Of a stretch of DNA of 64,000 nucleotides, positions 1 to 64,000 are shown piece after piece (within the stretch, counting starts at the first letter, position 1; each line of letters begins with the position of its first letter). The notes under the pieces were generated by a model that was not told the origin of the DNA, ran no database searches, and saw nothing but the letters and a program-made list of their open reading frames with translations. The stretch is from the IMG/VR virus record IMGVR_UViG_3300009180_000022. One strand, 5' to 3'. Position numbers and translations under genes: made by a program. Source of the stretch: a virus.

Positions 1-207
1 GATGTAAAGAAATACATTCGTTATATTACCGATCGCAGACTAATTAGTCTTGGTTTAAAAGGCATCATGAAAGTAAAAAAGAATCCTCTACCCTGGGTTG
101 AGGAAATGATAAATAGCCCTATACATACAAACTTTTTTGAGAATAGAGCAACAGATTATGCAAAGGGCGCACTATCCGGATCATGGGGAGATATCTGGGC
201 TGATTGA
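1..207 (+). CDS. nrdB: ribonucleotide reductase class Ia beta subunit, 3' end (partial)
   Basis: Frame 1 reads ...YIRYITDRRLISLGLK...NPLPWVEEMINSPIHTNFFENRATDYAKG...WGDIWAD*; NFFE and conserved Tyr tail typical of NrdB. Confidence 0.9.
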   Translation, partial: DVKKYIRYITDRRLISLGLKGIMKVKKNPLPWVEEMINSPIHTNFFENRATDYAKGALSGSWGDIWAD

Positions 208-889
208 TACAAAGCCTTACACATACTCTATTACACACATACCTACTGGCAGAATTTACTACGGAGCTAGATATGCAAAAGGATGCACACCAACTGATTT
301 ATGGGTATCTTACTTCACATCAAGTAAAGTAGTACATCAATTAATCTTATCAGACGGGATAGAGTCATTTAAAATAAAAATTCGTAGGACTTTTAGTACG
401 TCTCAGCGAGCTATTGAGTGGGAAGGTCGTTTTCTTCGAAAAATAAATGCTAGAAAAAATACCAGGTTTTTAAACAAACACAACAACGACGGGCTTATAG
501 GACTAGCCGGTGATATGAATCCTATGAGAGATCCTGAAGTTGTTAAAAAGTGGAAAAATTCTGCAAAAATTAATAATAAAAAAACAGGTCGATCTCATTC
601 TGATACTCATAAATTAGCTATTTCAAAATCTCTTAAGGGTAGAGTTAGAACCGATGATGAGAGAGCTGCTATATCTAAAGGACTTAAAGGGTATAAACAT
701 ACTCAGGAATATAAGGATATGTGCAGGATAAGGCAGACAGGTAAAATACCTACCATAGAGGCTAATTCAAAAAGACGGGATTCTATTCTTGGTAGAAAAA
801 AATATGAGTTAAATGGTCAACGCAAACTATTTAAGCCTGGTACTGAGCCGATTGGTTGGAAACCGGTTAAAAATAAGGAAATAAAATGA
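137..889 (+). CDS. free-standing GIY-YIG homing endonuclease with NUMOD3-like repeats (true start probably near 158-203)
   Basis: PYTYSITHIPTGRIYYGARY motif, conserved Glu (AIEWE), FLNKH, then repeated HSDTHKLAISKSLKG-type helices. Confidence 0.8.
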   Translation: MRIEQQIMQRAHYPDHGEISGLIDTKPYTYSITHIPTGRIYYGARYAKGCTPTDLWVSYFTSSKVVHQLILSDGIESFKIKIRRTFSTSQRAIEWEGRFLRKINARKNTRFLNKHNNDGLIGLAGDMNPMRDPEVVKKWKNSAKINNKKTGRSHSDTHKLAISKSLKGRVRTDDERAAISKGLKGYKHTQEYKDMCRIRQTGKIPTIEANSKRRDSILGRKKYELNGQRKLFKPGTEPIGWKPVKNKEIK

Positions 890-1074
890 TAGATAAAAAA
901 CCCCACGTATGCTACGAATGCGATAGCGAATTCTTTGTATTTCCAACGTATGAAGAGAGTGAAGTAGGAGAAATCTCTTGGTGTCCGTATTGCGGATCTG
1001 AACTAGAGGCAGCCGCAGAGGATATAGATGAGGAAGCAGATGAGTACTTTAAGGAAGTAGATGACGAGGAGTGA
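886..1074 (+). CDS. small zinc-ribbon protein with acidic tail
   Basis: CYEC...CPYCG; ATGA overlap with upstream stop. Confidence 0.7.
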   Translation: MIDKKPHVCYECDSEFFVFPTYEESEVGEISWCPYCGSELEAAAEDIDEEADEYFKEVDDEE

Positions 1075-1098
1075 TACATAGTTCTTTGAGGTGACTAT

Positions 1099-1653
1099 GT
1101 GATTATTGCTGGTATTGACTTTTCATTAACATCCCCCGCTATATGCGTTCATTCTGGTACAGAGTTTAGCTACGACAATTGTAAGTTTTATTACCTTTCA
1201 GGGCTTAAGAAGACTATTGCTTCTTCTAATAACATGACCGGGACTCTGTATCCAGAATATGATACTGTAATGCAACGGTATCAAAACATATCGACATGGG
1301 TGATGAACATTATTACCACCAGCAAAGTATCGCATGTCTATCTTGAAGACTATGCATTCGGGGCAACTGGCAGAGTGTTTCATATAGCTGAGAATACAGG
1401 CATACTTAAGTACAACCTATGGCAGAACAACATACCTATCGTAACCATCCCTCCCACAGTAATAAAGAAATTTGCAACCGGTAAGGGTAATGCTAACAAA
1501 GAAATCTTACAAGAACACTTTATTACAGAGACTGGCATTGATATCAAAACTCAACTACAATTAACACTTAAGCAATGGAATCCTTCATCGGATATCATTG
1601 ATAGTTATTACATTTGTAAGTATGGAGTTTCTGAGTATGGCAAAGAAAAGTAG
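1099..1653 (+). CDS. ruvC: RuvC-like Holliday junction resolvase
   Basis: IAGIDFSLTSPA, YLEDY, IKKFATGKGNANKE, DIIDS catalytic motifs. Confidence 0.85.
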   Translation: MIIAGIDFSLTSPAICVHSGTEFSYDNCKFYYLSGLKKTIASSNNMTGTLYPEYDTVMQRYQNISTWVMNIITTSKVSHVYLEDYAFGATGRVFHIAENTGILKYNLWQNNIPIVTIPPTVIKKFATGKGNANKEILQEHFITETGIDIKTQLQLTLKQWNPSSDIIDSYYICKYGVSEYGKEK

Positions 1654-1870
1654 CAGCGGTATACCTTATGTCTTTCCTTCTGGTAAAGCTTCGTACGTAT
1701 ACGAAAAAGATGCAATAAATATTAAAGTATACTATAATGCATTTAAGAATGTAGAAGTGTTTCAGACATGTAATGGGCATACCCAGCGTATGCCGATGTC
1801 GCATAATGATTACGAGAACTTTGAGAATAGGTTAAAGTCAAATGGATTTAAACAGCTGGCGTTAGTATAA
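1598..1870 (+). CDS. hypothetical protein (start possibly at the MAKK Met)
   Basis: ORF in operon context; 3' end overlaps tRNA-Arg. Confidence 0.5.
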   Translation: MIVITFVSMEFLSMAKKSSSGIPYVFPSGKASYVYEKDAINIKVYYNAFKNVEVFQTCNGHTQRMPMSHNDYENFENRLKSNGFKQLALV

Positions 1871-1930
1871 TGGATAATACAGGGGATTTCTACTCCCTAG
1901 ATGGGGGTTCGATTCCCTCACGCCGGACCA
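1856..1930 (+). tRNA. tRNA-Arg(TCT)
   Basis: CTGGCGT/ACGCCGG acceptor, GGGGA-TT-TCT-AC-TCCCT anticodon arm, GGGGG-TTCGATT-CCCTC T arm, ACCA end. Confidence 0.85.
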
Positions 1931-1936
1931 AATATT

Positions 1937-2146
1937 ATGAATCAAGTCAATCGTCAACCTATCTTTAACGTTAAACAAAACGTTACTCTATTTAATAAAA
2001 TTACTAACGATACATTTGTAGGTGATATCGTTAATGAAAACGAAATTGATGGTCGTCAATACTGGGTATTTCACTCGTATATTCGTCCTAATAGTCGATT
2101 GCTTATGGCAAAAGACTCCTACACAATAACTAAAGCTAAGAAATAG
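1937..2146 (+). CDS. hypothetical protein
   Basis: ATG at 1937 just after tRNA CCA; ORF track. Confidence 0.55.
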   Translation: MNQVNRQPIFNVKQNVTLFNKITNDTFVGDIVNENEIDGRQYWVFHSYIRPNSRLLMAKDSYTITKAKK

Positions 2147-2219
2147 TTGATATCAACTACGAACTTAGCTATTATAACCGATGCCAATTGGCATTTTTCT
2201 TTTAATTATGAGGTATTTT

Positions 2220-2474
2220 ATGAATCAAAAAACAAAACTACGTATAGCATTTTTCAACGGCCGTGAGATGACTGCCAAGCAAATGACATCCCAATTCGGT
2301 ATTGCATCTCCTCGCAAGGTCGTGAGTGATTTGCGTCTTGAAGATGGATTGCCAATCTACGCAAACAAGCACGTAGACACCAAAGGGCGTGAAACAACCA
2401 AGTATCGTTTAGGTACTCCAAGCCGCTCAGTTATTGCTGCTGGCTACCGTGCAATGGCCCTTGGTCTTGTTTAA
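2220..2474 (+). CDS. hypothetical protein, probable winged-helix DNA-binding
   Basis: SD GAGG before ATG 2220; MTAKQMTSQFGIASPRKVVSDLR HTH-like, TTKYRLG wing. Confidence 0.65.
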   Translation: MNQKTKLRIAFFNGREMTAKQMTSQFGIASPRKVVSDLRLEDGLPIYANKHVDTKGRETTKYRLGTPSRSVIAAGYRAMALGLV

Positions 2475-2497
2475 GCTACCGTAATGTAGTATAATTA

Positions 2498-2520
2498 GGG
2501 GACTTGTTGTCCCCTTTTTC
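2498..2520 (+). terminator. rho-independent terminator
   Basis: GGGGAC-TTGTT-GTCCCC followed by TTTTT. Confidence 0.75.
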
Positions 2521-2531
2521 ATTTATAAATT

Positions 2532-2840
2532 ATGAACACAGAACTTAAATCCTTTGATTATAAACTTAAAGAAGCCGCACCACTTGCCTCACCAGAAGGT
2601 CGTAAATGGCTTATGGATCACCTTAAGATAAGCACTATTAGAGTAAGGTTCATTAAGGCTGATGGTACTGAGAGGACCATGAACTGTACCCTTGATGATC
2701 GAGTGGTTCCTGTACTAGAAAAGAAGACTGATAAAGTCAAAACACTTAACGAAGACGTGTTGCCAGTATATGATGTTGATGCTAAAGGTTGGAGATCGTT
2801 CCGCCTAGATAGTATTTTGACAATATCCTTTGATCTATGA
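2532..2840 (+). CDS. WYL-like/Sm-fold protein
   Basis: VRFIKADGTERTMNCTL ... VYDVDAKGWRSFRLDSI signature. Confidence 0.75.
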   Translation: MNTELKSFDYKLKEAAPLASPEGRKWLMDHLKISTIRVRFIKADGTERTMNCTLDDRVVPVLEKKTDKVKTLNEDVLPVYDVDAKGWRSFRLDSILTISFDL

Positions 2841-3256
2841 AAACAGGCATTACATTTGGTGCATTTGATTTATGTCATACCGGGCATGTTCTTATGTTTG
2901 CAGAGTGTAAGGCTTACTGCGATCATCTCATCGTCGGACTCCAGGTAGACCCAAGCCTTGAACGTAAAGAAAAGAATACCCCAGTACAATCACTTTATGA
3001 GCGCTTTGTGCAACTTAACGCAATCAAATATATCGATGAAATTGTACCGTATGCTTATGAGCATGAGATACTACAAATTATACAATCAAGAAACATTGGC
3101 GTTCGGTTTGTGGGCGCTGATTACATCAGTCGCGATTTTACTGGTAAAGACTATTGTGTTAGCAAATCCATCGATTTACACTTTAACAATAGAGATCATG
3201 GATTCAGTACTACAGAATTAAGGAAAAGAATTGAAAGTCCTAATAACAGGAAGTAG
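2837..3256 (+). CDS. cytidylyltransferase-family nucleotidyltransferase (TagD/RfaE-II-like)
   Basis: GITFGAFDLCHTGH (HxGH), RDHGFSTTELRKRI. Confidence 0.85.
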   Translation: MKTGITFGAFDLCHTGHVLMFAECKAYCDHLIVGLQVDPSLERKEKNTPVQSLYERFVQLNAIKYIDEIVPYAYEHEILQIIQSRNIGVRFVGADYISRDFTGKDYCVSKSIDLHFNNRDHGFSTTELRKRIESPNNRK

Positions 3257-4187
3257 AGGCTACATCGGATCTGTGCTTGCTAAAACCTTACAAAAGCAAA
3301 GTATAACATCAATTGGTATTGATCATAATGGAAGACCAGATGGTTCATCGATATATGGGGTGTATAGCGAGGCATGTATTACTGATGATGAAGTTATAGA
3401 AGTAGTAATGCAGAGTGGTATTGATACAATTTTTCATTTGGCAGCTAGTGCAGATGTAGGTGAGAGTGTCACTAACCCAGCAGCATTTTACTATAACAAC
3501 ATCGGTAGAACATCCCTTATGATGACAAAGTTACTTGCCAGCGGGTGGCAGGGTAAAGTAGTTTTTTCATCAACTGCGGCTGTATATGAGCCGTCGATGT
3601 ACATTATTAACGAGAACGACCCGAAGGTCTCTCCAAATCCTTATGGTAGGAGCAAGCTTGCGTGTGAGGAATTGTTGCTTGATATTTACAAGGCCCATGA
3701 AATACCCACAGTTGTGTTTAGGTATTTTAACGTAGCGGGGGCTTGGGATGATGTAGGTGACCATATTGATGCCAATCATATAGTTTCGCGTATGTGTAAG
3801 ACTGCACACTCAAACACGCCATTTACTATTTTTGGCACAGATAAACAAACTAGGGACGGGACATGTATAAGGGACTATCTGCATGTAAGAGATGTTTGTG
3901 ACGCGCACCTACGGGCAGCTGAATACTTAGATTTAAATCCTGGATTTCATACTTTTAATTTAGGTACAGGAACCGGTATTACAAATAAAGAAATGATAAC
4001 GGCGTTTGAGAGATTTACTGCACGTAAGTTGGATGTAAGATACGGGCTTGGGCGCCTTGGTGATCCAGATATTCTTTTTGCAAACCCATCTAAATTTACT
4101 AATTTAACGGGATATAGATATAAGCATAGTAGCTTAGAAAATATTATTTCTACAGCATGGCAATATTATTGTAACAAAATGGAGTGA
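3231..4187 (+). CDS. galE: UDP-glucose 4-epimerase-like NDP-sugar epimerase
   Basis: VLITGSRGYIGS, FSSTAAVY, YGRSK (YxxxK), RYFNVAGA, GTCIRDYLHV. Confidence 0.9.
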   Translation: MKVLITGSRGYIGSVLAKTLQKQSITSIGIDHNGRPDGSSIYGVYSEACITDDEVIEVVMQSGIDTIFHLAASADVGESVTNPAAFYYNNIGRTSLMMTKLLASGWQGKVVFSSTAAVYEPSMYIINENDPKVSPNPYGRSKLACEELLLDIYKAHEIPTVVFRYFNVAGAWDDVGDHIDANHIVSRMCKTAHSNTPFTIFGTDKQTRDGTCIRDYLHVRDVCDAHLRAAEYLDLNPGFHTFNLGTGTGITNKEMITAFERFTARKLDVRYGLGRLGDPDILFANPSKFTNLTGYRYKHSSLENIISTAWQYYCNKME

Positions 4188-4190
4188 TAG

Positions 4191-5189
4191 ATGTTTGATG
4201 AGAATGAAGTTTCTCTAAAATCGCAAGGCGGTACTGAGAGAATGAAGCGTGGACTAGCAGCAAGACTTCCAAGTGAATTTAATGATGACTTTCAAATTAT
4301 TTGTTCAAGGGTACGCGAACTGCAAGCAGATAAAATTCGGGTTTACTGGTTGCATGATCTACCTGATGATCCTGAGACTGAGCATCTCAAGGACCAAAGC
4401 AGCCGTGATAGATTTCATAAAACAGTATTCTGCGGCCAGTGGCAATACTATCGCTACCAACACATGCTTGGAATGCCCTATGATAGCAATAGCGCTGTAA
4501 TCGAAACAGCTATTGATCCGTTACCGACCGTAGTTAAATCTAAGGATGAAATTCGTTTAGTATACTCATCAACACCTCAACGTGGATTGTCGTTATTGGT
4601 ACCAGTGTTTGAGGAGCTTGCAAAGAAACATGAGAATATTATTCTTGACGTCTTCTCAAGCTTTAAGATTTATGGGTGGGATGGAGCTGATCAACAATTT
4701 GAACCTTTATATGAGCGTTGCAGGCAGCATCCAAGGATTAACTATCACTCATTTGCTCCAAACGAGGTAGTAAAGGAAACACTACTTAAAGCACATATCC
4801 ATGCATACCCGTCTATCTGGCTTGAGTGTAATAGTCAGAGTATTATTGAGGCGATGTCTGCTGGCGCCCTATGTGTGCATCCAAACTTTGGTGGGCTTAT
4901 TGATACAAGTGGTGGTATGAATTTTATGTATCAAGGACACTCAGATCCTAACACTCACGCTGGTATTTTTTATCAAGCATTAGACAATGCAATTAGCGTG
5001 GTAAACAACGAACAAGTTCAAACATACCTGCAGCTTGTAAAAATGTACGCTGATAACAGATACAACTGGGGCAAGGTTACCCAGCAATGGGTTGATTTAC
5101 TTTCTAACCTAAAGAATCAGTACTCGTCTATTGGTAGTAGATCACTACCAGGAAACAATCAAACTTTCGTTTATAATACAACTCGATGA
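4191..5189 (+). CDS. GT-B (GT4-like) glycosyltransferase
   Basis: GGTE, YSSTPQRGL, YPSIWLECNSQSIIEAMSAG (ExxxxxxxEAM). Confidence 0.8.
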   Translation: MFDENEVSLKSQGGTERMKRGLAARLPSEFNDDFQIICSRVRELQADKIRVYWLHDLPDDPETEHLKDQSSRDRFHKTVFCGQWQYYRYQHMLGMPYDSNSAVIETAIDPLPTVVKSKDEIRLVYSSTPQRGLSLLVPVFEELAKKHENIILDVFSSFKIYGWDGADQQFEPLYERCRQHPRINYHSFAPNEVVKETLLKAHIHAYPSIWLECNSQSIIEAMSAGALCVHPNFGGLIDTSGGMNFMYQGHSDPNTHAGIFYQALDNAISVVNNEQVQTYLQLVKMYADNRYNWGKVTQQWVDLLSNLKNQYSSIGSRSLPGNNQTFVYNTTR

Positions 5190-6163
5190 TTTTAACCCGC
5201 ACACCCCTACGAGTAAGCTTGTTCGGTGGTGGTAGTGATCTCCCTTCCTACTACAATGAAAATGTAGGAAAAGTTCTATCATTCACAATAGACAAATACA
5301 TGTACATCGCACTCTGCCGTACAGCACTCCAGGGTATTAAAGTTGTATATAACGAAGTCGAACAAGCAGCAAATCTAGAAGATGTTAAGCATTCGAGGGT
5401 AAGAGAGTGCTTGAGGGACTTTGACATACATTCTCATATTGAGATAAGTTCGTTCTGTGAGATACCAACCAAAGGTACAGGGCTTGGATCGTCATCAACA
5501 TTTACTGTTGGATTAATTAACGCATTGTCTGAACTTAAAGGTATATCACTTAATAAATCCGATATTGCCCGTAATGCATGCTTTATAGAAATGCAGATGT
5601 GTAATGAGCCAATAGGTAAGCAAGATCAATATGCTGCAGCTTACGGAGGATGTAACATATTTGAATTTAATCCTAACGATCATGTCACAGCTATCAACCC
5701 AGGGTTTGAACGCACTGTTTTAACTAACCTCAATAAGAACTTAATGATGTTCTATACAGGTATATCTAGAAATGCGTCTGACATTTTAGGAATACAATCT
5801 AGCAGTACTAACAGCAACTTATTACTGTTAAGTAATATGGTGGGAATGGTAGATAAAGCAAAAAACTTCTTACTTAAAGGAGACGTTGATTCGATTGGTG
5901 CTATGTTAGATGAAGGCTGGCAATTGAAGAAGCAGCTAGCGTATAATGTATCGAATGACTTGATAGATATTCAATACAAGAAAGCTATTCAGGCAGGGGC
6001 TCTAGGCGGTAAGATTTTAGGTGCCGGTGGAGGTGGGTATTGGTTATTTTACGTGCCTAATGAACGTCAAGATGCAGTAAGAAGAGCAATGGGTAATTTA
6101 CAGGAATTTAATTTTAATTTTGAGGACACTGGTACAACAGTATTATACAATGAAAGCAAGTGA
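5186..6163 (+). CDS. hddA: D-glycero-alpha-D-manno-heptose-7-phosphate kinase (GHMP kinase)
   Basis: RTPLRVSLFGGGSD, PTKGTGLGSSS, GKQDQYAAAYGG, GGKILGAGGGG. Confidence 0.85.
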   Translation: MILTRTPLRVSLFGGGSDLPSYYNENVGKVLSFTIDKYMYIALCRTALQGIKVVYNEVEQAANLEDVKHSRVRECLRDFDIHSHIEISSFCEIPTKGTGLGSSSTFTVGLINALSELKGISLNKSDIARNACFIEMQMCNEPIGKQDQYAAAYGGCNIFEFNPNDHVTAINPGFERTVLTNLNKNLMMFYTGISRNASDILGIQSSSTNSNLLLLSNMVGMVDKAKNFLLKGDVDSIGAMLDEGWQLKKQLAYNVSNDLIDIQYKKAIQAGALGGKILGAGGGGYWLFYVPNERQDAVRRAMGNLQEFNFNFEDTGTTVLYNESK

Positions 6164-6737
6164 ACACTTTAAAAACTATGTAACTGAACTTATCGATGGA
6201 TTGGTCTCAGTGGATGCTAAGCAAATAGATAGCGTTACTGAAGAACTTATATCGGCTTATTCAAACGGTAATAATATCTTTGTATGCGGTAATGGTGGGT
6301 CAGCTGCCATAGCCGATCATTTCTGCTGTGATCATTCTAAAGGTGTGCATACAGATACAGACATGCTACCACAAATTCAACCACTTACTGGAAATGTATC
6401 TACACTAACAGCTATTGCAAACGACATGGGGTATGAACATGTATTCTCATATCAGCTTAAGTTAAAAGCAAAAGCCCACGACTTGCTTATTGTTATTTCA
6501 AGTAGTGGCAATTCAAGTAATATTGTCAATGCAATTATTGAGGCACGACGCCTTGGAGTAGTTGTTATTGCGCTTGTAGGATTTGACGGCGGATATGCAA
6601 GTAAAAATTCTCACATGACACTACATGTTAAAAGTGATAACTACGGAGTAGTAGAAGATTCACATCAAGCATTGATGCATATAATGGCTCAATCGATCAG
6701 GCTAACGCACCTAAATAAAGAATCAATTAAACTATAA
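6150..6737 (+). CDS. gmhA: phosphoheptose (sedoheptulose-7-P) isomerase
   Basis: CGNGGSAA, TAIANDMGY, ISSSGNS, YGVVEDSH...H SIS motifs. Confidence 0.85.
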   Translation: MKASEHFKNYVTELIDGLVSVDAKQIDSVTEELISAYSNGNNIFVCGNGGSAAIADHFCCDHSKGVHTDTDMLPQIQPLTGNVSTLTAIANDMGYEHVFSYQLKLKAKAHDLLIVISSSGNSSNIVNAIIEARRLGVVVIALVGFDGGYASKNSHMTLHVKSDNYGVVEDSHQALMHIMAQSIRLTHLNKESIKL

Positions 6738-6743
6738 AATGAC

Positions 6744-7598
6744 ATGATCTTACTTGACTTTAATCAAGTGTGCATTGCAAACCTAATGGCTCAGTTAGGC
6801 AATCATACTAATGCCGAGATCGAAGAAAACCTTTTAAGGCACATGGTTTTAAATACTATCAGGTCTCTTAAAAGCAAGTTCTCTCACGAGTTCGGTGAAC
6901 TTATTATCTGCTGTGATGATAAGAAGGTGTGGCGCAAAGAGGTGTTTAAATACTACAAGGCTAATAGGCGCAAGGCTCGTGAAGATTCAGAACTAGATTG
7001 GAATGCAGTTTTTAATGCACTCAACAGCATTAAATATGATCTTAAGGAGTTCTTTCCCTATAGAGTACTACAGGTAGAAGGTGCTGAAGCTGATGACATT
7101 ATTGGCGCAATTACCATTGCTAACGGCAATATGCTAAATACTGGTAATAAGATTCTTATTCTTTCTGGAGATAAAGATTTTGGACAGCTTCAAGTGTTTG
7201 GAAATGTTAAGCAGTATGACCCTGTCAGAAAAAAAGACATTAAGCATGCCGATCCTGTTAGGTTTACTAGGGAACTTATCCTTAAGGGTGATATAGGAGA
7301 TGGTATTCCAAACATACTTTCTCCTGATGACTGCCTTGTTAATAAGGTTAGGCAAAAGCCCATGCGGCTTGAGAAGTTCTCACACCTTAAAAATCCGCGT
7401 AAAGAACTCGAGGGTGAGCAACTTCGCAACTGGATTAGAAACGAAGAACTCATCGATCTTACTTTTATACCTGCCCCACTACACGCAAAAATTCTCGAAG
7501 TGTATGAGAGCCAAGCAGGCAAAGATAGGTCTAAACTGTTCAACTACTTTATCACGCGTAAGCTTACCTTATTAATTGAAAGCATAAATGAGTTCTAA
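6744..7598 (+). CDS. rnh: T4-type RNase H / 5'-3' exonuclease
   Basis: ILLDFNQ, YYKANR, EADDIIG, SGDKDF, GDIGDGIPN. Confidence 0.9.
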   Translation: MILLDFNQVCIANLMAQLGNHTNAEIEENLLRHMVLNTIRSLKSKFSHEFGELIICCDDKKVWRKEVFKYYKANRRKAREDSELDWNAVFNALNSIKYDLKEFFPYRVLQVEGAEADDIIGAITIANGNMLNTGNKILILSGDKDFGQLQVFGNVKQYDPVRKKDIKHADPVRFTRELILKGDIGDGIPNILSPDDCLVNKVRQKPMRLEKFSHLKNPRKELEGEQLRNWIRNEELIDLTFIPAPLHAKILEVYESQAGKDRSKLFNYFITRKLTLLIESINEF

Positions 7599-8024
7599 AT
7601 GAAAAAATCTTTATATGAAGTTCTAGAAATTTGCTCTAAAGGCAAAACCGTAGATGAGAGAGTTGAGCTATTGCAAAAGAATGCATCTACTTCACTATAC
7701 ACTCTGCTCAAGTATGCATTCGATCCCTCTCTTAAATTTCTTTTACCAGAAACAAACCCACCGTATAAACCTACTGACTTCCTTGATCAGGAAAACAGGC
7801 TCTATTCCGAGCTAAGAAGGTTGTATCTTTTTGTTGAAGGAGGCAATCCTAACCTTACACCGTTTAAGAGGGAAATGCTATTCATTCAACTACTAGAATC
7901 TATTGACAAGAACGATGCAGTACTGCTTTGCGCTGTCAAGGATAAAAAGTTGCCTTTTAAAGAACTCACCTCAAAAGTTATTAAAAAGGCTTTTCCAGGA
8001 CTATTGCCAGAGGATCAGAAGTAG
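7599..8024 (+). CDS. conserved T4-like hypothetical protein
   Basis: LLPETNPPYKP, KREMLFIQLLE motifs; typical position after rnh. Confidence 0.7.
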   Translation: MKKSLYEVLEICSKGKTVDERVELLQKNASTSLYTLLKYAFDPSLKFLLPETNPPYKPTDFLDQENRLYSELRRLYLFVEGGNPNLTPFKREMLFIQLLESIDKNDAVLLCAVKDKKLPFKELTSKVIKKAFPGLLPEDQK

Positions 8025-8031
8025 AAATAAA

Positions 8032-8208
8032 ATGAGTAAGACACAGAAGAAGAATGTTAAAAAGTCGTCTAATAATTACTTTGAAGACGGATACAATTCA
8101 AAACAAAAGACTAATGCAGACGTTAATAGAAAACAGCTTAAACGATTTGAAAACGCTCTTCGATCACGAGACTTAAATAAAATTCTAACCTACGAGGATG
8201 TGTTGTAA
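8032..8208 (+). CDS. hypothetical basic protein
   Basis: ATG 8032; TAATG coupling to next gene. Confidence 0.55.
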   Translation: MSKTQKKNVKKSSNNYFEDGYNSKQKTNADVNRKQLKRFENALRSRDLNKILTYEDVL

Positions 8209-8444
8209 TGCCTTTTTATGTTTTTAGAAATAAAAATACAGGAGATGAATTTGAGAAATTCTTAAAAATTTCCGAACTTGATCAGTATAGAATGGATAAT
8301 TTAGACTTGGAGTCTGTAATCCAAGCGCCTGGATTTAGTGATCCTGTAAGACTTGGACGTATGAAACCATCTAATGGGTTTAGAGATGTACTACAGAAGA
8401 TAAAAGAAGGTAGCCCAGGGAGTAACATTAACACTTACAAATAA
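8208..8444 (+). CDS. FmdB-like small protein (Cys-less)
   Basis: MPFYVFRNKNTGDEFE..., GFRDVLQKIK. Confidence 0.65.
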   Translation: MPFYVFRNKNTGDEFEKFLKISELDQYRMDNLDLESVIQAPGFSDPVRLGRMKPSNGFRDVLQKIKEGSPGSNINTYK

Positions 8445-8455
8445 AAAGAGGTTCA

Positions 8456-9211
8456 ATGAGCAGACTAGCTAGAAAAAACATAAGAGAACTAAAAGAGACC
8501 GGTATAGTACTCGAGTTCGAAACAAAGCAAGTTAAGACTAACCTATTAATAAAACAATTTGAACCACTAACGTTAAATCAGGAATTAACGTTTAAAGCAT
8601 ATAATAAGAACAGAAATATTCTTTTACACGGACTTGCAGGTACTGGTAAAACATTCATGTCCTTGTATTTAAGTCTAAAAGAAGTTCTTGGCAAAAGTAA
8701 GTATAAAAAAATAATTATTGTAAGATCCGTAGTACCAACTAGAGACATGGGATTCTTACCTGGTACTCAAAAAGAGAAGACAAAGGTGTATGAGGCACCT
8801 TATCAGGCAGTATGCGCCGAGCTGTTTGGTAGAGGTGATGCGTATGAGGTACTAAAAGGTCGTGGAATAATTGAGTTTATTTCAACATCTTTTATTCGAG
8901 GCACAACGATAGGCAACTCAATCGTTATCGTTGATGAGGTTAATAATATGACCTTTCATGAACTAGACAGCGTAATAACTCGTCTAGGAAACAACAGTAA
9001 AATTTTACTGTGTGGAGATTTTAGGCAGAGTGATCTTATTAAGCAGAGTGATAAAAATGGCTTACGCCATTTTATGAATATCCTTGAAAAAATGGGCAGC
9101 TTTGAGCACATTGAATTTGAACAAGAAGACATTGTTAGATCAGGTCTTGTTAAGGAGTATATAATTGCTAAAGACAGGCTTGGCTATTCGTCAGGAACCC
9201 TTCAGGTATGA
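8456..9211 (+). CDS. phoH: PhoH-family ATPase
   Basis: GLAGTGKT Walker A, RDMGFLPG, FIRGTT, IVDE, GDFRQSD. Confidence 0.92.
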   Translation: MSRLARKNIRELKETGIVLEFETKQVKTNLLIKQFEPLTLNQELTFKAYNKNRNILLHGLAGTGKTFMSLYLSLKEVLGKSKYKKIIIVRSVVPTRDMGFLPGTQKEKTKVYEAPYQAVCAELFGRGDAYEVLKGRGIIEFISTSFIRGTTIGNSIVIVDEVNNMTFHELDSVITRLGNNSKILLCGDFRQSDLIKQSDKNGLRHFMNILEKMGSFEHIEFEQEDIVRSGLVKEYIIAKDRLGYSSGTLQV

Positions 9212-9857
9212 AGCACTCAAAGATTACGAGTTAAATACTGAAAATAAGAACGGGAAAAGGCACTACAATGTAGATGGTGAGCTTTTCCCGTCTGTTACAA
9301 CCGTTCTTTCATCCCTACCAAAACCAGGACTTGATGCCTGGAAAGCAAGAACGGGAGAGGCAGAGGCTGCAAAAATCATGAATGCAGCCGCCTCGCGAGG
9401 CACTAAAGCGCACAAGATGTGGGAAGAATACCTACGCAATGATGTTGACTTTAGCAAAGGTATGATGCCTTCGTCAATCATGCTTTTTAAACAACTTCAG
9501 CCATGGCTTGACCGGAACATTGACTTCCTGTACGGCAATGAGATAGCACTGTTCTCCAAGGTTCTCCGCACTGCTGGAAGGTGTGATGCCATCGCATCTG
9601 TCAACGGACGACCAGCTATTGTCGACTTCAAGACATCAACCAATCCTAAAAAAGAAGAATGGATTAGCAGTTATTACTACCAAGTAACGGCTTACGCTAT
9701 GATGGTTGAAGAGATGTATGGAATTGTAGTTGAGGATGCTTACATCCTTATTGCAGTAGAAGACGGAGATCCGCAAAGTTTCCCTATTCGTACCAGGCAC
9801 TACAAAGAAAAAGTAATCGAGATCTTCACTGAGTATAGCAGAAAGCAGTTGATTTAA
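9165..9857 (+). CDS. PD-(D/E)xK exonuclease (Cas4/AddB-like phage exonuclease)
   Basis: FPSVTTVLS, RGTKAH, AGRCD, IVDFKTS, QVTAYA. Confidence 0.85.
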   Translation: MLKTGLAIRQEPFRYEALKDYELNTENKNGKRHYNVDGELFPSVTTVLSSLPKPGLDAWKARTGEAEAAKIMNAAASRGTKAHKMWEEYLRNDVDFSKGMMPSSIMLFKQLQPWLDRNIDFLYGNEIALFSKVLRTAGRCDAIASVNGRPAIVDFKTSTNPKKEEWISSYYYQVTAYAMMVEEMYGIVVEDAYILIAVEDGDPQSFPIRTRHYKEKVIEIFTEYSRKQLI

Positions 9858-9877
9858 TTACGAGTTGATCCTATAAT
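9849..9877 (+). promoter_or_regulatory. sigma70-type early promoter
   Basis: TTGATT-17bp-TATAAT; member of a repeated AGTTGATTTAATT promoter family. Confidence 0.75.
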
Positions 9878-9884
9878 AGGGTAT

Positions 9885-10406
9885 ATGAAAACATCAACAC
9901 GTAAAGCAAAAGAGCCGCAACTGCCCGGTACCGATAGAATCATGCTTAAGTTCGATCTTAAGAAAGGCATGTCTATCAATCGTGCAATTGTATTCTGTAG
10001 TGCATATCTTGATAGTCAACCTGATCCGACTAAGGCGTCTAATGCCGTAGTTCAGACCCTTGAGATTCCGTTTCCTTTCTTTAAGGAACCTTCTCAGGCA
10101 AAGATCATGGCATTAGCCGCTATCGAACAGCTACTACTAATGGATGTATTTGATCCAGTAGCAGCCGGTGAAATCGCTAATGCTAAATTTGAACGTATTC
10201 AGAAGAAGATGCCTTATGCCGTTCAAGGTGAGGCTATCAATAAGTCACGCAGGGGTGCTAAGAGGGATGTTGCACGTCAGATTTACATGGAGAACAGGGA
10301 CATGGATGAGAAGCTTGTCATTGCCCAGGTAGCCAAGGAACTTGACATTTCACCACAGAATGCATACACTTACATTTATCTGGTAAAAAAGTCCCTTAAG
10401 ATCTAA
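9885..10406 (+). CDS. hypothetical protein with C-terminal HTH-like motif
   Basis: VIAQVAKELDISPQNAYTYIY; similar motif in ORF 20093. Confidence 0.7.
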   Translation: MKTSTRKAKEPQLPGTDRIMLKFDLKKGMSINRAIVFCSAYLDSQPDPTKASNAVVQTLEIPFPFFKEPSQAKIMALAAIEQLLLMDVFDPVAAGEIANAKFERIQKKMPYAVQGEAINKSRRGAKRDVARQIYMENRDMDEKLVIAQVAKELDISPQNAYTYIYLVKKSLKI

Positions 10407-10411
10407 AGCAG

Positions 10412-10440
10412 TGGCTTTTTTTAGCTATATACCTTACAAT
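10412..10440 (+). promoter_or_regulatory. sigma70-type promoter upstream of leader ORF
   Basis: TGGCTT-17bp-TACAAT, preceded by CAG like other family members. Confidence 0.5.
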
Positions 10441-10467
10441 CAATTTTTAGGTCAACAAGACAAAGAT

Positions 10468-10560
10468 ATGCTACATTGCACGAAACCATCCACACAGATT
10501 AATTGGAGTCTCCGCTCAGATGAGGCCGGATATCCTTTTGGTTCGGGGTCTTGTAAGTAG
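10468..10560 (+). CDS. candidate attenuator leader peptide MLHCTKPSTQINWSLRSDEAGYPFGSGSCK
   Basis: 30 sense codons, all different; 3' end overlaps antiterminator strand; SD weak. Confidence 0.55.
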   Translation: MLHCTKPSTQINWSLRSDEAGYPFGSGSCK

Positions 10561-10581
10561 TAAATCTACCACTTTAACAAG

Positions 10582-10614
10582 AACCCCAGGACTAAACAAC
10601 CTGGGGTTTTTTTT
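10582..10614 (+). terminator. rho-independent terminator (attenuator) upstream of tRNA island
   Basis: AACCCCAGG-9nt-CCTGGGGTT with T8 tract. Confidence 0.85.
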
Positions 10615-10635
10615 CATCAGCTGTTTAAAAAACGG

Positions 10636-10664
10636 TTGATTTAATTAACAAGGTACCATATAAT
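10636..10664 (+). promoter_or_regulatory. sigma70-type promoter, tRNA island P1
   Basis: TTGATT-17bp-TATAAT with A-tract upstream. Confidence 0.8.
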
Positions 10665-10723
10665 TGGTACATGAGATAGGAAAAACAGCTTAGAAAAGTT
10701 GTTACAACTGGATTAAAAAACAG

Positions 10724-10752
10724 TTGATTTAATTAAAGGTGTATCATATAAT
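10724..10752 (+). promoter_or_regulatory. sigma70-type promoter, tRNA island P2 (near-duplicate of P1, 88-nt period)
   Basis: TTGATT-17bp-TATAAT followed by TGGTACAT as in P1. Confidence 0.8.
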
Positions 10753-10806
10753 TGGTACATCTGCTGAGAAATCAGCAACGTTCTTTAAAAAATTAGGTAG
10801 TTATTT

Positions 10807-10881
10807 ACTGCGTTCGTCTATCGGTTAGGACATCAGGTTTTCAACCTGAGAAGACGAGTTCGACTCTCGTACGCAGTACCA
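10807..10881 (+). tRNA. tRNA-Glu(TTC)
   Basis: cloverleaf; TCAGG-TT-TTC-AA-CCTGA; ACCA. Confidence 0.9.
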
Positions 10882-10977
10882 TATTAGAATACATTGCTTG
10901 CCCGTCCGCAAAAGACGAGGTAAACTATTAAAGAAACAGGTTCGAATCCTGGGGACTGGTAGTGTGTTCTAATATGG
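10879..10977 (+). ncRNA. long-stem-enclosed element with internal T-loop hairpin
   Basis: CCATATTAGAATACATTGC pairs with GTAGTGTGTTCTAATATGG; internal CAGG-TTCGAAT-CCTG. Confidence 0.45.
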
Positions 10978-10982
10978 TTTAT

Positions 10983-11058
10983 GTGCGTGTGCACCGAATG
11001 GCTAGGTAGCGGATTGCAAATCCGTATTATGCAGGTTCGAGTCCTGTCACGCACTCCA
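10983..11058 (+). tRNA. tRNA-Cys(GCA)
   Basis: GCGGA-TT-GCA-AA-TCCGT; U73; CCA. Confidence 0.9.
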
Positions 11059-11067
11059 CAAGAATTT

Positions 11068-11142
11068 GGGCTGTTGGTATAACTGGGAACACAGTGGCCT
11101 TGCAAGTCACAGTTGGGAGTTCGATTCTCCCACGGTCCACCA
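11068..11142 (+). tRNA. tRNA-Ala(TGC)
   Basis: G3:U70 pair; GTGGC-CT-TGC-AA-GTCAC; ACCA. Confidence 0.9.
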
Positions 11143-11144
11143 AA

Positions 11145-11330
11145 TCTCGTTACTACTTTCGTTAAAGTAGCGTTTGATTAGCGATAGAGATCCGGTGGCA
11201 GAAAACCGTTAGCGAGGTCAAACTCAGGCTCTGATAGGCAGAATCTCAACTGCACACAGACTAAAGAATAAATGGAGATGGACAGAGTAACTTCTCAATC
11301 AAGGGCTGGCGTGGAACCCAGTAGCTTGTA
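11145..11330 (+). ncRNA. putative structured ncRNA of unknown class
   Basis: ~185 nt between tRNAs with several hairpins (CTACTTT/AAAGTAG, CGGT/ACCG, GCAG/CTGC); no credible ORF. Confidence 0.4.
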
Positions 11331-11338
11331 CTTATTTT

Positions 11339-11413
11339 GGCTCGTTCATATAATGGTCATTATCGCGGATTGTCTATCCGTAGATGGGAGTTCGATTCTC
11401 CCACGAGTCGCCA
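11339..11413 (+). tRNA. tRNA-Asp(GTC)
   Basis: GCGGA-TT-GTC-TA-TCCGT; G73; CCA. Confidence 0.88.
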
Positions 11414-11419
11414 GTTTTT

Positions 11420-11495
11420 GCCGAGATAGCTCAGTTGGTAGAGCACCTGTCTGAAGAACAGGGTGTGGGCGGTTCGATCCCGTCTCTCGGTACCA
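11420..11495 (+). tRNA. tRNA-Phe(GAA)
   Basis: canonical D arm AGCTCAGTTGGTAGAGC; CCTGT-CT-GAA-GA-ACAGG; ACCA. Confidence 0.9.
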
Positions 11496-11507
11496 GAATA
11501 TTTTTTT

Positions 11508-11581
11508 CCTCCGTTAGCTCAATGGTAGAGCAATCGGCTGATAACCGATAGACAGAAGTTCAATTCTTCTACAGAGGACCA
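11508..11581 (+). tRNA. tRNA-Ile(GAT)
   Basis: ATCGG-CT-GAT-AA-CCGAT; ACCA. Confidence 0.9.
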
Positions 11582-11589
11582 AGTTTTAT

Positions 11590-11673
11590 GGAGGGGATGC
11601 TCTAATGGTAGGGCAGCAGGCTGTAACCCTGTGGCCTTCGGGCAAGTAGGTTCGATCCCTACCCACTCCACCA
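11590..11673 (+). tRNA. tRNA-Tyr(GTA)
   Basis: GCAGG-CT-GTA-AC-CCTGT; long variable arm; ACCA. Confidence 0.9.
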
Positions 11674-11678
11674 AGTTT

Positions 11679-11739
11679 TAGGATGCGTTCAGCAAATAAT
11701 ACATTAGACTTCTAATCTAAACCGTAAAAAAGCATCCTG
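11679..11739 (+). ncRNA. Y-RNA-like family copy 1, carrying an isolated anticodon stem-loop (UCU)
   Basis: TAGGATGC/GCATCCTG stem, GTTCAGCAA motif; insert TTAGA-CT-TCT-AA-TCTAA. Confidence 0.6.
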
Positions 11740-11748
11740 TTATTTTAT

Positions 11749-11825
11749 GCCCTGGTGACGGAATTGGTATACGTACTGGTCTTAGAAACCAGGTTCTGGG
11801 AGTTCAAGTCTCCCCTAGGGCACCA
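11749..11825 (+). tRNA. tRNA-Leu(TAG), short variable arm
   Basis: CTGGT-CT-TAG-AA-ACCAG; ACCA. Confidence 0.85.
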
Positions 11826-11882
11826 ATAAAGCTCGCCTTGATTGATGGCGTATAATGAGATAAATTGTCAATCACAAATTTC

Positions 11883-11957
11883 GCGTCTTTAGTAAAATGG
11901 AGATTACACAACGCTACGAACGTTGGAGTGGGAGTTCGATTCTCTCAGGACGCACCA
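11883..11957 (+). tRNA. tRNA-Arg(ACG)
   Basis: CAACG-CT-ACG-AA-CGTTG; ACCA. Confidence 0.9.
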
Positions 11958-11966
11958 GATTTTTAT

Positions 11967-12040
11967 GCGGGGTTCGTATAGTGGTAATACCTTAGCCTTC
12001 CAAGCTAAAGCGAGGAGTTCGATTCTCCTACCCCGCTCCA
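11967..12040 (+). tRNA. tRNA-Gly(TCC)
   Basis: TTAGC-CT-TCC-AA-GCTAA; U73; CCA. Confidence 0.9.
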
Positions 12041-12046
12041 TAGTTT

Positions 12047-12110
12047 TAGGATAGCAACAGCAAACATTAAAAATCTTTTCTTGAAAAAAAAGCCAAAAAA
12101 TGCTATCCTG
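12047..12110 (+). ncRNA. Y-RNA-like family copy 2
   Basis: TAGGATAGCA/TGCTATCCTG stem, ACAGCAA motif; weak insert hairpin with loop CT-TGA-AA. Confidence 0.55.
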
Positions 12111-12118
12111 TTTTATTT

Positions 12119-12192
12119 GCCCTTTTAGTATAATGGTATTACACCTGTTTTGTAATCAGGTTACGGCAGTTCGATTCTGTCATGGGGCACCA
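12119..12192 (+). tRNA. tRNA-Thr(TGT)
   Basis: CCTGT-TT-TGT-AA-TCAGG; ACCA. Confidence 0.85.
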
Positions 12193-12199
12193 TAGTTTT

Positions 12200-12273
12200 C
12201 TCGGTGTGGCGTAATGGTAGCGTTCGTGGTTTGGGGCCATGAGGCGAAGGTTCGATTCCTTCTACCGAGACCA
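12200..12273 (+). tRNA. tRNA-Pro(TGG)
   Basis: CGTGG-TT-TGG-GG-CCATG; C1:G72, A73; CCA. Confidence 0.88.
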
Positions 12274-12276
12274 AGT

Positions 12277-12492
12277 TTTGTAAGTGTTAGCAAGAGAAGC
12301 CATGCTGCCTAGGTTTGTTCGAACAACTGAAGCAGTAAAAGGATGCGGGTTCGATGCCCGGCTGGTCGCTTGAATGGGTCTGGCATACAATAGGTGTATC
12401 ATCTGGAGGACTCCCAAGTAACGTACCGAATCCCGTCCGGACTAGTGCAATCGGGTGAATGGTTCCTATAATGTGGAGGAACAACTTACAAA
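12277..12492 (+). ncRNA. Y-RNA-like family copy 3 (large ~215 nt, divergent)
   Basis: TTTGTAAGT-GTT/AAC-A-ACTTACAAA closing stem followed by AGCAA; internal CGGG-TTCGATG-CCCG T-loop hairpin. Confidence 0.45.
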
Positions 12493-12502
12493 TTCAATTT
12501 AT

Positions 12503-12581
12503 TCCGTAGAACCCGAGCATGGTGCATGGGCTTGACTGTTAATCAATGTTTAGCTGGGATCGTTACCCAGATACGGAGCCA
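12503..12581 (+). tRNA. tRNA-Asn(GTT), atypical (extended D arm, T loop ATCGTTA)
   Basis: TTGA-CT-GTT-AA-TCAA; G73; CCA. Confidence 0.7.
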
Positions 12582-12588
12582 ATTTTAT

Positions 12589-12662
12589 TCGGGCGTTGTG
12601 TAATGGTAGCACAACAGACTTTGACTCTGTTAGCGTAGGTTCGATCCCTACCGCCCGTACCA
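12589..12662 (+). tRNA. tRNA-Gln(TTG)
   Basis: ACAGA-CT-TTG-AC-TCTGT; ACCA. Confidence 0.9.
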
Positions 12663-12668
12663 AAGTAG

Positions 12669-12697
12669 TTGATTTTTATTGCAGAAGAGTTTATAAT
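12669..12697 (+). promoter_or_regulatory. sigma70-type promoter
   Basis: TTGATT-17bp-TATAAT. Confidence 0.75.
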
Positions 12698-12717
12698 TTA
12701 ATTTTAAAGGAAACGAC

Positions 12718-12741
12718 ATGAAACGTTCAGGTAAACGATAG
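12718..12741 (+). CDS. candidate mini leader ORF MKRSGKR
   Basis: SD AAGGA upstream; stop codon abuts hairpin 12741-12780; precedes two tRNA-Lys genes. Confidence 0.35.
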   Translation: MKRSGKR

Positions 12742-12806
12742 TGTCAACTTTAGATCCCATGTATGGTCTTAAGTTGGCACGTAAAAGAAAATTTAATACG
12801 TAACAA

Positions 12807-12882
12807 CCACTCGTGGCGTTAATGGTAGCGTACATGACTCTTAATCATCGAGGTCTGAGTTCGAATCTCAGCGAGTGGACCA
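12807..12882 (+). tRNA. tRNA-Lys(CTT)
   Basis: ATGA-CT-CTT-AA-TCAT; ACCA. Confidence 0.88.
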
Positions 12883-12887
12883 TACAT

Positions 12888-12963
12888 GGGATTGTAGTGA
12901 AATGGTTATCACAGCAGACTTTTAATCTGCCAATTCTGGGTTCGAGTCCCAGCAGTCCCACCA
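12888..12963 (+). tRNA. tRNA-Lys(TTT)
   Basis: GCAGA-CT-TTT-AA-TCTGC; ACCA. Confidence 0.9.
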
Positions 12964-13045
12964 TATAAAAACACATTCTAAAACATAAAGATTTAGGATC
13001 ATCATGGGGTACTTTCAGCTCATCCCCGAGTGTGTTTCTATATGG
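12961..13045 (+). ncRNA. long-stem-enclosed element, similar ends to 10879-10977
   Basis: CCATATAAAAACACATTC pairs with GAGTGTGTTTCTATATGG. Confidence 0.4.
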
Positions 13046-13058
13046 TAAAGGTATTATA

Positions 13059-13310
13059 ATGTTTAGAGTGTATTATACAGACCCATTGAGTGGTCAAGCT
13101 CATGGGCACGATTTAGAATTGTTGACGGAAGCGTTGAGATATACAGAAGGATTCCGAAAGCTAGGAATGTCATTCGTGACAATGGTTTCTGAGAATCCTG
13201 ATTCTGTCGGTAAAGCTGGAGTTGATTCAATCGTCAATGGAGTATGTCCTGATGGTGTTGCATACGATTGGAATAAAGCCAGCCGTATTGGACGAGCAAA
13301 GAAAAAGTAA
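13059..13310 (+). CDS. hypothetical protein
   Basis: SD AAGG before ATG 13059; FVTMVSENPDSVGKAGVD. Confidence 0.65.
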   Translation: MFRVYYTDPLSGQAHGHDLELLTEALRYTEGFRKLGMSFVTMVSENPDSVGKAGVDSIVNGVCPDGVAYDWNKASRIGRAKKK

Positions 13311-13321
13311 AACTTCTTAGG

Positions 13322-13395
13322 GTTGGTCTTAGTGTTAGCGGTTAGCACCCCGGGTTGTGATTCCGGTAGGATGGATTCGAATTCCATAGGCCACC
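13322..13395 (+). tRNA. tRNA-His(GTG), no encoded CCA
   Basis: G-1:C73; CCGGG-TT-GTG-AT-TCCGG; flanked by inverted repeat AAAACTTCTTAGGG/CCCTAAGAAGTTTT. Confidence 0.8.
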
Positions 13396-13408
13396 CCTAA
13401 GAAGTTTT

Positions 13409-13483
13409 CTCGCTGTCGTATAATGGATAATACGACTCACTCCTAACGAGTAAATAGGGGTTCGATTCCCTTCGGCGGGACCA
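13409..13483 (+). tRNA. tRNA-Arg(CCT)
   Basis: ACTCA-CT-CCT-AA-CGAGT; ACCA. Confidence 0.85.
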
Positions 13484-13490
13484 AGGATAC

Positions 13491-13566
13491 GGATGATTAG
13501 CTCAGTTGGTAGAGCACCGCCTCGACATGGCGAAGGTCAGTGGCTCGAGTCCACTATCATCCACCA
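13491..13566 (+). tRNA. tRNA-Val(GAC), with C33 and C54 variants
   Basis: CGCC-TC-GAC-AT-GGCG; canonical D arm; ACCA. Confidence 0.8.
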
Positions 13567-13599
13567 TTAATAAATACTCGTTTATATCTAGGAGATAAA

Positions 13600-13944
13600 A
13601 TGGCTGATTACGTAGATTACATGTTAAGGTTCGATAGTAAAGAACAAGCTGAAAGCGCGCTTGTTGAGTGGGGGTTTGCCCGTAGGTTTAAACCATCAGA
13701 TTTTCACGGTGAAGTTATTGTTGGAATACCCCCGCACGCTCTTGATGTTATTGGTATAATTCAAGTTCCTGGGGAAGCACCTCCTCCTACTGATGACATT
13801 ACAGTTGTAATAGCTGAATATCATATAGACATCTCGTTTGTTGAATTACCAGGGTATCATATTAATCTTCGAACAGTGGATAATTATCCAGAGCTCGAAC
13901 CGTACAGAGTATTTCCGGCCAACCCACTAAGGCAGTGGGCGTAG
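13600..13944 (+). CDS. hypothetical protein (possible tail-fibre-associated small protein)
   Basis: SD AGGAG; ALDVIGII...GYHINLR...PANPLRQWA; AATAAATA late-like box upstream. Confidence 0.6.
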   Translation: MADYVDYMLRFDSKEQAESALVEWGFARRFKPSDFHGEVIVGIPPHALDVIGIIQVPGEAPPPTDDITVVIAEYHIDISFVELPGYHINLRTVDNYPELEPYRVFPANPLRQWA

Positions 13945-13955
13945 TAAGTTTTTTT

Positions 13956-14044
13956 GGAGAGTAATGCAGCGGGGATGGTCCTGCGACTGGCCTTGAAAAC
14001 CAGGTTCTCAGAAATGGGATGGGGTTCGACTCCTCTGCTCTCCG
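13956..14044 (+). tRNA. tRNA-Ser(TGA), no encoded CCA
   Basis: GGAGAGT/GCTCTCC, G73; CT-TGA-AA loop; long variable arm. Confidence 0.75.
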
Positions 14045-14087
14045 CCCTTGAGTCAAAGTCAAGACTCGAACGATTATAAATAAGTGT

Positions 14088-14738
14088 ATGTATTACACTG
14101 TTTATAAAACGACAAATAAGATTAATGGCAAGATCTATATTGGATCGCATAAGACCAGAAATCCTAATGACTCTTACCTAGGATCAGGTAAGTATTTAAA
14201 ACATGCCATAGAGAAGCATGGAGTACAGGCATTTACTAAAGAAGTATTGTTTGTGTTCGAGACTGCTGTAGAGATGTATGCTAAGGAAGCAGAGTTGGTA
14301 ACAAAAGAATTTCTTTCAGAAGAAAATACATACAACCTTAAGGTTGGAGGTTTTGGTGGATTTGATTATCTTAATAATTGGAAAGAAAATCCATCTCACT
14401 CTATGGAACATATGGTACGAATGTATAGGTTAGGAACAGCAGCACGCAATGCAGATCGTATTGAGCGATTTTCAAACACGTCATACAATCAAACCTGGGG
14501 GGAGATGTCCACGCGTAATCAGATACAACAGTACAGTGAAGGCAGAGTACCAGGAATGTTAGGTAAAATCCATAGTGCAGATACAAAACATAAAATTTCA
14601 ACTGCTAACTCGTTGAAACAACAAGGAACTAAAAATTCACAGTTTGGCACTGTATGGATTACTGACGGTATTAGCAATAAAAAGATAAAAAAAGGTTTAC
14701 ATATACCAACCGGTTGGTATAGAGGTAGAACAAAGTAA
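14088..14738 (+). CDS. GIY-YIG homing endonuclease (SegB-like) in tRNA island
   Basis: YTVYKTTNKINGKIYIGSH, YLGSG, YNLKVGGFGG, NUMOD3-like and WITDG C-terminal motifs; TATAAATA at 14075. Confidence 0.85.
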   Translation: MYYTVYKTTNKINGKIYIGSHKTRNPNDSYLGSGKYLKHAIEKHGVQAFTKEVLFVFETAVEMYAKEAELVTKEFLSEENTYNLKVGGFGGFDYLNNWKENPSHSMEHMVRMYRLGTAARNADRIERFSNTSYNQTWGEMSTRNQIQQYSEGRVPGMLGKIHSADTKHKISTANSLKQQGTKNSQFGTVWITDGISNKKIKKGLHIPTGWYRGRTK

Positions 14739-14758
14739 ACATATGCAGAATAAATCAG

Positions 14759-14787
14759 TTGCATTAATTACCGTAAAAGGTTATAAT
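14759..14787 (+). promoter_or_regulatory. sigma70-type promoter of the ncRNA + vWA protein unit
   Basis: TTGCAT-17bp-TATAAT. Confidence 0.7.
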
Positions 14788-14808
14788 TAATGCATAGTGA
14801 GTAAGTTT

Positions 14809-14991
14809 TAGGATCGGTACAGCAACAACACTAGCGGAGTCATATCCGCATCCGAACTGTTTCTAGATACCCTGTTATTAACTGGAGCCTTGATTGGCTT
14901 TGAAGGTAAATAACAACGCGAAAGCAAGGATTCTTTAGACGAACAGGAGTTTCGATTTCTCATGTAAATCAAAAAGTAGAAACCGATCCTG
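14809..14991 (+). ncRNA. Y-RNA-like family copy 4 (large insert)
   Basis: TAGGATCGGT/ACCGATCCTG stem, ACAGCAA motif; internal GCGGA/TCCGC hairpin and GAG-TTTCGATTT-CTC T-loop-like hairpin. Confidence 0.6.
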
Positions 14992-15007
14992 TTATATTTG
15001 AAAGATT

Positions 15008-15097
15008 TAGAGTAGGTTCAGCAAAACAAAACTAGCTGGTTCGATTCCAGCATTACGCTTCTGCGTGATGTGCCACGGTGGCAATCAAACTACTCTG
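15008..15097 (+). ncRNA. Y-RNA-like family copy 5, permuted tRNA mimic
   Basis: TAGAGTAG/CTACTCTG stem, GTTCAGCAA; T arm GCTGG-TTCGATT-CCAGC, loop-closed acceptor ATTACGC-TTCT-GCGTGAT, D-like TGCCA-CGG-TGGCA. Confidence 0.65.
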
Positions 15098-15104
15098 TTG
15101 TTTT

Positions 15105-15228
15105 TAGGTTAAGTTCCGCAAAACAAAATATGCTAATAGGAACTGAAAGACTGGTTCGATTCCAGCCAGGGCACGTAGTGTCTTGGTAGTGTAATGGTAG
15201 CACGTCAGTATGCAAAAAGTTTAACCTG
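15105..15228 (+). ncRNA. Y-RNA-like family copy 6, YrlA-type circularly permuted tRNA mimic
   Basis: TAGGTTAA/TTAACCTG stem, GTTCCGCAA; ACTGA/TCAGT stem encloses T arm, loop-closed acceptor CCAGGGCAC-GTA-GTGTCTTGG and D arm TA-GTGT-AATGGTA-GCAC. Confidence 0.7.
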
Positions 15229-15248
15229 TTGATTTGAAAGGAAATATT

Positions 15249-16688
15249 ATGTCAACATTCGTAGAAGCCGTAGTAAATCAAGAAGCCCGTACTGCCAATG
15301 GCATGAAGGCACGCAAGTCTACTGCTAACGCAGTCGTAGACCTATTCTACAACATCGGTGCATCACGTGGCAAGAACGTGATTCCAGCCTTCACCGCTGC
15401 ATTCGCAGAAGATAAGGCCCTTGCCCTGCGCGTTGCCGCATGGGCTCGTGATGTTCGTGGTGGTGCAGGTGAGCGTCAACTGTTTCGTGATATTCTAGTA
15501 CACCTAGAACACAATGATCGCGCAGCAGCAAAGGCACTTGTTGCCAAGGTCCCAGAATTAGGACGTTGGGATGACTTGTTCGTTTTCAATTCTAAGGAAA
15601 TGAAGACTGCAGCATATACATTGCTTGGTAACGCTTTGCGTGAAAAGAATGGACTTGCTGCTAAGTGGACACCTCGTCAAGGTAAGATTGCAGCTGAAGT
15701 TCGTGAGTTCTTCGGTATGTCGCCAAAGTTCTATCGTAAGTCCTTAGTTGAAATGACCAAGGTAGTGGAATCGCAAATGTGCGCAAAAGACTGGAATGAG
15801 ATTAACTTCTCGCATGTTCCATCTGTAGCTGCATCGCGTTACAAGAAGGCATTTAACCGTAACACTCCAGCTTATGCAGCATATGTTGCAGAGTTGATGA
15901 AGGATCCAAAGGATCGTACAATAGAGGTTAAGGTTAATGCTGGCGCAGTATACCCATATGATGTACTGAAAGGTCGCATCTCTGGTTATGGTATGTCGTT
16001 TGACAAGACAGAATTGGACTTGATCCAAAAGCAATGGGAAGCACTACCTAACTTTGTTGGGGATGCAAACATTCTGCCTTTGGTTGACGTTTCTGGTTCT
16101 ATGACTTGCGCAGCAGGCGGGGTTGGATCGAAGTCTAAGCTGACTTGTTTGGAAGTTGCAGTCTCTCTGGGATTGTATCTTGCAGATAAGAATAAGGGTA
16201 AGTTCAAGGATACGTTCCTGACTTTCTCTAGCAAGCCAGAGTTGGTGACTTTGAAGGGTAACATTAATGAGAAGATTAGCCAAATGATTTCTTCTGATTG
16301 GGGAATGTCTACTGACTTGATTCGTGCGTTCGATAAGATCCTTAGCGTAGCAGTTAATGGTAAAGTACCTAATAGCGAGATGCCAGAAATGTTGCTTATC
16401 CTTTCGGACATGCAATTTAACCAATGCATTAAGCACGATGACTCGGCAATCGAAATGATTACACGTAAGTACGAAGCAGCAGGATACGCCTTACCAAAGG
16501 TTGTGTTCTGGAACTTGAATGCATCATACGGCAATGTGCCGGTGAAGTTTGACAAGTCTGGCACTGCATTGGTTTCGGGGTTCTCTCCAGCCATTGTTAA
16601 GCCTCTGCTATCTGGTGATATGGAAGACTTTTCGCCAGCTGCTGTGATGATGAAAACCATCATGGATGACCGTTATGCTGTAATCTAA
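15249..16688 (+). CDS. DUF2828-like helical domain + vWA (MIDAS) protein, Ro60/TROVE-like architecture
   Basis: RDVRGGAGER, GRWDDL, LAAKWTPR, DVSGSM MIDAS, WGMSTD, LSDMQF, VVFWNL, LVSGFSP. Confidence 0.75.
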   Translation: MSTFVEAVVNQEARTANGMKARKSTANAVVDLFYNIGASRGKNVIPAFTAAFAEDKALALRVAAWARDVRGGAGERQLFRDILVHLEHNDRAAAKALVAKVPELGRWDDLFVFNSKEMKTAAYTLLGNALREKNGLAAKWTPRQGKIAAEVREFFGMSPKFYRKSLVEMTKVVESQMCAKDWNEINFSHVPSVAASRYKKAFNRNTPAYAAYVAELMKDPKDRTIEVKVNAGAVYPYDVLKGRISGYGMSFDKTELDLIQKQWEALPNFVGDANILPLVDVSGSMTCAAGGVGSKSKLTCLEVAVSLGLYLADKNKGKFKDTFLTFSSKPELVTLKGNINEKISQMISSDWGMSTDLIRAFDKILSVAVNGKVPNSEMPEMLLILSDMQFNQCIKHDDSAIEMITRKYEAAGYALPKVVFWNLNASYGNVPVKFDKSGTALVSGFSPAIVKPLLSGDMEDFSPAAVMMKTIMDDRYAVI

Positions 16689-16696
16689 GCATGACA

Positions 16697-16721
16697 GAGG
16701 ACTCGAAAGAGTCCTCATTTT
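16697..16721 (+). terminator. rho-independent terminator
   Basis: GAGGACTC-GAAA-GAGTCCTC followed by ATTTT. Confidence 0.7.
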
Positions 16722-16755
16722 GAAGTGTACTGGTAGTTCATTTCAAAATGAAAAA

Positions 16756-16841
16756 GGAAGACTCCCATAATGGTATTGGAGCGGCTTGCTAAGCCGTCGA
16801 CCGGAAACGGTTTCGGGGTTCGAGTCCCCGGTCTTCCGCCA
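16756..16841 (+). tRNA. tRNA-Ser(GCT)
   Basis: GCGGC-TT-GCT-AA-GCCGT; long variable arm; G73; CCA. Confidence 0.88.
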
Positions 16842-16876
16842 ATCATAAGTAGATTTTTTAAACAAAAGGTTATATA

Positions 16877-17041
16877 ATGAGATCAAAGACGAACAGTAAC
16901 TTTAAGCTTACAAAACGTACTAAGACAATCTTGGCAATAGTTAAGTTTAGTGATCCGCATGTGCGTGGTGCGTTTAAAAGCATGATGATTGATGCACAGG
17001 TAGCAGCAGCAATGCCGGCACCTAAGAAAGAAACGAAGTAA
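16877..17041 (+). CDS. small hypothetical protein (54 aa)
   Basis: MRSKTNSNFKLTKRTKTILAIVKFSDPHVRGAFKSMMIDAQ...; fills gap between tRNAs. Confidence 0.5.
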   Translation: MRSKTNSNFKLTKRTKTILAIVKFSDPHVRGAFKSMMIDAQVAAAMPAPKKETK

Positions 17042-17048
17042 AGAATAT

Positions 17049-17124
17049 TGGCATATAGCTCAGTCGGTAGAGCGTTTGACTGTTAATCAAAATGTCCCTG
17101 GTTCGAGCCCAGGTTTGCCAGCCA
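17049..17124 (+). tRNA. tRNA-Asn(GTT)
   Basis: TTTGA-CT-GTT-AA-TCAAA; G73; CCA. Confidence 0.92.
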
Positions 17125-17131
17125 AAATTAT

Positions 17132-17210
17132 CGCGGAGTAGGGGAGTCTAGCCGTCCCCGGAAGTCTCATAAGCTTCAGATCGCAGGTGCGAATCCTGCC
17201 TCCGCAACCA
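17132..17210 (+). tRNA. tRNA-Met(CAT), initiator-like
   Basis: C1:A72 mismatch; CT-CAT-AA loop; ACCA. Confidence 0.8.
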
Positions 17211-17215
17211 ACATT

Positions 17216-17290
17216 GGTCGTGTGGCGTAGATGGATGCGCACCGCCCTCATAAGGCGAGGAGGTTGGATCGATACCAACCATGACCACCA
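17216..17290 (+). tRNA. tRNA-CAT (Met or Ile2)
   Basis: CGCC-CT-CAT-AA-GGCG; atypical T loop ATCGATA; ACCA. Confidence 0.75.
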
Positions 17291-17296
17291 TACGAT

Positions 17297-17848
17297 ATGA
17301 GCAACTTTAAATTTATTGAGCAAGATGTAAATATAGCAAAGATCTTAAAGCAGGTATTAGATAATCCTGCTGACTGGCAAGCTGTATCTTCTTACAAAAA
17401 CATTGAAGGTGATTTAAATCCTTATGGGTTTCTTCCACTCGTTATGGCCATGGTTAAGCATAAAGGTGATGATCCAAAGAATACAGAGATGCAATCAAGG
17501 ACTCCTTTGTATGACAAGTATACAGAGATTCGTAAGTGGTTAAGGCAGCGTAATATAACGACTACATCCCGGGCTGCTTTCTTTAGGTTAAAACCGGGCG
17601 GGACTGTTGGTAGGCATATTGATGAAGGAACTTACTACCTTACAAGGGATAGATTTCACCTATCCCTACAAGGCAGTTATAAGTATACTGTTGATGAAGA
17701 AGTACATATAATTAAACCAGGAACGTTTTTTTGGTTTAATAACAAGAAGTATCACGAAGCAGAGAACGTTAGTGATATAGATCGTGTTACGTTTGTATTC
17801 GATGTACCGCATTCGCTGCGACCGATACATAAGTTATTAAAAGTTTAA
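17297..17848 (+). CDS. Asp/Asn beta-hydroxylase-like 2OG-Fe(II) dioxygenase
   Basis: LKPGGTVGRHID (HxD), RFHLSL, WFNNKKYHEAEN, RVTFVFD. Confidence 0.8.
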   Translation: MSNFKFIEQDVNIAKILKQVLDNPADWQAVSSYKNIEGDLNPYGFLPLVMAMVKHKGDDPKNTEMQSRTPLYDKYTEIRKWLRQRNITTTSRAAFFRLKPGGTVGRHIDEGTYYLTRDRFHLSLQGSYKYTVDEEVHIIKPGTFFWFNNKKYHEAENVSDIDRVTFVFDVPHSLRPIHKLLKV

Positions 17849-17849
17849 T

Positions 17850-17924
17850 GCCTGGTTAGCTCAGGGGGAGAGCGGCTGCCTTACACGCAGCGGGTCGGCG
17901 GTTCGAAACCGTCACCAGGTACCA
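17850..17924 (+). tRNA. tRNA-Val(TAC)
   Basis: GCTGC-CT-TAC-AC-GCAGC; ACCA. Confidence 0.92.
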
Positions 17925-17938
17925 AATAGGAGTTTGCA

Positions 17939-18073
17939 ATGGCTAATGTGAAGCAAGGCAATTTAACCAAGAGTCCACAATGGTGGAAACATCTAAAGGA
18001 CTTTAAGCGTTTCTTTTGGAAGGCAGAGCGCAAAGCACAACAAAAAGACATTAAGGGAAGATTGTATGAGTGA
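17939..18073 (+). CDS. small hypothetical protein (44 aa)
   Basis: SD AGGAG; MANVKQGNLTKSPQWWKHLKDFKRFFWKAER... Confidence 0.6.
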   Translation: MANVKQGNLTKSPQWWKHLKDFKRFFWKAERKAQQKDIKGRLYE

Positions 18074-18254
18074 TGGTGGTAAGGGGGCTGCACCAAGACC
18101 ATACAGTGTAAGCAATCAAGAATATGCTGAACGTTGGGATGCTATTTTCCAGCGTGATCAACGCGAAAAAGCTCTTGACGAGATGGTAAGAATAAGTGAA
18201 GAATTAGGCCTATATGATATGGATCCTTCTGAGAATCCATTGATTAAAAAATAA
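18066..18254 (+). CDS. small hypothetical protein
   Basis: MSDGGKGAAPRPYSVS...WDAIF; overlaps upstream stop. Confidence 0.65.
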   Translation: MSDGGKGAAPRPYSVSNQEYAERWDAIFQRDQREKALDEMVRISEELGLYDMDPSENPLIKK

Positions 18255-18255
18255 T

Positions 18256-18330
18256 GTATCTTTAGTGTTAATGGCAGCACGACAGTCTCCAAAACTGATA
18301 GTGAGGGTTCGAGTCCTTCAAGATACGCCA
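18256..18330 (+). tRNA. tRNA-Trp(CCA)
   Basis: CAGT-CT-CCA-AA-ACTG; G73; CCA. Confidence 0.88.
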
Positions 18331-18419
18331 AGTATGATGGTTGAGTCGCACTCAACTAATCTTAGGGATATACGTTAGCCTAAGTTAAAATAAAAAAAAT
18401 CGTGTACAGATTTATTAAC

Positions 18420-18493
18420 GCGTGTGTAGTTTAGTGGTAAAATCAAACGTTGCCAACGTTTAGTTGAGGGTTCGATTCCCTCCACCCGCACCA
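18420..18493 (+). tRNA. tRNA-Gly(GCC)
   Basis: AAACG-TT-GCC-AA-CGTTT; ACCA. Confidence 0.85.
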
Positions 18494-18505
18494 TTGAAAG
18501 CCACT

Positions 18506-18763
18506 ATGAAACTTGTTCCGATTAAAAATAGAATTGCTGTCATCAAGCTTAAGAATAAACTTGAAACAGAATCCGGTATTGTACTTACCAAGAGTACAGG
18601 TGAGGTTGATAGAGCCAAGGTTATCTCTATAGGACCTGATGTTATGACAGTTTCAGAGAACGATGTGCTATTGATCGATTGGAACAAAGCATCCATGACC
18701 AAGATTGATGATAATCCTATCTACCTTATCAGCGAAGATGATGTCGTCGCTGTATACGAATAA
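18506..18763 (+). CDS. groES: GroES-like co-chaperonin
   Basis: LVPIKNRIAV, TESGIVL mobile loop, AKVISIGPDV, LISEDDVVAV. Confidence 0.85.
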   Translation: MKLVPIKNRIAVIKLKNKLETESGIVLTKSTGEVDRAKVISIGPDVMTVSENDVLLIDWNKASMTKIDDNPIYLISEDDVVAVYE

Positions 18764-18778
18764 CTACCTAATTTCAAC

Positions 18779-18852
18779 GCTCTCATAGTATAACGGCAAT
18801 ACACGTCCTTGGTAAGGACGAGCACCAAGTTCGATTCTTGGTGGGAGCACCA
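18779..18852 (+). tRNA. tRNA-Thr(GGT)
   Basis: CGTCC-TT-GGT-AA-GGACG; ACCA. Confidence 0.9.
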
Positions 18853-18853
18853 G

Positions 18854-18882
18854 TTGCATTTTTTTCATAAGATAGCTATAAT
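18854..18882 (+). promoter_or_regulatory. sigma70-type promoter
   Basis: TTGCAT-17bp-TATAAT. Confidence 0.65.
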
Positions 18883-18896
18883 AACATATGTTCAAG

Positions 18897-18973
18897 GCGC
18901 CGGTAGCTTAGAGGCCCAAAGCAGCGGACTCATAATCCGTTGATCGAGAGTTCGAATCTCTCCCGTCGCACCA
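18897..18973 (+). tRNA. tRNA-CAT (Ile2 or Met)
   Basis: GCGGA-CT-CAT-AA-TCCGT; ACCA. Confidence 0.82.
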
Positions 18974-18979
18974 TTTATT

Positions 18980-19141
18980 ATGATTAAAGAAAAAAAGACT
19001 GTTACTGTTAAAGAACTTAGAAAATTAAATAAGTGGCCGTTCCCCTTATGGGAGAATGGTAAGATGGTAATAACTGAAGTTAAAGCAAAGAGAGTCCCTA
19101 AACCAGACTGGTACAAAGAAGCAGGCCCAGCACCTTTTTGA
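18980..19141 (+). CDS. small hypothetical protein (53 aa)
   Basis: MIKEKKTVTVKELRKLNKWPFPLW...; fills gap before next gene. Confidence 0.5.
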   Translation: MIKEKKTVTVKELRKLNKWPFPLWENGKMVITEVKAKRVPKPDWYKEAGPAPF

Positions 19142-19148
19142 GAATGAT

Positions 19149-19628
19149 ATGAGAAAACTAGATTTAACCGAAGTAAAGAATTTTATCCAAGCCCAAAGCC
19201 TGGAAACAAAGATCTATATCGGCGCCGATTCAGAACGATACCAAAAAGTAATTGATGGACGCAATCAATGGTTTGCCGATTACATTTTAGTTGTGGTTGT
19301 TCATATTGATGGATGCCATGGCTGTAAGATCTTTGGTGAAGTGCAGACTGAACGTGACTACGATGCTAAGGCTAGTCGTCCTTCTACACGTCTTATGACC
19401 GAGGTATACAAGGTTGCTGAGTTGTTCCTTAAGATGGAAGACGTGCTTGATGGTCGGGATGTGGAGGTGCATCTTGATATTAATCCTAATGAGATGTACA
19501 CTAGTAGCATAGTGGTACAGCAAGCAGTCGGCTATATCAAAGGTGTGTGCAATATTACTCCTATGGTTAAGCCAAATGCGTTTGCAGCTTCTTATGCTGC
19601 CGACAGGTTTAAGTCAGTAATGGCTTAA
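19149..19628 (+). CDS. RNase H-like YkuK/DUF458 family protein
   Basis: IYIGADS, RLMTEV, EVHLDIN, KPNAFAASYAAD. Confidence 0.8.
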   Translation: MRKLDLTEVKNFIQAQSLETKIYIGADSERYQKVIDGRNQWFADYILVVVVHIDGCHGCKIFGEVQTERDYDAKASRPSTRLMTEVYKVAELFLKMEDVLDGRDVEVHLDINPNEMYTSSIVVQQAVGYIKGVCNITPMVKPNAFAASYAADRFKSVMA

Positions 19629-19638
19629 TGGATAAGCT

Positions 19639-19722
19639 GCGAGTGTGGTGGAACGGTATACACAGGGGACTTAAAATCCCCCGCTGAAAGGCATGCGGGT
19701 TCGAGTCCCGCCACTCGCACCA
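19639..19722 (+). tRNA. tRNA-Leu(TAA)
   Basis: GGGGA-CT-TAA-AA-TCCCC; long variable arm; ACCA. Confidence 0.92.
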
Positions 19723-19758
19723 ACCCTAAATATGGTATGTCTTAGTAAAGGAGATACC

Positions 19759-20022
19759 ATGAAACTTTCTGTACTAGAGCGTCATAATCTCATAGAGATG
19801 ATTGAGACGCATACCTTCTACGGTATACCACTAAACACAATCGAGCCAGAAATCCTAGATGAAATAGACACTAGGGAAGCTCAAATTCTCTACATAGTTG
19901 CAAGCATGATCGGGTGGGAAATTCGTGACCAGGAGTCATTCGAGATTTTTCCCTTTGAAGCTGAGAATTACCTCAAAAAATTCCGTAAAAATCCCAGTGA
20001 AAAAAGTGAAAAAAACAGTTGA
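19759..20022 (+). CDS. hypothetical protein
   Basis: SD AAGGAG before ATG 19759. Confidence 0.55.
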   Translation: MKLSVLERHNLIEMIETHTFYGIPLNTIEPEILDEIDTREAQILYIVASMIGWEIRDQESFEIFPFEAENYLKKFRKNPSEKSEKNS

Positions 20023-20047
20023 TTTAATTTCGTAATTACGTTATAAT
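20019..20047 (+). promoter_or_regulatory. sigma70-type early promoter
   Basis: TTGATT-17bp-TATAAT with A-rich UP element. Confidence 0.8.
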
Positions 20048-20092
20048 TAATTGTGGACGTTGAAATAACCACTTAACTTAAAGGACTATATC

Positions 20093-20434
20093 ATGAGTAA
20101 TCTATTGACTGCTATCGAAATCGTTAAAGCCTGTAAAGGTGAGAAGAAGGCTTGTCTGGAGGCTATCCAGACCGAACTGAATGTGACGCGTGCTAATGCA
20201 TCTGTCTATCTGTTTAAGGCTAATAAAGCGCTTGCTGCTAAGGCTTCTGAGCCTGAAGTTCAGGTACCTGAAGTATCTAAGCCGGTTGCTGTAAGTAAGC
20301 CTGCTGTGGAATATTCTGCTGAAGAATATGCTGAGTACGCAACTGCAATGGACGAACGTGCTAACCAGGATCTATCTTCGATGGAAATCGGCGAGTACTT
20401 TGCAATGATGGATAACCTGCAGGAGTTTGCATGA
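20093..20434 (+). CDS. hypothetical early protein with N-terminal HTH-like motif
   Basis: SD AAGGA; AIQTELNVTRANASVYLFK. Confidence 0.7.
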   Translation: MSNLLTAIEIVKACKGEKKACLEAIQTELNVTRANASVYLFKANKALAAKASEPEVQVPEVSKPVAVSKPAVEYSAEEYAEYATAMDERANQDLSSMEIGEYFAMMDNLQEFA

Positions 20435-20622
20435 GATTTAGTTCAATGAGAATGATGCAGCATTGTTATCAATTAGAGGAAGATGAGATGGTCAAGGTCG
20501 CTGGCCAGCTCATATACGAAACTGATTTGGATCACGATCAGATTATCGATCGGTTTTCGGAGCTTTATGGTGAAGAAAACCTCTATATCGTAGAACAGAT
20601 TCTTGACGAAGAAAACAGTTGA
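20431..20622 (+). CDS. hypothetical acidic protein
   Basis: ATGA overlap. Confidence 0.6.
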   Translation: MRFSSMRMMQHCYQLEEDEMVKVAGQLIYETDLDHDQIIDRFSELYGEENLYIVEQILDEENS

Positions 20623-20647
20623 TTTATTTTCGTGATTAATCTATAAT
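20619..20647 (+). promoter_or_regulatory. sigma70-type early promoter
   Basis: TTGATT-17bp-TATAAT. Confidence 0.75.
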
Positions 20648-20678
20648 TGATTTATATTAACTAAACGAGGCTCTTAAA

Positions 20679-21641
20679 ATGGCACATGAAATCGAAGTCA
20701 TCGACGGTAAAGCATATATGGCATATGCAGGAGAAACTCCTTGGCATGGTCTTGGTAAAGCTGTTCCGAGTGATCTGTCCCCAGAACAAATGCTTAAGGC
20801 AGCTAATCTGGATTGGACGGTAGAGAAGGTTCCTGCATTTGCAAACATTCAAGGTGAAAATACCGCGGTGGGTTGGAGTGCTCTGGTTCGTTCGAATGAT
20901 AACTCTATCCTAGACGTTGTTTCTGACGAGTGGAATCCTATTCAGAATTCGACTGCGTTTGAGTTCTTCCAAGAATATTGCCAGAATGGTGATATGGAGA
21001 TGCATACTGCTGGTTCCCTTAAGAACGGTCAGATCGTTTGGGCGTTGGCTAAGGTCAAGGATTCTTTCGAGTTGTTTAAAGGTGATCGTGTAGATTCGTA
21101 TCTACTGTTTACCAACCCCCACCGCTTTGGTCAGTCGATCGATATCCGGTTTACTCCTATTCGAGTGGTGTGTAATAATACCCTTACTTTAAGCTTGAAC
21201 CAACAGGCCGAACGTATGATTAAGAAAAGTCATCGTAGCCTGTTTGATGCAAGCAAGGTTAAGGAAGAACTCGGTATTGCTACGAATAAGCTTGCCAAGT
21301 ACAAAGAGATGGCTGAATTCTTGGGAAGCAAACGCTATACTAATGATACCATTAAGAATTACTTCCGTGAAGTGTTTCCTACGTTCTCTAAGAATAAGGA
21401 GAACGATTCTGAGACGTTGTCACGTGGTGCTAAGTCGGCTATCGCTATCCTAGAGACTCAACCAGGCGCGCAGTACGCCGAAGGTAGCTGGTGGCAGGCA
21501 TTTAACGCTGTAACGTTCCTGACTGATCACAAGATTGGACGTTCAGCTGATACCCGTCTACAGTCAGCCTGGTTTGGTCCTAATAAGAACCTGAAGATCA
21601 AGGCGCTAGAGACAGCTATCGAATACGCTGAAGCTGCCTAA
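20679..21641 (+). CDS. DUF932/DUF945-family phage/plasmid-like protein
   Basis: MAHEIE, TPWHGLG, TAGSLKNG, TPIRVVCNNTL, WQAFNAVT. Confidence 0.85.
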   Translation: MAHEIEVIDGKAYMAYAGETPWHGLGKAVPSDLSPEQMLKAANLDWTVEKVPAFANIQGENTAVGWSALVRSNDNSILDVVSDEWNPIQNSTAFEFFQEYCQNGDMEMHTAGSLKNGQIVWALAKVKDSFELFKGDRVDSYLLFTNPHRFGQSIDIRFTPIRVVCNNTLTLSLNQQAERMIKKSHRSLFDASKVKEELGIATNKLAKYKEMAEFLGSKRYTNDTIKNYFREVFPTFSKNKENDSETLSRGAKSAIAILETQPGAQYAEGSWWQAFNAVTFLTDHKIGRSADTRLQSAWFGPNKNLKIKALETAIEYAEAA

Positions 21642-21669
21642 GTAAGATACGGTGCAGGAATGCACCGGT

Positions 21670-21992
21670 TATAGTTGTATGAAGTAAATCAAAAATGGTT
21701 CTGGATGGGGGTGCAAATCCCCCCACCTCCACCATAAACATATTGTATAAACGCATGAGCAGGTTTTACACTACCGCTGGTTACGTATAGAATCGTAAGT
21801 GAGTGTAGACAGTATGTTTTTGATGGGGGTGTACTCAGTATTCGACAGGGCAACAAGTAGACGCATGGACAACTCGACATATCTCGTCGTTAACAGTAAA
21901 ACAAAGTAAACGCAAACGACTCACAGTTCGCATTAGCAGCCTAAACACTGCTTAGGGTTTCGGTAGGTTTCCTCGTAACAGAATAACCTACC
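21670..21992 (+). ncRNA. ssrA: permuted (two-piece) tmRNA; tag ANDSQFALAA
   Basis: T arm + CACCTCC-A-CCA (21724-21734) lies upstream of GGGGGTG...TTCGAC (from 21825), giving G3:U70; tag reading frame 21912-21944; outer ends approximate. Confidence 0.88.
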
Positions 21993-22084
21993 ATCTTTAC
22001 CTCTCCTAAAAGGAATGTAACATCGTTACACTAGTGGCATTATTAATCTATAATCCCTATAATGAGGTTCAATGAAAGGAAAAT

Positions 22085-22654
22085 ATGTTTGAAAAATACA
22101 TGAGACATTTTACGCTCATCGCTATCGCTTTCTTTAAAGCCTTATTTTTGCTTGCAATAGTCTACGCTATCTATTCCGGTATGTCCTGGGCAATCGAAAG
22201 AAGCACTAATCAGTATAATGCAATATACGCAACTCCGGCTGCAATATCGTTAAAGGAACGTGAGAGACAGCTCCAATGCTTAACCCAGAATATATATTGG
22301 GAAGCTGGTAACGAACCGTTTGAAGGTAAAGTGGCTGTAGCACAGGTTACTATCAATCGTTCAAATAGCAGCAAATTCCCTAATGATGTATGTAAGGTAG
22401 TATATCAGAAGAATGTATTCCTAAGTAAGGTCGTATGTCAGTTCTCCTGGTTTTGTGAGAACAACTTTAAGCTTAAACCTGTATACAAGCCTTCATATGA
22501 TGAATCTGAAGCTGTAGCCAGGAAGGTATTGCTAGAAGGATTTAGATTGGATGGATTAAAGGAGGCAATGTACTATCATGCTGACTACGTTAATCCAAAA
22601 TGGAACAAAGAAAAGATAGCTGTTGTTGGTCGTCATATCTTCTACAAGGAATAA
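22085..22654 (+). CDS. SleB-like cell wall hydrolase (Hydrolase_2) with N-terminal TM anchor
   Basis: CLTQNIYWEAGNEPFEGKVAVAQVTINR, CQFSW, YYHADYVNPKW, GRHIFY. Confidence 0.88.
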   Translation: MFEKYMRHFTLIAIAFFKALFLLAIVYAIYSGMSWAIERSTNQYNAIYATPAAISLKERERQLQCLTQNIYWEAGNEPFEGKVAVAQVTINRSNSSKFPNDVCKVVYQKNVFLSKVVCQFSWFCENNFKLKPVYKPSYDESEAVARKVLLEGFRLDGLKEAMYYHADYVNPKWNKEKIAVVGRHIFYKE

Positions 22655-22655
22655 A

Positions 22656-22958
22656 ATGGTAAATAATGTTTCGCGTTACTTTAATCTGACTGTAAAGCAC
22701 TTCAGCAACATTAGTGCAAATACATTAGGGTGGTTGGCTATTGTTCTAATGCACTGTGCATTTATACCTAATCTACTATCTGTATTAATGGGTATCTCAG
22801 ATAGGCTACCTTCGGTTGATATTGTTATATTTGTTTGGGTTGGATTACTACTATTTTTTCTTAGGTCAACTCTCATTAAAGACACACTAGGTATTGTTAC
22901 GGGTGGTATTGGATTCTTTATACAAGCCGGTCTTCTTGCATTGGTGGTTTTTAAATGA
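22656..22958 (+). CDS. small multi-pass membrane protein
   Basis: three hydrophobic segments; follows the hydrolase gene. Confidence 0.65.
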   Translation: MVNNVSRYFNLTVKHFSNISANTLGWLAIVLMHCAFIPNLLSVLMGISDRLPSVDIVIFVWVGLLLFFLRSTLIKDTLGIVTGGIGFFIQAGLLALVVFK

Positions 22959-23200
22959 TAGATAATATAGAATTAACTTTCAGCAAAACACCTTCAGACT
23001 TTATGTTGGAAATTGATAAGATCGCCCAGGATAAACGACTTACGTATATCGATGCTGTAGTACATTATTGTGAGGTGAATGGGGTAGAGATTGAGACAGC
23101 TGCAGCCCTTATCAAGGGCAGTGCAAAGATGAAAGCAAAGGTTCAGCTTGATGCTGAAGAACAGAATTATTTACCGAAGACAAGGAAATTACCTATATGA
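22955..23200 (+). CDS. 33: late transcription coactivator gp33
   Basis: YIDAVVHYCEVNGVEIETAA, KAKVQLDAEEQNYL; synteny with gp59/gp32. Confidence 0.85.
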   Translation: MIDNIELTFSKTPSDFMLEIDKIAQDKRLTYIDAVVHYCEVNGVEIETAAALIKGSAKMKAKVQLDAEEQNYLPKTRKLPI

Positions 23201-23754
23201 TTATTTTACCAGAACACCTAGGCGGGCATGAGGATGAGACACATTTGGATGACGGCGCACTTAATTACCTTATTGAAAATTTTGACATTAAGTCTATGGT
23301 TGATATTGGGTGTGGTCCTGGCGGGATGGTTGATCTCGCTAAACGAAAGGGTCTCGACGTTATTGGACTTGATGGAGATTTTGTTGTTGAACGTCCCGAG
23401 TCAGTACGGGACTTAATTAAGATTCACGACTTTGCCGAGAGTTCATATGACCTAGGTAAACAATACGATCTTGCATGGACGGTTGAGTTTGTTGAGCATG
23501 TAGATGCAAAATACATGGATAACTTCATTGATGTTATGAAGCAATGTAGGTATGTTTTGATGACACATGCGTTCCCTGGTCAGCCTGGCCATCACCACGT
23601 CAATTGCCAGCATGCATCTTACTGGTTACGCGAGATGGGTGCCCGCGGATTCAAATATGATCCTAAGGCATTGAGAGGGATTAGAGCTGCATCTACTATG
23701 AGTGCCCGTTATATTAGATCACAAAGCCTATTCTTCGTAAATGGAAGCATTTGA
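23197..23754 (+). CDS. SAM-dependent methyltransferase
   Basis: MVDIGCGPG, IGLDG, YDLAWTVEFVEH, GQPGHHHVNCQ. Confidence 0.8.
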   Translation: MIILPEHLGGHEDETHLDDGALNYLIENFDIKSMVDIGCGPGGMVDLAKRKGLDVIGLDGDFVVERPESVRDLIKIHDFAESSYDLGKQYDLAWTVEFVEHVDAKYMDNFIDVMKQCRYVLMTHAFPGQPGHHHVNCQHASYWLREMGARGFKYDPKALRGIRAASTMSARYIRSQSLFFVNGSI

Positions 23755-24325
23755 AGCATATAAAACGTATGTCGCAATCAAAAATCACTTCTCTTCTAAG
23801 ACGTATGACTTCTTTAAGTACGGCGGTAGAACGAAAGCTTCTCGAGCAACTTTTGAGAAAAGGTCTGATCGATACTTCTTTCATAAACTCTCTAAAAGAA
23901 AAGAAGTGGTTAACTACCTGGTTGCCAATTTCGCATACAATGACAGTTCCACCTGGGTGGGGGACTTTGTCAACAACGAACAATCAGATCGATACTACCT
24001 CAGGATGGTCAAGATCAGAGAGTCCTTGTCCTATATCTTCAGTCAAGATCTCGATAAACTCGAAACCTGCTTCGACAGTAATTTTCAAGTCATCGAAGGA
24101 CAGCACCCGATAATTCTTCGTAAGTATCTACAGAAAGAAATCAATATAGAGACGTTGATTATTCTGGATGATATGGTTTCATTCATGAAGAAATGGAACA
24201 GGAGAATCCAGGATCCAGTAGTATGGCCTCAAGTGTATCTTAAGTGTAAGAAGTACAGACCGTTCTTCGAATATGATAAAGAAAAACTTAAGAAAGTAGT
24301 ACTTGATAAATTTAGCGAAAGCTAA
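23741..24325 (+). CDS. 59: helicase loader gp59
   Basis: YVAIKNHF...YDFFKYGG, KRSDRYFFHKL, GQHPIIL, IETLIILD. Confidence 0.9.
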   Translation: MEAFEAYKTYVAIKNHFSSKTYDFFKYGGRTKASRATFEKRSDRYFFHKLSKRKEVVNYLVANFAYNDSSTWVGDFVNNEQSDRYYLRMVKIRESLSYIFSQDLDKLETCFDSNFQVIEGQHPIILRKYLQKEINIETLIILDDMVSFMKKWNRRIQDPVVWPQVYLKCKKYRPFFEYDKEKLKKVVLDKFSES

Positions 24326-24330
24326 GATAA

Positions 24331-24338
24331 TATAAATA
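24331..24338 (+). promoter_or_regulatory. T4-type late promoter box
   Basis: TATAAATA upstream of gene 32. Confidence 0.55.
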
Positions 24339-24402
24339 TCTTATATCATGATAATGTGAATAAGACGCATACATTTAATACATCGCATACAAGGAGCATA
24401 TA

Positions 24403-25305
24403 ATGCAAGATTTTTCTGCACTCAAAAAGTCACGTCAATCCAACTTTGACAAGCTGACACAAGAAGTTACTAAACTAAACACCCCCCAGAACTCATCAGA
24501 AGACAATCGCTTTTGGCGCCCAGAGGTAGACAAGGCTGGTAATGGTTATGCGATCATCCGCTTTCTTCCTGCGCCTACTGGTGAAGACATTCCATTCGTT
24601 CGTGTTTGGGATCATGGCTTCCAAGGCCCGGGTGGATGGTACATCGAGAAGTCTCTTACTACCCTAGGCCAAAAGGATCCAGTGTCTGAGTACAATACAC
24701 AGCTATGGAACAACGGCACCGAGGCTGGTAAAGAACAAGTACGTAAACAAAAGCGCCGTCTGACTTATATCAGCAACGTTTATGTTGTTACTGATTCTGC
24801 TAACCCTCAAAACGAAGGTAAGGTATTTCTGTACAAATACGGTAAGAAGATCTGGGACAAGCTTAACTTGGCTATGAACCCAGAGTTCCAAGACGAGTCA
24901 GCAATCAATCCATTCGATCTTTGGGAAGGTGCCAACTTCAAGATCAAGATCCGTAATGTTGAAGGCTATCGTAACTACGATAAGTCAGAGTTCGATCGTG
25001 TTGGTCCATTGTTTGGAGATGACGATAAGTTAGAACAAGTATGGAAGCAGGAGCATAAGCTTGCTGAGTTCATCGATGCATCTAACTTCAAGTCGTATGA
25101 TGAACTGAAGACCAAGTTATACCGTGCACTTGGACTAGCCGGTAACGTCAATCCTACCTCACGTGCCGAAGAAAAGCTTCAGCCATGGGAGGATGCTCCA
25201 CCTGCTGCAACTGCAAAGCCTGCACGTGAAGCATTTGCACCTAAGATTGAAGAAGAGGATGATGACTCTATGGAGTTCTTTAAGAAGCTAGCTGCTGAAG
25301 ATTAA
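24403..25305 (+). CDS. 32: single-stranded DNA-binding protein gp32
   Basis: DKAGNGYAIIRFLP, HGFQGPGGWYIE, FDLWEGANFK, acidic tail EFFKKLAAED. Confidence 0.95.
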   Translation: MQDFSALKKSRQSNFDKLTQEVTKLNTPQNSSEDNRFWRPEVDKAGNGYAIIRFLPAPTGEDIPFVRVWDHGFQGPGGWYIEKSLTTLGQKDPVSEYNTQLWNNGTEAGKEQVRKQKRRLTYISNVYVVTDSANPQNEGKVFLYKYGKKIWDKLNLAMNPEFQDESAINPFDLWEGANFKIKIRNVEGYRNYDKSEFDRVGPLFGDDDKLEQVWKQEHKLAEFIDASNFKSYDELKTKLYRALGLAGNVNPTSRAEEKLQPWEDAPPAATAKPAREAFAPKIEEEDDDSMEFFKKLAAED

Positions 25306-27344
25306 GCAGCTGTCATATGACGGGTGTCTTGAATTAAAGACCCTCTATTAGCAATGGGACTCGGAATTGGCGAATATGCTGTCTGAGTCCCTCCTCCCAT
25401 CCCACTTGTCTTATTTGTACTAACAGATGCTACTTGGGTAGTAGGCTGTGATAGTGTTTTTACACTCTGTGATGCACTAGCAATGGCACTACCGGTAGTA
25501 GGTGTAGGGGCTACAGGAGCTGCTGCTAATGCGGTACCTGGCGCTGGCGATGGTGTACCGTTTAGTAACGCAGCATATTTTTCTGCAGCAGCGCCTACCT
25601 TACCATACAGAATATTAATAATTTCACCTATAGTATTAGGCGAACCATCTTTTTTAAAGAAGATGTTCTTGTTAGCAGCTGCAGGACCAGGCATTAACGT
25701 TGATCCTAATGTGTTAGGATCAGCAGAAAGAAGTATTCTTGCGCCTCCAGGCCCTAGGAAGTGGGCTGCGTAAATATTAGTACCATTTATTGGTATGTTA
25801 TTCTTCTTTAGATACTGACTGTTTTCTTTAATAAACAAAGCCCCAGCAATAGCACTTGCAAGAGCATCCATTGGGCCCGCGGCAAGTTCAGGATATACTT
25901 TACCGTACTTTTCAACCATGCCATCCCAGGTTTTGTTAATAAACTGGTAAAGGCCTTTTGCCGAGGATGTGCCAGCCTTTGCATCAGGATTAAATCCGCT
26001 TTCTTGCTTAGCCATTGCAAGCATTATAGATTCCTCAACACCTACCTTTTTAGATGCTGTACGGATTACATCACCAATTTTTTCATCAGGTAGTTTTACC
26101 CCAATATTACCTTTGCTTGCCTTGGCTCCAGTAGAATTTGACATCACGTTTGCCCTACCGTCAGTTCTTACAGCCTTTTCATAGGCTGCGAACGCTGACA
26201 TATCTGCCTTCTCTACAGTCGGCGCCACTCTAGGTGCATTGTAATCACCTGCAGCTGGTGCTGCAGTCGGCGCCACTCTAGGTGCATTGTAATCACCTGC
26301 AGCACCAGCTGCAGTCGGTGCCACTCTAGGTGCATTGTAATCACCTGCAGCTGGTGGTGGAGGTGGAGTAGATGGGGCCGCGGCGGGAGGTGTTGTTGGG
26401 GTTTGAGTAGCTGCTGTTGCTGGCTTTGACACGGGTTCTGCAGCTGTAGAGCCCTCAGGCTTACCTGTATCTCCGGTGACTTCATCACCCTCCTTATCCT
26501 TGCCCCTGGCAATCATGTACCCTGCAGCTCCTACGGCTGCCACCGCACCTACTGCTAGTAATTTCTTACCTCCCTTACCACCCATCAACCTAAAAATCTT
26601 TACTGTAGTTGTTATAGCATCTGCAATACTGTTTAGGAGCTTTGCTCCAAATACTACAGCTATAACCCCAGCAGCTATCTTTAAAGCAGTACTAAGACCT
26701 TTTAATCCGCTTTCTTCGTTCTTACCTACCGCATCTTCCAGGCCGGTTGCAAAACCACCTAGAAATGACTTTATTTTATCCTGTATATCTTTAGGTAAAA
26801 TAGTATATACTATGCCGGCAAGTGCAGCAACAACAGCAGGGTTAGTAAATAGGGATTTTAGCAGACCAAAAACCCCTTCTTGCTTTTCGCTTTCTTGAAC
26901 TCCTGGAGTTCCTCTTCCTGTAGCAGCGGGCGATGGTTTTACTGCTGATGCGGCTTCCATCTGGTACGCCTCAGCTAGCGCTGGCTCTGTCATTGACCCT
27001 AATGATCTGTTGACACTTGCAAGCGACTTGGCTAGTGACACCATTGAATTAACTATCGAAAGGGTAGGCTTATCCACTACCTCCGATCCACCGGATGCAC
27101 GAAACTCATCAGTAAACACAAAATCATCTAAAACATCAACTCTTTCCTTAAGAGTTGCAACTCGTACTGAGTTACGAACTATAATACCTGTAATTAGATC
27201 TAACTTTTTTAGTACTGCGTTTACTGTAGAATCAATAGATTCAGTTTTATTAATCTCCTGGGTTTGAATAACTTTTATATCAGACAGGCTGCTAGTTATT
27301 TCGCGCAGTTGCTTCTTTGAAGATCTAGTTGTTCTTTTTGCCAT
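25302..27344 (-). CDS. tail/baseplate hub or tape-measure-like protein with lytic transglycosylase domain
   Basis: AMAKQESGFNPDAKAGTSSAKGLYQF, YAAHFLGPGGA SLT motifs; hydrophobic helices; Pro/Ala linker. Confidence 0.75.
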   Translation of the reverse strand: MAKRTTRSSKKQLREITSSLSDIKVIQTQEINKTESIDSTVNAVLKKLDLITGIIVRNSVRVATLKERVDVLDDFVFTDEFRASGGSEVVDKPTLSIVNSMVSLAKSLASVNRSLGSMTEPALAEAYQMEAASAVKPSPAATGRGTPGVQESEKQEGVFGLLKSLFTNPAVVAALAGIVYTILPKDIQDKIKSFLGGFATGLEDAVGKNEESGLKGLSTALKIAAGVIAVVFGAKLLNSIADAITTTVKIFRLMGGKGGKKLLAVGAVAAVGAAGYMIARGKDKEGDEVTGDTGKPEGSTAAEPVSKPATAATQTPTTPPAAAPSTPPPPPAAGDYNAPRVAPTAAGAAGDYNAPRVAPTAAPAAGDYNAPRVAPTVEKADMSAFAAYEKAVRTDGRANVMSNSTGAKASKGNIGVKLPDEKIGDVIRTASKKVGVEESIMLAMAKQESGFNPDAKAGTSSAKGLYQFINKTWDGMVEKYGKVYPELAAGPMDALASAIAGALFIKENSQYLKKNNIPINGTNIYAAHFLGPGGARILLSADPNTLGSTLMPGPAAANKNIFFKKDGSPNTIGEIINILYGKVGAAAEKYAALLNGTPSPAPGTALAAAPVAPTPTTGSAIASASQSVKTLSQPTTQVASVSTNKTSGMGGGTQTAYSPIPSPIANRGSLIQDTRHMTAA
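26217..26352. repeat. 48-nt tandem repeat x3 (GDYNAPRVAPT-containing unit)
   Basis: AGTCGG(C/T)GCCACTCTAGGTGCATTGTAATCACCTGCAGC at 26217, 26265, 26313. Confidence 0.9.
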
Positions 27345-27345
27345 T

Positions 27346-28863
27346 CTATGCGCCTACGGTTACTGAGTAAGTTGAACCTGACGGTGATGTGGTTGTCTTT
27401 TTAACCGTATTGACTACTCTATTGTTATTAATATTTAACACCACCAGCCCTTGATTTATTTGAGAATCACGCTCCATCCTATCTACATTTGCCGATTGCT
27501 GTATTACTTGTTGAGATTTGTCGTTAGGTAACTCATTTGATAGTAACGATGTCTTACTAGGGACACCTTTAGCAGGCTGACTAGATGGTCGTTCGGTATC
27601 AACTATTAAACTTCCAGGTGCCTCGGTAGCTGCCGCTGATGGTCTTTTAGTATCTACTATTAAACTTCCTGGTGCCTCTGTCGCCGGTGCACCACTATTT
27701 ACTCTTCTTGGATTAGTAGATGCCAAACTAGATCTTGCAGGTCCGCGGCCTTGCACAGTCGCACCGGTTATTGGTGTGATAGGTGCTGGTGCTACTGCGC
27801 CGGTACTAGCCGGTAACGGCTTAACTTCAGCTTTAAGTTCTTCTTCTTCAGCATCGCTAAAGAATACGTCGTAAATATCAGAACCTATGCTGTAGAGATC
27901 ATACAGCACGAGTCCTACGCCAATGGCCGCACCCAGGAAAGGAATTGCCTTAAGTATGTTGATTGCCATACCTTTTAGTTTAGGTATTACTTTTTCAGAA
28001 AGGGCAAGTAATTTCGCTTTATTTCTACTAATCCAATTTTTACCCTTACCTGCTTGACTAGCTTTTTTTATTTCATCCTTAGTTTTTTTAATCTCATCTT
28101 TAGCAACTTCTGCACCCTTTTTAACCCCATCCTTTTCTTTTTGTATCTTATCTTTTTCTTTATTGAGATCGGTATCTTTTTTCTTTACTTCTTTTTCTCT
28201 TGTTGCAACCTCGTCACTTTTATCCCTTGTAGCTTCACCTGCCAGGCCAAGAGCGGTTGCAAGTTGCTTGAGCTTTTCAAACACCTCTATTACTGGTGAT
28301 AGGGCCGACATCGTCCATGATACCGCAAGAACACCCAGCAATGCTGCTAATACTGGTTTTATTAAAGCAATTTGTGTTTCACCTAATCCTATGCCTTTTA
28401 AGAAGTTGTCAAAAAATCCTTTAACTATTTCTAGTATTTGAGGGTTGTTAAGTATTAGAGGAATAGCCATTGCCAGTGCAATTGCATCTATACCTATTTT
28501 TGATATTGATTTTGTTACCTCTTTGGATGACCCTGCAATAGATGGTTTTTCTTCAAGTTGAGCTTCTTCTAATGCATAAGCGCTACCTCCACTCTCAATC
28601 AACGAGCTTATCTTCGTTAATTTATCTGCAGCAGGCATGCCGTCTGTGATGGCAACTGAGCGCACTTGTTTAATAATACTCTGTAGTACGTTAAGCCTCT
28701 TTACTATACCTTTGATGTTAGAGGCAAAGAGGGCAGCTTCTTTAGCTGCAAGCTGTGATGACTGAGTTAATGAATCAGCCTGCTCTTTGCTAAAAGACAT
28801 CACCAGCCCGGATTGACTGGCAGCGTTCTTTGCACCTTCAATGGCTGATTCTTTTTCGTTCAT
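27346..28863 (-). CDS. tape-measure/hub-like helical protein
   Basis: coiled-coil and amphipathic helices (KAIPFLGAAIGVGL), position after gp51; 54-nt duplication ATEAPGSLIVDT. Confidence 0.55.
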   Translation of the reverse strand: MNEKESAIEGAKNAASQSGLVMSFSKEQADSLTQSSQLAAKEAALFASNIKGIVKRLNVLQSIIKQVRSVAITDGMPAADKLTKISSLIESGGSAYALEEAQLEEKPSIAGSSKEVTKSISKIGIDAIALAMAIPLILNNPQILEIVKGFFDNFLKGIGLGETQIALIKPVLAALLGVLAVSWTMSALSPVIEVFEKLKQLATALGLAGEATRDKSDEVATREKEVKKKDTDLNKEKDKIQKEKDGVKKGAEVAKDEIKKTKDEIKKASQAGKGKNWISRNKAKLLALSEKVIPKLKGMAINILKAIPFLGAAIGVGLVLYDLYSIGSDIYDVFFSDAEEEELKAEVKPLPASTGAVAPAPITPITGATVQGRGPARSSLASTNPRRVNSGAPATEAPGSLIVDTKRPSAAATEAPGSLIVDTERPSSQPAKGVPSKTSLLSNELPNDKSQQVIQQSANVDRMERDSQINQGLVVLNINNNRVVNTVKKTTTSPSGSTYSVTVGA

Positions 28864-29003
28864 TTTTTAGCTTTTAATCTCTCTTGTTCTTTTTCTAAGT
28901 AATCCCTTAACATATCAACGTAAATGTCCCTCTCATAAGGTACCATATTTTCAATTTCAGTAATTGACCATTTGTGGTGCTGAGCTAAACTGAAGTTTAG
29001 CAT
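28860..29003 (-). CDS. 51: baseplate hub assembly protein gp51 (frame open back to 29042)
   Basis: LANYYMLNFSLAQHHKWSITEIENMVPYERDIYVDML; not in ORF track. Confidence 0.85.
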   Translation of the reverse strand: MLNFSLAQHHKWSITEIENMVPYERDIYVDMLRDYLEKEQERLKAKK

Positions 29004-29029
29004 GTAATAATTCGCTAGCGTGTTATGAC

Positions 29030-29740
29030 TCAGCCCAACGTAAAAAAATCGTTTAATGAGGTAAGAGGAATTACTTTCTCATTACCCAGACTATTCTTGT
29101 ACTTTACTTCGTAATATAGTTTAGGCATTGTAGCGAAGAAGTCCTGTATCTTCTTGAATGCTTTTGTATCCAGTGATTGCACAAACTCATCTACCTCCTG
29201 AGGTGTACTATCGGCTAATTTAAACACTGTATCCTTATCGTATACACTATCGATACTCGCCTTCAGCACCTCAAAGAAGGCATCCATCTCACCTTCAACG
29301 AACTTAAGAGAATTCGTTAAATCAGCACGAGGATACTTCATTACTAATCCGTAACCATTACCAATATCAAACTTGTTTGAGTGGGCCGGGTCTTCTTTTA
29401 TTTCAACCTGATCAAGATCAATATCGACTTTATACTTAAGATCATCTTCAAGATCTCGGTACGTAAGGTTAATAATGTTGTTTACTGACTTAGCTCTAAT
29501 TTTGATAAAGAGGTACTCTAAATCAAACGTGGTAAGATCTTCAACGCTTACCTTCTCAGTAATAATACAGTTATTAATTACTTGCTTAACAGCATTAATA
29601 ATGTCAGCCGCCTAACCACTCGACTGAGATGTAAGTAAGATCTTTTCTTCCTTGACTAGGAACGGACGATACTTTATAATCTCTCTTGTAGAGGGTAAGG
29701 TTAGCTCAAATATAGAATATCCAATTTTCGGTAAAGCCAT
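29030..29740 (-). CDS. 26: baseplate hub subunit gp26, interrupted by in-frame TAG at 29612-29614
   Basis: MALPKI...YRPFLVKEEKILL...SSG*AAD...TFDLEYLFIKIRAKSV...MKYP...FFATMPKL; SD AGGAG. Confidence 0.85.
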
Positions 29741-29749
29741 AATAACTCC

Positions 29750-30628
29750 TTAAAATAAACCACGTAAACCACCAATAGCGAGCTTGCTATTGTTAACAAC
29801 GTTGATGACGTCACCAATGCTGTTTGGTTTTCTAATATTGCTCAATACTTGCAGTGCCGATGTTGCACTCATTAACTTCTGAAGCACGCTGGCGGATCCA
29901 GGTACTACTTTATCTCCAAGATCAATCACCTCCCTCTTCCAATACTGATATGTAAACCCAACTGGTATTTTTACAAATGAATCAGTTTCGGCCCAGCTTA
30001 GAGGTATATCACCTAAAAATATAGGATAGGCATTGACCAATGTAACAATAGTAACAGTATTACCTGTCTCGTCTAATGCAGTAATCGTTATATTGGTCTG
30101 ATATTCTTCTTTATAGTTAACTTCAAATGCGTTAGACTCAGTCGGGGATTTTGCAAAAACTACAATTTTATTCAACCATGCATAAAAGAATCTATGCACG
30201 TTATAATTACCATCACCGAAGAATGAAATGTTAACATCAACGAATGTAGCACCATACGGCTTCTTTTCATTTGGTCCAAACCCGTACCTTTTTATCTGTG
30301 TTGTATCAAGTAACACACCTGGTATCGATGTTGACTCGGCTAGGAATGGTATGTTTTTTACTGTAGAGTGATTTGATCCCTCAGCACCCATCATAGCACG
30401 AGGCGCTGGAATATCCACATAAAAGTGACTCGAGCGCGCTGGCCCATTCATTCCATTGATAGTAGACAGAACCTGGTTCAGGCTTTTTTTATTTGTACCA
30501 GACGCCTTTGTACCATTAAGAAAGGTGTCAAGATTTTTCTTTATTGAATCCGGTAAGAAGTCCTTCAATGCATTAACTGCACCTACTGCATTCTGACCTT
30601 TTGCAATAAATTCACCTATATTAGCCAT
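29750..30628 (-). CDS. 54: baseplate tail-tube initiator gp54 / tube-like protein
   Basis: ARSSHFYV, AESTSIPG, NAYPIFLGDIPLSW, VGFTYQYW; synteny. Confidence 0.75.
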   Translation of the reverse strand: MANIGEFIAKGQNAVGAVNALKDFLPDSIKKNLDTFLNGTKASGTNKKSLNQVLSTINGMNGPARSSHFYVDIPAPRAMMGAEGSNHSTVKNIPFLAESTSIPGVLLDTTQIKRYGFGPNEKKPYGATFVDVNISFFGDGNYNVHRFFYAWLNKIVVFAKSPTESNAFEVNYKEEYQTNITITALDETGNTVTIVTLVNAYPIFLGDIPLSWAETDSFVKIPVGFTYQYWKREVIDLGDKVVPGSASVLQKLMSATSALQVLSNIRKPNSIGDVINVVNNSKLAIGGLRGLF

Positions 30629-31230
30629 TACTTGCCTTTTGTTATTATTCTTCTTGAGTCTTTATAAACCACTGCTGTTGTAGCACCCTTAAATTTCTGT
30701 AGAGGCAAGAACAAAGCAAAATCCCATTCTTTAGGATCTATGTAGATTAATCTTGAGTCTAATTGACTATTTAGATAGCGCTTAATACATGGTTGAAAGT
30801 ACTTGAACTTAGCTGCACCACTCAGTATACTGTAGTTTAATTTAAGTCTAGTAGTCTCATCCATCTTATCATTGTTTAGGGTATCATACAATGCATCCAT
30901 TAGCCTTGCCCTATAAATTGGAGGTAGGTAATGCATATTGATACCAAGGAAACCATCCTCAACTTTCTTAAAGGGAAATATTAGAGGGTACCTGTCGTAG
31001 TAAGGTAAAGTATCTTTATGCTTAGCATCATAGGCAAATAAAAACATCTGACCTACAACAGCCTTAGATTTTCTAGCTGCAGTATTACTATTTTGTAGGA
31101 CTTTTTTAGTATCAACATTACGCATAGAGGAAGCTTTATCCCGTAGCCAATCCCTTGCCTCTACGCTACTTAGATCGGATTGCCCAGAATCCATTGCTTT
31201 TTGAAGCATGTTACCAAATAAAGTGCTCAT
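30628..31230 (-). CDS. 2: DNA end protector protein gp2
   Basis: YDAKHKDTLPYYDRYPL, FLGINMHYLP, PCIKRYL. Confidence 0.9.
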   Translation of the reverse strand: MSTLFGNMLQKAMDSGQSDLSSVEARDWLRDKASSMRNVDTKKVLQNSNTAARKSKAVVGQMFLFAYDAKHKDTLPYYDRYPLIFPFKKVEDGFLGINMHYLPPIYRARLMDALYDTLNNDKMDETTRLKLNYSILSGAAKFKYFQPCIKRYLNSQLDSRLIYIDPKEWDFALFLPLQKFKGATTAVVYKDSRRIITKGK

Positions 31231-31667
31231 TTAATCCCTAATTCTTTCTCTGTCATAACCATAAAACGCCATTTTCTATCTTTACAGTACTCTGTTGCGG
31301 CCTTCCATTTCGCCTCGTTTATACCGTATGTTAGTACTTCCCTCAAATATTTTCTATTATTTTTATTAGTCTTTATAGTTGGAGGAACAGACTGGCTCAG
31401 AGGTTTAACTTCTATAACTACCGTCTCTGTTACATTATCGGGTAATAATTTCTTAACCTTAAAGTCAGGATAATAGCGATGAATTTTATTATCTACTGGA
31501 GAACGATATGGAATGCAAAACTCCTCACTAGACCACTCCAGCACCTCTGGGTGACTATCTAAATACGACATGAGTTTAAGCTCCCAAGAGCTTCTGTAGA
31601 TTATCTTAGTTGGATCTCCAACGTACTTGGAAATATTCTTTGGTTTAAAATAACCTTTATAACTCAT
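31227..31667 (-). CDS. 4: head completion nuclease gp4
   Basis: YKGYFKPKN..KYVGD...YRSSWE, WSSEE, HRYYPDF, IEVKP, NEAKWKAA. Confidence 0.92.
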   Translation of the reverse strand: MSYKGYFKPKNISKYVGDPTKIIYRSSWELKLMSYLDSHPEVLEWSSEEFCIPYRSPVDNKIHRYYPDFKVKKLLPDNVTETVVIEVKPLSQSVPPTIKTNKNNRKYLREVLTYGINEAKWKAATEYCKDRKWRFMVMTEKELGIK

Positions 31668-31688
31668 ATTAGTAGTGTATGACACCCC

Positions 31689-31696
31689 TATAAATA
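31689..31696 (+). promoter_or_regulatory. T4-type late promoter box
   Basis: TATAAATA upstream of the rightward baseplate operon. Confidence 0.65.
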
Positions 31697-31724
31697 TACG
31701 ATAACAACAATAACAGGATAACCC

Positions 31725-32861
31725 ATGGCAACTGGCTTTGATCCACAATCATTAGTGCAGAACTCAACACTTGCTCAGCAAGCTAAATCAATATTTAGCG
31801 GCGCAGGACAGACCTTTGATAAATTAACAAACGCGGTAGGTGGTGCAGTCAGTGGGCTTGCATCGAGTCTAGGTCAGGCAGGTCTGCCTTCTGCAAGCGC
31901 CCTGCTAACAAGTATTTCCCAACTTAGCGCTTCTACACCCATATCAAAATTTACGGACTCATTAAGCAATACAACACGCATTGATGACCTAACACCACAA
32001 GAATCAAAGCCAGATCCTAGCCAGCAAGGCTCACTTCAATTCCCATCTGATATTACTGATAAGTTTATTAGGTTTACATTTGCATCCTATTACCAACCTG
32101 GTCCGTTATTTAAACGAGAGATAATTCCATCAAGATCTATTATTCTACCTATACCTGCAGATCTAATAGAAAAACACGGTGTGCAATATTCCGAAAAGCA
32201 ACTTGGCGTATTAGGTGTATTGCAAGAATCTGGTATGCTTGGTAGCGCGGCAGCAGGCCTTCAAAATCTTACAACAGAATCTGCTGGAAAGGCGGGTGAG
32301 GCTTTAGGTAGACTAGCTGGAGATGCTGGTAATGCTGCAGCAATTGCAAGAAACGTAATCGGGGCTATTTCTGATTCTGCTGGAAACGCATTTGATAGGG
32401 CGACCGGAACGATTCTTAATCCGTACAACGCGCTTCAATTCACTGGTATCGAGTTAAGAAATCATTCATTTAAATATAAATTCTCACCTAACAACGCTAC
32501 CGAATCACAAACACTCAAAAATATAATTAAGGAGTTTAAGCTAAGAATGCTACCTGAAAAGGTAGGGTTGCTTTTTAATTTTCCTGATGTATGTACTATT
32601 GAATTTTCTGATAGGGAAAATGCTCTATATTATTTTAAGAATTGCTATCTTAAAAGTATAAGTGTTAATTATGCACCTTCAGGTAATCCGGCATTCTTTA
32701 TTGGAGGAAAAAATCCAGTTGAAGTTGAAATATCATTAGAGTTTGGTGAAATTGAACCGGTTACACGTAATGATATTATAAAGGGTGACTTTACGGGTAG
32801 TCTTGGCTCGGCCATATCTTCCGATAGACAAACTTCTCAACAGGCCGATTCAGCTGTCTAA
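31725..32861 (+). CDS. 48: baseplate tail-tube cap gp48
   Basis: IILPIP, NPYNALQFTGIELRNHSFKYKFSPNN..ES, CYLKSISVNYAP, LEFGEIE. Confidence 0.85.
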   Translation: MATGFDPQSLVQNSTLAQQAKSIFSGAGQTFDKLTNAVGGAVSGLASSLGQAGLPSASALLTSISQLSASTPISKFTDSLSNTTRIDDLTPQESKPDPSQQGSLQFPSDITDKFIRFTFASYYQPGPLFKREIIPSRSIILPIPADLIEKHGVQYSEKQLGVLGVLQESGMLGSAAAGLQNLTTESAGKAGEALGRLAGDAGNAAAIARNVIGAISDSAGNAFDRATGTILNPYNALQFTGIELRNHSFKYKFSPNNATESQTLKNIIKEFKLRMLPEKVGLLFNFPDVCTIEFSDRENALYYFKNCYLKSISVNYAPSGNPAFFIGGKNPVEVEISLEFGEIEPVTRNDIIKGDFTGSLGSAISSDRQTSQQADSAV

Positions 32862-32886
32862 GCTAAACGAATAATAGGAATGGTCA

Positions 32887-34137
32887 ATGTATAATTTATT
32901 TAGTCAATTTGGAGTAGTACTTTACAATGGTGTACCTGTCAGGAACATTCTTACAAGGGTAGCTTTTTCTGATATTATTAAGAAAACAGGCGGTGTTTAC
33001 CATCCGTATATTGTAGAGGATGGTGAAAGACCAGATGCTATTGCCTATAATTATTACGGGGATTCAAGATACAGCTGGATAGTGTATATGAGTAATAATA
33101 TTATGGATCCTTACTATGAATGGCCGATGTCTCAAAACGAGTTTGATAGATTTATAACGAAAAAATATGGATCAAGAGAATTAGCTATGAAGAAAATTCT
33201 TTACTGGAAAGACAATTGGCAAACGGATGATAGAATTATTAACGTCGCAACTTATAATTCATATCCGGTGTTTATAAAAAAATATTGGTCACCCATATTA
33301 GGATATAATAATAGTATCGTTAGCTACTCTCGCACCCCAACGACTGATACAATTGAAACTAATAAAATGCTCGAGGTTACAATATCACCAACTATTTCAA
33401 TTAATGGTGCAAATTATACAGTAACAGATAACTTAGTATCGGATAATTTTGCTGTAGGGGATTTAGTTGGACAGTATGATAGCAGTGGTATTTTAACTGC
33501 TACTGGAGAAATAACCGTAATATATGATGATTATAAATTTAATATCAAGCACATACAGGGTAATTTTGTTTACTACTTTAACACTGTGTTTGGCCAAAAC
33601 CTTACAAATCAACTACTTACATGGGTGAGTACTACACCAATAACAGTAGGCGCAACAACTACATATCAAGTTGTATTTAATAATCAATTACCAAACAACA
33701 ACATTAAAGTTGGAGATAAAGTCACAGTAACAGGAATTAATCCAACTACATTTAATACATCAGCTATAGTCACTGCTATAAGCAGTGCAGGAACTATTAC
33801 CTTAACGTATACTAGTAATCCAGGTACATTTATATCGATTCCAACATTGGCATATGCAGTAAAAACAATCTCGTATAGTAGCACAATATACAAATTATCA
33901 GATAAATCTAAATTAATATACCCTACCACTATAAGATCTGTTGGTAATATATTTTTTGATTTTCCTGAAAATACTTACGGTAATACTGATGATGTAAACA
34001 ATCAAGTACTAACATATTATTCTCCTGTATTTGCATATGACTATGAATCCGATCTCAACACCCAAAAGAGGTCTATAAGGTTAATTGATAGAGCATACGT
34101 TGATCAAATTGAGCGCGAGTTAAGTGAAATCATATGA
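32887..34137 (+). CDS. 53: baseplate wedge gp53 (with inserted domain)
   Basis: GERPDAIAYNYYGDS, NNIMDPYYEWPMS, YDYESDLNTQKRSIRLI. Confidence 0.85.
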   Translation: MYNLFSQFGVVLYNGVPVRNILTRVAFSDIIKKTGGVYHPYIVEDGERPDAIAYNYYGDSRYSWIVYMSNNIMDPYYEWPMSQNEFDRFITKKYGSRELAMKKILYWKDNWQTDDRIINVATYNSYPVFIKKYWSPILGYNNSIVSYSRTPTTDTIETNKMLEVTISPTISINGANYTVTDNLVSDNFAVGDLVGQYDSSGILTATGEITVIYDDYKFNIKHIQGNFVYYFNTVFGQNLTNQLLTWVSTTPITVGATTTYQVVFNNQLPNNNIKVGDKVTVTGINPTTFNTSAIVTAISSAGTITLTYTSNPGTFISIPTLAYAVKTISYSSTIYKLSDKSKLIYPTTIRSVGNIFFDFPENTYGNTDDVNNQVLTYYSPVFAYDYESDLNTQKRSIRLIDRAYVDQIERELSEII

Positions 34138-35387
34138 TGACTAAGGTATATGATCCAGGTGATATAAAAATACTTGCCATCAGGTTAACAAACTATAATA
34201 AATCTGCGATATCTGACATTAGAGGCCAAGTTATTTCATTGTCTATATACGAAGATATGGAGCAGCCTTCGATTTATGCCGAAATAATACTTAAAGATGG
34301 TGTAAATTTAGTTAAAGATTTTCCTATAATAGGAGAAGAAGATCTTGATATATCATATATCACCCCCGGTAGGGATAAACCATCTCTATTTAAACTGAGG
34401 GTATACACTGTTACTGGTGGTAGTGCAGATCCTAGTAATCAATCATCGGTGTATGTTATTAAAGCTGTTTCATATGAACATATAGTAAATGGTATTAATT
34501 TAACTGAAAGAAGTTTTAATGATACAGTTACAAATATTGTTACTAATATTATAAAGACAGATGTAGAAACAAATAAAAGTTTATTTGTAGAGGAGACGAG
34601 AGGTATTGTTCCATATACCGTGCCTCGCATGACTCCTTTTCAAGCTATCGACTTACTCAGACAGCGCGCAATTGCAAAAAGACCTTCAGGAGGAGTATTC
34701 GTATTCTTTGAAAATCAATATGGAATAAATTTTACATCGATTGAGAAACTTATTGAAGATGGAAAGCCGCTAGTAGGTTCTAAAATATTTACACATTCTC
34801 CTCAGACTGAGGCTGACCCGGCAAGACAAACGTATAGCTGGCGAAACATTATTCAGATGGAACAGTTAAGTAAGTTTGACACAATTGAAAAACTTACAAA
34901 AGGATATTACAAAAACGCTATACAATCTTACGACATGCTGACTAAGTCGTTTAATATTACTCAATTTAAAATTAGTGAGCACGCTGATAAGTTTACTTAC
35001 AGTGATAAAAACGCAACCATACCTAATACCGATAGCTTCTTGAAAACAGCTACAGGAGGCTCTCCAACATACATGTTTACACCTAAGGATTCAAGTAAAG
35101 GCAACGACTTCATACCAGATCTAATGGGGTACAGGCAAACGTTTGTACTTTTGTTTAATCAGGTGGTAGTAAGGTGTATGGTTTACGGGGATAACTATCT
35201 TACTGTTGGAGATCTAGTACAACTTAACCTACCTGACACATCCGGTACAACAAATAGTAAGACTAATGATAGTAGATATTCAGGAAAATACTTAATTACT
35301 AAGTTAAGGCATATAATTGTGTATGAAGAAAATAAATTTAAGCATCGAATTGTATTTGATTGCAACCGAACAGGGGTAGGAACATGA
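34134..35387 (+). CDS. baseplate hub protein (gp27-like)
   Basis: LSIYEDM, PIIGEE, FVFFENQYGINFTSIEKL, YSGKYLITKLRH; between gp53 and gp5. Confidence 0.7.
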   Translation: MMTKVYDPGDIKILAIRLTNYNKSAISDIRGQVISLSIYEDMEQPSIYAEIILKDGVNLVKDFPIIGEEDLDISYITPGRDKPSLFKLRVYTVTGGSADPSNQSSVYVIKAVSYEHIVNGINLTERSFNDTVTNIVTNIIKTDVETNKSLFVEETRGIVPYTVPRMTPFQAIDLLRQRAIAKRPSGGVFVFFENQYGINFTSIEKLIEDGKPLVGSKIFTHSPQTEADPARQTYSWRNIIQMEQLSKFDTIEKLTKGYYKNAIQSYDMLTKSFNITQFKISEHADKFTYSDKNATIPNTDSFLKTATGGSPTYMFTPKDSSKGNDFIPDLMGYRQTFVLLFNQVVVRCMVYGDNYLTVGDLVQLNLPDTSGTTNSKTNDSRYSGKYLITKLRHIIVYEENKFKHRIVFDCNRTGVGT

Positions 35388-36259
35388 CAACGCGAAGCAT
35401 GGGCGATGAAGGTTTCAGGTGGTTTGTCGGGGTGGTGGAAGATAGAGATGATCCTTTGCAGCTAGGTAGGACTAAGGTAAGAATATACAACCTACACTCC
35501 CCTAATAAAAGTCTTACACGCACAGAAGATTTGCCATGGGCACAGATCATGAACGGAGTGAACGACTCAAACCTTAACAAGGTAGGAAGATCACCTACTG
35601 GTATTCTAGTTGGTACAACCGTAATCGGATTCTTTATGGATGGACGTGACGGTAATTTACCCGTCATTATGGGGTCACTTGCAGGTATACCAGATAACAA
35701 TATTGTTAACCATGATGTCTCGCTCGAAGCAAGAGGTACAAACCCGATTGTTAAGCCTGTGCTTGGTACTGAGCCAAGTTCAGCTTATAACGCTAAATAC
35801 CCATATAATAAAGTACTGAGAACTGAAAGTGGGCATGTAATAGAAATTGACGATACACCGGATAATGAAAGAATACATTGGTATCATAAGAGCGGCACAT
35901 ACACAGAAATAAATCATGATGGTAGAATGGTAACAAAGGTTGTAAATGATGACTATCAAGCTGTAGCTGGCAATCGCGACGCGTATATTGACGGTAATGT
36001 TAACGTCAGGGTTAACGGATCCGATACTCAATCTATAGGTGGTAGTCGTGAGGTTTATATTGAGGGTAATGTTAACGTTAGGGTTAACGGGTCATACACC
36101 CTCAATGTTTCAGGTCCTATAGTTATTAACGGTAGTACGGTCAATATTAATCAAGGGACGAGGGGCGCAGCCCGTATTGGTGATATTGTTCCTGATACGG
36201 AAGTAGACGGTACCCAAGGTATCAAGACAGGTTCAGGTACAGTATTCATCGGAGGCTAA
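35384..36259 (+). CDS. 5: baseplate central spike gp5, without lysozyme domain, with PAAR-like C-terminus
   Basis: WFVGVVEDRDDPLQLGR OB fold, YPYNKV..TESGHVIEIDDTP, beta-helix repeats, GAARIGD...GSGTVFIGG. Confidence 0.9.
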   Translation: MTTRSMGDEGFRWFVGVVEDRDDPLQLGRTKVRIYNLHSPNKSLTRTEDLPWAQIMNGVNDSNLNKVGRSPTGILVGTTVIGFFMDGRDGNLPVIMGSLAGIPDNNIVNHDVSLEARGTNPIVKPVLGTEPSSAYNAKYPYNKVLRTESGHVIEIDDTPDNERIHWYHKSGTYTEINHDGRMVTKVVNDDYQAVAGNRDAYIDGNVNVRVNGSDTQSIGGSREVYIEGNVNVRVNGSYTLNVSGPIVINGSTVNINQGTRGAARIGDIVPDTEVDGTQGIKTGSGTVFIGG

Positions 36260-36262
36260 TAA

Positions 36263-36691
36263 ATGGCATTAGTAAAACATACAAGTAGTATAAACGTTAG
36301 ACCGGTTAACACGGAATTTTATTCTGATTTTTATACTAACTTTGATAAGCACCCTGATAAAAATGATGTACTCAAATACTCTAATGAAGAGTCGGTAAAG
36401 AGGGCTATTAGAAATATATTACAGACTAATAGAGGAGAGAGGGTATTTAATCCTACATTTGGTAGCAATATACGTAAATTTTTATTTGAAAACATCACAC
36501 CAATAACAGAGTCCCTTATACGTGAGCAGGTCGAAACTTCAATTAATAACTTCGAACCCCGCGCCAAGCTTATAGATGTTATAGTATCAGGGTATCCTGA
36601 CGATAACGCATATAATATAACAGTCGTTTTCTCTACACTAAATACAATCGACCCAATTGTACTAAGCGTACTTCTCAACAGGATAAGGTAA
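36263..36691 (+). CDS. 25: baseplate wedge gp25
   Basis: SVKRAIRNILQTNRGERVFNPTFGS, NNFEPRA. Confidence 0.92.
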   Translation: MALVKHTSSINVRPVNTEFYSDFYTNFDKHPDKNDVLKYSNEESVKRAIRNILQTNRGERVFNPTFGSNIRKFLFENITPITESLIREQVETSINNFEPRAKLIDVIVSGYPDDNAYNITVVFSTLNTIDPIVLSVLLNRIR

Positions 36692-38496
36692 TGTCTAATA
36701 CCACTATAAGTTTAGTTGATCTTGATTTCGAGACAATTAAAAGTAACTTTAAAAGCTATCTAAGAAGATCTAATTCAACCTTTAAAGATTATGATTTTGA
36801 AGGATCTAATTTAAGCCAGCTAATAGATGTGCTATCGTATAACACATACCTAAACTCATACTATTTAAATATGGTAGCTAGTGAAATGTTTCTTGATACT
36901 GCATCATTAAGGGATAGTGTAGTATCTCACGCCAAAGAGCTTAACTATGTGCCAAGAAGCTTCAGGTCAGCAATGGCGACTGTTTCCTTTTCTATATTTA
37001 CTGACAACCCAGGCGGTGCCCTTACCGTTCCAAAAGGCACTACATTTACATCTAAAATTGGTAGTAATAACCATTCATTTACTACTACCACAAACATTAA
37101 CTTTACAGCAAATTCTACTGGTCATTGTAATATTGAGCTTGATATTTACGAAGGATCATACCTAACTGATGTATTTTCCTACGATGCTTCAAACACTATA
37201 CAGAGATTTGTATTATCAAATTATACTTTAGATACAAGATTTATAAGTGTAATTTCTATAGAGAATAACGGCGCCAATAATATTACATATAACACGTATA
37301 CATCTTTACTCGGAGTAAGTGGTGATACTAATGCAGTATTTATTCAAGCAGCTGAGAATAATCAGTATGAAATTAGATTCGGTGATAATATAAAGGGTAG
37401 AACACCAAAAAGTGGATCTACTATAGCTGTAAGTTACCTTGCAGGTAGTGGTGAAATGCCTAATGGTGCATCAGTATTTAATATAGATGGACCCATTGGT
37501 GGATTTACTAGTATTTCTAGTATAACTGCTATATCACCAGCATCAGGTGGCAGCATTTACGAGAGTGTAGAGAGTATTAAATACAACGCACCTAGGTATT
37601 ATCAGACCCAAGGCCGTGCAGTTACAGTAAGCGACTACGAAACATTACTTACTGTTAATTATCCAGAAATATCAAGCGCGTCAGCATACGGAGGTGAAGA
37701 TTTAGAGCCTCCAGTTTATGGTAAGGTATACGTTGCAGTAGATATGCTAACGGCAGACGGTGTCACAGAAACCAATAGCGCAAAGTACTATAAGTTTTTA
37801 AAGGCACGTACTCCTATTTCGATTGATCCTATTATAATTAACCCCGATAGACTTTATGTTGAGGTTGATGCTATAGTCAGATATAATACCAATATTACCA
37901 ATCTTACAATTAATGACATAGTAACAGCTGTATCAGTAAAAATAAGCACCTATAATGACATATACCTTAACGGGTTTAAAAAGACTCTAAGATATAGTAA
38001 ACTAATAGAGCAAATTAATAATACACATGAAAGTATATTAGGCGTTAATCTTGAGGTCAATCCGTTTAAAAAGTTTATACCTACTACAACTTCATCGTAT
38101 AGTACAGTTATTAACTTCGGTTTTGCACTAGCTAAGTCGTTAATTATTTCATTAGAAGAATCTATAACCGCATCTGTACCTGCAATTAGATCTACTCCTA
38201 TGATGCGAGAAGGCGTTTCTGTGTTTATTATGGATGATGGTAATGGTATAGTTAATCTATATACATCCTCATCTAGCGGGGTTCAAACTAAAATAGTATC
38301 AATAGGTACAGTTGATTACACGATGGGGCGAGTTCTTATAACATCTATGAGCATTGATAGTTTTACTCCCGCATCAGGCGCCCATGTACATTTATACGCC
38401 AACCCACTATCAAATGATATATCAGCAACCAGAGATCAAATTATTGTAATTTCTGATGATGATATATTCGTAACAGCAGAAGCAATAACCGAATGA
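36691..38496 (+). CDS. 6: baseplate wedge gp6
   Basis: LDFETIK, DYDFEGS, SEMFLDTA, QGRAVTVSDY, YGGED...YGKV. Confidence 0.92.
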   Translation: MSNTTISLVDLDFETIKSNFKSYLRRSNSTFKDYDFEGSNLSQLIDVLSYNTYLNSYYLNMVASEMFLDTASLRDSVVSHAKELNYVPRSFRSAMATVSFSIFTDNPGGALTVPKGTTFTSKIGSNNHSFTTTTNINFTANSTGHCNIELDIYEGSYLTDVFSYDASNTIQRFVLSNYTLDTRFISVISIENNGANNITYNTYTSLLGVSGDTNAVFIQAAENNQYEIRFGDNIKGRTPKSGSTIAVSYLAGSGEMPNGASVFNIDGPIGGFTSISSITAISPASGGSIYESVESIKYNAPRYYQTQGRAVTVSDYETLLTVNYPEISSASAYGGEDLEPPVYGKVYVAVDMLTADGVTETNSAKYYKFLKARTPISIDPIIINPDRLYVEVDAIVRYNTNITNLTINDIVTAVSVKISTYNDIYLNGFKKTLRYSKLIEQINNTHESILGVNLEVNPFKKFIPTTTSSYSTVINFGFALAKSLIISLEESITASVPAIRSTPMMREGVSVFIMDDGNGIVNLYTSSSSGVQTKIVSIGTVDYTMGRVLITSMSIDSFTPASGAHVHLYANPLSNDISATRDQIIVISDDDIFVTAEAITE

Positions 38497-41400
38497 TCGA
38501 TATTGAAAACAATATAATACCTTTAATAGAAGGTCAGTTTCCTGCTTTCTATGAAGAAGAGGGACCGCTGTTCGTTTTATTTGTAAAGGAGTATTATGAG
38601 TGGCTTAATACTCAAACATACAATATTGATGGAGTCAATGTAGCAGGCGGCGCAATATACCAATCTAGATCACTACCAAATTATAGAGATATTGATAAGA
38701 CAGCGGATGAGTATCTTGTACACTTTAAAGAAAAGTATCTTAAGAATATTAATTTTAATTCAGAATCTAATCGTAGAACGCTTATAAAAGCAGCCCATGA
38801 TTTGTTTGCATAAAAGGATCAGAATTATCTATTGAGTTGTTATTTAATTTACTTTATGGAATAGGTGTGCAGGTTTATACCCCAGGCGATGCAGTTTTTA
38901 AGTGCTCAAATGCAAGGTGGACTATTCCAAAATATCTAGAAGTTCTTCCTACGTATAAGTCGCCTTTGCTTGCAGGTCAGCAAATAATAGGTTCGAGATC
39001 AGGTGCCACGGCCTTTGTAGAATATGTAATTACAAGACAGATCAATGGAAGATTTATAGATTTATTATTTCTTTCTAGCATTGATGGATTGTTTTTAGTA
39101 GATGATGTTGTTTCAACAGATGGTATTATTGCTGATTCTCCTACAGTAACAGGCTCATTTAATAGTATTGATATAACTCAGGCTGGTGATGGGTTTGTGG
39201 TTGGAGAGGAAGTAAATATAGTTTCAGCGTCGGGGGTAGAGGGCAGAGCGTTTGTTACATCGATAGAGGCAGTTACTGGTATCGTTCAGTTTGCTCTTAA
39301 CGATGGGGGATGGGGATTTTCAACATCATCTAACACACTCGTTTCTCAAAGTTCTCTATTACTTACTAATATAATAAACGCTAATACAGAAATTACATCA
39401 TTTACTAAATTTGAATTTGTTGAACAAAATAACTTTAGTCTTGCACTTAGTAATATAACCGGCAGTCTATCTACGGGTAACATACTTGCAACACCAGAAG
39501 GATCCTTATCAGTTGTTTTAAGGGTTGATCCTGGTGCAAATCCTAATACCGCAACTGTTCTTATCAACCCGGTATCTGGTACTACCTTTTCAAACAGCAT
39601 AATGTTCTCACCCAACAGTGCTTATGTTTATGTTGATAGAACTCTAGGATTTACACAAGGCAATGTTGTCAAACAGAATAACGGTACAAGTGATAATGCT
39701 AGGGGGGCTGTAAAGAGTACTGCTAATGTAGTGGTTTTAAACATCAATAGCGCAGTTACTGCGGCTAATGGTATTCACGTAGGTACATTTGTTATTCAAG
39801 CAACAACTCTTGCTACAGGCCGAGTTGTTGCTATTAATCGTGAAGCTAATTTTGTTTTTACAGCCGTAAACGCCATAGCAGTTTCCGTATCAACAGGTAC
39901 ATTTAGCGGTACTGATGCTATTAATATGTATGCAGATGCTGCAGGTATTAGCTATCTTTCAGTAGCAACACCGACGTCAATAATAAACGCACGCCAACTT
40001 GAACTAGAAGCAGTAACAGGTCTGTGGTCGGCTGGAAATACTATCATTTCTGAAAGTGCCTCCGCTATCACAGGTACAACATTACTTGCAAGTGCTGTTG
40101 GTGGAAAATTTACTTCAAACACCCAGTATCTTTCAACCGGTCAAATTATTGGATCTAATACTAGTGCAATTGGTATTATTTTAGAAAGTAATACATTTTT
40201 TGGTACAGGTCTAAGTACTATAAGGGGGCTAACATCTAATACATACGCCAATGTGTATCAGGTTTCTACTGGATCTAGTGCTGACTTTCAGGTTGGTTTT
40301 ATTAGTGATTCAGAGACAGTTCTACTATCTCCGGACTTATTAAATGGTAATAATCAAGGGCCTAACGGACCAGATACCCTGCCTTCGGTTCCATGGGCAT
40401 CCATGTTAATATCAGGTGCTAATAGTTCATACAATAACCTACATTCTGTATACATCGAGTCTGGAGGTACGGGGTATAGTAATACTGACACAGTCGTGCT
40501 AACGTCAGGGAGAAACATTAATGCTGCAAGTCTTACATATACAGTTGGAGCATTTCTTTCTAATACTTTTATAAGTCCCCTAGAGCTAACTCCATCGGGA
40601 ATATTTTTTAAATACACTGGTACTGAAATGTACTTAGTAGGTACCACATCCGATAAAATACACCAGTTCACATTATCAACTCCATGGGCAGTAAATACAG
40701 CAACATATACTGCTAATGTAAGCGTAAATCCTCAGGGTGCAAATCATCAAGATGTCTTTATATCATCAGATGGTAAATTTGTCTACACGGTTGAATCTAG
40801 CAGTGATAGAGTTCATCAGTATACCATGGCCACCCCATGGTCAATAGCTACTACAGCCTTTACGCGAACGTTTCAATTATCCGCCGCCTACCAGGCATTA
40901 GAGAGTGGTACTGTTGGAATGACCTTTAAACCGGATGGTACTAGCTTTTATCTTATAGGATCTGCTGGAGATACCATAGTACAGTTCGATCTTTCGGTTG
41001 CATGGGATATATCTACTGCATTTCAATCAAGTAAATCTCTTTATGTTAATCCTATTGAAACCAACCCAGGCGCATTAAGAATAACAGAAGACGGTACCAG
41101 GTTTATTCTTATTGGTACTACTGGTGATAGAGCACATGTATATAATCTAACTACACCCTGGGATATATCAACAGGTGTATTCGTAGGATCATCAAGCACT
41201 TGGGCAACCCTTGGCGCCGGACAAGCCGTTCCACAATCCGAAACAGGCGCAACAGGCTTTTATATTAAACCGACCGGTGATAAGTTATACGTTATAGGTA
41301 CTGCAATAGATACGGTTGCGGAATACAATGTAGCCAACGCCGGTGTTGTTCCACTTTCGAATGCTACTATTATTACGAATGCATCCGGAGTTATAACAGC

Positions 41401-43291
41401 ATGCACACTTGGAGCATCTAAGGGTGGTGCAAATATATTTTCAACACCTATAGCAACAGTACTTAATTCATCTGGAGGAGCTTCTACAGGATCGGCCGCA
41501 AGTCTAATTCCTGTATCTTCTCTAGGATTTCCAAAATATGCACTTGGGGATATAACATTTACTATTCTTGATCTGCTTAGATTTAATACAAGAACGATTG
41601 GAACTATTGCTAGTCTAACTGCAATCAATCCAGGTGAAAATTATAACCTGGACCCATTTGTGCTTGTACGTGAAGATTTGGTTGCAGCATACGGTAAGCG
41701 CGATTACATAATGAACATTACTAATCTAAGTAAAGGTACTGGGTTTACTCCTAATGAATTAGTAACGCAGTCATCAGGTACACCTGCACTTACATTACTA
41801 TCAAGTGCCTTTGTTTATAATAATTATGGTCCAACCCTTTCGTCTATAGTTACTGCAGCAAGTACAAACATACTACTTGTAGCGACGGTAGCAGCTAGCA
41901 ACACAATTACAGGTGCATCGTTAACTAGTGCTGTAATTCAACCTGGTATGTATGTTTCAGGTACAGGTATCCCAACCAATACGTATGTTGTATCGGTTAG
42001 CAGCGGAGTATCAGCAGTTCTTTCAAACGCTGCTACTGCCAGCAGCGCCGCTACAGCTCCAGGAACCATCACTATAACTACAAGTGGTACAGTAATTTTT
42101 GGGGCTGCGTTAACTACAGCAGCAATCGAGCCAGGAATGTATGTATACGGAACAGGTATACCAAATGGTGCATTAATTATTTCAATTAATACCGGTGTAT
42201 CGGCAGTTATATCTCTACCTGCTACAGCTTCTGGTACCATCACACTTACTACCGCCTATGGAATAGTTAGGAATGCATATGAGGTCGGTGAATTTATAAC
42301 CACTAATAATGGTATTTCTATTACAGGGACAGGGACAGTTTATAGTACTACAGCATCCGGTGGAGTAACTACCACAGTTCTTACATCAAACACCGGTACA
42401 TTCAACTCTACTATATCAACATCTAAACTCGCAGTAAGTACAAATGTTGGATTTAGTGTAGGGGATGCTGTTACTCAGTCAGGTGGTGGTAGTGGTACAG
42501 TGCTTGTAACTAATACAAGCACGATGATTATCAGAAATGTAACCGGTACATTTGCAATAAGCGGTAATAAAATAACTGGTACAGGTACTGCAAATGCTAA
42601 TATTACTGCAGTGACCAGTGCATTTAACGTGTATCAGATGTCAGGATCGACGTCAAAAGGCCTTACAAATATTAGCGGATATTCTGCATGCACCGCATCA
42701 TCTGTTGCAACAGGTAGAATAAAAAACCTTTCAAATACTTCTACTCTGTTTATAAAAAGGACTAGCTTGTTTGATGAGTTCATTAATAACGGAGGTACGT
42801 TAGTCGGAGAAATTTCCGGTGAGACTGCTACTGTAGTTTTTAGTGCCCCTGATACATCTTCTGATATAATTGGCCTTAACGCTAATATAACTGCTAATGT
42901 TATAACAACGACCGGTTCAATAACTGACTTAACACTCGTAGACTCTGGGATTTCATTCTATCAAGATCAAGGCGCCACATTCAGTTCGTTAGATGGTGCA
43001 AGGGTTGGAGCTGGTAAGATTAATCTTGGTGGTATAGGTTCCGGGTCTGGTAGATATACAACGTTTAGCGGCATATTGGACGATGTTAATTACATACACG
43101 ATGGTGAATATTATCAGGAATACTCGTATGAAGTACAGAGTAACAAACCACTAGATACATATTATAACGTACTTAAGCAACTGCTGCATGTTGCTGGAAC
43201 TAAAATGTTTGGAAGAGTAGTTACATCTTCAACCAGCATTATAGGAACTGATATAGTCCAGAGCAGCAAGACTATCGAACTAACTCCATAA
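38493..43291 (+). CDS. 7: baseplate wedge initiator gp7-like, split by an apparent 1-nt deletion near 38811
   Basis: QFPAFYEEEGPLFVLFVKEYYEWL...HDLFA continues in the -1 frame as KGSELSIELLFNLLY; C-terminal YYQEYSYEV...LLHVAGTKMFG. Confidence 0.75.
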
Positions 43292-43299
43292 ATAAAGAC

Positions 43300-45360
43300 A
43301 TGACCAAATTAGTAACAAAAGTTTTTAGTAAACATCTTATAGATCAGTTTGTCGAATCATTTACTGAGCCTGCTAATAGCGTGTATTACCTTGCCGCAAG
43401 TAGGCATATACCTTACAGTACCTCTAGTGGTGGTAGTGATGATTATCCACCTACACCCGGGGATAGCGTCCAAGATACACAGGTAGACCCCTACAATACT
43501 ATGGTATTCGGAAAAAAAGTAACTTCATCTGATATATCACTTATGATACCCAGGTACAACTGGACTACTGGCACAACCTATACATCATATGACCATACTG
43601 ATTCAGCATTGTTTGACAAACCTTTCTATGTCGTATCTTTTTCAGGTTCAGAATATTTTATTTATAAGTGTCTTGAAAATAATAGAAATAATCCTTCAAC
43701 CGTCGATCCAATATCCAGTACGTCAGAAGTCGCATTTAACCATATAACTACCGGTGATAATTATAAATGGAAGTTAATGTACAGGCTGCCAATGGCTACA
43801 TTTGAAAAGTTTGCAACAGCTGATTACATGCCGGTAGCACTAAGTAGTAACGTTTCAACTAATGCAATATCTGGTTCTATTGATTCAGTCAGAGTAGATT
43901 CCGGCACTCGTAATTGGATTTCTTCTTCTACTGGAGTTTTTAGTTCTGATGATATAGCTACCAGTATTCCAGATGGGCTAGGAACTCAACTGACGTACAG
44001 ATTAAATGCTAATTCATCAACTAGTTCTGATTTTTATCAGGGTAGTGCTCTATATATTTCTTCTGGTATAGGTGCAGGACAGCAAAGAAAAATTCTTTCA
44101 TATGAAGCTGTTACTAAGATAGCTGAAATAGACAGTCCGTTTGATGTAACCCCGCTAGCAGGATCTACTTACCTAACAGCACCGTATGTTACTATTACTG
44201 GTGATGGAGAAGGTGCAGTAGGTTTTGCAGCTGTAGCTTCAAATACAACAGTTAACAATTTTATTTATAGCGTATTAATAACTAACAGGGGCAGTAACTA
44301 CACGTATGCAAGCGCAGTAGTGACTGGTAATACTGGTGGTGATTCATATCCCCAAACAAATACAGTAGTCACTCCTATCATACCTCCAATAGGGGGACAT
44401 GGGTATCGTACTGTACAGGAACTAGGCAGTGATTCTATCGGTATTAGTGTTACTTTTGCAAACAACGAAAGTGGTTTTATTCCAGTAAGTAACGATTACC
44501 GCCAGATCATATTACTTAAGGATCCGTTATTTGATGGAGTCACATTAACCTTATCTAGCGCAACCGGTACATTTAGCCCTGGTGAGACTATTAATCAAAT
44601 TTCATACTCAACTTTAGTGGGAACGGTTGTTTGTAGCGCAACCTCCACTACAATAACCGGTACCGGTACTGAGTTTTTATCAGCTTTTAAACCTGGTGAT
44701 TCTATATTGTTAACTGATACTATTAGTACTTCTAAAAGCTTGAGAACGGTAGATACAGTTACTAGTAATACAATTCTTTCAGTAACATCAAACGTATCAT
44801 TCACACGTGCATCAGGTCAGTATGTTACAGTAGCTAAGGCCACAGTATTAGCAACTGGTATTAAGGTTGGTAATACAGGTAATTTCATTACAATGTCTAA
44901 TACTGAGGCAAAATTTTATACAGGTAAACCAGTCATAGGGTCCGTCTCTGGATACTTTGGCCCAAACGTAACAGCGATCAACGTACAGGATCACAACTTT
45001 AATAATTGGTCAACGTTTGATAATAGAACAAAAATATCATACATAAGTAATAATCAAGTGTTTAACACAGATGGGGTGGTATACCAAACAGCGACCGCAG
45101 ATAGTAGCCAATCAAACGCATATTTTCATTCAGCTAATGCCTCATTTATTTTTATAACTGATGATAGAGGACCTATTAACGCCGCCTCAAATGAGTATCT
45201 TCAACAGATAGGTAGTCCTGCAACATATGTACTTGGCGGAACTAAGTACCCACCCGACATTGTAAGATCGTCTGGAGAGATCGTATACATAGAGAACTAC
45301 AGCCCAATTACAAGATCAGATAATCAATCAGAAACCTTCAGATTAATTCTGAAATTCTAA
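43300..45360 (+). CDS. 8: baseplate wedge gp8-like (extended)
   Basis: IPRYNWTTGTTY, IYKCLENN, DNYKWKLMY, PPIGGHG, NDYRQI, SGEIVYIENYSPITRSDNQSE. Confidence 0.85.
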   Translation: MTKLVTKVFSKHLIDQFVESFTEPANSVYYLAASRHIPYSTSSGGSDDYPPTPGDSVQDTQVDPYNTMVFGKKVTSSDISLMIPRYNWTTGTTYTSYDHTDSALFDKPFYVVSFSGSEYFIYKCLENNRNNPSTVDPISSTSEVAFNHITTGDNYKWKLMYRLPMATFEKFATADYMPVALSSNVSTNAISGSIDSVRVDSGTRNWISSSTGVFSSDDIATSIPDGLGTQLTYRLNANSSTSSDFYQGSALYISSGIGAGQQRKILSYEAVTKIAEIDSPFDVTPLAGSTYLTAPYVTITGDGEGAVGFAAVASNTTVNNFIYSVLITNRGSNYTYASAVVTGNTGGDSYPQTNTVVTPIIPPIGGHGYRTVQELGSDSIGISVTFANNESGFIPVSNDYRQIILLKDPLFDGVTLTLSSATGTFSPGETINQISYSTLVGTVVCSATSTTITGTGTEFLSAFKPGDSILLTDTISTSKSLRTVDTVTSNTILSVTSNVSFTRASGQYVTVAKATVLATGIKVGNTGNFITMSNTEAKFYTGKPVIGSVSGYFGPNVTAINVQDHNFNNWSTFDNRTKISYISNNQVFNTDGVVYQTATADSSQSNAYFHSANASFIFITDDRGPINAASNEYLQQIGSPATYVLGGTKYPPDIVRSSGEIVYIENYSPITRSDNQSETFRLILKF

Positions 45361-45369
45361 GAGGACAAT

Positions 45370-48300
45370 ATGCCAATAGAGACAAATCTAAACACCACTC
45401 CATACTTTGATGACTATGATGAAGATAAGCAATTTCATCGCGTACTTTTTAGACCGGGTGTAGCGCTACAGGCAAGGGAACTTACCCAACTTCAATCAAT
45501 TCTTCAAAATCAAATTGAGAGATTTGGTAACAATATCTACCTTAAAGGTACTATTATAAGTGGATGTACTCTTTCAGCTGACTACGCTTATAATTATATA
45601 AAGATTTTAGACTTACAGGAAAATGGTGCACCAGTATCTCTTCAATCATATACTGAAAAGATTGGCATACAAGAAGCATCAGGCCTGAAAGCGTCTATAG
45701 TTAACTATGTATCCGGATTCCAAACATCAAATCCTGATTTAAATACCTTATATGTCAAATACTTAAATACAGGATCAAGCGGTGAAAAAGTTTTTGCTGC
45801 AGATCAAGTCATTAAAATATATAGTCCAACTCTTCCTATTGAATCTATTAGTATTGCAACTGGGGGGACAGGATATTCAAATAGTGATATAGTAGTTATT
45901 TACGGTACTTCTGGTACAGGGGCTACAGCAACAATAACGACCAACAGTCTGGGTAAAATTATCGATATATCGATGACCAATGGAGGAACGTCATATTCTA
46001 CTGTACCTGGGGTATATATTACATCAAGTGCAACTGCAGGGTCTATTACTGTAATTGGAGCATATACTACCACCGGTGGTATTACTGGATACCCGTCATC
46101 ACATTCTGGTAGTATAGGAGATGGATATATTGTTGGTGGATCTACTTTATATATCTGGAGCGGTACTGCTTGGGTTAAATCTGACGGGTCAGGGGCTATA
46201 TTTACAGCGCTTAATTATAATGCTCAAATTAGAGTCGCAAGTGATAGCTTTACAGCACCAGTCGGTGTAGGTGCAGCTATAAAGACAAGTCGTGGTATAA
46301 TATATCAAAAAGGAAACTTTATACAGGTTAATGAGCAAACAGCTTTATTACAAAAGTATACCACATACGTAGATAATAAAGTAGTAGGATTCTATACTAA
46401 CGAAAGTATTGTTAACAGTAATATAGATTCAACCTTATTGGACATAGCAACCGGTACTCCTAACTTTGCGGCTCCTGGTGCTAACAGATTAAAACTTAAT
46501 CCAACGCTCTCCGTTCTTTCTGCTGATGCTGCATCTGCCAATAACGACTATCTACCTCTTTTAGAATTTCAACTAGGCAATATTGTTAAAGACAGAACAA
46601 GCACACAGTTTAACTCCGTAAATAAGGAGCTTGCCAAGCGCACTTTTGAAGAAAGTGGTAACTATGTGTTAGAGGCCTTTAGTCTTGATACATCTACCGT
46701 TCCAACATCGAATGCTACTGTAAATAATAGTAATTATTTTACTACTGTATTAAGTCCAGGTACTGCATATGTTTCCGGGGAGCGGGTTAATTTACTAAAC
46801 ACAACTAAAGCATTAGTAAGAAAAGGCCTTGACACTATTACTGTACCTAATCAGTACATTAATACCTCGTATGGCAATTACGTTATTGTTAATGAACTAC
46901 AGGGCAACTTCGATGTGCGCGCAGGTACTACTGTTAGTTTAAAGAGTGCAGCTGCCACTTCACTGACACTTAATACAGGTACAATACCATCACCGGGTGT
47001 AACCGTTGGTACAGCAGTAATTAGATCTATTGAATATATGGCTGGTACTCCTGGCACACCTGCTGCTACTTATAAGCTGTATCTCTTTAATATCAACATG
47101 CAAGCCGGTAGGTCATTTAAAGATGTAAAGGCAGCCCATATCACTAGCACCGCAGTTGCTGATATTGTGCTGGTAGGTAGTCCTGCAATAGCTGTGCTTA
47201 ACGATACTGAACGCGACACACTAGTATTCAATACAGGATCGTACGCTGTACAGCAGCTAACATCTACTCAATTTATTTATAGAACATCTAGTACTACTAG
47301 TATTGGTGTAACTGGTTCTGTATCTTTTACAGTATCCGGAGAGAGTACTTCATTACCGTACGGCGTCGGCGCCCTGGGCAGTACTGATAAGCAGGACTTT
47401 ATAGTTATACCTACAACTGCATTTAGATTTAATGCAAACAATGCAGGCACTGTAACTGTTGCTGATGCTAGTACTACAATGGTTGTCGGTTCAGGTGCAT
47501 CCTTTACTACCTCATATGTTGCCGGGGATTACATTTCTATTAACAACGTTGTAAGACGAATCAACAGAATTATAAACAATGATTCGTTAGAATTAACAGC
47601 AGCATACGGTACTACTGTATCATCAGGTATAGCTCACTTTACCGCGTTTCCAGCGCTTACCCCTATTGATTTTACAAGAGCTGGACGCAGTATAACAGTA
47701 GCATCAACAACCTCATTTACACTTAATATAGGTGCGGCTATTAATACTGCTACGAATATTACAATATACCATAATTTATTGGTTGTAAATGCACCGATTA
47801 AAACAAAAACCTTAGTTGCTAACGTACATGTTAAATTATCTACTTCTTTAATAACTGCCTCAACAGTAGGTCCATGGTGTCTAGGAATACCTGATGTACT
47901 TTCAGTTGAAGGTGTTTACATTGGTTCAGGCTCGTATGCAACCGATGATACTACAAATTTTGTTAATGATTTTGTATTAAATAATGGTCAGAAAAATAAT
48001 ATCTACGGTCTAGCATATCTTTCTAAAAAACCAGGATCAACAGTAACCCTTACCGGTGCTAATCAATTGGTTGTTAAAGTAAAGGCATTCCAAATAAGTG
48101 ATGGTAGATATGCTTCTGCGCTATCATATCCAGTAGACGATGCGTCCGCTACTCTACCGAGTAACAAGATAAGAACACAGACTATTCCTATCTACATTTC
48201 ACCGTCATCAGGTGAGGCTATTTCCCTAAGAGATGCTATTGACTTTAGGCCTCATGTAAGTAATACTGCAGTATTAGCTACTGTTTTGGCTTCAGCATCT

Positions 48301-51300
48301 ATCGATCCTTCTTCAACTGAAACCTTGGTGGCTAGCGCTGATAAGTACTTCCCTGCGCCTTCTGAGTCTTTCCAGGGTTCAGTAGTTTCTTATCTAAGTA
48401 GAATTGATAGAATTAATTTGACCCAACAAGGTCAAATGAAAATAGTCGAAGGCGCGCCTGCCAACAATCCCCTACCACCACCTGTAGATACAGGGTGTAT
48501 GGATCTTGGACTGTTAAACGTTGCTCCATTCCCAAGCCTACCATCAAAGGTAGCTTCTGCTGCTGGTAGACCTGATCTTAAGAATTCAATCAGACAGTCA
48601 CAGACCCGTAGATATACCATGTCTGATATCAGTAGTCTGGATAAACGCATTCAAAGATTAGAATATTACACTGCGCTTAATACAATTGAAGCTAAAACTA
48701 AAAATCTAACCCTTACTAGTGAAGCTAACACGTCACTTGAAAGGTTTAAGAATGGATTTTTTGTTGATCCTTTAAATGACTACAGTATTTCGAATCTCAA
48801 TGATGGGGAGTTCAAAGCATTAATTGACCTGGATAGGACTAGATTAACCCCGCAGCAAATTATCACCCCAATTGATTTAAAGTACTCAGCTACCGGGAGT
48901 ACTAATGTTGTAAAGAATTTGGACTTAATTACTCTCCCTTACACCTCTGAAGTACTAGTAAGTCAACCACATGCTAATAAAGAAAGAACTTTAGTAACAG
49001 GATTCTGGAGTTTTGTTGGAAAAATGACAGTTGTTCCTAGAGTAGATAATTTCTTTGACACTCAAGTTACCAGCACTTCGGTTATTGATATTAACATTGC
49101 CGATCCGCTTAGGGCGCTTACAGACACAGTTAATCAAACCTTAGGTGCAATTAATTTAACTCCTAATGCCATTAAGACTACTAGTAGTGGAGTATCATTA
49201 ACAGGCACACAATATTCAAACCCAGATGCGTGGACTGTTAGAACTACACAAAACTTTGCAGAGACTCTAACAACCACCTTAGGTGTAAAGAATAACCAGA
49301 TCACTGTTGCTCCTACAGTAACCACAACACAGGATGTAGGTTCATATCTTAAGAGTGTTAATATTAACACATACATTAAGGCCCAAAGAATCTGCATGCA
49401 CGTTGCCGGTCTAAGACCAGGTGCACAGCACTGGGTATTTTTTGATGGTATAGATGTTACAGACCGTTGTTCCCAAGCTGATCTGATATCCAATATAACC
49501 GATCCTAATAAAGCTTCTGTTGATAATTTTAATCCAAGAACTAATAAGAATACCGGTGCTGGGTCACTATTTGCTGATAGCACTACCGGTATCTTATCAA
49601 TTATTCTGTATTTACCTAATGATACCTTTGCATCAGGTGAAAAGACAGTACTAGTAATGGATGTAAGTTCACTTGCATCAGAAACTAGCGCTACTTCTAA
49701 ATCTACTGGTAAATTCTCTTCATTTGGAATATCTGGAACTTCCGGTAATATTACAGCATCCACAAAAACATTTAACACCACCTCTGGAAGCCCGTTCGCA
49801 AATAAGACAATTGATAGTACAGAGGTTCTTAACACTACAACTAATAGGTGGTCTACATCAACTCAAGTTTCTAACTATCCACCTCCTCCTCCACCTCCCC
49901 CACCAGGCGTCGGGCCCATGGGCGGCCGCGGGGGCCCCGATCCATTAGCACAGACGTTCTATATTCAAGCACAGGGTCAGGTTGAATACGTGCACCTTAC
50001 ATCTATAGATATTTACTTTAAGGCTAAAGATGCCAATCTAGGCGTGTCATTAGATATAAGGGAAGTATCAGATTCTGGTGATGTGCTTCCATACATTTTA
50101 GGATTCGGTTCAGTGTATTTGCCTAGCGCATCGGTAAGTGTAGATAGTACACAAGCAAGCGTTGCAACAACATTTACATTTAGTTCACCTCTGCTAGTTA
50201 AGGCCGGACGTGAATATGCAATAGTACTTACGCCGGATGGTGGATCACCAGACTATAGAGTATGGACAGCTATACCTGGTATTGCTGATGTATTGAATCC
50301 AACATTAACACCTAATAAAACATGGGGTGATGGTACATTATTTTACTCAACAAGCAACAGAGCCTTTACTGCAATTCAGGACGAGGATATTAAATTTAGA
50401 GTTAATTATGCAATGTTTACACAAGTTTCAGGTACCGCAGTTCTTACTAACGACGATTCTGAATACTTAACTATTACTAATACTTCTGGTTCATTTAATG
50501 GAGGTGAGGATGTTGCGCAATACGCAAACTCATTCTTAAATACAACTATAACTACTAATAGTGCCTGTAACGTTATTTTAACTGGATCATCTCTGACCTC
50601 AGTACTAGCTCCAGGTACTTCGATTTTAATAGCTTATGGTACAGCAAATACAATTGGTCCAGGTACAGTTCAATCAGCAGGGCTAACCATAACTAATGCA
50701 ACATCAACCAGTACTTCTTTTATTACTACCATGAATTTTACAAGCGGTAGCTTTATTAGAATTGGTAATGAAATAAGGCAGGTTATTGCAGTTAACTCCG
50801 AAAACTCTCTTACTATTGATGTACCATTAAATACTGCAGCAGCAAGCAACAACCATTACACTGTTGTGTCCAAATTTGATGTTTTAAAAGTACAAGCAGT
50901 AACTTCTAGTCAGATTACTGTTAACAGACCACCATCATATACAACTAGTTCTATACTTGCTGCTAGTATTCAGCAGGCAGTTTCTGGTAAGGTAAAATAC
51001 TTTGATCCAACAGCAGGCGCACTTCATATAAGAGACTCAAATGCAGCTAACTCTATATTTAAAATTCTACCAGCAAATTCAACTTATAAAGCGTTAATGG
51101 TAGGGGATAGATCGGATGCCAGGGCAAGTGTATCTTCTATCGGTAGTATTGAAGTTCTCTCATTTACCCCGTTTATTAACGTTATCAATCCTACTGGAAC
51201 CAGCGTAACACAGACTTTAAATCTAACTAAATCTTCATCTGGTACTACCACAAGTGTTTCATTTCCATTGGCAGGAAAGACTGATTTAGACATAAACGAT

Positions 51301-52188
51301 ACAGCAATAGTTAAGAGTAAATCTAATGAAATTAGTGGCACTACTCTCACCAAGTCGCTTACCTGCACATTTACATTAGGTGCAGCTGCGTACGCTACTT
51401 CACCCATACTAGATGATTCTCCAGCATCCCTTGTTTCAAGCAGATACTTAATTAATAATTCGTACGCTAATGAAAATACAAGATACGGAAATGCGATGTG
51501 CAAGTATATTTCTAAACGTATTGTACTTGCTGATGGTATGGATGCTGAAGATATTAAAGTATACATATCAGCATACAAACCAGTAGGTAGTGAAGTTATT
51601 GTGTATGCTAAGATACTTAACACCTCTGATACAGAAGATTTTGTAAACAAAGATTGGACAATATTAAGTCAAGTTACTGAATCTTCTCTATTCAGCTCAA
51701 CATCCGATGAGTCTGATGTTAAGGAGTATGAATATACATTCCCAAGCACTCCGCCTTCTATCATAATAGGTGGCGCTATAACTGCAACAACTGCGTGCAA
51801 TGTTGTTACCGGTTTAAATACAGTGTTTAATACCGACCTTACAGTAGACAGTATTGTTAAAATTGTAAGGAGCAGTCCTACTACTGATTACTTTATTAGT
51901 ACCGTAAATGCTATTTCAAGCGGGACAAGCTTGATACTAGATTCACCTGTTACATTTAGTTCAACAGCAGCTGCTACTACTATTACTGGGCTTACCATGG
52001 AACGGGTTACTACCCCTCAAGCTGCATTTAAGTACAATCAAAATGCAAACATAGTAAAGTATTATTCAGCAGCGCAGCAGGAAATGGATTCATACAAATA
52101 TATGGCCATAAAGGTAGTGCTTTTATCTTCAAGCACATTTACTATTCCTAATGTTAATGATATAAGAGCGATAGCAGTATCGGTATAA
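45370..52188 (+). CDS. large virion structural protein, VrlC/DUF4815-like
   Basis: NLNTTPYFDDYDEDKQFHRVLFRPGVALQARELTQLQSILQNQIERFG, APGANRL, RFKNGFFVD, DPLAQTF. Confidence 0.85.
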   Translation: MPIETNLNTTPYFDDYDEDKQFHRVLFRPGVALQARELTQLQSILQNQIERFGNNIYLKGTIISGCTLSADYAYNYIKILDLQENGAPVSLQSYTEKIGIQEASGLKASIVNYVSGFQTSNPDLNTLYVKYLNTGSSGEKVFAADQVIKIYSPTLPIESISIATGGTGYSNSDIVVIYGTSGTGATATITTNSLGKIIDISMTNGGTSYSTVPGVYITSSATAGSITVIGAYTTTGGITGYPSSHSGSIGDGYIVGGSTLYIWSGTAWVKSDGSGAIFTALNYNAQIRVASDSFTAPVGVGAAIKTSRGIIYQKGNFIQVNEQTALLQKYTTYVDNKVVGFYTNESIVNSNIDSTLLDIATGTPNFAAPGANRLKLNPTLSVLSADAASANNDYLPLLEFQLGNIVKDRTSTQFNSVNKELAKRTFEESGNYVLEAFSLDTSTVPTSNATVNNSNYFTTVLSPGTAYVSGERVNLLNTTKALVRKGLDTITVPNQYINTSYGNYVIVNELQGNFDVRAGTTVSLKSAAATSLTLNTGTIPSPGVTVGTAVIRSIEYMAGTPGTPAATYKLYLFNINMQAGRSFKDVKAAHITSTAVADIVLVGSPAIAVLNDTERDTLVFNTGSYAVQQLTSTQFIYRTSSTTSIGVTGSVSFTVSGESTSLPYGVGALGSTDKQDFIVIPTTAFRFNANNAGTVTVADASTTMVVGSGASFTTSYVAGDYISINNVVRRINRIINNDSLELTAAYGTTVSSGIAHFTAFPALTPIDFTRAGRSITVASTTSFTLNIGAAINTATNITIYHNLLVVNAPIKTKTLVANVHVKLSTSLITASTVGPWCLGIPDVLSVEGVYIGSGSYATDDTTNFVNDFVLNNGQKNNIYGLAYLSKKPGSTVTLTGANQLVVKVKAFQISDGRYASALSYPVDDASATLPSNKIRTQTIPIYISPSSGEAISLRDAIDFRPHVSNTAVLATVLASASIDPSSTETLVASADKYFPAPSESFQGSVVSYLSRIDRINLTQQGQMKIVEGAPANNPLPPPVDTGCMDLGLLNVAPFPSLPSKVASAAGRPDLKNSIRQSQTRRYTMSDISSLDKRIQRLEYYTALNTIEAKTKNLTLTSEANTSLERFKNGFFVDPLNDYSISNLNDGEFKALIDLDRTRLTPQQIITPIDLKYSATGSTNVVKNLDLITLPYTSEVLVSQPHANKERTLVTGFWSFVGKMTVVPRVDNFFDTQVTSTSVIDINIADPLRALTDTVNQTLGAINLTPNAIKTTSSGVSLTGTQYSNPDAWTVRTTQNFAETLTTTLGVKNNQITVAPTVTTTQDVGSYLKSVNINTYIKAQRICMHVAGLRPGAQHWVFFDGIDVTDRCSQADLISNITDPNKASVDNFNPRTNKNTGAGSLFADSTTGILSIILYLPNDTFASGEKTVLVMDVSSLASETSATSKSTGKFSSFGISGTSGNITASTKTFNTTSGSPFANKTIDSTEVLNTTTNRWSTSTQVSNYPPPPPPPPPGVGPMGGRGGPDPLAQTFYIQAQGQVEYVHLTSIDIYFKAKDANLGVSLDIREVSDSGDVLPYILGFGSVYLPSASVSVDSTQASVATTFTFSSPLLVKAGREYAIVLTPDGGSPDYRVWTAIPGIADVLNPTLTPNKTWGDGTLFYSTSNRAFTAIQDEDIKFRVNYAMFTQVSGTAVLTNDDSEYLTITNTSGSFNGGEDVAQYANSFLNTTITTNSACNVILTGSSLTSVLAPGTSILIAYGTANTIGPGTVQSAGLTITNATSTSTSFITTMNFTSGSFIRIGNEIRQVIAVNSENSLTIDVPLNTAAASNNHYTVVSKFDVLKVQAVTSSQITVNRPPSYTTSSILAASIQQAVSGKVKYFDPTAGALHIRDSNAANSIFKILPANSTYKALMVGDRSDARASVSSIGSIEVLSFTPFINVINPTGTSVTQTLNLTKSSSGTTTSVSFPLAGKTDLDINDTAIVKSKSNEISGTTLTKSLTCTFTLGAAAYATSPILDDSPASLVSSRYLINNSYANENTRYGNAMCKYISKRIVLADGMDAEDIKVYISAYKPVGSEVIVYAKILNTSDTEDFVNKDWTILSQVTESSLFSSTSDESDVKEYEYTFPSTPPSIIIGGAITATTACNVVTGLNTVFNTDLTVDSIVKIVRSSPTTDYFISTVNAISSGTSLILDSPVTFSSTAAATTITGLTMERVTTPQAAFKYNQNANIVKYYSAAQQEMDSYKYMAIKVVLLSSSTFTIPNVNDIRAIAVSV

Positions 52189-52189
52189 T

Positions 52190-52396
52190 ATGAAAGTAGA
52201 AGGCACAGATTTCGTTCGCGATACACACAATAATGCACTGATAAATACAAATGTTAGTGCGTTTATTCTATATAAGCAGCAACGCAATACACTGATTGCT
52301 CAAAGCGCTCAAGAAATTGAGATATCAAATCTCAAAAATGAGCTTACCCAAATGAAAAATTTGCTACAAGAATTAATTAGAGACAAGAATGGCTAA
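52190..52396 (+). CDS. small conserved coiled-coil structural protein
   Basis: MKVEGTDFVRDTHNNALINTN...EISNLKNELTQMKNLL. Confidence 0.7.
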   Translation: MKVEGTDFVRDTHNNALINTNVSAFILYKQQRNTLIAQSAQEIEISNLKNELTQMKNLLQELIRDKNG

Positions 52397-55300
52397 ACCA
52401 GTATCAAACGTTACAATTGCAACCGACACCTTTGCCGGTTGGGTAGGAAAGAGTAATATTCTTTTAGATGCTCTTACTAACCTTACAGTTACAGTAGAAA
52501 CATCTACACTCGGCGCTAATGTATATGGTAATGGTAGTGTATTTGGTACGCTTTCAGCAAACGTACTAAGTGCAACAGTAATGAGGGGTGGAGGGGTTGG
52601 TAATACAGCCAACGTATCTACATTGACTATTGGTATAGCAAATTCTACAGTATCATCAAACGTAATTATTACTGGCTACACCGCCAATGTTACAGCAAAC
52701 AGTTTAAACGTTACTTCAAACTCAAACTTCTCTGGTAACACTCTAGTCTACAGTAATACTACCGGTAACGTCTCTGTTACAGCTACTAATACGGCTATAG
52801 GTGGTGGTTCTTTTGATGTTTCATCAAACACAAACATTAGATCTCGACTAATGTATGTATATGCAAACACCACCATTTCTGGTGCTAATACTATTATTAT
52901 CGCAGGTTCTGGACAGGCATCACAAACGTTTGATGCTAATGCTGCAGTTGAAACAGTTAATAATTCTATCGCGATAACAACAGCACCAACATATAGCATT
53001 AATGAACCGGTAGTATATACGGTTGCTGCTGGTAATACAGCGCTGGCCGGGCTTGTATCAGGTACAACGTATTACATTCAATTCTCTAATGCTACCAGTG
53101 TAAAATTATCTACCACACCCGGAGGTACAGCATTAACACTAACTAAAGGCCTAACACAAACCGGTCATAGTTTTGCCGGTATTAGCGGTAACGTTGCCAT
53201 TGGAGCATCTAATACTACCATTAGAGGTATTAATTTAAATATTCAATCAAATGTCAGTATTACAAGTGCAAATTTAAACTACACTAATGCAACAGGTAAC
53301 GTTTATGTAAATACAGCAATAGCATACATTACAGGTGGTAACGTAAGTATTACATCCAATACCTATATTAATACTACCAACACTACTGTTAATACTGCTA
53401 ACTTTTTACTGTCTGGGGGACAGGCTAACGTTACTTCTAACGTAAATATTACAAGTGCTAATTTAATTTATAATAACGCATCAGGGAATGCATCTATTAC
53501 ATCTGCTAATACTACTGTTGCAGGCGGTAACTTTAATATATCGTCTAACGTCAGCATTACAGGTGCTAATTTATCTTATGTTAACGCGTCTGGTAATGTA
53601 AGTATTAATACTGCAGCCGTATATGTTAGGGGTGGTACCGTAAGGGTATTCTCCAATAGCATATCATCCGGTGCTAATACTATTATTATAGCAGGTTCAG
53701 GTCAAGCATCACAAACGTTTGATGCAAATGCTGCTGTAGAAACAGTTAATAATTCTATAGCGATAACAACAGCACCAACATATAGCATCAACGATCCGTT
53801 AGTTTATACGGTTGCAGCAGGTAATACTGCACTTACCGGGCTTGCATCAGGTACTACCTACTATATCCAATTCTCTAACGCCACCAGTGTAAAGTTAGCC
53901 TCAATACCGGGCGGATCAGCGCTTACACTAACTAAAGGCCTAACACAAACCGGTCATAGTTTTGCCGGTGTTAGTGGTAACGTAGTTATAGGTTCCTCTA
54001 ATACTACAATTAGAGGTATTGATTTAAATATTCAATCGAATGTTAACATTACAAGTGCTAATTTAATTTATAATAACGCATCAGGGAATGCATCTATTAC
54101 ATCTGCTAATACAACTGTTGCAGGTGGTAACGTAAATATATCGTCTAACGTCAGTATTACAAGTGCAAATTTAAACTACACTAATGCAACAGGTAACGTT
54201 TATGTAAATACAGCAATAGCATACATTACAGGTGGTAACGTAAGTATATCGTCTAACGTGAGTATAACAGGTGCTAATTTATCTTACGTTAGCGCGTCTG
54301 GTAACGTAAGTATTAATACTGCAGCCGTATATGTTAGGGGTGGTACCGTAAGGGTATTCTCCAATAGCGTCACGTCTGGTGCAAACACCATTATTATAGC
54401 AGGTTCAGGTCAAGCCCTCGCTACATTTAATTCTAATACTGATGTAGATAATACAACAGGGTTAATTACCATAGGCGCAACTGCGGCTAGCTACACAGTT
54501 AATGATCCGTTAGTTTATACGGTTGCAGCAGGTAATACTGCACTGACAGGACTTACATCAGGGTCTACCTTTTATATTCAATCTACAACTAGTACGGCCA
54601 TAAAGTTATCTTCAATACCAGGTGGTGCTGCAATCTCCCTTACAAAAGGAGTAACTGAAGCAGGTCACAGTTTTACAGGAGTTAGTGGTAATGTAGTTAT
54701 AGGTTCCTCTAATACCACCATTAGAGGTATTGATTTAAATATTCAATCGAATGTCAGTATTACAGGTGCAAATTTAAATTACACTAATGCATCAGGTAAT
54801 GTTTATATTAATACTGCAATAGCATACATTACAGGTGGTAACGTAAGTATATCATCGAATGTTAACATTACCAGCGCTAATTTAATTTATAACAATGCAA
54901 TTGGTAACGCATCGATTACATCTGCTAATACTACTGTTGCTGGCGGTAACTTTAACATATCATCTAATATTAGTGCTACCGGTGTAACCTTAATATACAA
55001 TAACGCATCAGGGAATGTATCGATTACATCTGCAAATACAACAGTAGCAGGTGGCGTGTTGAATGTTACATCCAACACCAATTTAAGACCTGCCCAGGTT
55101 ATCGTATATGCAAATACTGTTATGTCAGGCGCTAATGTTGATATTATCGCAGGTTCTGGACAAGCATCACAGTCGTTTAATTCTAATACTGCTGTAGAAA
55201 CTGTTAATAATTCTATTGCAATAACAGCATCATCAACATATAGCATTAACGATCCGGTAGTGTATACTGTCGCCGCTGGTAATACAGCACTTACCGGGCT

Positions 55301-56363
55301 TGCATCAGGTACTACGTATTACATTCAATTCTCTAATGCTACCAGTGTAAAATTATCTACCACACCAGGCGGGGCTGCACTTGCACTAACAAAGGGGTTA
55401 ACACAAACTGGCCATAGTTTTGCCGGTGTTAGTGGTAACGTTTCAATAGGTTCAGCTAATACCACGATCAACGGCACCACATTTAATGTACAGGCAAACG
55501 TTAATATAACGGGCGCAAACGTTATAATTAATAACTCGTCTGGTAACGTAATAATCACCTCAGCAAACACAAAGTTTGACGGTGGAGATTTATATTCAAC
55601 TTCTAATGTTAACTTTGCCGGTGCCAAAGTTACATCTTCAGCTAATATTGATATAACTGCTACACTCGTCATATTTAACAACGCTTCAGGTAACGTTGCC
55701 ATAACTGCATCTAATACGACGATTACTGGTGGCGCTATCAACCTAGGATCGAACGTTTCATCCAATGCTGCAGCCATCACGACAACAGGTAACGTGACTG
55801 CAAATGCGTTTGCTGCAACTGTTGTTAGAGGTGGCGGTATAGCTACTTACGGTGTTTTAGCAGTTGGTTTTGCAAATTCTACCGTATCCTCTAACGTAAC
55901 TATCAATGGCAACACAACTACCATCAGAAGTACGGATGTATTAATTGATTCAACTAACGTACTAACTGTTAACAATGGTATTACTGCTAACGGTAATATT
56001 ACACTTGCCAATACCGTTTCGTTTGGTACGATATCGATAATTACAGCAAAGACGGCCGCGGCGCAAACCTTTGCAACGGCTGCCGTACAGAATGAGATAG
56101 ACGCCTTTACTATTGCAAACTTCTCAGCTGCTAAATATTCAATTAGCGCAGTACATGACGGTAATTCGAATAACAAGATTATGACTGAAATTTCGGTTGT
56201 ATATGGGCATACAAATGCACACATGACTGAATACGGTACAATCTTCTCGAATACACAATACTCTACGTTCTATGTTGAATCAAACACAACACACGTTAAA
56301 CTACTCGCTAACTCTACATTAACACCTGTGACATATAAAATGGTTAGAACCGCTCTGACCTAA
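52389..56363 (+). CDS. repetitive tail fibre/virion decoration protein
   Basis: TDTFAGWVGKSN N-terminus; Asn/Thr/Ser-rich beta repeats; four ~90-aa modules (VYTVAAGNTAL...TTYYIQ...KLS...GHSF). Confidence 0.7.
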   Translation: MAKPVSNVTIATDTFAGWVGKSNILLDALTNLTVTVETSTLGANVYGNGSVFGTLSANVLSATVMRGGGVGNTANVSTLTIGIANSTVSSNVIITGYTANVTANSLNVTSNSNFSGNTLVYSNTTGNVSVTATNTAIGGGSFDVSSNTNIRSRLMYVYANTTISGANTIIIAGSGQASQTFDANAAVETVNNSIAITTAPTYSINEPVVYTVAAGNTALAGLVSGTTYYIQFSNATSVKLSTTPGGTALTLTKGLTQTGHSFAGISGNVAIGASNTTIRGINLNIQSNVSITSANLNYTNATGNVYVNTAIAYITGGNVSITSNTYINTTNTTVNTANFLLSGGQANVTSNVNITSANLIYNNASGNASITSANTTVAGGNFNISSNVSITGANLSYVNASGNVSINTAAVYVRGGTVRVFSNSISSGANTIIIAGSGQASQTFDANAAVETVNNSIAITTAPTYSINDPLVYTVAAGNTALTGLASGTTYYIQFSNATSVKLASIPGGSALTLTKGLTQTGHSFAGVSGNVVIGSSNTTIRGIDLNIQSNVNITSANLIYNNASGNASITSANTTVAGGNVNISSNVSITSANLNYTNATGNVYVNTAIAYITGGNVSISSNVSITGANLSYVSASGNVSINTAAVYVRGGTVRVFSNSVTSGANTIIIAGSGQALATFNSNTDVDNTTGLITIGATAASYTVNDPLVYTVAAGNTALTGLTSGSTFYIQSTTSTAIKLSSIPGGAAISLTKGVTEAGHSFTGVSGNVVIGSSNTTIRGIDLNIQSNVSITGANLNYTNASGNVYINTAIAYITGGNVSISSNVNITSANLIYNNAIGNASITSANTTVAGGNFNISSNISATGVTLIYNNASGNVSITSANTTVAGGVLNVTSNTNLRPAQVIVYANTVMSGANVDIIAGSGQASQSFNSNTAVETVNNSIAITASSTYSINDPVVYTVAAGNTALTGLASGTTYYIQFSNATSVKLSTTPGGAALALTKGLTQTGHSFAGVSGNVSIGSANTTINGTTFNVQANVNITGANVIINNSSGNVIITSANTKFDGGDLYSTSNVNFAGAKVTSSANIDITATLVIFNNASGNVAITASNTTITGGAINLGSNVSSNAAAITTTGNVTANAFAATVVRGGGIATYGVLAVGFANSTVSSNVTINGNTTTIRSTDVLIDSTNVLTVNNGITANGNITLANTVSFGTISIITAKTAAAQTFATAAVQNEIDAFTIANFSAAKYSISAVHDGNSNNKIMTEISVVYGHTNAHMTEYGTIFSNTQYSTFYVESNTTHVKLLANSTLTPVTYKMVRTALT

Positions 56364-56394
56364 TAATAAAAACAATTAGCGGAAAGGGAAGCTA

Positions 56395-58464
56395 ATGGCG
56401 TCAAATACACAAAATTTTAGAGTTAAGTACGGTGCAGATGTAACCCTAGGGCTTTCTGCTAATACTTTATCAATCACATCTACTGCCAACGTTGGTGGTA
56501 ATATGGGTATTAAAGGTGATCTTCAGGTTGAAGGTAACATCAATTCTTTTGGTGCAGTTAGTTATAGCGCCGGTACTATTAACCTAAACAACGCCCAAAG
56601 CACTCCTACAGCAGTAGCACCTACGCTTGATGCAGCTGTAGTAGCCAAGAGAGGCACAAGCGCTGACGTACAGGTCAAGTGGAATGAAACGATTGATAGG
56701 TGGGAGTTTACCAATGATGGAACGTTGTATATTCCTTTACTCTCATATCCTAATCTAACATTTGCATTTGATACCGGTACTGATACTGCAACAGACCCTG
56801 GCGCTGGTAAGTTTAGGTTTAACACTGGAACAACATCAACCGTAACACAGATTGCATTAAACAATGTTGAATATAAAGGCGGTAATGTTCGAAGCTTTAT
56901 ATCAAGCTGGACTAGTAGTAGTGCTATAAATGGATTTTTAATCTTGCGTAGCTATAGCGACCCAAGTAAAATAATGACGTTTAGCGTTAATGGTAGGGCC
57001 AGCCAAACCGGGTTCATGCAATTAAATGTAATTAATATATCGACAGGTAGCGGATTATTTACTAGTGGTGAATTGGTCAGCATGCATTTTTCAGCATCCG
57101 GTGATAAAGGTCAAAAGGGTGAGATAGGCGATAAAGGTCAAAAAGGAGAAAAGGGTGATAAAGGCGAAAAAGGCGAAAAGGGTGATAAAGGTGAAGTTGG
57201 AGATAAAGGTCAAAAGGGCGAGAGAGTAAATAGCGGGTCATATAATTCATCTACTGATACCGTTACCTATACTAATTCTGACGCATCTACTTTTACTATA
57301 ACCGGATTCAAAGGTCAGAAGGGCGAGATTGGAGATAAAGGCGAAAAAGGTCAGAAGGGTGAGATTGGAGATAAGGGTCAAAAAGGTGAGCGTGTAAATT
57401 CCGGAGCATATAATGCTGGTACTGATACCGTTACCTATACTAATTCTGACGCATCTACTTTTACTATAACCGGATTCAAAGGCCAAAAAGGCGAAACGGG
57501 TGCACGTGTATCGTCTGCAGTCTTTACTGATGCTACCAACACCACTACCTTTACCGAATCTGACGGATCAACATTTACAGTATCTGGCCTAAAGGGTGAT
57601 AAGGGCGAAAAAGGTCAAAAGGGTGAAGTTGGAGATAAAGGTCAAAAAGGTGAAACCGGTGCACGTGTATCATCTGCAGTCGCTAATAACACTACCAACA
57701 CCACTACCTTTACCGAATCTGACGGATCAACCTTTACAGTAGGTGGCCTAAAGGGGGATAAGGGTGAAAAGGGTGAAAAAGGTGAAAAGGGAGAAAAAGG
57801 CGAAAAAGGTCAAAAAGGCGAAGTTGGTGATAAAGGCCAAAAAGGCGAAAAAATTACCGCGGTAACCTATTCAGACGCTTTGAATACTCTTACATTTACA
57901 AACTCTGATACAACTACTCTTTCTATAGCTGGTATTAAAGGTCAAAAAGGCGAAGTTGGTGATAAAGGCCAAAAAGGTGAAATAGGCGCCAAAGGCGACA
58001 AAGGCGAAAAAGGTCAAAAGGGCGATGCTGGAGGTTTTACAACAGGGGATAACGCACAGGTTAACTCATTAGGTGTTGGAGTAGCAGCATCAGGTACTGC
58101 AGGCACAATTCTTGCTACTGGTGATATTACTGCTTTCTACTCTGATAAAAGACTGAAGGACATTGAAGGTAACATACCTAACGCGTTAGAACTTGTAACT
58201 AAACTGAATGGGGTATATTATACTAATAATGACCTTGCAAAATACTACGGATATGATGATACATCGAGAATGATAGGTGTTATTGCTCAGGAAGTTCAAG
58301 CAACAATACCAGAAGCTGTCAAGCCTGCACCTTTTGATATGGGAGTAGATAATACAAGTAAGTCAGGTAATAATTACTTAACTGTACAGTATGAAAAAAT
58401 TGTACCGTTACTTATCGAGGCGATCAAGGAACTTAACATTAAGGTAGATAAACTTCAACGTTAA
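56395..58464 (+). CDS. collagen-like tail fibre with C-terminal peptidase S74-type chaperone domain
   Basis: interrupted GDKGQKGEK triplet blocks; FYSDKRLKDI...IGVIAQEV...YEKIVPLLIEAIKEL. Confidence 0.85.
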   Translation: MASNTQNFRVKYGADVTLGLSANTLSITSTANVGGNMGIKGDLQVEGNINSFGAVSYSAGTINLNNAQSTPTAVAPTLDAAVVAKRGTSADVQVKWNETIDRWEFTNDGTLYIPLLSYPNLTFAFDTGTDTATDPGAGKFRFNTGTTSTVTQIALNNVEYKGGNVRSFISSWTSSSAINGFLILRSYSDPSKIMTFSVNGRASQTGFMQLNVINISTGSGLFTSGELVSMHFSASGDKGQKGEIGDKGQKGEKGDKGEKGEKGDKGEVGDKGQKGERVNSGSYNSSTDTVTYTNSDASTFTITGFKGQKGEIGDKGEKGQKGEIGDKGQKGERVNSGAYNAGTDTVTYTNSDASTFTITGFKGQKGETGARVSSAVFTDATNTTTFTESDGSTFTVSGLKGDKGEKGQKGEVGDKGQKGETGARVSSAVANNTTNTTTFTESDGSTFTVGGLKGDKGEKGEKGEKGEKGEKGQKGEVGDKGQKGEKITAVTYSDALNTLTFTNSDTTTLSIAGIKGQKGEVGDKGQKGEIGAKGDKGEKGQKGDAGGFTTGDNAQVNSLGVGVAASGTAGTILATGDITAFYSDKRLKDIEGNIPNALELVTKLNGVYYTNNDLAKYYGYDDTSRMIGVIAQEVQATIPEAVKPAPFDMGVDNTSKSGNNYLTVQYEKIVPLLIEAIKELNIKVDKLQR

Positions 58465-58479
58465 ACCACAAACTATATT

Positions 58480-60456
58480 ATGAAAATCTTTGTTATTAAT
58501 CTTGCACGAAGAACTGATAGACTTAAACACATTAGCGGACAACTCAACGGGTATGATTTTGTACCCGTTGAGGCTATTGATGGCAATACGTTAAGTTTAT
58601 CAGGTTCCCAACATAAATATTATAAGGATTGGGTCGACCCGTTACTTAATCGACGCCTTACAATTGGTGAGATAGCCACTACCCTTTCCCATATCAAGGT
58701 ATGGAATATGGTTGCTGAGCTAGACGAACCAGCACTTATTTTAGAAGATGATTCAATTCTATCTGGAGACTTTAGACCGGCTGATATTTTAGGGTACATG
58801 GAACGGTGCGATATGTTGTATCTCAACCACCGTGAAATGGTGGAATCTAATGCACGTGAAATCAACGATGAGCTTGTCCGTCCTTACTACCCCTATCTAG
58901 GTAATGCATATGTCATTACACCAAAGTTTGCAAGGGATCTTATAGCACTTGGATTACATCAATGCATTATTCCTGTTGATGAATTTTTTCCTATAATTAA
59001 TGGTGTAGATTTTAATCACTATTGTCTTTCAGAAAGTTCTAATATTAAAAAGTGTTTTGTTGATCTGTCAAAAAAGTTCAGTCGCGAAACATACAAGATT
59101 TATGCATACAAAACGCCCATATTTGAACAACAATCTAGAAGTGTAATGGGTTCTGATATCGAGAATTCTCCTACTATTCCTGATGATTATTACTTTCTGA
59201 CTGTAGGTACAGACGAATCGCAGATGGATGCATTATACGCATCGTGTAAGAGGCATAACGTAAATATTATTAATCTCGGTAAAGGAAAAACTTGGACTGG
59301 TGGAAATATGGAAGCCGGGCCAGGTGGTGGGTATAAGCTTAACCTGGTAAAAACATTCCTTGAATCAAGCAACTTACCTGATAATACTATAATCGGTTTC
59401 TTTGATGGGTATGATGTGTTAATTAACGACACTGAACAGACGATCATTGATAAGTTTAAAAGCTTTGAGGCATCGATAGTGTTTGCTGCAGAGAAGACGT
59501 GTTGGCCTGATTCTAGCATAGCATCACAATACCCACCTTGCGATACAGAGTATAGATACCTAAACAGTGGGTGTTACATAGGATATGCGGGTAGCTTAAA
59601 ACAGATTATATGGTCTGTAGACCCTTATGGTGACGTAGTAGGCGATACGTCTGACGATCAACTTTACTTGCATCTAAAATACCTTGAAAATTACGAGGTA
59701 CCAGGAGTACGAATTAGATTAGATCATAGGAATGAGTTGTTTCAATGTTTGAGTGGAGCCGAGGATAGTCTAGGGTTTACAAGTAGTGATAATATCTTTA
59801 ACACTGAAACCAAAACATGTCCGAGTATACTTCACGGTAATGGCGGAAAATTCCAAAAGGAAGTATTTCGCAAGATTTATGTTGATAAATTTCTTCCTGA
59901 TTTAATGCAATTCAATTCTGCGTCTAAATTTAGCATCGTTGCGCCTGAGATACTTCTAACAGATTTCTTCACCAAAAGAGACTGTGAGTATATTATTCAG
60001 AAGGCAGAACTTATTAATCAGTGGGAGCAGCTCCCCGGGGACAAGTTTCCAGGTCAAGAATTAAGAATTAAAAAGCTTGATCAAGGGCTGTATAACCTCA
60101 TGGAAGAAAAGATTAGAACAGGACTATACCCGGCAATCGAGCAGTACTGGAGACCGCTCCAGATGTATGGTATTAGAGACATGTTTATAATTAAGTACCA
60201 GCATGGGTCTCAAATAAGCCTTCCGTGTCATCATGACGCCTCACTTGTTACAATAACGGTCCGATTAAACGATGAATATGAGGGCGCTGAGTTATATTTT
60301 TATAGGCAAAATTACAGTAATATTGATGTAAAAACTGGAGAGGCTATTATATGGCCAGGACAGGTTACCCATGGTCATGAATCGAGACCTCTTATAAGCG
60401 GGATTAAGTATAGTCTTGTTATATGGACGTCACGCTATAAAGGCGATGTAAACTGA
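58480..60456 (+). CDS. fused GT25 + PLOD-type glycosyltransferase + 2OG-Fe(II) lysyl hydroxylase-like enzyme
   Basis: INLARRTDR...LILEDD (GT25); GGGYKL...FFDGYDV...FAAEKTCWP...YLNSG...DDQ...HGNG (PLOD GT); HHDAS...WPGQVTHGH (LH). Confidence 0.85.
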   Translation: MKIFVINLARRTDRLKHISGQLNGYDFVPVEAIDGNTLSLSGSQHKYYKDWVDPLLNRRLTIGEIATTLSHIKVWNMVAELDEPALILEDDSILSGDFRPADILGYMERCDMLYLNHREMVESNAREINDELVRPYYPYLGNAYVITPKFARDLIALGLHQCIIPVDEFFPIINGVDFNHYCLSESSNIKKCFVDLSKKFSRETYKIYAYKTPIFEQQSRSVMGSDIENSPTIPDDYYFLTVGTDESQMDALYASCKRHNVNIINLGKGKTWTGGNMEAGPGGGYKLNLVKTFLESSNLPDNTIIGFFDGYDVLINDTEQTIIDKFKSFEASIVFAAEKTCWPDSSIASQYPPCDTEYRYLNSGCYIGYAGSLKQIIWSVDPYGDVVGDTSDDQLYLHLKYLENYEVPGVRIRLDHRNELFQCLSGAEDSLGFTSSDNIFNTETKTCPSILHGNGGKFQKEVFRKIYVDKFLPDLMQFNSASKFSIVAPEILLTDFFTKRDCEYIIQKAELINQWEQLPGDKFPGQELRIKKLDQGLYNLMEEKIRTGLYPAIEQYWRPLQMYGIRDMFIIKYQHGSQISLPCHHDASLVTITVRLNDEYEGAELYFYRQNYSNIDVKTGEAIIWPGQVTHGHESRPLISGIKYSLVIWTSRYKGDVN

Positions 60457-60494
60457 TATTTAAGGATTAATAAATACCTTAAAAGGGCACGACA

Positions 60495-60827
60495 ATGGCT
60501 ACTAAAGCAAATTTAAGCATCGATCAAGGGGCGACCTTTAGCACGTCAATTACACTAACAGATTCGTCAGATAACATAGTAGATCTGACTGGATATACTG
60601 GTGCCTCTCAAATGCGTAAAAGCGCCACCTCATCAGCATATACAGCATTTACTGTTGTGCTTGGTAATACAGCAGGGACCATCAATCTCTCTCTTTGAGC
60701 CAATTCAACAGCAAACGTTGCCGCTGGTCGCTATCTTTATGATGTTGAACTTACAGAAACTGCATCAAACACAATCTCTAGAGTTTTTGAAGGTATAGTA
60801 ACGGTAAATCCAAACATCACGAGGTAA
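60495..60827 (+). CDS. small baseplate/fibre-associated protein, interrupted by in-frame TGA at 60696-60698
   Basis: NLSIDQGATF...DLTGYT...QMRKS...GTINLSL*ANSTANVAAGRYLYDVEL...RVFEGIVTVNPNITR*. Confidence 0.75.
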
Positions 60828-60828
60828 T

Positions 60829-61194
60829 ATGTCACTAGTAGCCATACCAACACAGGTATTAAGGGTCAATAGAAAAGACACTTTAATTACATCTGATACA
60901 CCGATCACCTTAAGAACAACTACATCCAACTATCTAGAAACGTTAAAGGATGTAAATGTAACTGGGGCTGCCAACAACAGCCTTTTTGTATACAATACAA
61001 CGTTATCAAAGTGGGAAGACCATTCAATATCCGGAACTGCTAACGAAGTAGAGGTTAGCTTTAGTTCTCAAGACATTACTATTGGTCTACCTAACGATGT
61101 AACTGTAGGTACTCTAACTGCTACGACTGTAACTACAACGGATTTCAACGTCTCATTGTTGAGCTTCAGCAATATCGACTGCGGAGAGTTCTAG
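60829..61194 (+). CDS. small fibre-associated protein
   Basis: LETLKDVNV, GTANEVEV...ITIGLPNDV, IDCGEF. Confidence 0.65.
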   Translation: MSLVAIPTQVLRVNRKDTLITSDTPITLRTTTSNYLETLKDVNVTGAANNSLFVYNTTLSKWEDHSISGTANEVEVSFSSQDITIGLPNDVTVGTLTATTVTTTDFNVSLLSFSNIDCGEF

Positions 61195-61265
61195 TCTCTC
61201 AAACCATTACGACATAAATAGATAGTCTTATATAAGACTTCTACTATCCTACATAGGGTGTTCTA

Positions 61266-64000
61266 ATGGCAAATACAAAAATTCTTCAGGTTAAGCGTAC
61301 CACAGTTTCTGGGCGCCTACCTAACACTTCTAGTACCTCCAACAGCTCGTACATCTATCCAGGTGAATTTGCATTCAACCTAGCCGATAGAAAGCTTTAC
61401 TCCCAATACGCTTCCGTACCGTTTGAAGTAGGCGCAAACTTATCTTCACTAGTTGTAACCGGTAATGCCTCTATTACCGGTACGCTTACTGTTGTAGGTA
61501 ATACGATCTATACCGGTAACGTAGTTTATATTAACACCACGAACCTGACCGTTGGTGATAATATCATCACCCTTAACTCTGATGTAACCGGATCACCAAC
61601 TGAATCGGCCGGCATTGAAATTAATCGCGGCACATCGGCAAATGTAAGCTTTCTTTGGGATGAAGCAAACACTAGATGGACTATAGGTTCACAGAACCTT
61701 TTTGTTGGCGGCAGTATTAATGCTGTATCTATTTCTGTTACAAACTTTACGGCCGCCAACATTGCCGCTGTAAACTTAAGCACATCTAATAACTTTGCAG
61801 TCTCTAATACTAGTTTTGATATAAATACAGGTATTGCCGGGTGGCATTATAGCGGTAAAGCACTATCGGTTAACGCAAAAGAATCTGTACCTAGAGGAGT
61901 CAGTTTTTCTTCCGATGGTACAAAAATGTATGTTGTAGGAACTAGTTCTTCTTCAGTACATCAGTACAATCTATCATCAGCATTTGATGTAACTACCGGT
62001 ACATTTGCAAGCACCCTTTCTGTTTCTACTCAAGAAGCAGCTCCTTCTGGTTTATTTTTTAAATTAGATGGTACTAAGATGTACATTATCGGTACTACGT
62101 CTGATTCAATACATCAGTATAGTTTGGCAACAGCCTGGAATTTAAGTACTGCTACTGCCGATGGTGTGTCATATAATATCGTTCAAGACACTTCACCAAC
62201 TGATATATTCTTTAGCCCTGACGGTACGTCTGTATTCATTCTTGGTAATACAAATAGTAGAGTTAACAAATATACTTTATCCTCAGCTTGGAATATTTCT
62301 ACTGCAACATTTAATAATTTCTTTGCTTTTTCAAGTTCATCTAATGAAAGTAATGCAACAGGTCTGACGTTTAATTCAACAGGTACAATTATGTACTTAG
62401 TAGGACTAAATACAAATTATATTTTTAGCTATGCTCTATCTACCCCATGGGATGTAACTACAGCAACGATTACCGGGTATAAGAGTGTATACAACGTTGA
62501 ATCAGGTGTTCAAGGTGTTTTTTATAGTCAGACTAGCAATAAGTTTTGGATAGTAGGTGCATCAAACGATACGGTATATCAGTATGACACTAATGATAGT
62601 GCAGCACTTAAAGTAACTGCTAACTCCTTACATATAACTGGCATATTAAGTGTCAGTAATAATATTAGTATTGATGGTAACTTCCATACATTAGGAACTA
62701 TTAAAGCTGAAAATGATATACAGACTGACGGTAACCTAACAGTCGTAGGAACTACTTTACTTGGCAATACAACTACTGTCACCGGTGCATTTACTGTAAC
62801 TGGAACCACAACAACAACCTCAATTCAAAGTACTCAAACATCTGGCACAATCACTTTAGGTGGAACTACTGGTACTGGTGCTATTACGGTTGGTCAGTCA
62901 ACTGGAGTTCAAACGTTAGGTCTTGCAACTGGCGCCACAACATCTTCAAATACAAAGACAGTTAACATTGGTACAGCAGGGCTTTCAGGCTCCATTACCA
63001 ACGTTAATATAGGATCGGTGGTTTCTGGTGCAACAGGTACAACGACAATTAATAGCAATAACGTCGTTGTACCTAATAACCTTGCCGTTACTGGTACAGC
63101 TAACGTTGCAACTACTATAAATGTAGGCGCAAATTTAACGATTAATACAACCTCATATGGGATTGGTAACTCAACTATAAATGCAGTACTTACATCTACT
63201 TCATTATTGATAGGTAATACAGTTGCCAACACAACCGCGGTTGCAGTAGGCGCAAACGTTATTGCTAATACTACTGCTTTACTAGTTGGTAATAGTTCAG
63301 TTAATAGTATCATCACATCATCCCTGTTAACAACAACTACTGCCAATTTATCGACAAGTGTTAATGTTGGTGCTAACGTTAACTTAAGTACTACTCAAAT
63401 TAAAGTTGGTAATTCGAGCGTCAATACAGTTATTACAAGCACTACTATTACTGGTAATGCAGCGGCGACTCTAGGTAATACAACTATTAACGGATCCTTA
63501 ACAGTTACTGCCAATACTGTTGCTGCTCAGGTCAATACGACAAGCATCAACGTTGGTGCAAACGTAAACATAAGTGCCACTCAACTCAACGTTGGCAATA
63601 GTACAGTAAATACTGTCATTACTAGTACAACGATGACGGGTAATGGTGCTGGTATCCTTAACGTTAACGCTGCAACTGTTGGATCTAATACAGCTTCAAC
63701 ACTGAGGACATACTCAGAGACGCAAGCTGCCAATGCATACACCACTGCTCAGGCCAACTCAGCTAATGCTACTAACATTTCAAGTGGTACGCTTGCAACC
63801 GCCAGATTACCTGCAACTGTCAACGTTGCAACTACTGTAAACGTTGGTGCAAACGTAAACTTAGGTACATCTTCTATCAACGTTGGTAATGCAACAATCA
63901 ATACCGTAATTACGTCATCAACAATTACTACATCCGGTAATGTTTTTGCATCAGGTGGGCTGGTTGTTAATACTAACTCTTCCACCGATGCCGTAAGAAT
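61266..64000 (+). CDS. long tail fibre-like protein with beta-propeller module (runs off window end)
   Basis: MANTKILQVKRTTVSGRLP...GEFAFNLADRKLY N-terminus; AGIEINRGTSANVSFLWDE; repeated F..DGTKMY..G...IHQY.L...W blades. Confidence 0.75.
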   Translation, partial: MANTKILQVKRTTVSGRLPNTSSTSNSSYIYPGEFAFNLADRKLYSQYASVPFEVGANLSSLVVTGNASITGTLTVVGNTIYTGNVVYINTTNLTVGDNIITLNSDVTGSPTESAGIEINRGTSANVSFLWDEANTRWTIGSQNLFVGGSINAVSISVTNFTAANIAAVNLSTSNNFAVSNTSFDINTGIAGWHYSGKALSVNAKESVPRGVSFSSDGTKMYVVGTSSSSVHQYNLSSAFDVTTGTFASTLSVSTQEAAPSGLFFKLDGTKMYIIGTTSDSIHQYSLATAWNLSTATADGVSYNIVQDTSPTDIFFSPDGTSVFILGNTNSRVNKYTLSSAWNISTATFNNFFAFSSSSNESNATGLTFNSTGTIMYLVGLNTNYIFSYALSTPWDVTTATITGYKSVYNVESGVQGVFYSQTSNKFWIVGASNDTVYQYDTNDSAALKVTANSLHITGILSVSNNISIDGNFHTLGTIKAENDIQTDGNLTVVGTTLLGNTTTVTGAFTVTGTTTTTSIQSTQTSGTITLGGTTGTGAITVGQSTGVQTLGLATGATTSSNTKTVNIGTAGLSGSITNVNIGSVVSGATGTTTINSNNVVVPNNLAVTGTANVATTINVGANLTINTTSYGIGNSTINAVLTSTSLLIGNTVANTTAVAVGANVIANTTALLVGNSSVNSIITSSLLTTTTANLSTSVNVGANVNLSTTQIKVGNSSVNTVITSTTITGNAAATLGNTTINGSLTVTANTVAAQVNTTSINVGANVNISATQLNVGNSTVNTVITSTTMTGNGAGILNVNAATVGSNTASTLRTYSETQAANAYTTAQANSANATNISSGTLATARLPATVNVATTVNVGANVNLGTSSINVGNATINTVITSSTITTSGNVFASGGLVVNTNSSTDAVR

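What the first reader, a model, noticed from the sequence alone, without database searches (positions are those of the whole stretch)
10412..10614. Pan-codon leader peptide plus attenuator in front of a full-set tRNA island: possible sensor of tRNA depletion
Seen: a promoter (10412-10440), then a 30-codon ORF (10468-10560) in which every codon is different: ATG CTA CAT TGC ACG AAA CCA TCC ACA CAG ATT AAT TGG AGT CTC CGC TCA GAT GAG GCC GGA TAT CCT TTT GGT TCG GGG TCT TGT AAG. Nineteen of the 20 amino acids (all but Val) occur in the first 24 codons, and Ser uses five different codons. My rough birthday-problem estimate for 30 non-repeating codons under uniform usage is of order 1e-4. The ORF's last codons (GGGGTCTTGT, 10545-10554) pair with ACAAGAACCCC (10577-10587), which overlaps the 5' arm of a strong terminator (10582-10614). 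ACAAGAC in the 5' UTR (10455-10461) can pair with the same segment, as an anti-antiterminator. Known: this is the 1:2/2:3/3:4 layout of trp/his ribosome-mediated attenuators, but those leaders repeat one amino acid's codons. Inference: a ribosome reaching the stop blocks the antiterminator and transcription terminates; stalling at ANY hungry codon allows read-through into the tRNA island. The phage could thereby respond to anticodon nucleases or starvation. Caveats: the SD is weak, and two strong promoters lie downstream of the terminator, so attenuation would modulate rather than gate the island.
Basis: partly seen in the sequence, partly recalled or inferred. Interest (0 to 1): 0.92.

Follow-up and report, generated by a model that had tools for sequence, protein, structure and literature searches.

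The report
All-amino-acid leader attenuator before phage tRNAs
A tiny translated gene that contains nearly every one of the 20 amino acids, wired to a switchable transcription stop, sits in front of this phage's tRNA genes and of those of more than 120 related freshwater phages. It probably lets the phage make tRNAs when decoding of any amino acid slows down, a control I could not find described.

Summary

- **Family size.** Two independent DNA patterns retrieved 123 unique homologous leaders from IMG/VR phage contigs.
- **Shared layout.** Each has a sigma-70 promoter and a 30-55 codon ORF. The ORF stop codon lies in the apex of a hairpin (P1). The 3' foot of P1 is also the 5' foot of an intrinsic terminator. 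A same-strand tRNA array follows.
- **ORF.** The frame has 0 stops, against 155 and 169 in the other two frames (45 leaders). The peptide sequence itself evolves freely.
- **Amino-acid coverage.** 109 of 123 leaders contain all 20 amino acids, against 0.6-3.6% in controls. These residues lie almost entirely upstream of P1. The window has 19 amino acids in 25 codons (p = 4e-4).
- **Switch.** One shared base covaries with both its P1 partner and its terminator partner.

Best reading (about 0.7): a ribosome-mediated attenuator. Smooth translation to the stop melts P1 and the terminator forms. A stall at any amino acid leaves P1 intact and transcription runs into the tRNAs.

Not upheld:
- "Every codon different" is not conserved.
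- The 5'-UTR anti-antiterminator is not conserved.
- There is no codon-to-anticodon matching.
- In this window a weak leader promoter and two strong downstream promoters mean modulation, not gating.

Earlier notes of this scan report analogous leaders on other phages. I found no publication and no experiment.

The parts
10411..10440 (+). Leader promoter: -35 GTGGCT (10411-10416, weak) and -10 TACAAT (10435-10440).
   Evidence: One search gives the sequence. In alignment A1 it is positionally homologous to TTGATT/TTGACT-17-TATAAT in L001, L002 and L004. In the family, 118 of 123 leaders have TTGAY-N16-18-TANNNT within 140 nt upstream. The consensus scans did not list it here.
10468..10560 (+). 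Leader ORF of 30 codons plus TAG. It holds 19 of 20 amino acids (no Val), and 19 of them lie in the 25 codons upstream of P1.
   Evidence: Homologous ORFs occur in 123 unique leaders. In 45 of them the ORF frame has 0 stops, against 155 and 169 in the other frames. Amino-acid completeness.
10500..10532 (+). In-ORF hairpin H1 (TAATTGG ... CCGGATA with an inner stem). It is the short counterpart of the roughly 100-nt multi-tier hairpin of the larger leaders.
   Evidence: Folds show it clearly in L001 and L002. It is imperfect in the window and is not its minimum-energy fold. Covariation in the large subfamily is modest. Its role as a possible RNA-polymerase pause hairpin is inference.
10545..10587 (+). 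Antiterminator hairpin P1. The 5' arm GGGGTCTTGT lies inside the ORF, the inner stem GTAG/CTAC holds the stop codon, and the 3' arm is ACAAGAACCCC.
   Evidence: Energy -16.6 kcal/mol. Family mean z = -5.5 against shuffles. Outer stem is 94% paired, with 19 compensatory cells against 6.6 in shuffles. G-C to A-U covariation at the shared base.
10558..10560 (+). Stop codon TAG, 13 nt into P1 and 26 nt before the terminator's CCCC.
   Evidence: In the family the stop lies 24-33 nt before the terminator and always in the upper part of P1.
10582..10614 (+). Intrinsic terminator: AACCCCAGG, loop ACTAAACAA, CCTGGGGTT, with a T8 run at 10607-10614. Its CCCC (10584-10587) is shared with P1.
   Evidence: -14.7 kcal/mol. 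The exact hairpin occurs in 59 IMG/VR contigs. Covarying variants occur in 78 further leaders.
10636..10752 (+). Two consensus phage promoters (TTGATT-17-TATAAT at 10636-10664 and 10724-10752) between the terminator and the first tRNA.
   Evidence: They are absent in L002 and L004, where 37 nt separate the terminator from tRNA-Glu, and in most of the family.
10807..19722 (+). The regulated tRNA array: 28 tRNA genes on the same strand. Together with tRNA-Arg at 1856 they cover all 20 amino acids.
   Evidence: ARAGORN and Rfam.

Best explanation
This is a ribosome-mediated transcription attenuator whose leader ORF samples all 20 amino acids and which heads the phage's tRNA array.

Proposed sequence of events:
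1. Transcription starts at the leader promoter, or reads in from the upstream gene, and the short ORF is translated.
2. The last codons of the ORF form the 5' arm of hairpin P1. The stop codon lies in P1's apex. P1's 3' foot (CCCC, or GGACCCC in most relatives) is also the 5' foot of an intrinsic terminator.
3. If the ribosome keeps pace with RNA polymerase and reaches the stop codon, it melts the 5' arm of P1. The freed 3' foot pairs with the downstream arm, the terminator forms and transcription ends.
4. If the ribosome is held up at any codon more than about 4 codons before P1, P1 folds first. It withholds the foot of the terminator, and polymerase runs on into the tRNA genes.

Because each amino acid occurs upstream of P1, often once or twice, shortage of any single aminoacyl-tRNA raises tRNA transcription. 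Such shortage could come from host tRNA cleavage by anticodon nucleases, from host shut-off, or from a demand mismatch.

Shown here: the anatomy, its conservation, amino-acid completeness, the dual complementarity, and the link to tRNA arrays.
Inferred: translation, the coupling of ribosome and polymerase, the direction of the response, and its physiological trigger.

In this window the device can only modulate expression. Its own promoter is weak and two strong promoters follow the terminator.
For: - **Conserved layout.** The closest relatives share it.
- **Family size.** 45 unique leaders came from the terminator hairpin. Another 78 came from a coding-region pattern that does not involve the terminator.
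- **ORF selected.** 0 stops in frame against 155 and 169 in the other frames. Per-sequence chance of an open frame is 0.03-0.2.
- **Peptide not conserved as a protein.** Substitutions by codon position are 574/595/609 at 65-80% identity, and non-synonymous changes far outnumber synonymous ones.
- **Amino-acid completeness.** 36/45 plus 73/78 leaders hold all 20 amino acids. Controls give 0.6% (other small ORFs), 2.1% (protein windows) and 3.6% (shuffled open ORFs). In most of the 45 leaders tested, all 20 lie before P1. Per-leader p values go down to 1e-5; the window's is 4e-4. Cys, Trp, His and Tyr occur about 1.1-1.2 times per leader.
- **P1 is real.** Mean z = -5.5, and the stop lies in its upper part. 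The outer stem covaries.
- **Three-way covariation.** When the shared base is C, the P1 partner is G in 65/72 and the terminator partner is G in 72/72. When it is U, the P1 partner is A in 40/46 and the terminator partner is A or G in 46/46.
- **Link to tRNA arrays.** All 55 elements with enough flank precede a same-strand array. The median gap is 263 nt, no tRNA lies on the opposite strand, and 44 of the 55 sit at the very head. Most gaps hold no promoter-like site.
- **Published context.** Phage tRNAs counter tRNA-targeting defences (PMC10264068, PMC11464382).
Against: - There is no experimental evidence. No cultured phage carries the element.
- Only 4-7 bases at the foot of the terminator are contested. 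In the window, the terminator plus the inner part of P1 (-23.1 kcal/mol) is more stable than full P1 (-19.4 kcal/mol). Antitermination must therefore be kinetic.
- No segment was found that blocks P1 in the absence of translation. An untranslated leader would read through.
- Parts of the sequence are more conserved than the model needs. These are the Trp codon, the ..NDRTPE.. codons, and the terminator loop CTAAAC.
- In the window the leader promoter has a poor -35, there is no Shine-Dalgarno sequence, Val is missing although the array has two tRNA-Val genes, and two strong promoters follow the terminator.
- Synonymous codon choice shows no match to the array's anticodons.
Confidence: 0.7

Rival explanations
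1. The P1/terminator switch is real but is set by a trans-acting factor rather than by ribosome position. Candidates are a tRNA (T-box-like), a phage or host protein, or an RNA that binds the conserved CTAAAC loop or the conserved UGG. Under this reading the ORF is secondary.
For: - The terminator loop is nearly invariant across divergent leaders, and CTAAAC-like motifs recur in some P1 apices.
- A UGG and the ..AUGAUCGNACACCAGAG.. block are conserved at nucleotide level.
- The coding region is a long structured hairpin.
Against: - It does not explain why the frame is kept open in every clade.
- It does not explain why all 20 amino acids are kept, upstream of P1, while the peptide sequence drifts.
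- No T-box or other Rfam family matches.
- The conserved block lies in the basal 3' arm of the in-ORF hairpin in the single-sequence folds, which may account for its conservation.
Confidence: 0.1
2. The ORF encodes a functional micro-protein of 30-55 residues, an ordinary small phage gene with its own promoter and terminator that happens to lie before the tRNA genes. The hairpins serve mRNA stability.
For: - The ORF is conserved with a promoter and a terminator.
- It carries a recognisable peptide motif (W ... SL.NDRTPE ... G).
- Among near-identical pairs, third-position changes are in excess (22/37/63).
Against: - At moderate divergence substitutions are not protein-like.
- All-20 completeness in about 45 residues is not a known property of micro-proteins, and controls give at most 3.6%.
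- The motif codons are conserved at synonymous sites too, which points to RNA-level constraint.
- The dual complementarity of the shared foot and the strict position at array heads are unexplained.
Confidence: 0.07
3. The terminated leader is itself the product: a stable small RNA, possibly dual-function like rnTrpL, that acts in trans. Read-through into the tRNAs would be incidental.
For: - It has its own promoter and an efficient-looking terminator, and the transcript of about 150-200 nt is highly structured.
- The loop sequence is conserved.
- One lake metatranscriptome contig matches 10483-10620 without mismatch. This is only a weak hint.
Against: - No target is known.
- It does not explain amino-acid completeness or the competing P1 pairing.
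- In many relatives no other promoter was found for the array behind it.
- It is compatible with the attenuator rather than an alternative to it.
Confidence: 0.06
4. For this window only: the element is a decaying remnant. Its weak promoter, missing Shine-Dalgarno sequence and missing Val, together with the downstream promoters that have taken over, mean it now acts mainly as the terminator of the upstream 173-aa gene.
For: - The -35 is degenerate and there is no Shine-Dalgarno sequence.
- Two consensus promoters follow the terminator.
- No terminator lies between the upstream gene (ends 10406) and the leader.
Against: - The ORF, 19 of 20 amino acids in 25 codons (p = 4e-4), P1 and the terminator are all intact.
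- The three closest relatives keep them at 61-66% protein identity of the neighbouring gene, while synonymous sites of that gene are saturated.
Confidence: 0.07

Closest known systems
Leader-peptide transcription attenuators of amino-acid operons (trpL, hisL, leuL, pheL; Rfam leader families)
   Same: A short translated ORF, an intrinsic terminator before the regulated genes, an alternative hairpin that shares bases with the terminator, and a stop codon placed so that a terminating ribosome favours the terminator while a stalled one favours read-through.
   Different: There are no runs of one amino acid's codons. Instead roughly one or a few of each of the 20 occur. The regulated genes are tRNAs, not biosynthetic enzymes. 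No segment-1-type anti-antiterminator was found. The element is phage-borne and many copies are leaderless. There is no Rfam match: Thr_leader scores 19 bits against a gathering score of 55.
Multivalent attenuators (ilvGMEDA leader: Ile/Val/Leu; thr leader: Thr/Ile)
   Same: One leader senses more than one amino acid by mixing their codons.
   Different: Those leaders sense two or three amino acids with many repeats each. Here all 20 are sensed with minimal repetition, which makes a general decoding-capacity sensor.
T-box riboswitches
   Same: A terminator/antiterminator decision tied to tRNA status, and control of genes of the translation apparatus.
   Different: T-box RNAs bind uncharged tRNA directly, have no ORF, regulate synthetase and amino-acid genes, and occur mainly in Firmicutes. 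No T-box match was found here.
Translation-stress-sensing leader ORFs (ermC/ermB, vmlR, msrD, toiL-type)
   Same: Ribosome stalling in a short upstream ORF remodels RNA structure, or blocks termination, to switch on downstream genes. These respond to general translation impairment.
   Different: Their stalling is drug- and peptide-specific, and their outputs are resistance genes. Here the ORF content points to aminoacyl-tRNA supply and the output is tRNA.
Leaderless polycysteine short ORFs of mycobacteria (bioRxiv 10.1101/834739)
   Same: Leaderless short ORFs that act as amino-acid-responsive attenuators of the operon behind them.
   Different: They sense a single amino acid through consecutive Cys codons, and they are bacterial rather than phage.
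Leader ORFs before phage tRNA arrays noted earlier in this scan (unpublished AI notes on Caulobacter, Bacteroidota and jumbo phages)
   Same: Promoter, mini-ORF, switchable terminator, then a tRNA block, with the mini-ORF composed of the amino acids that the block decodes.
   Different: Those leaders are said to list a subset of amino acids for sub-arrays and to match codons. Here one leader with all 20 amino acids heads a full-set array, and I found no codon-level matching. No sequence homology between the families was shown.

Membership tests
Ribosome-mediated (leader-peptide) transcription attenuators | A short ORF upstream of the regulated genes that is kept open by selection | tested here: met
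   There are 123 unique homologues. The ORF frame has 0 stops against 155 and 169 in the other frames, and the chance of an open frame is 0.03-0.2 per sequence. Translation itself was not observed.
Ribosome-mediated (leader-peptide) transcription attenuators | An intrinsic terminator between the leader ORF and the regulated genes | tested here: met
   A 7-11 bp G+C-rich stem plus a T-run is present in 120 of 123 leaders. In the window it lies at 10582-10614.
Ribosome-mediated (leader-peptide) transcription attenuators | An alternative (antiterminator) hairpin that shares bases with the terminator | tested here: met
   P1 shares CCCC or GGACCCC with the terminator. Covariation is three-way. P1 mean z is -5.5 and its outer stem covaries. 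Caveat: only the foot of the terminator is contested.
Ribosome-mediated (leader-peptide) transcription attenuators | Stop codon and sensing codons placed so that ribosome position selects the fold | tested here: met
   The stop lies in the upper part of P1, 24-33 nt before the terminator. All or nearly all amino acids lie upstream of the P1 5' arm. The consequence is inferred from known ribosome footprint sizes.
Ribosome-mediated (leader-peptide) transcription attenuators | Regulatory codons: repeated codons of the amino acid(s) whose supply is sensed | tested here: not met
   There are no runs. Instead 109 of 123 leaders contain all 20 amino acids, and the rare ones occur about once each. This is the main departure from the classical family.
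Ribosome-mediated (leader-peptide) transcription attenuators | An upstream segment (trp 1:2) that blocks the antiterminator without translation and pauses the polymerase | tested here: inconclusive
An in-ORF hairpin H1 exists and could act as a pause hairpin. No conserved pairing with the P1 5' arm was found.
Ribosome-mediated (leader-peptide) transcription attenuators | Read-through rises when the cognate aminoacyl-tRNA is limiting | not testable with these tools
   This needs reporter assays or Term-seq. The RNA contigs cannot show ends or levels.
Rfam leader families (Thr_leader, His_leader, Trp_leader, Leu_leader and others) | A match to a covariance model at its gathering score | tested here: not met
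   The best hit is Thr_leader at 19.0 bits against 55 (E = 8.7). Nothing was found on L029.
T-box riboswitch | Stem I specifier loop, a conserved T-box sequence in the antiterminator bulge, and no ORF | tested here: not met
   No Rfam T-box hit at E <= 10. A selected ORF is present.

The most novel reading that the evidence does not exclude
Phages with full tRNA sets carry a general 'decoding-capacity meter'. It is a test message containing one or a few of each of the 20 amino acids, whose translation speed sets transcription of the whole tRNA array. This gives the phage homeostatic control of its tRNA supply. It also gives an automatic counter-measure that switches on replacement tRNAs when a host defence cleaves any tRNA species. 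The device is widespread, found in at least 120 freshwater phage contigs including jumbo phages. It evolves under selection for amino-acid completeness rather than for sequence.
Probability: 0.6. Interest if true: 0.92.

Novelty: new variant of a known kind. Interest (0 to 1): 0.88.

Why it matters
Why phages carry tRNA genes, and how they deploy them, has been debated for decades. Recent work shows that phage tRNAs replace host tRNAs destroyed by defence nucleases (PMC10264068, PMC11464382). How their expression is controlled is unknown.

A leader that samples all 20 amino acids would be the first attenuator that reads overall decoding capacity rather than one amino acid. It would also be the first leader-peptide control of tRNA genes.

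It offers several things:
- a simple testable design principle, namely selection for completeness of an amino-acid set;
- a natural sensor part for synthetic biology, as a reporter of any aminoacyl-tRNA shortage;
- a marker for annotating the heads of phage tRNA arrays.

The family also shows that short ORFs which annotation pipelines ignore can be recognised by a compositional signature.

Tried and rejected
- **Codon non-redundancy as the conserved feature.** Rejected. Relatives have 21-28 distinct codons in their first 30, against an expectation of 22.
- **5'-UTR ACAAGAC anti-antiterminator.** Rejected. It is not present in L001, L002 or L004.
- **Codon-level match between leader and array anticodons.** No effect. 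966 of 1215 codons are readable against 962 expected from synonymous usage, across 27 loci with at least 24 tRNAs.
- **Known RNA family.** None. This covers Rfam at E <= 10 on the window and on L029, and at gathering level on 14 loci.
- **Cultured relatives.** None found by DNA, by the neighbouring protein, by the hairpin, by the leader peptide or by the whole leader. L009 was a chance match. L005-L008 are distant homologues of the upstream gene without tRNAs or leader.
- **Whole genome.** None is held for this window.
- **RNA evidence.** Only Logan contigs were available. One lake metatranscriptome contig covers 10483-10620 exactly and then diverges. The other RNA contigs cover only tRNA parts. 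Uncovered stretches and contig ends prove nothing, and DNA carry-over cannot be excluded.
- **RNAalifold on the MAFFT alignment of whole leaders.** It recovered only the terminator. The alignment is not in structural register, so the counts for H1 and inner P1 understate pairing: 60% against at most 50% for slid controls.
- **Peptide clustering.** It was too lenient and merged most leaders, giving 10 clusters, 6 of them with all 20 amino acids. I use it only as a conservative bound.
- **Literature.** Five searches found no description of leader-peptide control of tRNA genes.

Full report
**1. The observation**

The sequence is as described.
- The ORF 10468-10560 has 30 different sense codons and a TAG stop.
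- 19 amino acids occur in the first 24 codons, and Ser uses five codons.
- GGGGTCTTGT (10545-10554) pairs with ACAAGAACCCC (10577-10587).
- The last four bases of that segment open a terminator: CCCCAGG, a 9-nt loop, CCTGGGG, then T8, ending at 10614.

It is 1.7e-4 under uniform usage. Under the window's own usage there were no cases in 200,000 draws, and this is the only such ORF among 253 in the window.

The promoter is weaker than claimed: the -10 is good but the -35 is poor. The consensus scans do not list it.

ARAGORN finds 28 same-strand tRNA genes from 10807 to 19722.

**2. Relatives**

No cultured phage resembles the region, by DNA or by the upstream 173-aa protein.

IMG/VR holds four close relatives of that protein, at 61-66% identity. 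All have the same layout: gene, consensus promoter, a 31-codon ORF, the same two hairpins, then tRNA-Glu as the first of a long array.

In L002 and L004 only 37 nt, with no promoter, separate the terminator from tRNA-Glu.

The small ORF region is far better conserved at synonymous sites than the neighbouring gene. This shows RNA-level constraint.

**3. A large family**

The terminator hairpin alone occurs exactly in 59 IMG/VR contigs.

In every one of them an ORF of 30-52 codons ends 24-33 nt before the hairpin.

A second search used a block of the coding region (the ..NDRTPE.. codons) and ignored the terminator. It gave 78 further unique leaders whose terminators differ in sequence.

In total there are 123 unique leaders of 30-55 codons, with a median of 47.

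**4. Always at a tRNA array**

All 55 elements of the first set that have enough downstream flank are followed by a same-strand tRNA array. The median gap is 263 nt and the range is 37-1659 nt.

No tRNA lies on the opposite strand. 44 of the 55 elements sit at the very head, and in most of the others a lone tRNA-Met lies upstream.

Most gaps hold no sigma-70-like promoter.

118 of 123 leaders have a TTGAY-N16-18-TANNNT promoter. In 40 of them the ATG follows the -10 by only 6-10 nt, which implies leaderless or near-leaderless mRNA.

**5. The ORF is selected, the peptide is not**

Across the first 45 leaders the ORF frame has 0 stops, against 155 and 169 in the other two frames. The chance of an open frame is 0.03-0.2 per sequence.

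Substitutions at 65-80% identity are spread evenly over codon positions (574/595/609), and non-synonymous changes dominate. Translation, rather than the product, therefore seems to matter.

The coding region is itself a long hairpin. Covariation support is modest because the alignment is not in structural register.

**6. The compositional signature**

36 of the first 45 leaders and 73 of the next 78 contain all 20 amino acids. The rest have 17-19.

| Control | Share with all 20 amino acids |
|---|---|
| 1765 other small ORFs of the same loci | 0.6% |
| Same-length windows of real proteins | 2.1% |
| Shuffled ORFs that stay open | 3.6% |

In most of the 45 leaders tested, the 20 are already complete before the 5' arm of P1. 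L001 has 20 amino acids in 25 codons (p = 1e-5) and the window has 19 in 25 (p = 4e-4).

Cys, Trp, His and Tyr occur about 1.1-1.2 times per leader. The position of Cys moves between relatives while its presence is kept.

Even an over-lenient clustering into 10 groups leaves 6 groups with all 20.

The window's all-different codons are not conserved: relatives have 21-28 distinct codons in their first 30.

**7. The switch**

Every leader folds into P1 at -13 to -26 kcal/mol, with mean z = -5.5. The stop codon lies in its upper part.

The outer stem is 94% paired, with 19 compensatory cells against 6.6 in shuffles.

One shared base covaries with both of its partners:

| Shared base | P1 partner | Terminator partner |
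|---|---|---|
| C | G in 65/72 | G in 72/72 |
| U | A in 40/46 | A in 18, G in 28 (of 46) |

The terminator stem itself also covaries.

Only the foot of the terminator (4-7 nt) is contested. In the window, the terminator plus the inner part of P1 (-23.1 kcal/mol) is more stable than full P1 (-19.4 kcal/mol). P1 must therefore act kinetically, by forming first.

**8. Mechanism**

The following is inferred from the anatomy and from established ribosome footprint sizes.

A ribosome at the stop codon has melted the 5' arm of P1 and covers roughly 12-13 nt beyond the stop. That leaves the 3' foot free to close the terminator.

A ribosome stalled more than about 4 codons before P1 lets P1 fold and withhold that foot.

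With every amino acid represented upstream of P1, a shortage of any aminoacyl-tRNA should raise transcription of the array.

This fits published evidence that phage tRNAs replace host tRNAs lost to defence nucleases (PMC10264068, PMC11464382).

I found no segment that would enforce termination without translation, so the untranslated default is read-through.

**9. What remains odd**

- The terminator loop (CTAAAC) is near-invariant.
- The Trp codon and the NDRTPE block are conserved at nucleotide level. The block lies in the basal arm of the in-ORF hairpin.
- Leader codons are not matched to the array's anticodons (966 against 962 expected).
- The window lacks Val although it has two tRNA-Val genes.
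- In the window, two consensus promoters (10636, 10724) follow the terminator, and the strong promoter at 9849 reads into the leader. This copy therefore modulates rather than gates.

**10. Known or new**

No Rfam family matches. Five literature searches found nothing on leader-peptide control of tRNA genes.

Earlier notes of this scan describe analogous leaders before tRNA blocks in other phages. I treated them as leads. The amino-acid roster idea holds here in its extreme form, with all 20. The codon-matching idea does not.

The logic is that of trp/his attenuation. The sensor content and the regulated genes are new.

**11. RNA evidence**

RNA evidence is weak. One lake metatranscriptome contig matches 10483-10620 exactly. 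Contigs cannot show ends or levels.

Noticed in passing
L029:5385-5650, and likewise L015, L017, L019, L023, L024, L028, L031, L034, L035, L038, L044, L054, L060, L062-L064 (between the terminator and the first tRNA): A second conserved structured RNA of about 200-250 nt lies here and is absent from the window. Its features are a closing stem GAGTGTG/CACACTC, a hairpin with loop AACG(A/C)G, and the blocks AACGGGCGGCCTACCGGATG and GGTAGCGTATTAAAGCA...TGCTTTAATACACAC. In L029 and L054 it carries an inserted tRNA-like T-arm. No Rfam family matches it.
   Followed up: partly
window 10591-10599, and the P1 apices of L018, L031, L015 and L038: The terminator loop ACTAAACA(A/C) is nearly invariant across divergent leaders. 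The same CTAAAC motif recurs in some P1 apical loops and, as TAAACAT, in the downstream RNA. It may be a binding or processing site. It is unexplained.
   Followed up: no
window 10762-10806 and L001:3876-3929: A small hairpin GCTGAGAAATCAGC, followed by CTCTTTAAAAA.TTA.GTAG.TTATTTACTG, is conserved directly before tRNA-Glu in the window and in L001 (alignment A1). It could be a 5' processing signal of the array.
   Followed up: no
window 13956-14043: Rfam gives a tRNA-Sec-like hit of 34.9 bits, below the gathering score, where ARAGORN lists nothing. It is probably a long-arm tRNA such as tRNA-Ser(TGA), which would complete decoding of the TCN codons used in the leader.
   Followed up: no
window 9849-9877, 10636-10664, 10724-10752, 12669-12697, 20019-20047, 20619-20647: A phage-specific promoter type recurs: TTGATT-17-TATAAT. 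At 10636 and 10724 it carries the extended -35 block TTGATTTAATTAA. Three copies lie inside or just before the tRNA island.
   Followed up: partly
L017:10590-11049; L060:2496-2854; L065:12849-13215; L032:11753-12256: Related phage contigs carry a GOLLD RNA (191 bits) with a suppressor-type tRNA(TTA) inside it. They also carry permuted or beta-type tmRNA genes within or next to the tRNA arrays.
   Followed up: no
window 8456-9211 and 9165-9857: A PhoH-like ATPase (about 57% identity to its best match among cultured phages), a 230-aa ORF that was not characterised, and the 173-aa gene precede the leader. The 173-aa protein has no match in cultured phages.
   Followed up: partly

What the first reader, a model, noticed from the sequence alone, without database searches (positions are those of the whole stretch)
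11679..12110. Minimal copies of the same RNA scaffold displaying an isolated anticodon stem-loop (decoy candidates)
Seen: two ~60-nt units between tRNA genes share the TAGGAT../..ATCCTGTT stem and CAGCAA motif of the units beside the vWA gene. Unit 11679 carries a perfect 5-bp/7-nt anticodon stem-loop, TTAGA-CT-TCT-AA-TCTAA (C32 U33 UCU A37 A38, Arg). Unit 12047 has a weaker A:U hairpin with loop CT-TGA-AA (Ser UGA). Inference: a modular scaffold in which one protein-binding stem carries interchangeable tRNA parts, elbow in some copies and anticodon loop in others. Anticodon-only copies could act as decoys or bait for anticodon nucleases (colicin D, for example, is known to cut tRNA-Arg) or for modification enzymes.
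Basis: partly seen in the sequence, partly recalled or inferred. Interest (0 to 1): 0.8.

Follow-up and report, generated by a model that had tools for sequence, protein, structure and literature searches.

The report
Mini Y-like RNAs showing anticodon-shaped loops
Two ~63-nt genes wedged between tRNA genes of a freshwater T4-like phage are stripped-down relatives of the Y-like RNAs beside the phage's Ro60-like protein gene, and like most of their relatives they display a hairpin shaped like a tRNA anticodon arm, an undescribed form of tRNA mimicry whose purpose is untested.

Summary
Units 11679-11741 and 12047-12112 share an 8-10 bp end-to-end stem (UAG...CUG) and a CAGCAA motif with three longer units directly upstream of ORF 15234-16688. 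That ORF's predicted fold matches Ro60 along its full length. A pattern scan finds 154 such units on the gene's strand and 1 on the other, in the window plus 61 related metagenomic phage contigs. The same scaffold lies near DUF2828-type Ro-like genes in isolates infecting Synechococcus, Aeromonas, Cronobacter, Shigella, Vibrio and Listeria.

Of 61 distinct minimal units, 49 carry a 5-bp/7-nt hairpin (shuffles: mean 5.2). 29 have a YU-NNN-RA loop (shuffles: 0.16). The stems covary, and identical loops sit on different stems. All nine displayed triplets are anticodons of the clade's own tRNAs. Intermediate units carry the same hairpin between D-like and T arms.

The "modular scaffold displaying tRNA parts" reading is therefore supported. 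The nuclease-decoy function is untested.

Caveats:
- Unit 1 alone prefers a shifted tetraloop fold.
- Unit 2 gives an 8-nt loop with five pairs.
- Protein binding and RNA accumulation are not shown.

Verdict: a new variant of the Ro60/Y-RNA kind.

The parts
11679..11741 (+). Minimal Y-like RNA unit 1: closing stem 11679-11686/11732-11739, CAGCAA 11690-11695, inner 2-bp AC/GT (11701-11702 with 11724-11725), anticodon-arm-like hairpin 11704-11720 with loop CUUCUAA (UCU at 11711-11713)
   Evidence: model R1 67.1 bits, E 2e-14; covariation of all three helices; fold z -3.2
12047..12112 (+). Minimal Y-like RNA unit 2: closing stem 12047-12056/12101-12110, CAGCAA 12058-12063, A:U hairpin CUUUU 12075-12079 / AAAAG 12088-12092 with 8-nt loop CUUGAAAA
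   Evidence: R1 52.3 bits, E 1e-10; folds; a metatranscriptome contig spans 12042-12167 with no other letters and one gap (record 21)
11590..11673 (+). tRNA-Tyr(GUA), 5 nt upstream of unit 1
   Evidence: ARAGORN; spacing
11749..11825 (+). tRNA-Leu(UAG), 7 nt downstream of unit 1
11967..12040 (+). tRNA-Gly(UCC), 6 nt upstream of unit 2
12119..12192 (+). tRNA-Thr(UGU), 6 nt downstream of unit 2
14809..14993 (+). Long Y-like unit (185 nt), same closing stem and CAGCAA motif
15008..15099 (+). Y-like unit with T arm, closed 7-bp acceptor-like stem and D-like arm (YrlA-like permuted tRNA body)
   Evidence: R1 34.5 bits
15105..15230 (+). Y-like unit (CCGCAA variant) with T arm and D arm
15234..16688 (+). 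Ro60-like protein gene (Pfam DUF2828 + DUF7788/vWA; likely start ATG 15250)
   Evidence: Pfam; PHROG 850 'RNA-binding protein'; AF2 model pLDDT 74; top 12 listed Foldseek PDB hits are all Ro60/TROVE structures, full-length alignments, E 3e-7 to 2e-4

Best explanation
Units 1 and 2 are genes for small RNAs of about 60 nt belonging to a Y-RNA-like family that partners a divergent Ro60-like protein (DUF2828 + vWA) of tRNA-rich phages. They are transcribed as part of the tRNA array. They are released by the same processing that frees the neighbouring tRNAs: RNase P at the next tRNA's 5' end, 3' trimming back to the closing stem. The invariant part is the U.G-A:U-G:C-closed terminal stem plus the (A)CAGCAA motif on its 5' side; this is the handle for the Ro-like protein, analogous to the stem and GNCGAA/CGAA motif of bacterial and Thermus-phage Y RNAs. 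The variable apical part is a hairpin with anticodon-arm geometry: 5 bp and a 7-nt C-U-NNN-A-A loop. It is presented to some factor that reads anticodon loops, so the particle acts as an adaptor or competitor in tRNA-centred conflict or tRNA quality control. Shown here: the family, its strand, its structure, its linkage to the Ro-like gene, and conservation of the hairpin geometry. Inferred: transcription and processing, protein binding, and recognition of the loop.
For: (1) Family and strand: 154 units on + against 1 on -. The closing U.G pair is invariant in 61/61 and would be a C-A mismatch on the other strand. (2) Linkage: 40 of 56 loci have a unit ending within 200 nt upstream of the Ro-like gene, and 24 of 81 minimal units sit in that position. 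The same scaffold lies near DUF2828 genes at 31-48% identity in Synechococcus phage BUCT-ZZ01, Aeromonas LAh_6 (about 8 tandem minimal units without tRNAs), Cronobacter S13, Shigella Sf14 (minimal units between tRNAs), KVP40 and Listeria LP-083-2. (3) The protein has the Ro60 fold. (4) Structure: on 23 units, 98.2% of cells are paired against 80.2% in shuffles (0/500). The covariation score is 0.514 against 0.149 (0/500), and slid controls give 23-40%. Three of the five hairpin pairs and both inner pairs show double changes. The closest relative's orthologue (L001:8801) has TTGAA-CTTTTAA-TTCAA where the window has TTAGA-CTTCTAA-TCTAA. (5) Geometry: 49/61 have a 5/7 hairpin against 5.2 expected, and 29/61 have YU-NNN-RA against 0.16. 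Identical loops occur on up to 4 different stems. All 9 triplets belong to the clade's 33 tRNA anticodons (P about 3e-4 to 3e-3, not independent). (6) Intermediates place the same hairpin between a D-like arm and a T arm, where a tRNA has its anticodon arm. (7) Literature. Y RNAs are tRNA mimics encoded beside Ro60, also in phages (PMC4201824, PMC12135203). A Ro60-like protein of phage Bas63, encoded next to its tRNA genes, counters a defence system, and its authors guessed that some of those 'tRNAs' are Y RNAs (PMC11482910). Listeria phage CKA15 makes very abundant non-coding RNAs within 2 kb of its Rsr-like gene (PMC12282133).
Against: No binding, processing or accumulation data exist for these two RNAs. 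Unit 1 alone folds preferentially into a shifted tetraloop hairpin, and unit 2 lacks a clean 5/7 hairpin. The hairpin stems are all A:U-rich, unlike real anticodon stems, and do not copy the phage's own tRNA arms (tRNA-Thr has CCUGU-UUUGUAA-UCAGG). Within the largest subfamily only the middle loop base varies (CUU-N-UAA), which would also fit a protein-binding loop with one unread base. About 20% of minimal units, and many units in distant phages, have other loops. Rfam's YrlA model does not match the units, and the motif differs from GNCGAA. The pairing counts lean on a scan that required a paired closing stem.
Confidence: 0.55

Rival explanations
1. They are Y-like RNAs that bind the Ro-like protein, but the apical hairpin is only a stabilising cap inherited from a tRNA-derived ancestor. 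The RNAs would act like short bacterial Y RNAs (YrlB/Yrn2 type), for example by gating the protein's cavity, and loop identity would not matter.
For: Bacteria carry a second, short hairpin-type Y RNA beside the tRNA-like one (PMC4201824). About 20% of minimal units and most Listeria/LAh_6 units lack anticodon-like loops. The stems are weak and A:U-rich. Unit 1 prefers another register on its own.
Against: Loop length is fixed at 7 across subfamilies with unrelated stems. Positions 32, 33, 37 and 38 are conserved while 34-36 vary. The same loop is kept on four different stems. All nine triplets are real anticodons of the clade.
Confidence: 0.25
2. They are cis-acting spacers of the tRNA operon, such as nuclease entry sites or folding insulators that help tRNA maturation, and do not act in trans.
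For: 54 of 81 minimal units abut a tRNA, and spacing to neighbours equals tRNA-tRNA spacing. The one exact-match metatranscriptome contig joins unit 2 to tRNA-Thr, as a precursor would.
Against: 24 of 81 minimal units sit directly upstream of the Ro-like gene without a flanking tRNA. LAh_6 and Listeria phages have tandem minimal units with no tRNAs between them. The invariant motif is shared with the long tRNA-like units. Most tRNA spacers in the window lack such units.
Confidence: 0.1
3. They are decaying remnants, either tRNA or Y-RNA pseudogenes, or a chance resemblance.
For: Unit 2 is imperfect. Slots turn over quickly between relatives.
Against: Compensatory changes occur in three helices between close and distant relatives. 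Motif bases are invariant over Ro-like proteins as low as 31% identical. The strand bias is 154:1. Shuffle tests reject chance.
Confidence: 0.03

Closest known systems
Bacterial Y RNAs YrlA/YrlB with Rsr (Ro60 orthologue); Rfam RF02553 (Chen et al. 2014, PMC4201824)
   Same: Encoded within a few kb of a Ro60-fold protein gene and on the same strand. The 5' and 3' ends pair into a stem next to a short conserved motif on the 5' strand. There are several paralogues per genome, some with a tRNA-like T/D-arm body and some short hairpins. The long units here (for example 15008-15099) have the YrlA order: T arm, closed acceptor-like stem, D arm.
   Different: The motif is (A)CAGCAA, not GNCGAA. The Rfam YrlA model gives no hit on any unit. 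The protein matches Pfam DUF2828/DUF7788, not TROVE (no TROVE hit at E <= 0.01), and resembles Ro60 only by fold. The minimal units display an anticodon-arm-shaped hairpin instead of the elbow. They sit as 'slots' inside tRNA arrays.
Thermus phage phiLo Ro60 with Yrl1/Yrl2 (PMC12135203; PDB 9KOP, 9L5Y)
   Same: A phage-encoded Ro60-fold protein with Y-like RNAs just upstream. 9KOP and 9L5Y are the best structural matches to the window's protein.
   Different: phiLo's protein is a recognisable TROVE Ro60 and its RNAs carry the CGAA motif. No anticodon-like module or tRNA-array location is described.
Ro60-like gp130 of coliphage Bas63 and the Rsr-like CKA15_055 of a Listeria phage (PMC11482910, PMC12282133)
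   Same: By inference these belong to the same protein family: Ounavirinae and P100-like Listeria phages are among the tblastn hits. The genes lie next to tRNA genes. The authors guessed that Y RNAs hide among the 'tRNAs' or among abundant non-coding transcripts. gp130 counters the ppl defence system.
   Different: Neither paper defines the RNAs. The scaffold and its anticodon-like minimal form are not described. I did not check those two genomes themselves.
Anticodon-arm mimics in mRNA, such as the E. coli thrS operator (from my own knowledge, not tested here)
   Same: An isolated hairpin imitates an anticodon arm so that an anticodon-reading protein binds it.
   Different: That is a cis-regulatory element for one synthetase. 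Here there are free-standing small RNAs on a shared protein-binding scaffold, with many different triplets.

Membership tests
Y RNA (Ro60-associated small RNA) | Bound by a Ro60-family protein | not testable with these tools
   No RNA-protein tool was available. Only genomic linkage and the protein's Ro60 fold bear on it.
Y RNA (Ro60-associated small RNA) | Encoded near the Ro60 homologue on the same strand | tested here: met
   Units 1 and 2 lie 3.5 and 3.1 kb upstream on the same strand. Paralogues abut the gene. 40/56 loci have a unit within 200 nt upstream.
Y RNA (Ro60-associated small RNA) | 5' and 3' ends pair into a stem adjoining a conserved motif on the 5' strand | tested here: met
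   The 8-bp stem covaries with no broken pair in 61 units (one C-U at the innermost pair); C-GCAA is invariant. The scan required at least 5 of these pairs.
YrlA (Rfam RF02553) | Match to the curated covariance model; GNCGAA motif | tested here: not met
   No unit matches. The only YrlA hit (20.6 bits against a cutoff of 69) lies on tRNAs at 11380-11446. The motif is CAGCAA.
Y RNA (Ro60-associated small RNA) | Accumulates as a stable small RNA | tested here: inconclusive
   A lake metatranscriptome contig covers 12042-12167 exactly, but contigs show neither ends nor levels, and DNA carry-over is not excluded.
tRNA anticodon arm (mimic) | 5-bp stem, 7-nt loop, Y32 U33 NNN R37 (A38) | tested here: met
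   Unit 1 is TTAGA-CTTCTAA-TCTAA. In the family, 49/61 have 5/7 and 29/61 meet the strict form. Unit 2 does not meet it (8-nt loop). Unit 1's lowest-energy fold is a different register.
tRNA anticodon arm (mimic) | Occupies the anticodon-arm position of a tRNA-like body in fuller relatives | tested here: met
   The 96-102-nt units carry a D-like hairpin, the same hairpin, then a T arm (L004:3705, L005:4260, L015:5062, L022:3378).
tRNA gene | Cloverleaf detected by ARAGORN or the Rfam tRNA model; encoded CCA as in the neighbouring genes | tested here: not met
   No call covers either unit. The units end in CUGUU, without CCA.
Ro60/TROVE protein (for ORF 15234-16688) | HEAT-repeat ring plus vWA domain; sequence match to TROVE | tested here: inconclusive
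   The fold criterion is met: full-length Foldseek matches to Ro60 structures, probability 1.00, TM about 0.5. The sequence criterion is not: Pfam gives DUF2828/DUF7788, and no PDB sequence hit appears.

The most novel reading that the evidence does not exclude
The phage loads its Ro60-like protein with a panel of interchangeable bait RNAs. Each shows one tRNA part, either an elbow or an anticodon loop of a chosen identity (Lys-UUU, Tyr-GUA, Asn-GUU, Arg-UCU, Thr-UGU and others). The particles would intercept or titrate host tRNA-cleaving defence nucleases, or hand cleaved loops to repair enzymes. This would be a modular RNA-decoy platform that evolves by swapping loops.
Probability: 0.15. Interest if true: 0.9.

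Novelty: new variant of a known kind. Interest (0 to 1): 0.66.

Why it matters
Ro60-like genes of this type occur in at least 707 deposited phage genomes, yet their RNA partners are undefined. One such protein has been reported to counter a bacterial defence system (PMC11482910). A simple, conserved RNA signature (UAG-stem, CAGCAA, stem-CUG) would allow these partners to be annotated; some of them are at present labelled 'tRNA-OTHER' or over-long 'tRNA-Ser'. The minimal copies show that the scaffold can carry only an anticodon-shaped loop. Y RNAs so far are known to mimic the tRNA elbow, not the anticodon arm. This points experiments at anticodon-reading factors, namely defence nucleases, modification enzymes and repair ligases. 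It also makes testable the published guess that Y RNAs compete with tRNAs for anticodon nucleases (PMC7790460).

Tried and rejected
- **Rfam.** Searches at gathering and at E <= 10 gave no family for the units. The weak Dicty_Class_I hit on 11681-11739 (21.5 bits, E 2.9) and the YrlA hit on tRNAs are chance level.
- **DNA and sequence searches.** Megablast of 10400-17000 against phage records found only tRNA-sized matches. phmmer of the protein against PDB sequences found nothing useful.
- **Whole genome.** None is held for this window, so copies outside the 64 kb could not be counted.
- **RNA runs.** Four metatranscriptomes were laid. No listed contig covers unit 1 (11679-11741). Parts of the stretch had no cover (for example 14149-14739). 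Depth figures are per contig and mix organisms, so they do not rank the units.
- **Literature.** A 'DUF2828' search returned only unrelated plant and tardigrade papers. The Annual Review on bacterial Ro60 was not held. Searches for phage anticodon-loop decoy RNAs found none.
- **Own-tRNA copy.** I considered whether the hairpins copy the phage's own tRNA anticodon arms. They do not: the stems differ and are A:U-rich.
- **Missing-tRNA replacement.** I considered whether the displayed triplet replaces a missing tRNA. It does not: the same contigs carry the matching tRNA.
- **RNA repair genes.** No RNA ligase or RtcB gene was found among the window ORFs tested.
- **Not run.** Complex prediction was not used, because it takes no RNA.

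Full report
**Context**

The window comes from a T4-like phage. It encodes T4 RNase H, gp59, gp32, gp5, gp6 and gp53 homologues. It also carries 29 tRNA genes and a tmRNA. Near-identical DNA occurs in one freshwater metagenome run holding 90% of the sampled words, which may be the sample the window was assembled from. No close relative is in the deposited phage collection.

**The observation**

- Unit 1 (11679-11741) lies 5 nt after tRNA-Tyr and 7 nt before tRNA-Leu.
- Unit 2 (12047-12112) lies 6 nt after tRNA-Gly and 6 nt before tRNA-Thr.
- Both begin UAGGAU, carry CAGCAA three to four bases after the 5' half of the stem, and end AUCCUGUU.
- The same features occur in three longer units at 14809-14993, 15008-15099 and 15105-15230. 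These run up to ORF 15234-16688.
- A covariance model built from minimal units finds units 1 and 2 at 67 and 52 bits. Only the long unit 15008-15099 (34.5 bits) is also significant; the other two long units score 15.7 and 13.6 bits, among chance-level matches.

**The neighbouring protein**

- The ORF matches Pfam DUF2828 and DUF7788, and PHROG 850 'RNA-binding protein'.
- It has no useful sequence match in the PDB.
- Its AlphaFold model (pLDDT 74) aligns over its full length to Ro60 structures: Thermus phage phiLo, Deinococcus Rsr, human and Xenopus. These take the top 12 listed Foldseek places, with E from 3e-7 to 2e-4 and probability 1.00. Isolated vWA domains follow.
- It is therefore a Ro60-fold protein of a divergent sequence family.
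- tblastn finds this family in 707 phage records at 26-48% identity: T4-like, KVP40-like, Ounavirinae, Listeria, Staphylococcus, Enterococcus, Campylobacter and Mycobacterium phages. Mycobacterium phage records annotate it as 'Ro-like RNA binding protein'.

**The RNA family**

- I fetched 61 related loci from IMG/VR through the protein.
- A pattern scan (UAG, paired stem, C-GCAA, partner, GUU) found 154 units on the gene's strand and 1 on the opposite strand.
- 40 of 56 loci with enough upstream sequence have a unit ending within 200 nt of the gene.
- The closing stem covaries: 5 of 8 pairs show double changes, and the outermost U.G is invariant. That pair fixes the transcribed strand.
- The same scaffold lies near the homologous gene in distant isolates:
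  - Synechococcus phage BUCT-ZZ01: three units upstream, one minimal with TTCAA-CTTTTAC-TTGAA.
  - Aeromonas phage LAh_6: about eight tandem minimal units, one with TTTGA-CTTTTAA-TCAAA inside the same ACA...CCGU frame as unit 1.
  - Shigella phage Sf14: minimal units between tRNA genes just downstream of the gene.
  - Listeria phage LP-083-2: three units directly upstream.
  - KVP40 and Cronobacter phage S13.
- The family is thus a general partner of this Ro-like protein type. It is absent from Rfam.

**Is the anticodon-arm shape real?**

- Of 61 distinct minimal units (75 nt or shorter), 49 contain a 5-bp/7-nt hairpin. In 500 shuffles of the inserts the mean was 5.2 and the maximum 14.
- 29 have a YU-NNN-RA loop, against a shuffle mean of 0.16 and a maximum of 2.
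- With 5-bp stems, loop length 7 occurs in 49 units and no other length in more than 13.
- I aligned 23 units chosen by their flanking frame, not by their hairpin. The three-helix structure (closing stem, inner 2 bp, 5-bp hairpin) is paired in 98.2% of cells, against 80.2% in shuffles (0/500).
- The covariation score is 0.514 against 0.149 (0/500). Slid controls give 23-40% paired.
- Three of the five hairpin pairs and both inner pairs change on both sides.
- The orthologue in the closest relative (Ro-like protein 90% identical) has TTGAA-CTTTTAA-TTCAA where the window has TTAGA-CTTCTAA-TCTAA. That is two compensated stem changes plus a changed middle loop base.
- Identical loops sit on different stems: CUUCUAA on four, CUUUUAA and CUGUAAA on three each.
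- Loop positions 32, 33, 37 and 38 are mostly C, U, A and A. Positions 34-36 vary, and A is nearly absent at 34 and 35 although the inserts are 47% A.
- The nine triplets in strict loops are UCU, UUU, UGU, GUA, GUU, GGA, GGU, UGG and GAA. All are anticodons of real tRNAs in these phages, whose set holds 33 of 64 triplets. The chance figure is 3e-4 to 3e-3, but the units are related, so this is only suggestive.

**Modularity**

- Units of 96-102 nt carry a D-like hairpin, then the same hairpin (UCU or UUU), then a T arm. This is a tRNA-like body mounted on the scaffold.
- Units of 118-120 nt carry the hairpin (UCU, GAA or GUA), then a T arm, a closed acceptor-like stem and a D arm.
- Units of 92-110 nt have the elbow parts only, as in YrlA.
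- In Cronobacter S13 and BUCT-ZZ01 the arrangement is circularly permuted. A tRNA body with open acceptor ends and CCA carries the closed scaffold stem and UUCAGCA/UCUGCAA where the anticodon arm should be. In S13 these genes are annotated 'tRNA-Ser' (121 nt) and 'tRNA-OTHER' (113 nt).
- The minimal units are the reduced end of this series.

**Caveats**

- Unit 1 folded alone prefers AUUAG-ACUU-CUAAU (pair probabilities about 0.9). The 5/7 register is 2.4 kcal/mol worse.
- Unit 2's five-pair stem gives an 8-nt loop. Its subfamily relatives do have 5/7 hairpins, such as CTTTA-CTTGGAA-TAAAG and CTTTT-ATGGAAA-AAAAG.
- The hairpin stems are A:U-rich and do not copy the phage's own tRNA arms.
- In the largest subfamily only the middle loop base varies.
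- A fifth of minimal units, and many in distant phages, have other loops.
- Expression evidence is thin. One metatranscriptome contig spans 12042-12167 with no other letters and one gap, and no ends or levels can be read from contigs.

**Mechanism**

Most likely (0.55), these are small Y-like RNAs excised from the tRNA transcript. The Ro-like protein holds them through the stem and CAGCAA handle. They present an anticodon-shaped loop to a factor that reads anticodon loops.

The identity of that factor is open. Candidates are a defence nuclease, a modification enzyme or a repair enzyme. Three published observations bear on this:

- The Wolin laboratory raised the idea that a Y RNA might inhibit an anticodon nuclease by competition (PMC7790460).
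- A Ro60-like protein of Bas63 counters the ppl defence system (PMC11482910).
- RtcB or RNA ligase 2 genes lie near the Ro-like gene in Listeria LP-083-2 and Aeromonas LAh_6.

Rival readings:

- Cap-only or gate RNA: 0.25.
- Cis-acting processing spacers: 0.10.
- Decay or chance: 0.03.

The decoy reading proper is given 0.15.

**Novelty**

Ro60 with Y RNAs, including in phages, is known (PMC4201824, PMC12135203). For this protein family the RNAs were only guessed at (PMC11482910, PMC12282133). I found no description of the UAG-stem/CAGCAA scaffold or of anticodon-arm-only Y-like RNAs inside tRNA arrays. I file it as a new variant of a known kind.

Noticed in passing
window 10997-11390 (mainly the 196-nt spacer 11143-11338 between tRNA-Ala and tRNA-Asp): In four lake and freshwater metatranscriptome runs, contigs over this stretch have summed depths of about 1,400-5,600. 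Neighbouring tRNA bins are far lower. The contigs show many small indel variants. There is no Rfam match and no scaffold motif. It may be an abundant unknown RNA of this phage group, or a look-alike from other organisms.
   Followed up: no
window 12274-12588: This long spacer between tRNA-Pro and tRNA-Gln contains a T-loop hairpin (GCGGG-TTCGATG-CCCGG). One metatranscriptome (X23) shows contig depth of about 3,200-3,500 here. My strict scaffold scan did not call it.
   Followed up: partly
window 13956-14043: A tRNA-like element missed by ARAGORN: the Rfam tRNA-Sec model scores 34.9 bits, below the cutoff of 47. It is 88.7% identical to an unannotated stretch of Pseudomonas phage PHB09. A metatranscriptome contig covers it (record 24, 13955-14046).
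   Followed up: no
L063 5908-6150 (Cronobacter phage S13); L062 about 5540-5880 (Synechococcus phage BUCT-ZZ01): Over-long 'tRNA-Ser' (121 nt) and 'tRNA-OTHER' (113 nt) genes are tRNA bodies with acceptor ends and CCA. A closed copy of the scaffold stem plus UUCAGCA/UCUGCAA stands where the anticodon arm should be. This is a circularly permuted form of the Y-like units, mis-annotated as tRNA.
   Followed up: partly
window 19149-19628; L067 5482-6012 (KVP40): A PF04308 (RNaseH_like) protein gene lies in the window's tRNA island. The same family sits immediately downstream of the Ro-like gene in KVP40. It may be a recurring partner.
   Followed up: no
L066 6860-8071 (Listeria phage LP-083-2); L064 9115-9404 (Aeromonas phage LAh_6): An RtcB-like ligase gene lies 1.3 kb downstream of the Ro-like gene in the Listeria phage. 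An RNA ligase 2 gene lies 3.7 kb downstream in LAh_6. This echoes the bacterial rsr-yrlBA-rtcBA arrangement.
   Followed up: no
window 14088-14738: A SegE-type GIY-YIG homing endonuclease gene (Pfam E 2e-5) sits between the tRNA block and the Y-like units.
   Followed up: no
L005 and L043 (IMG/VR relatives): ARAGORN calls a suppressor-type tRNA with anticodon UUA ('Stop(tta)') inside the tRNA arrays of two related contigs.
   Followed up: no
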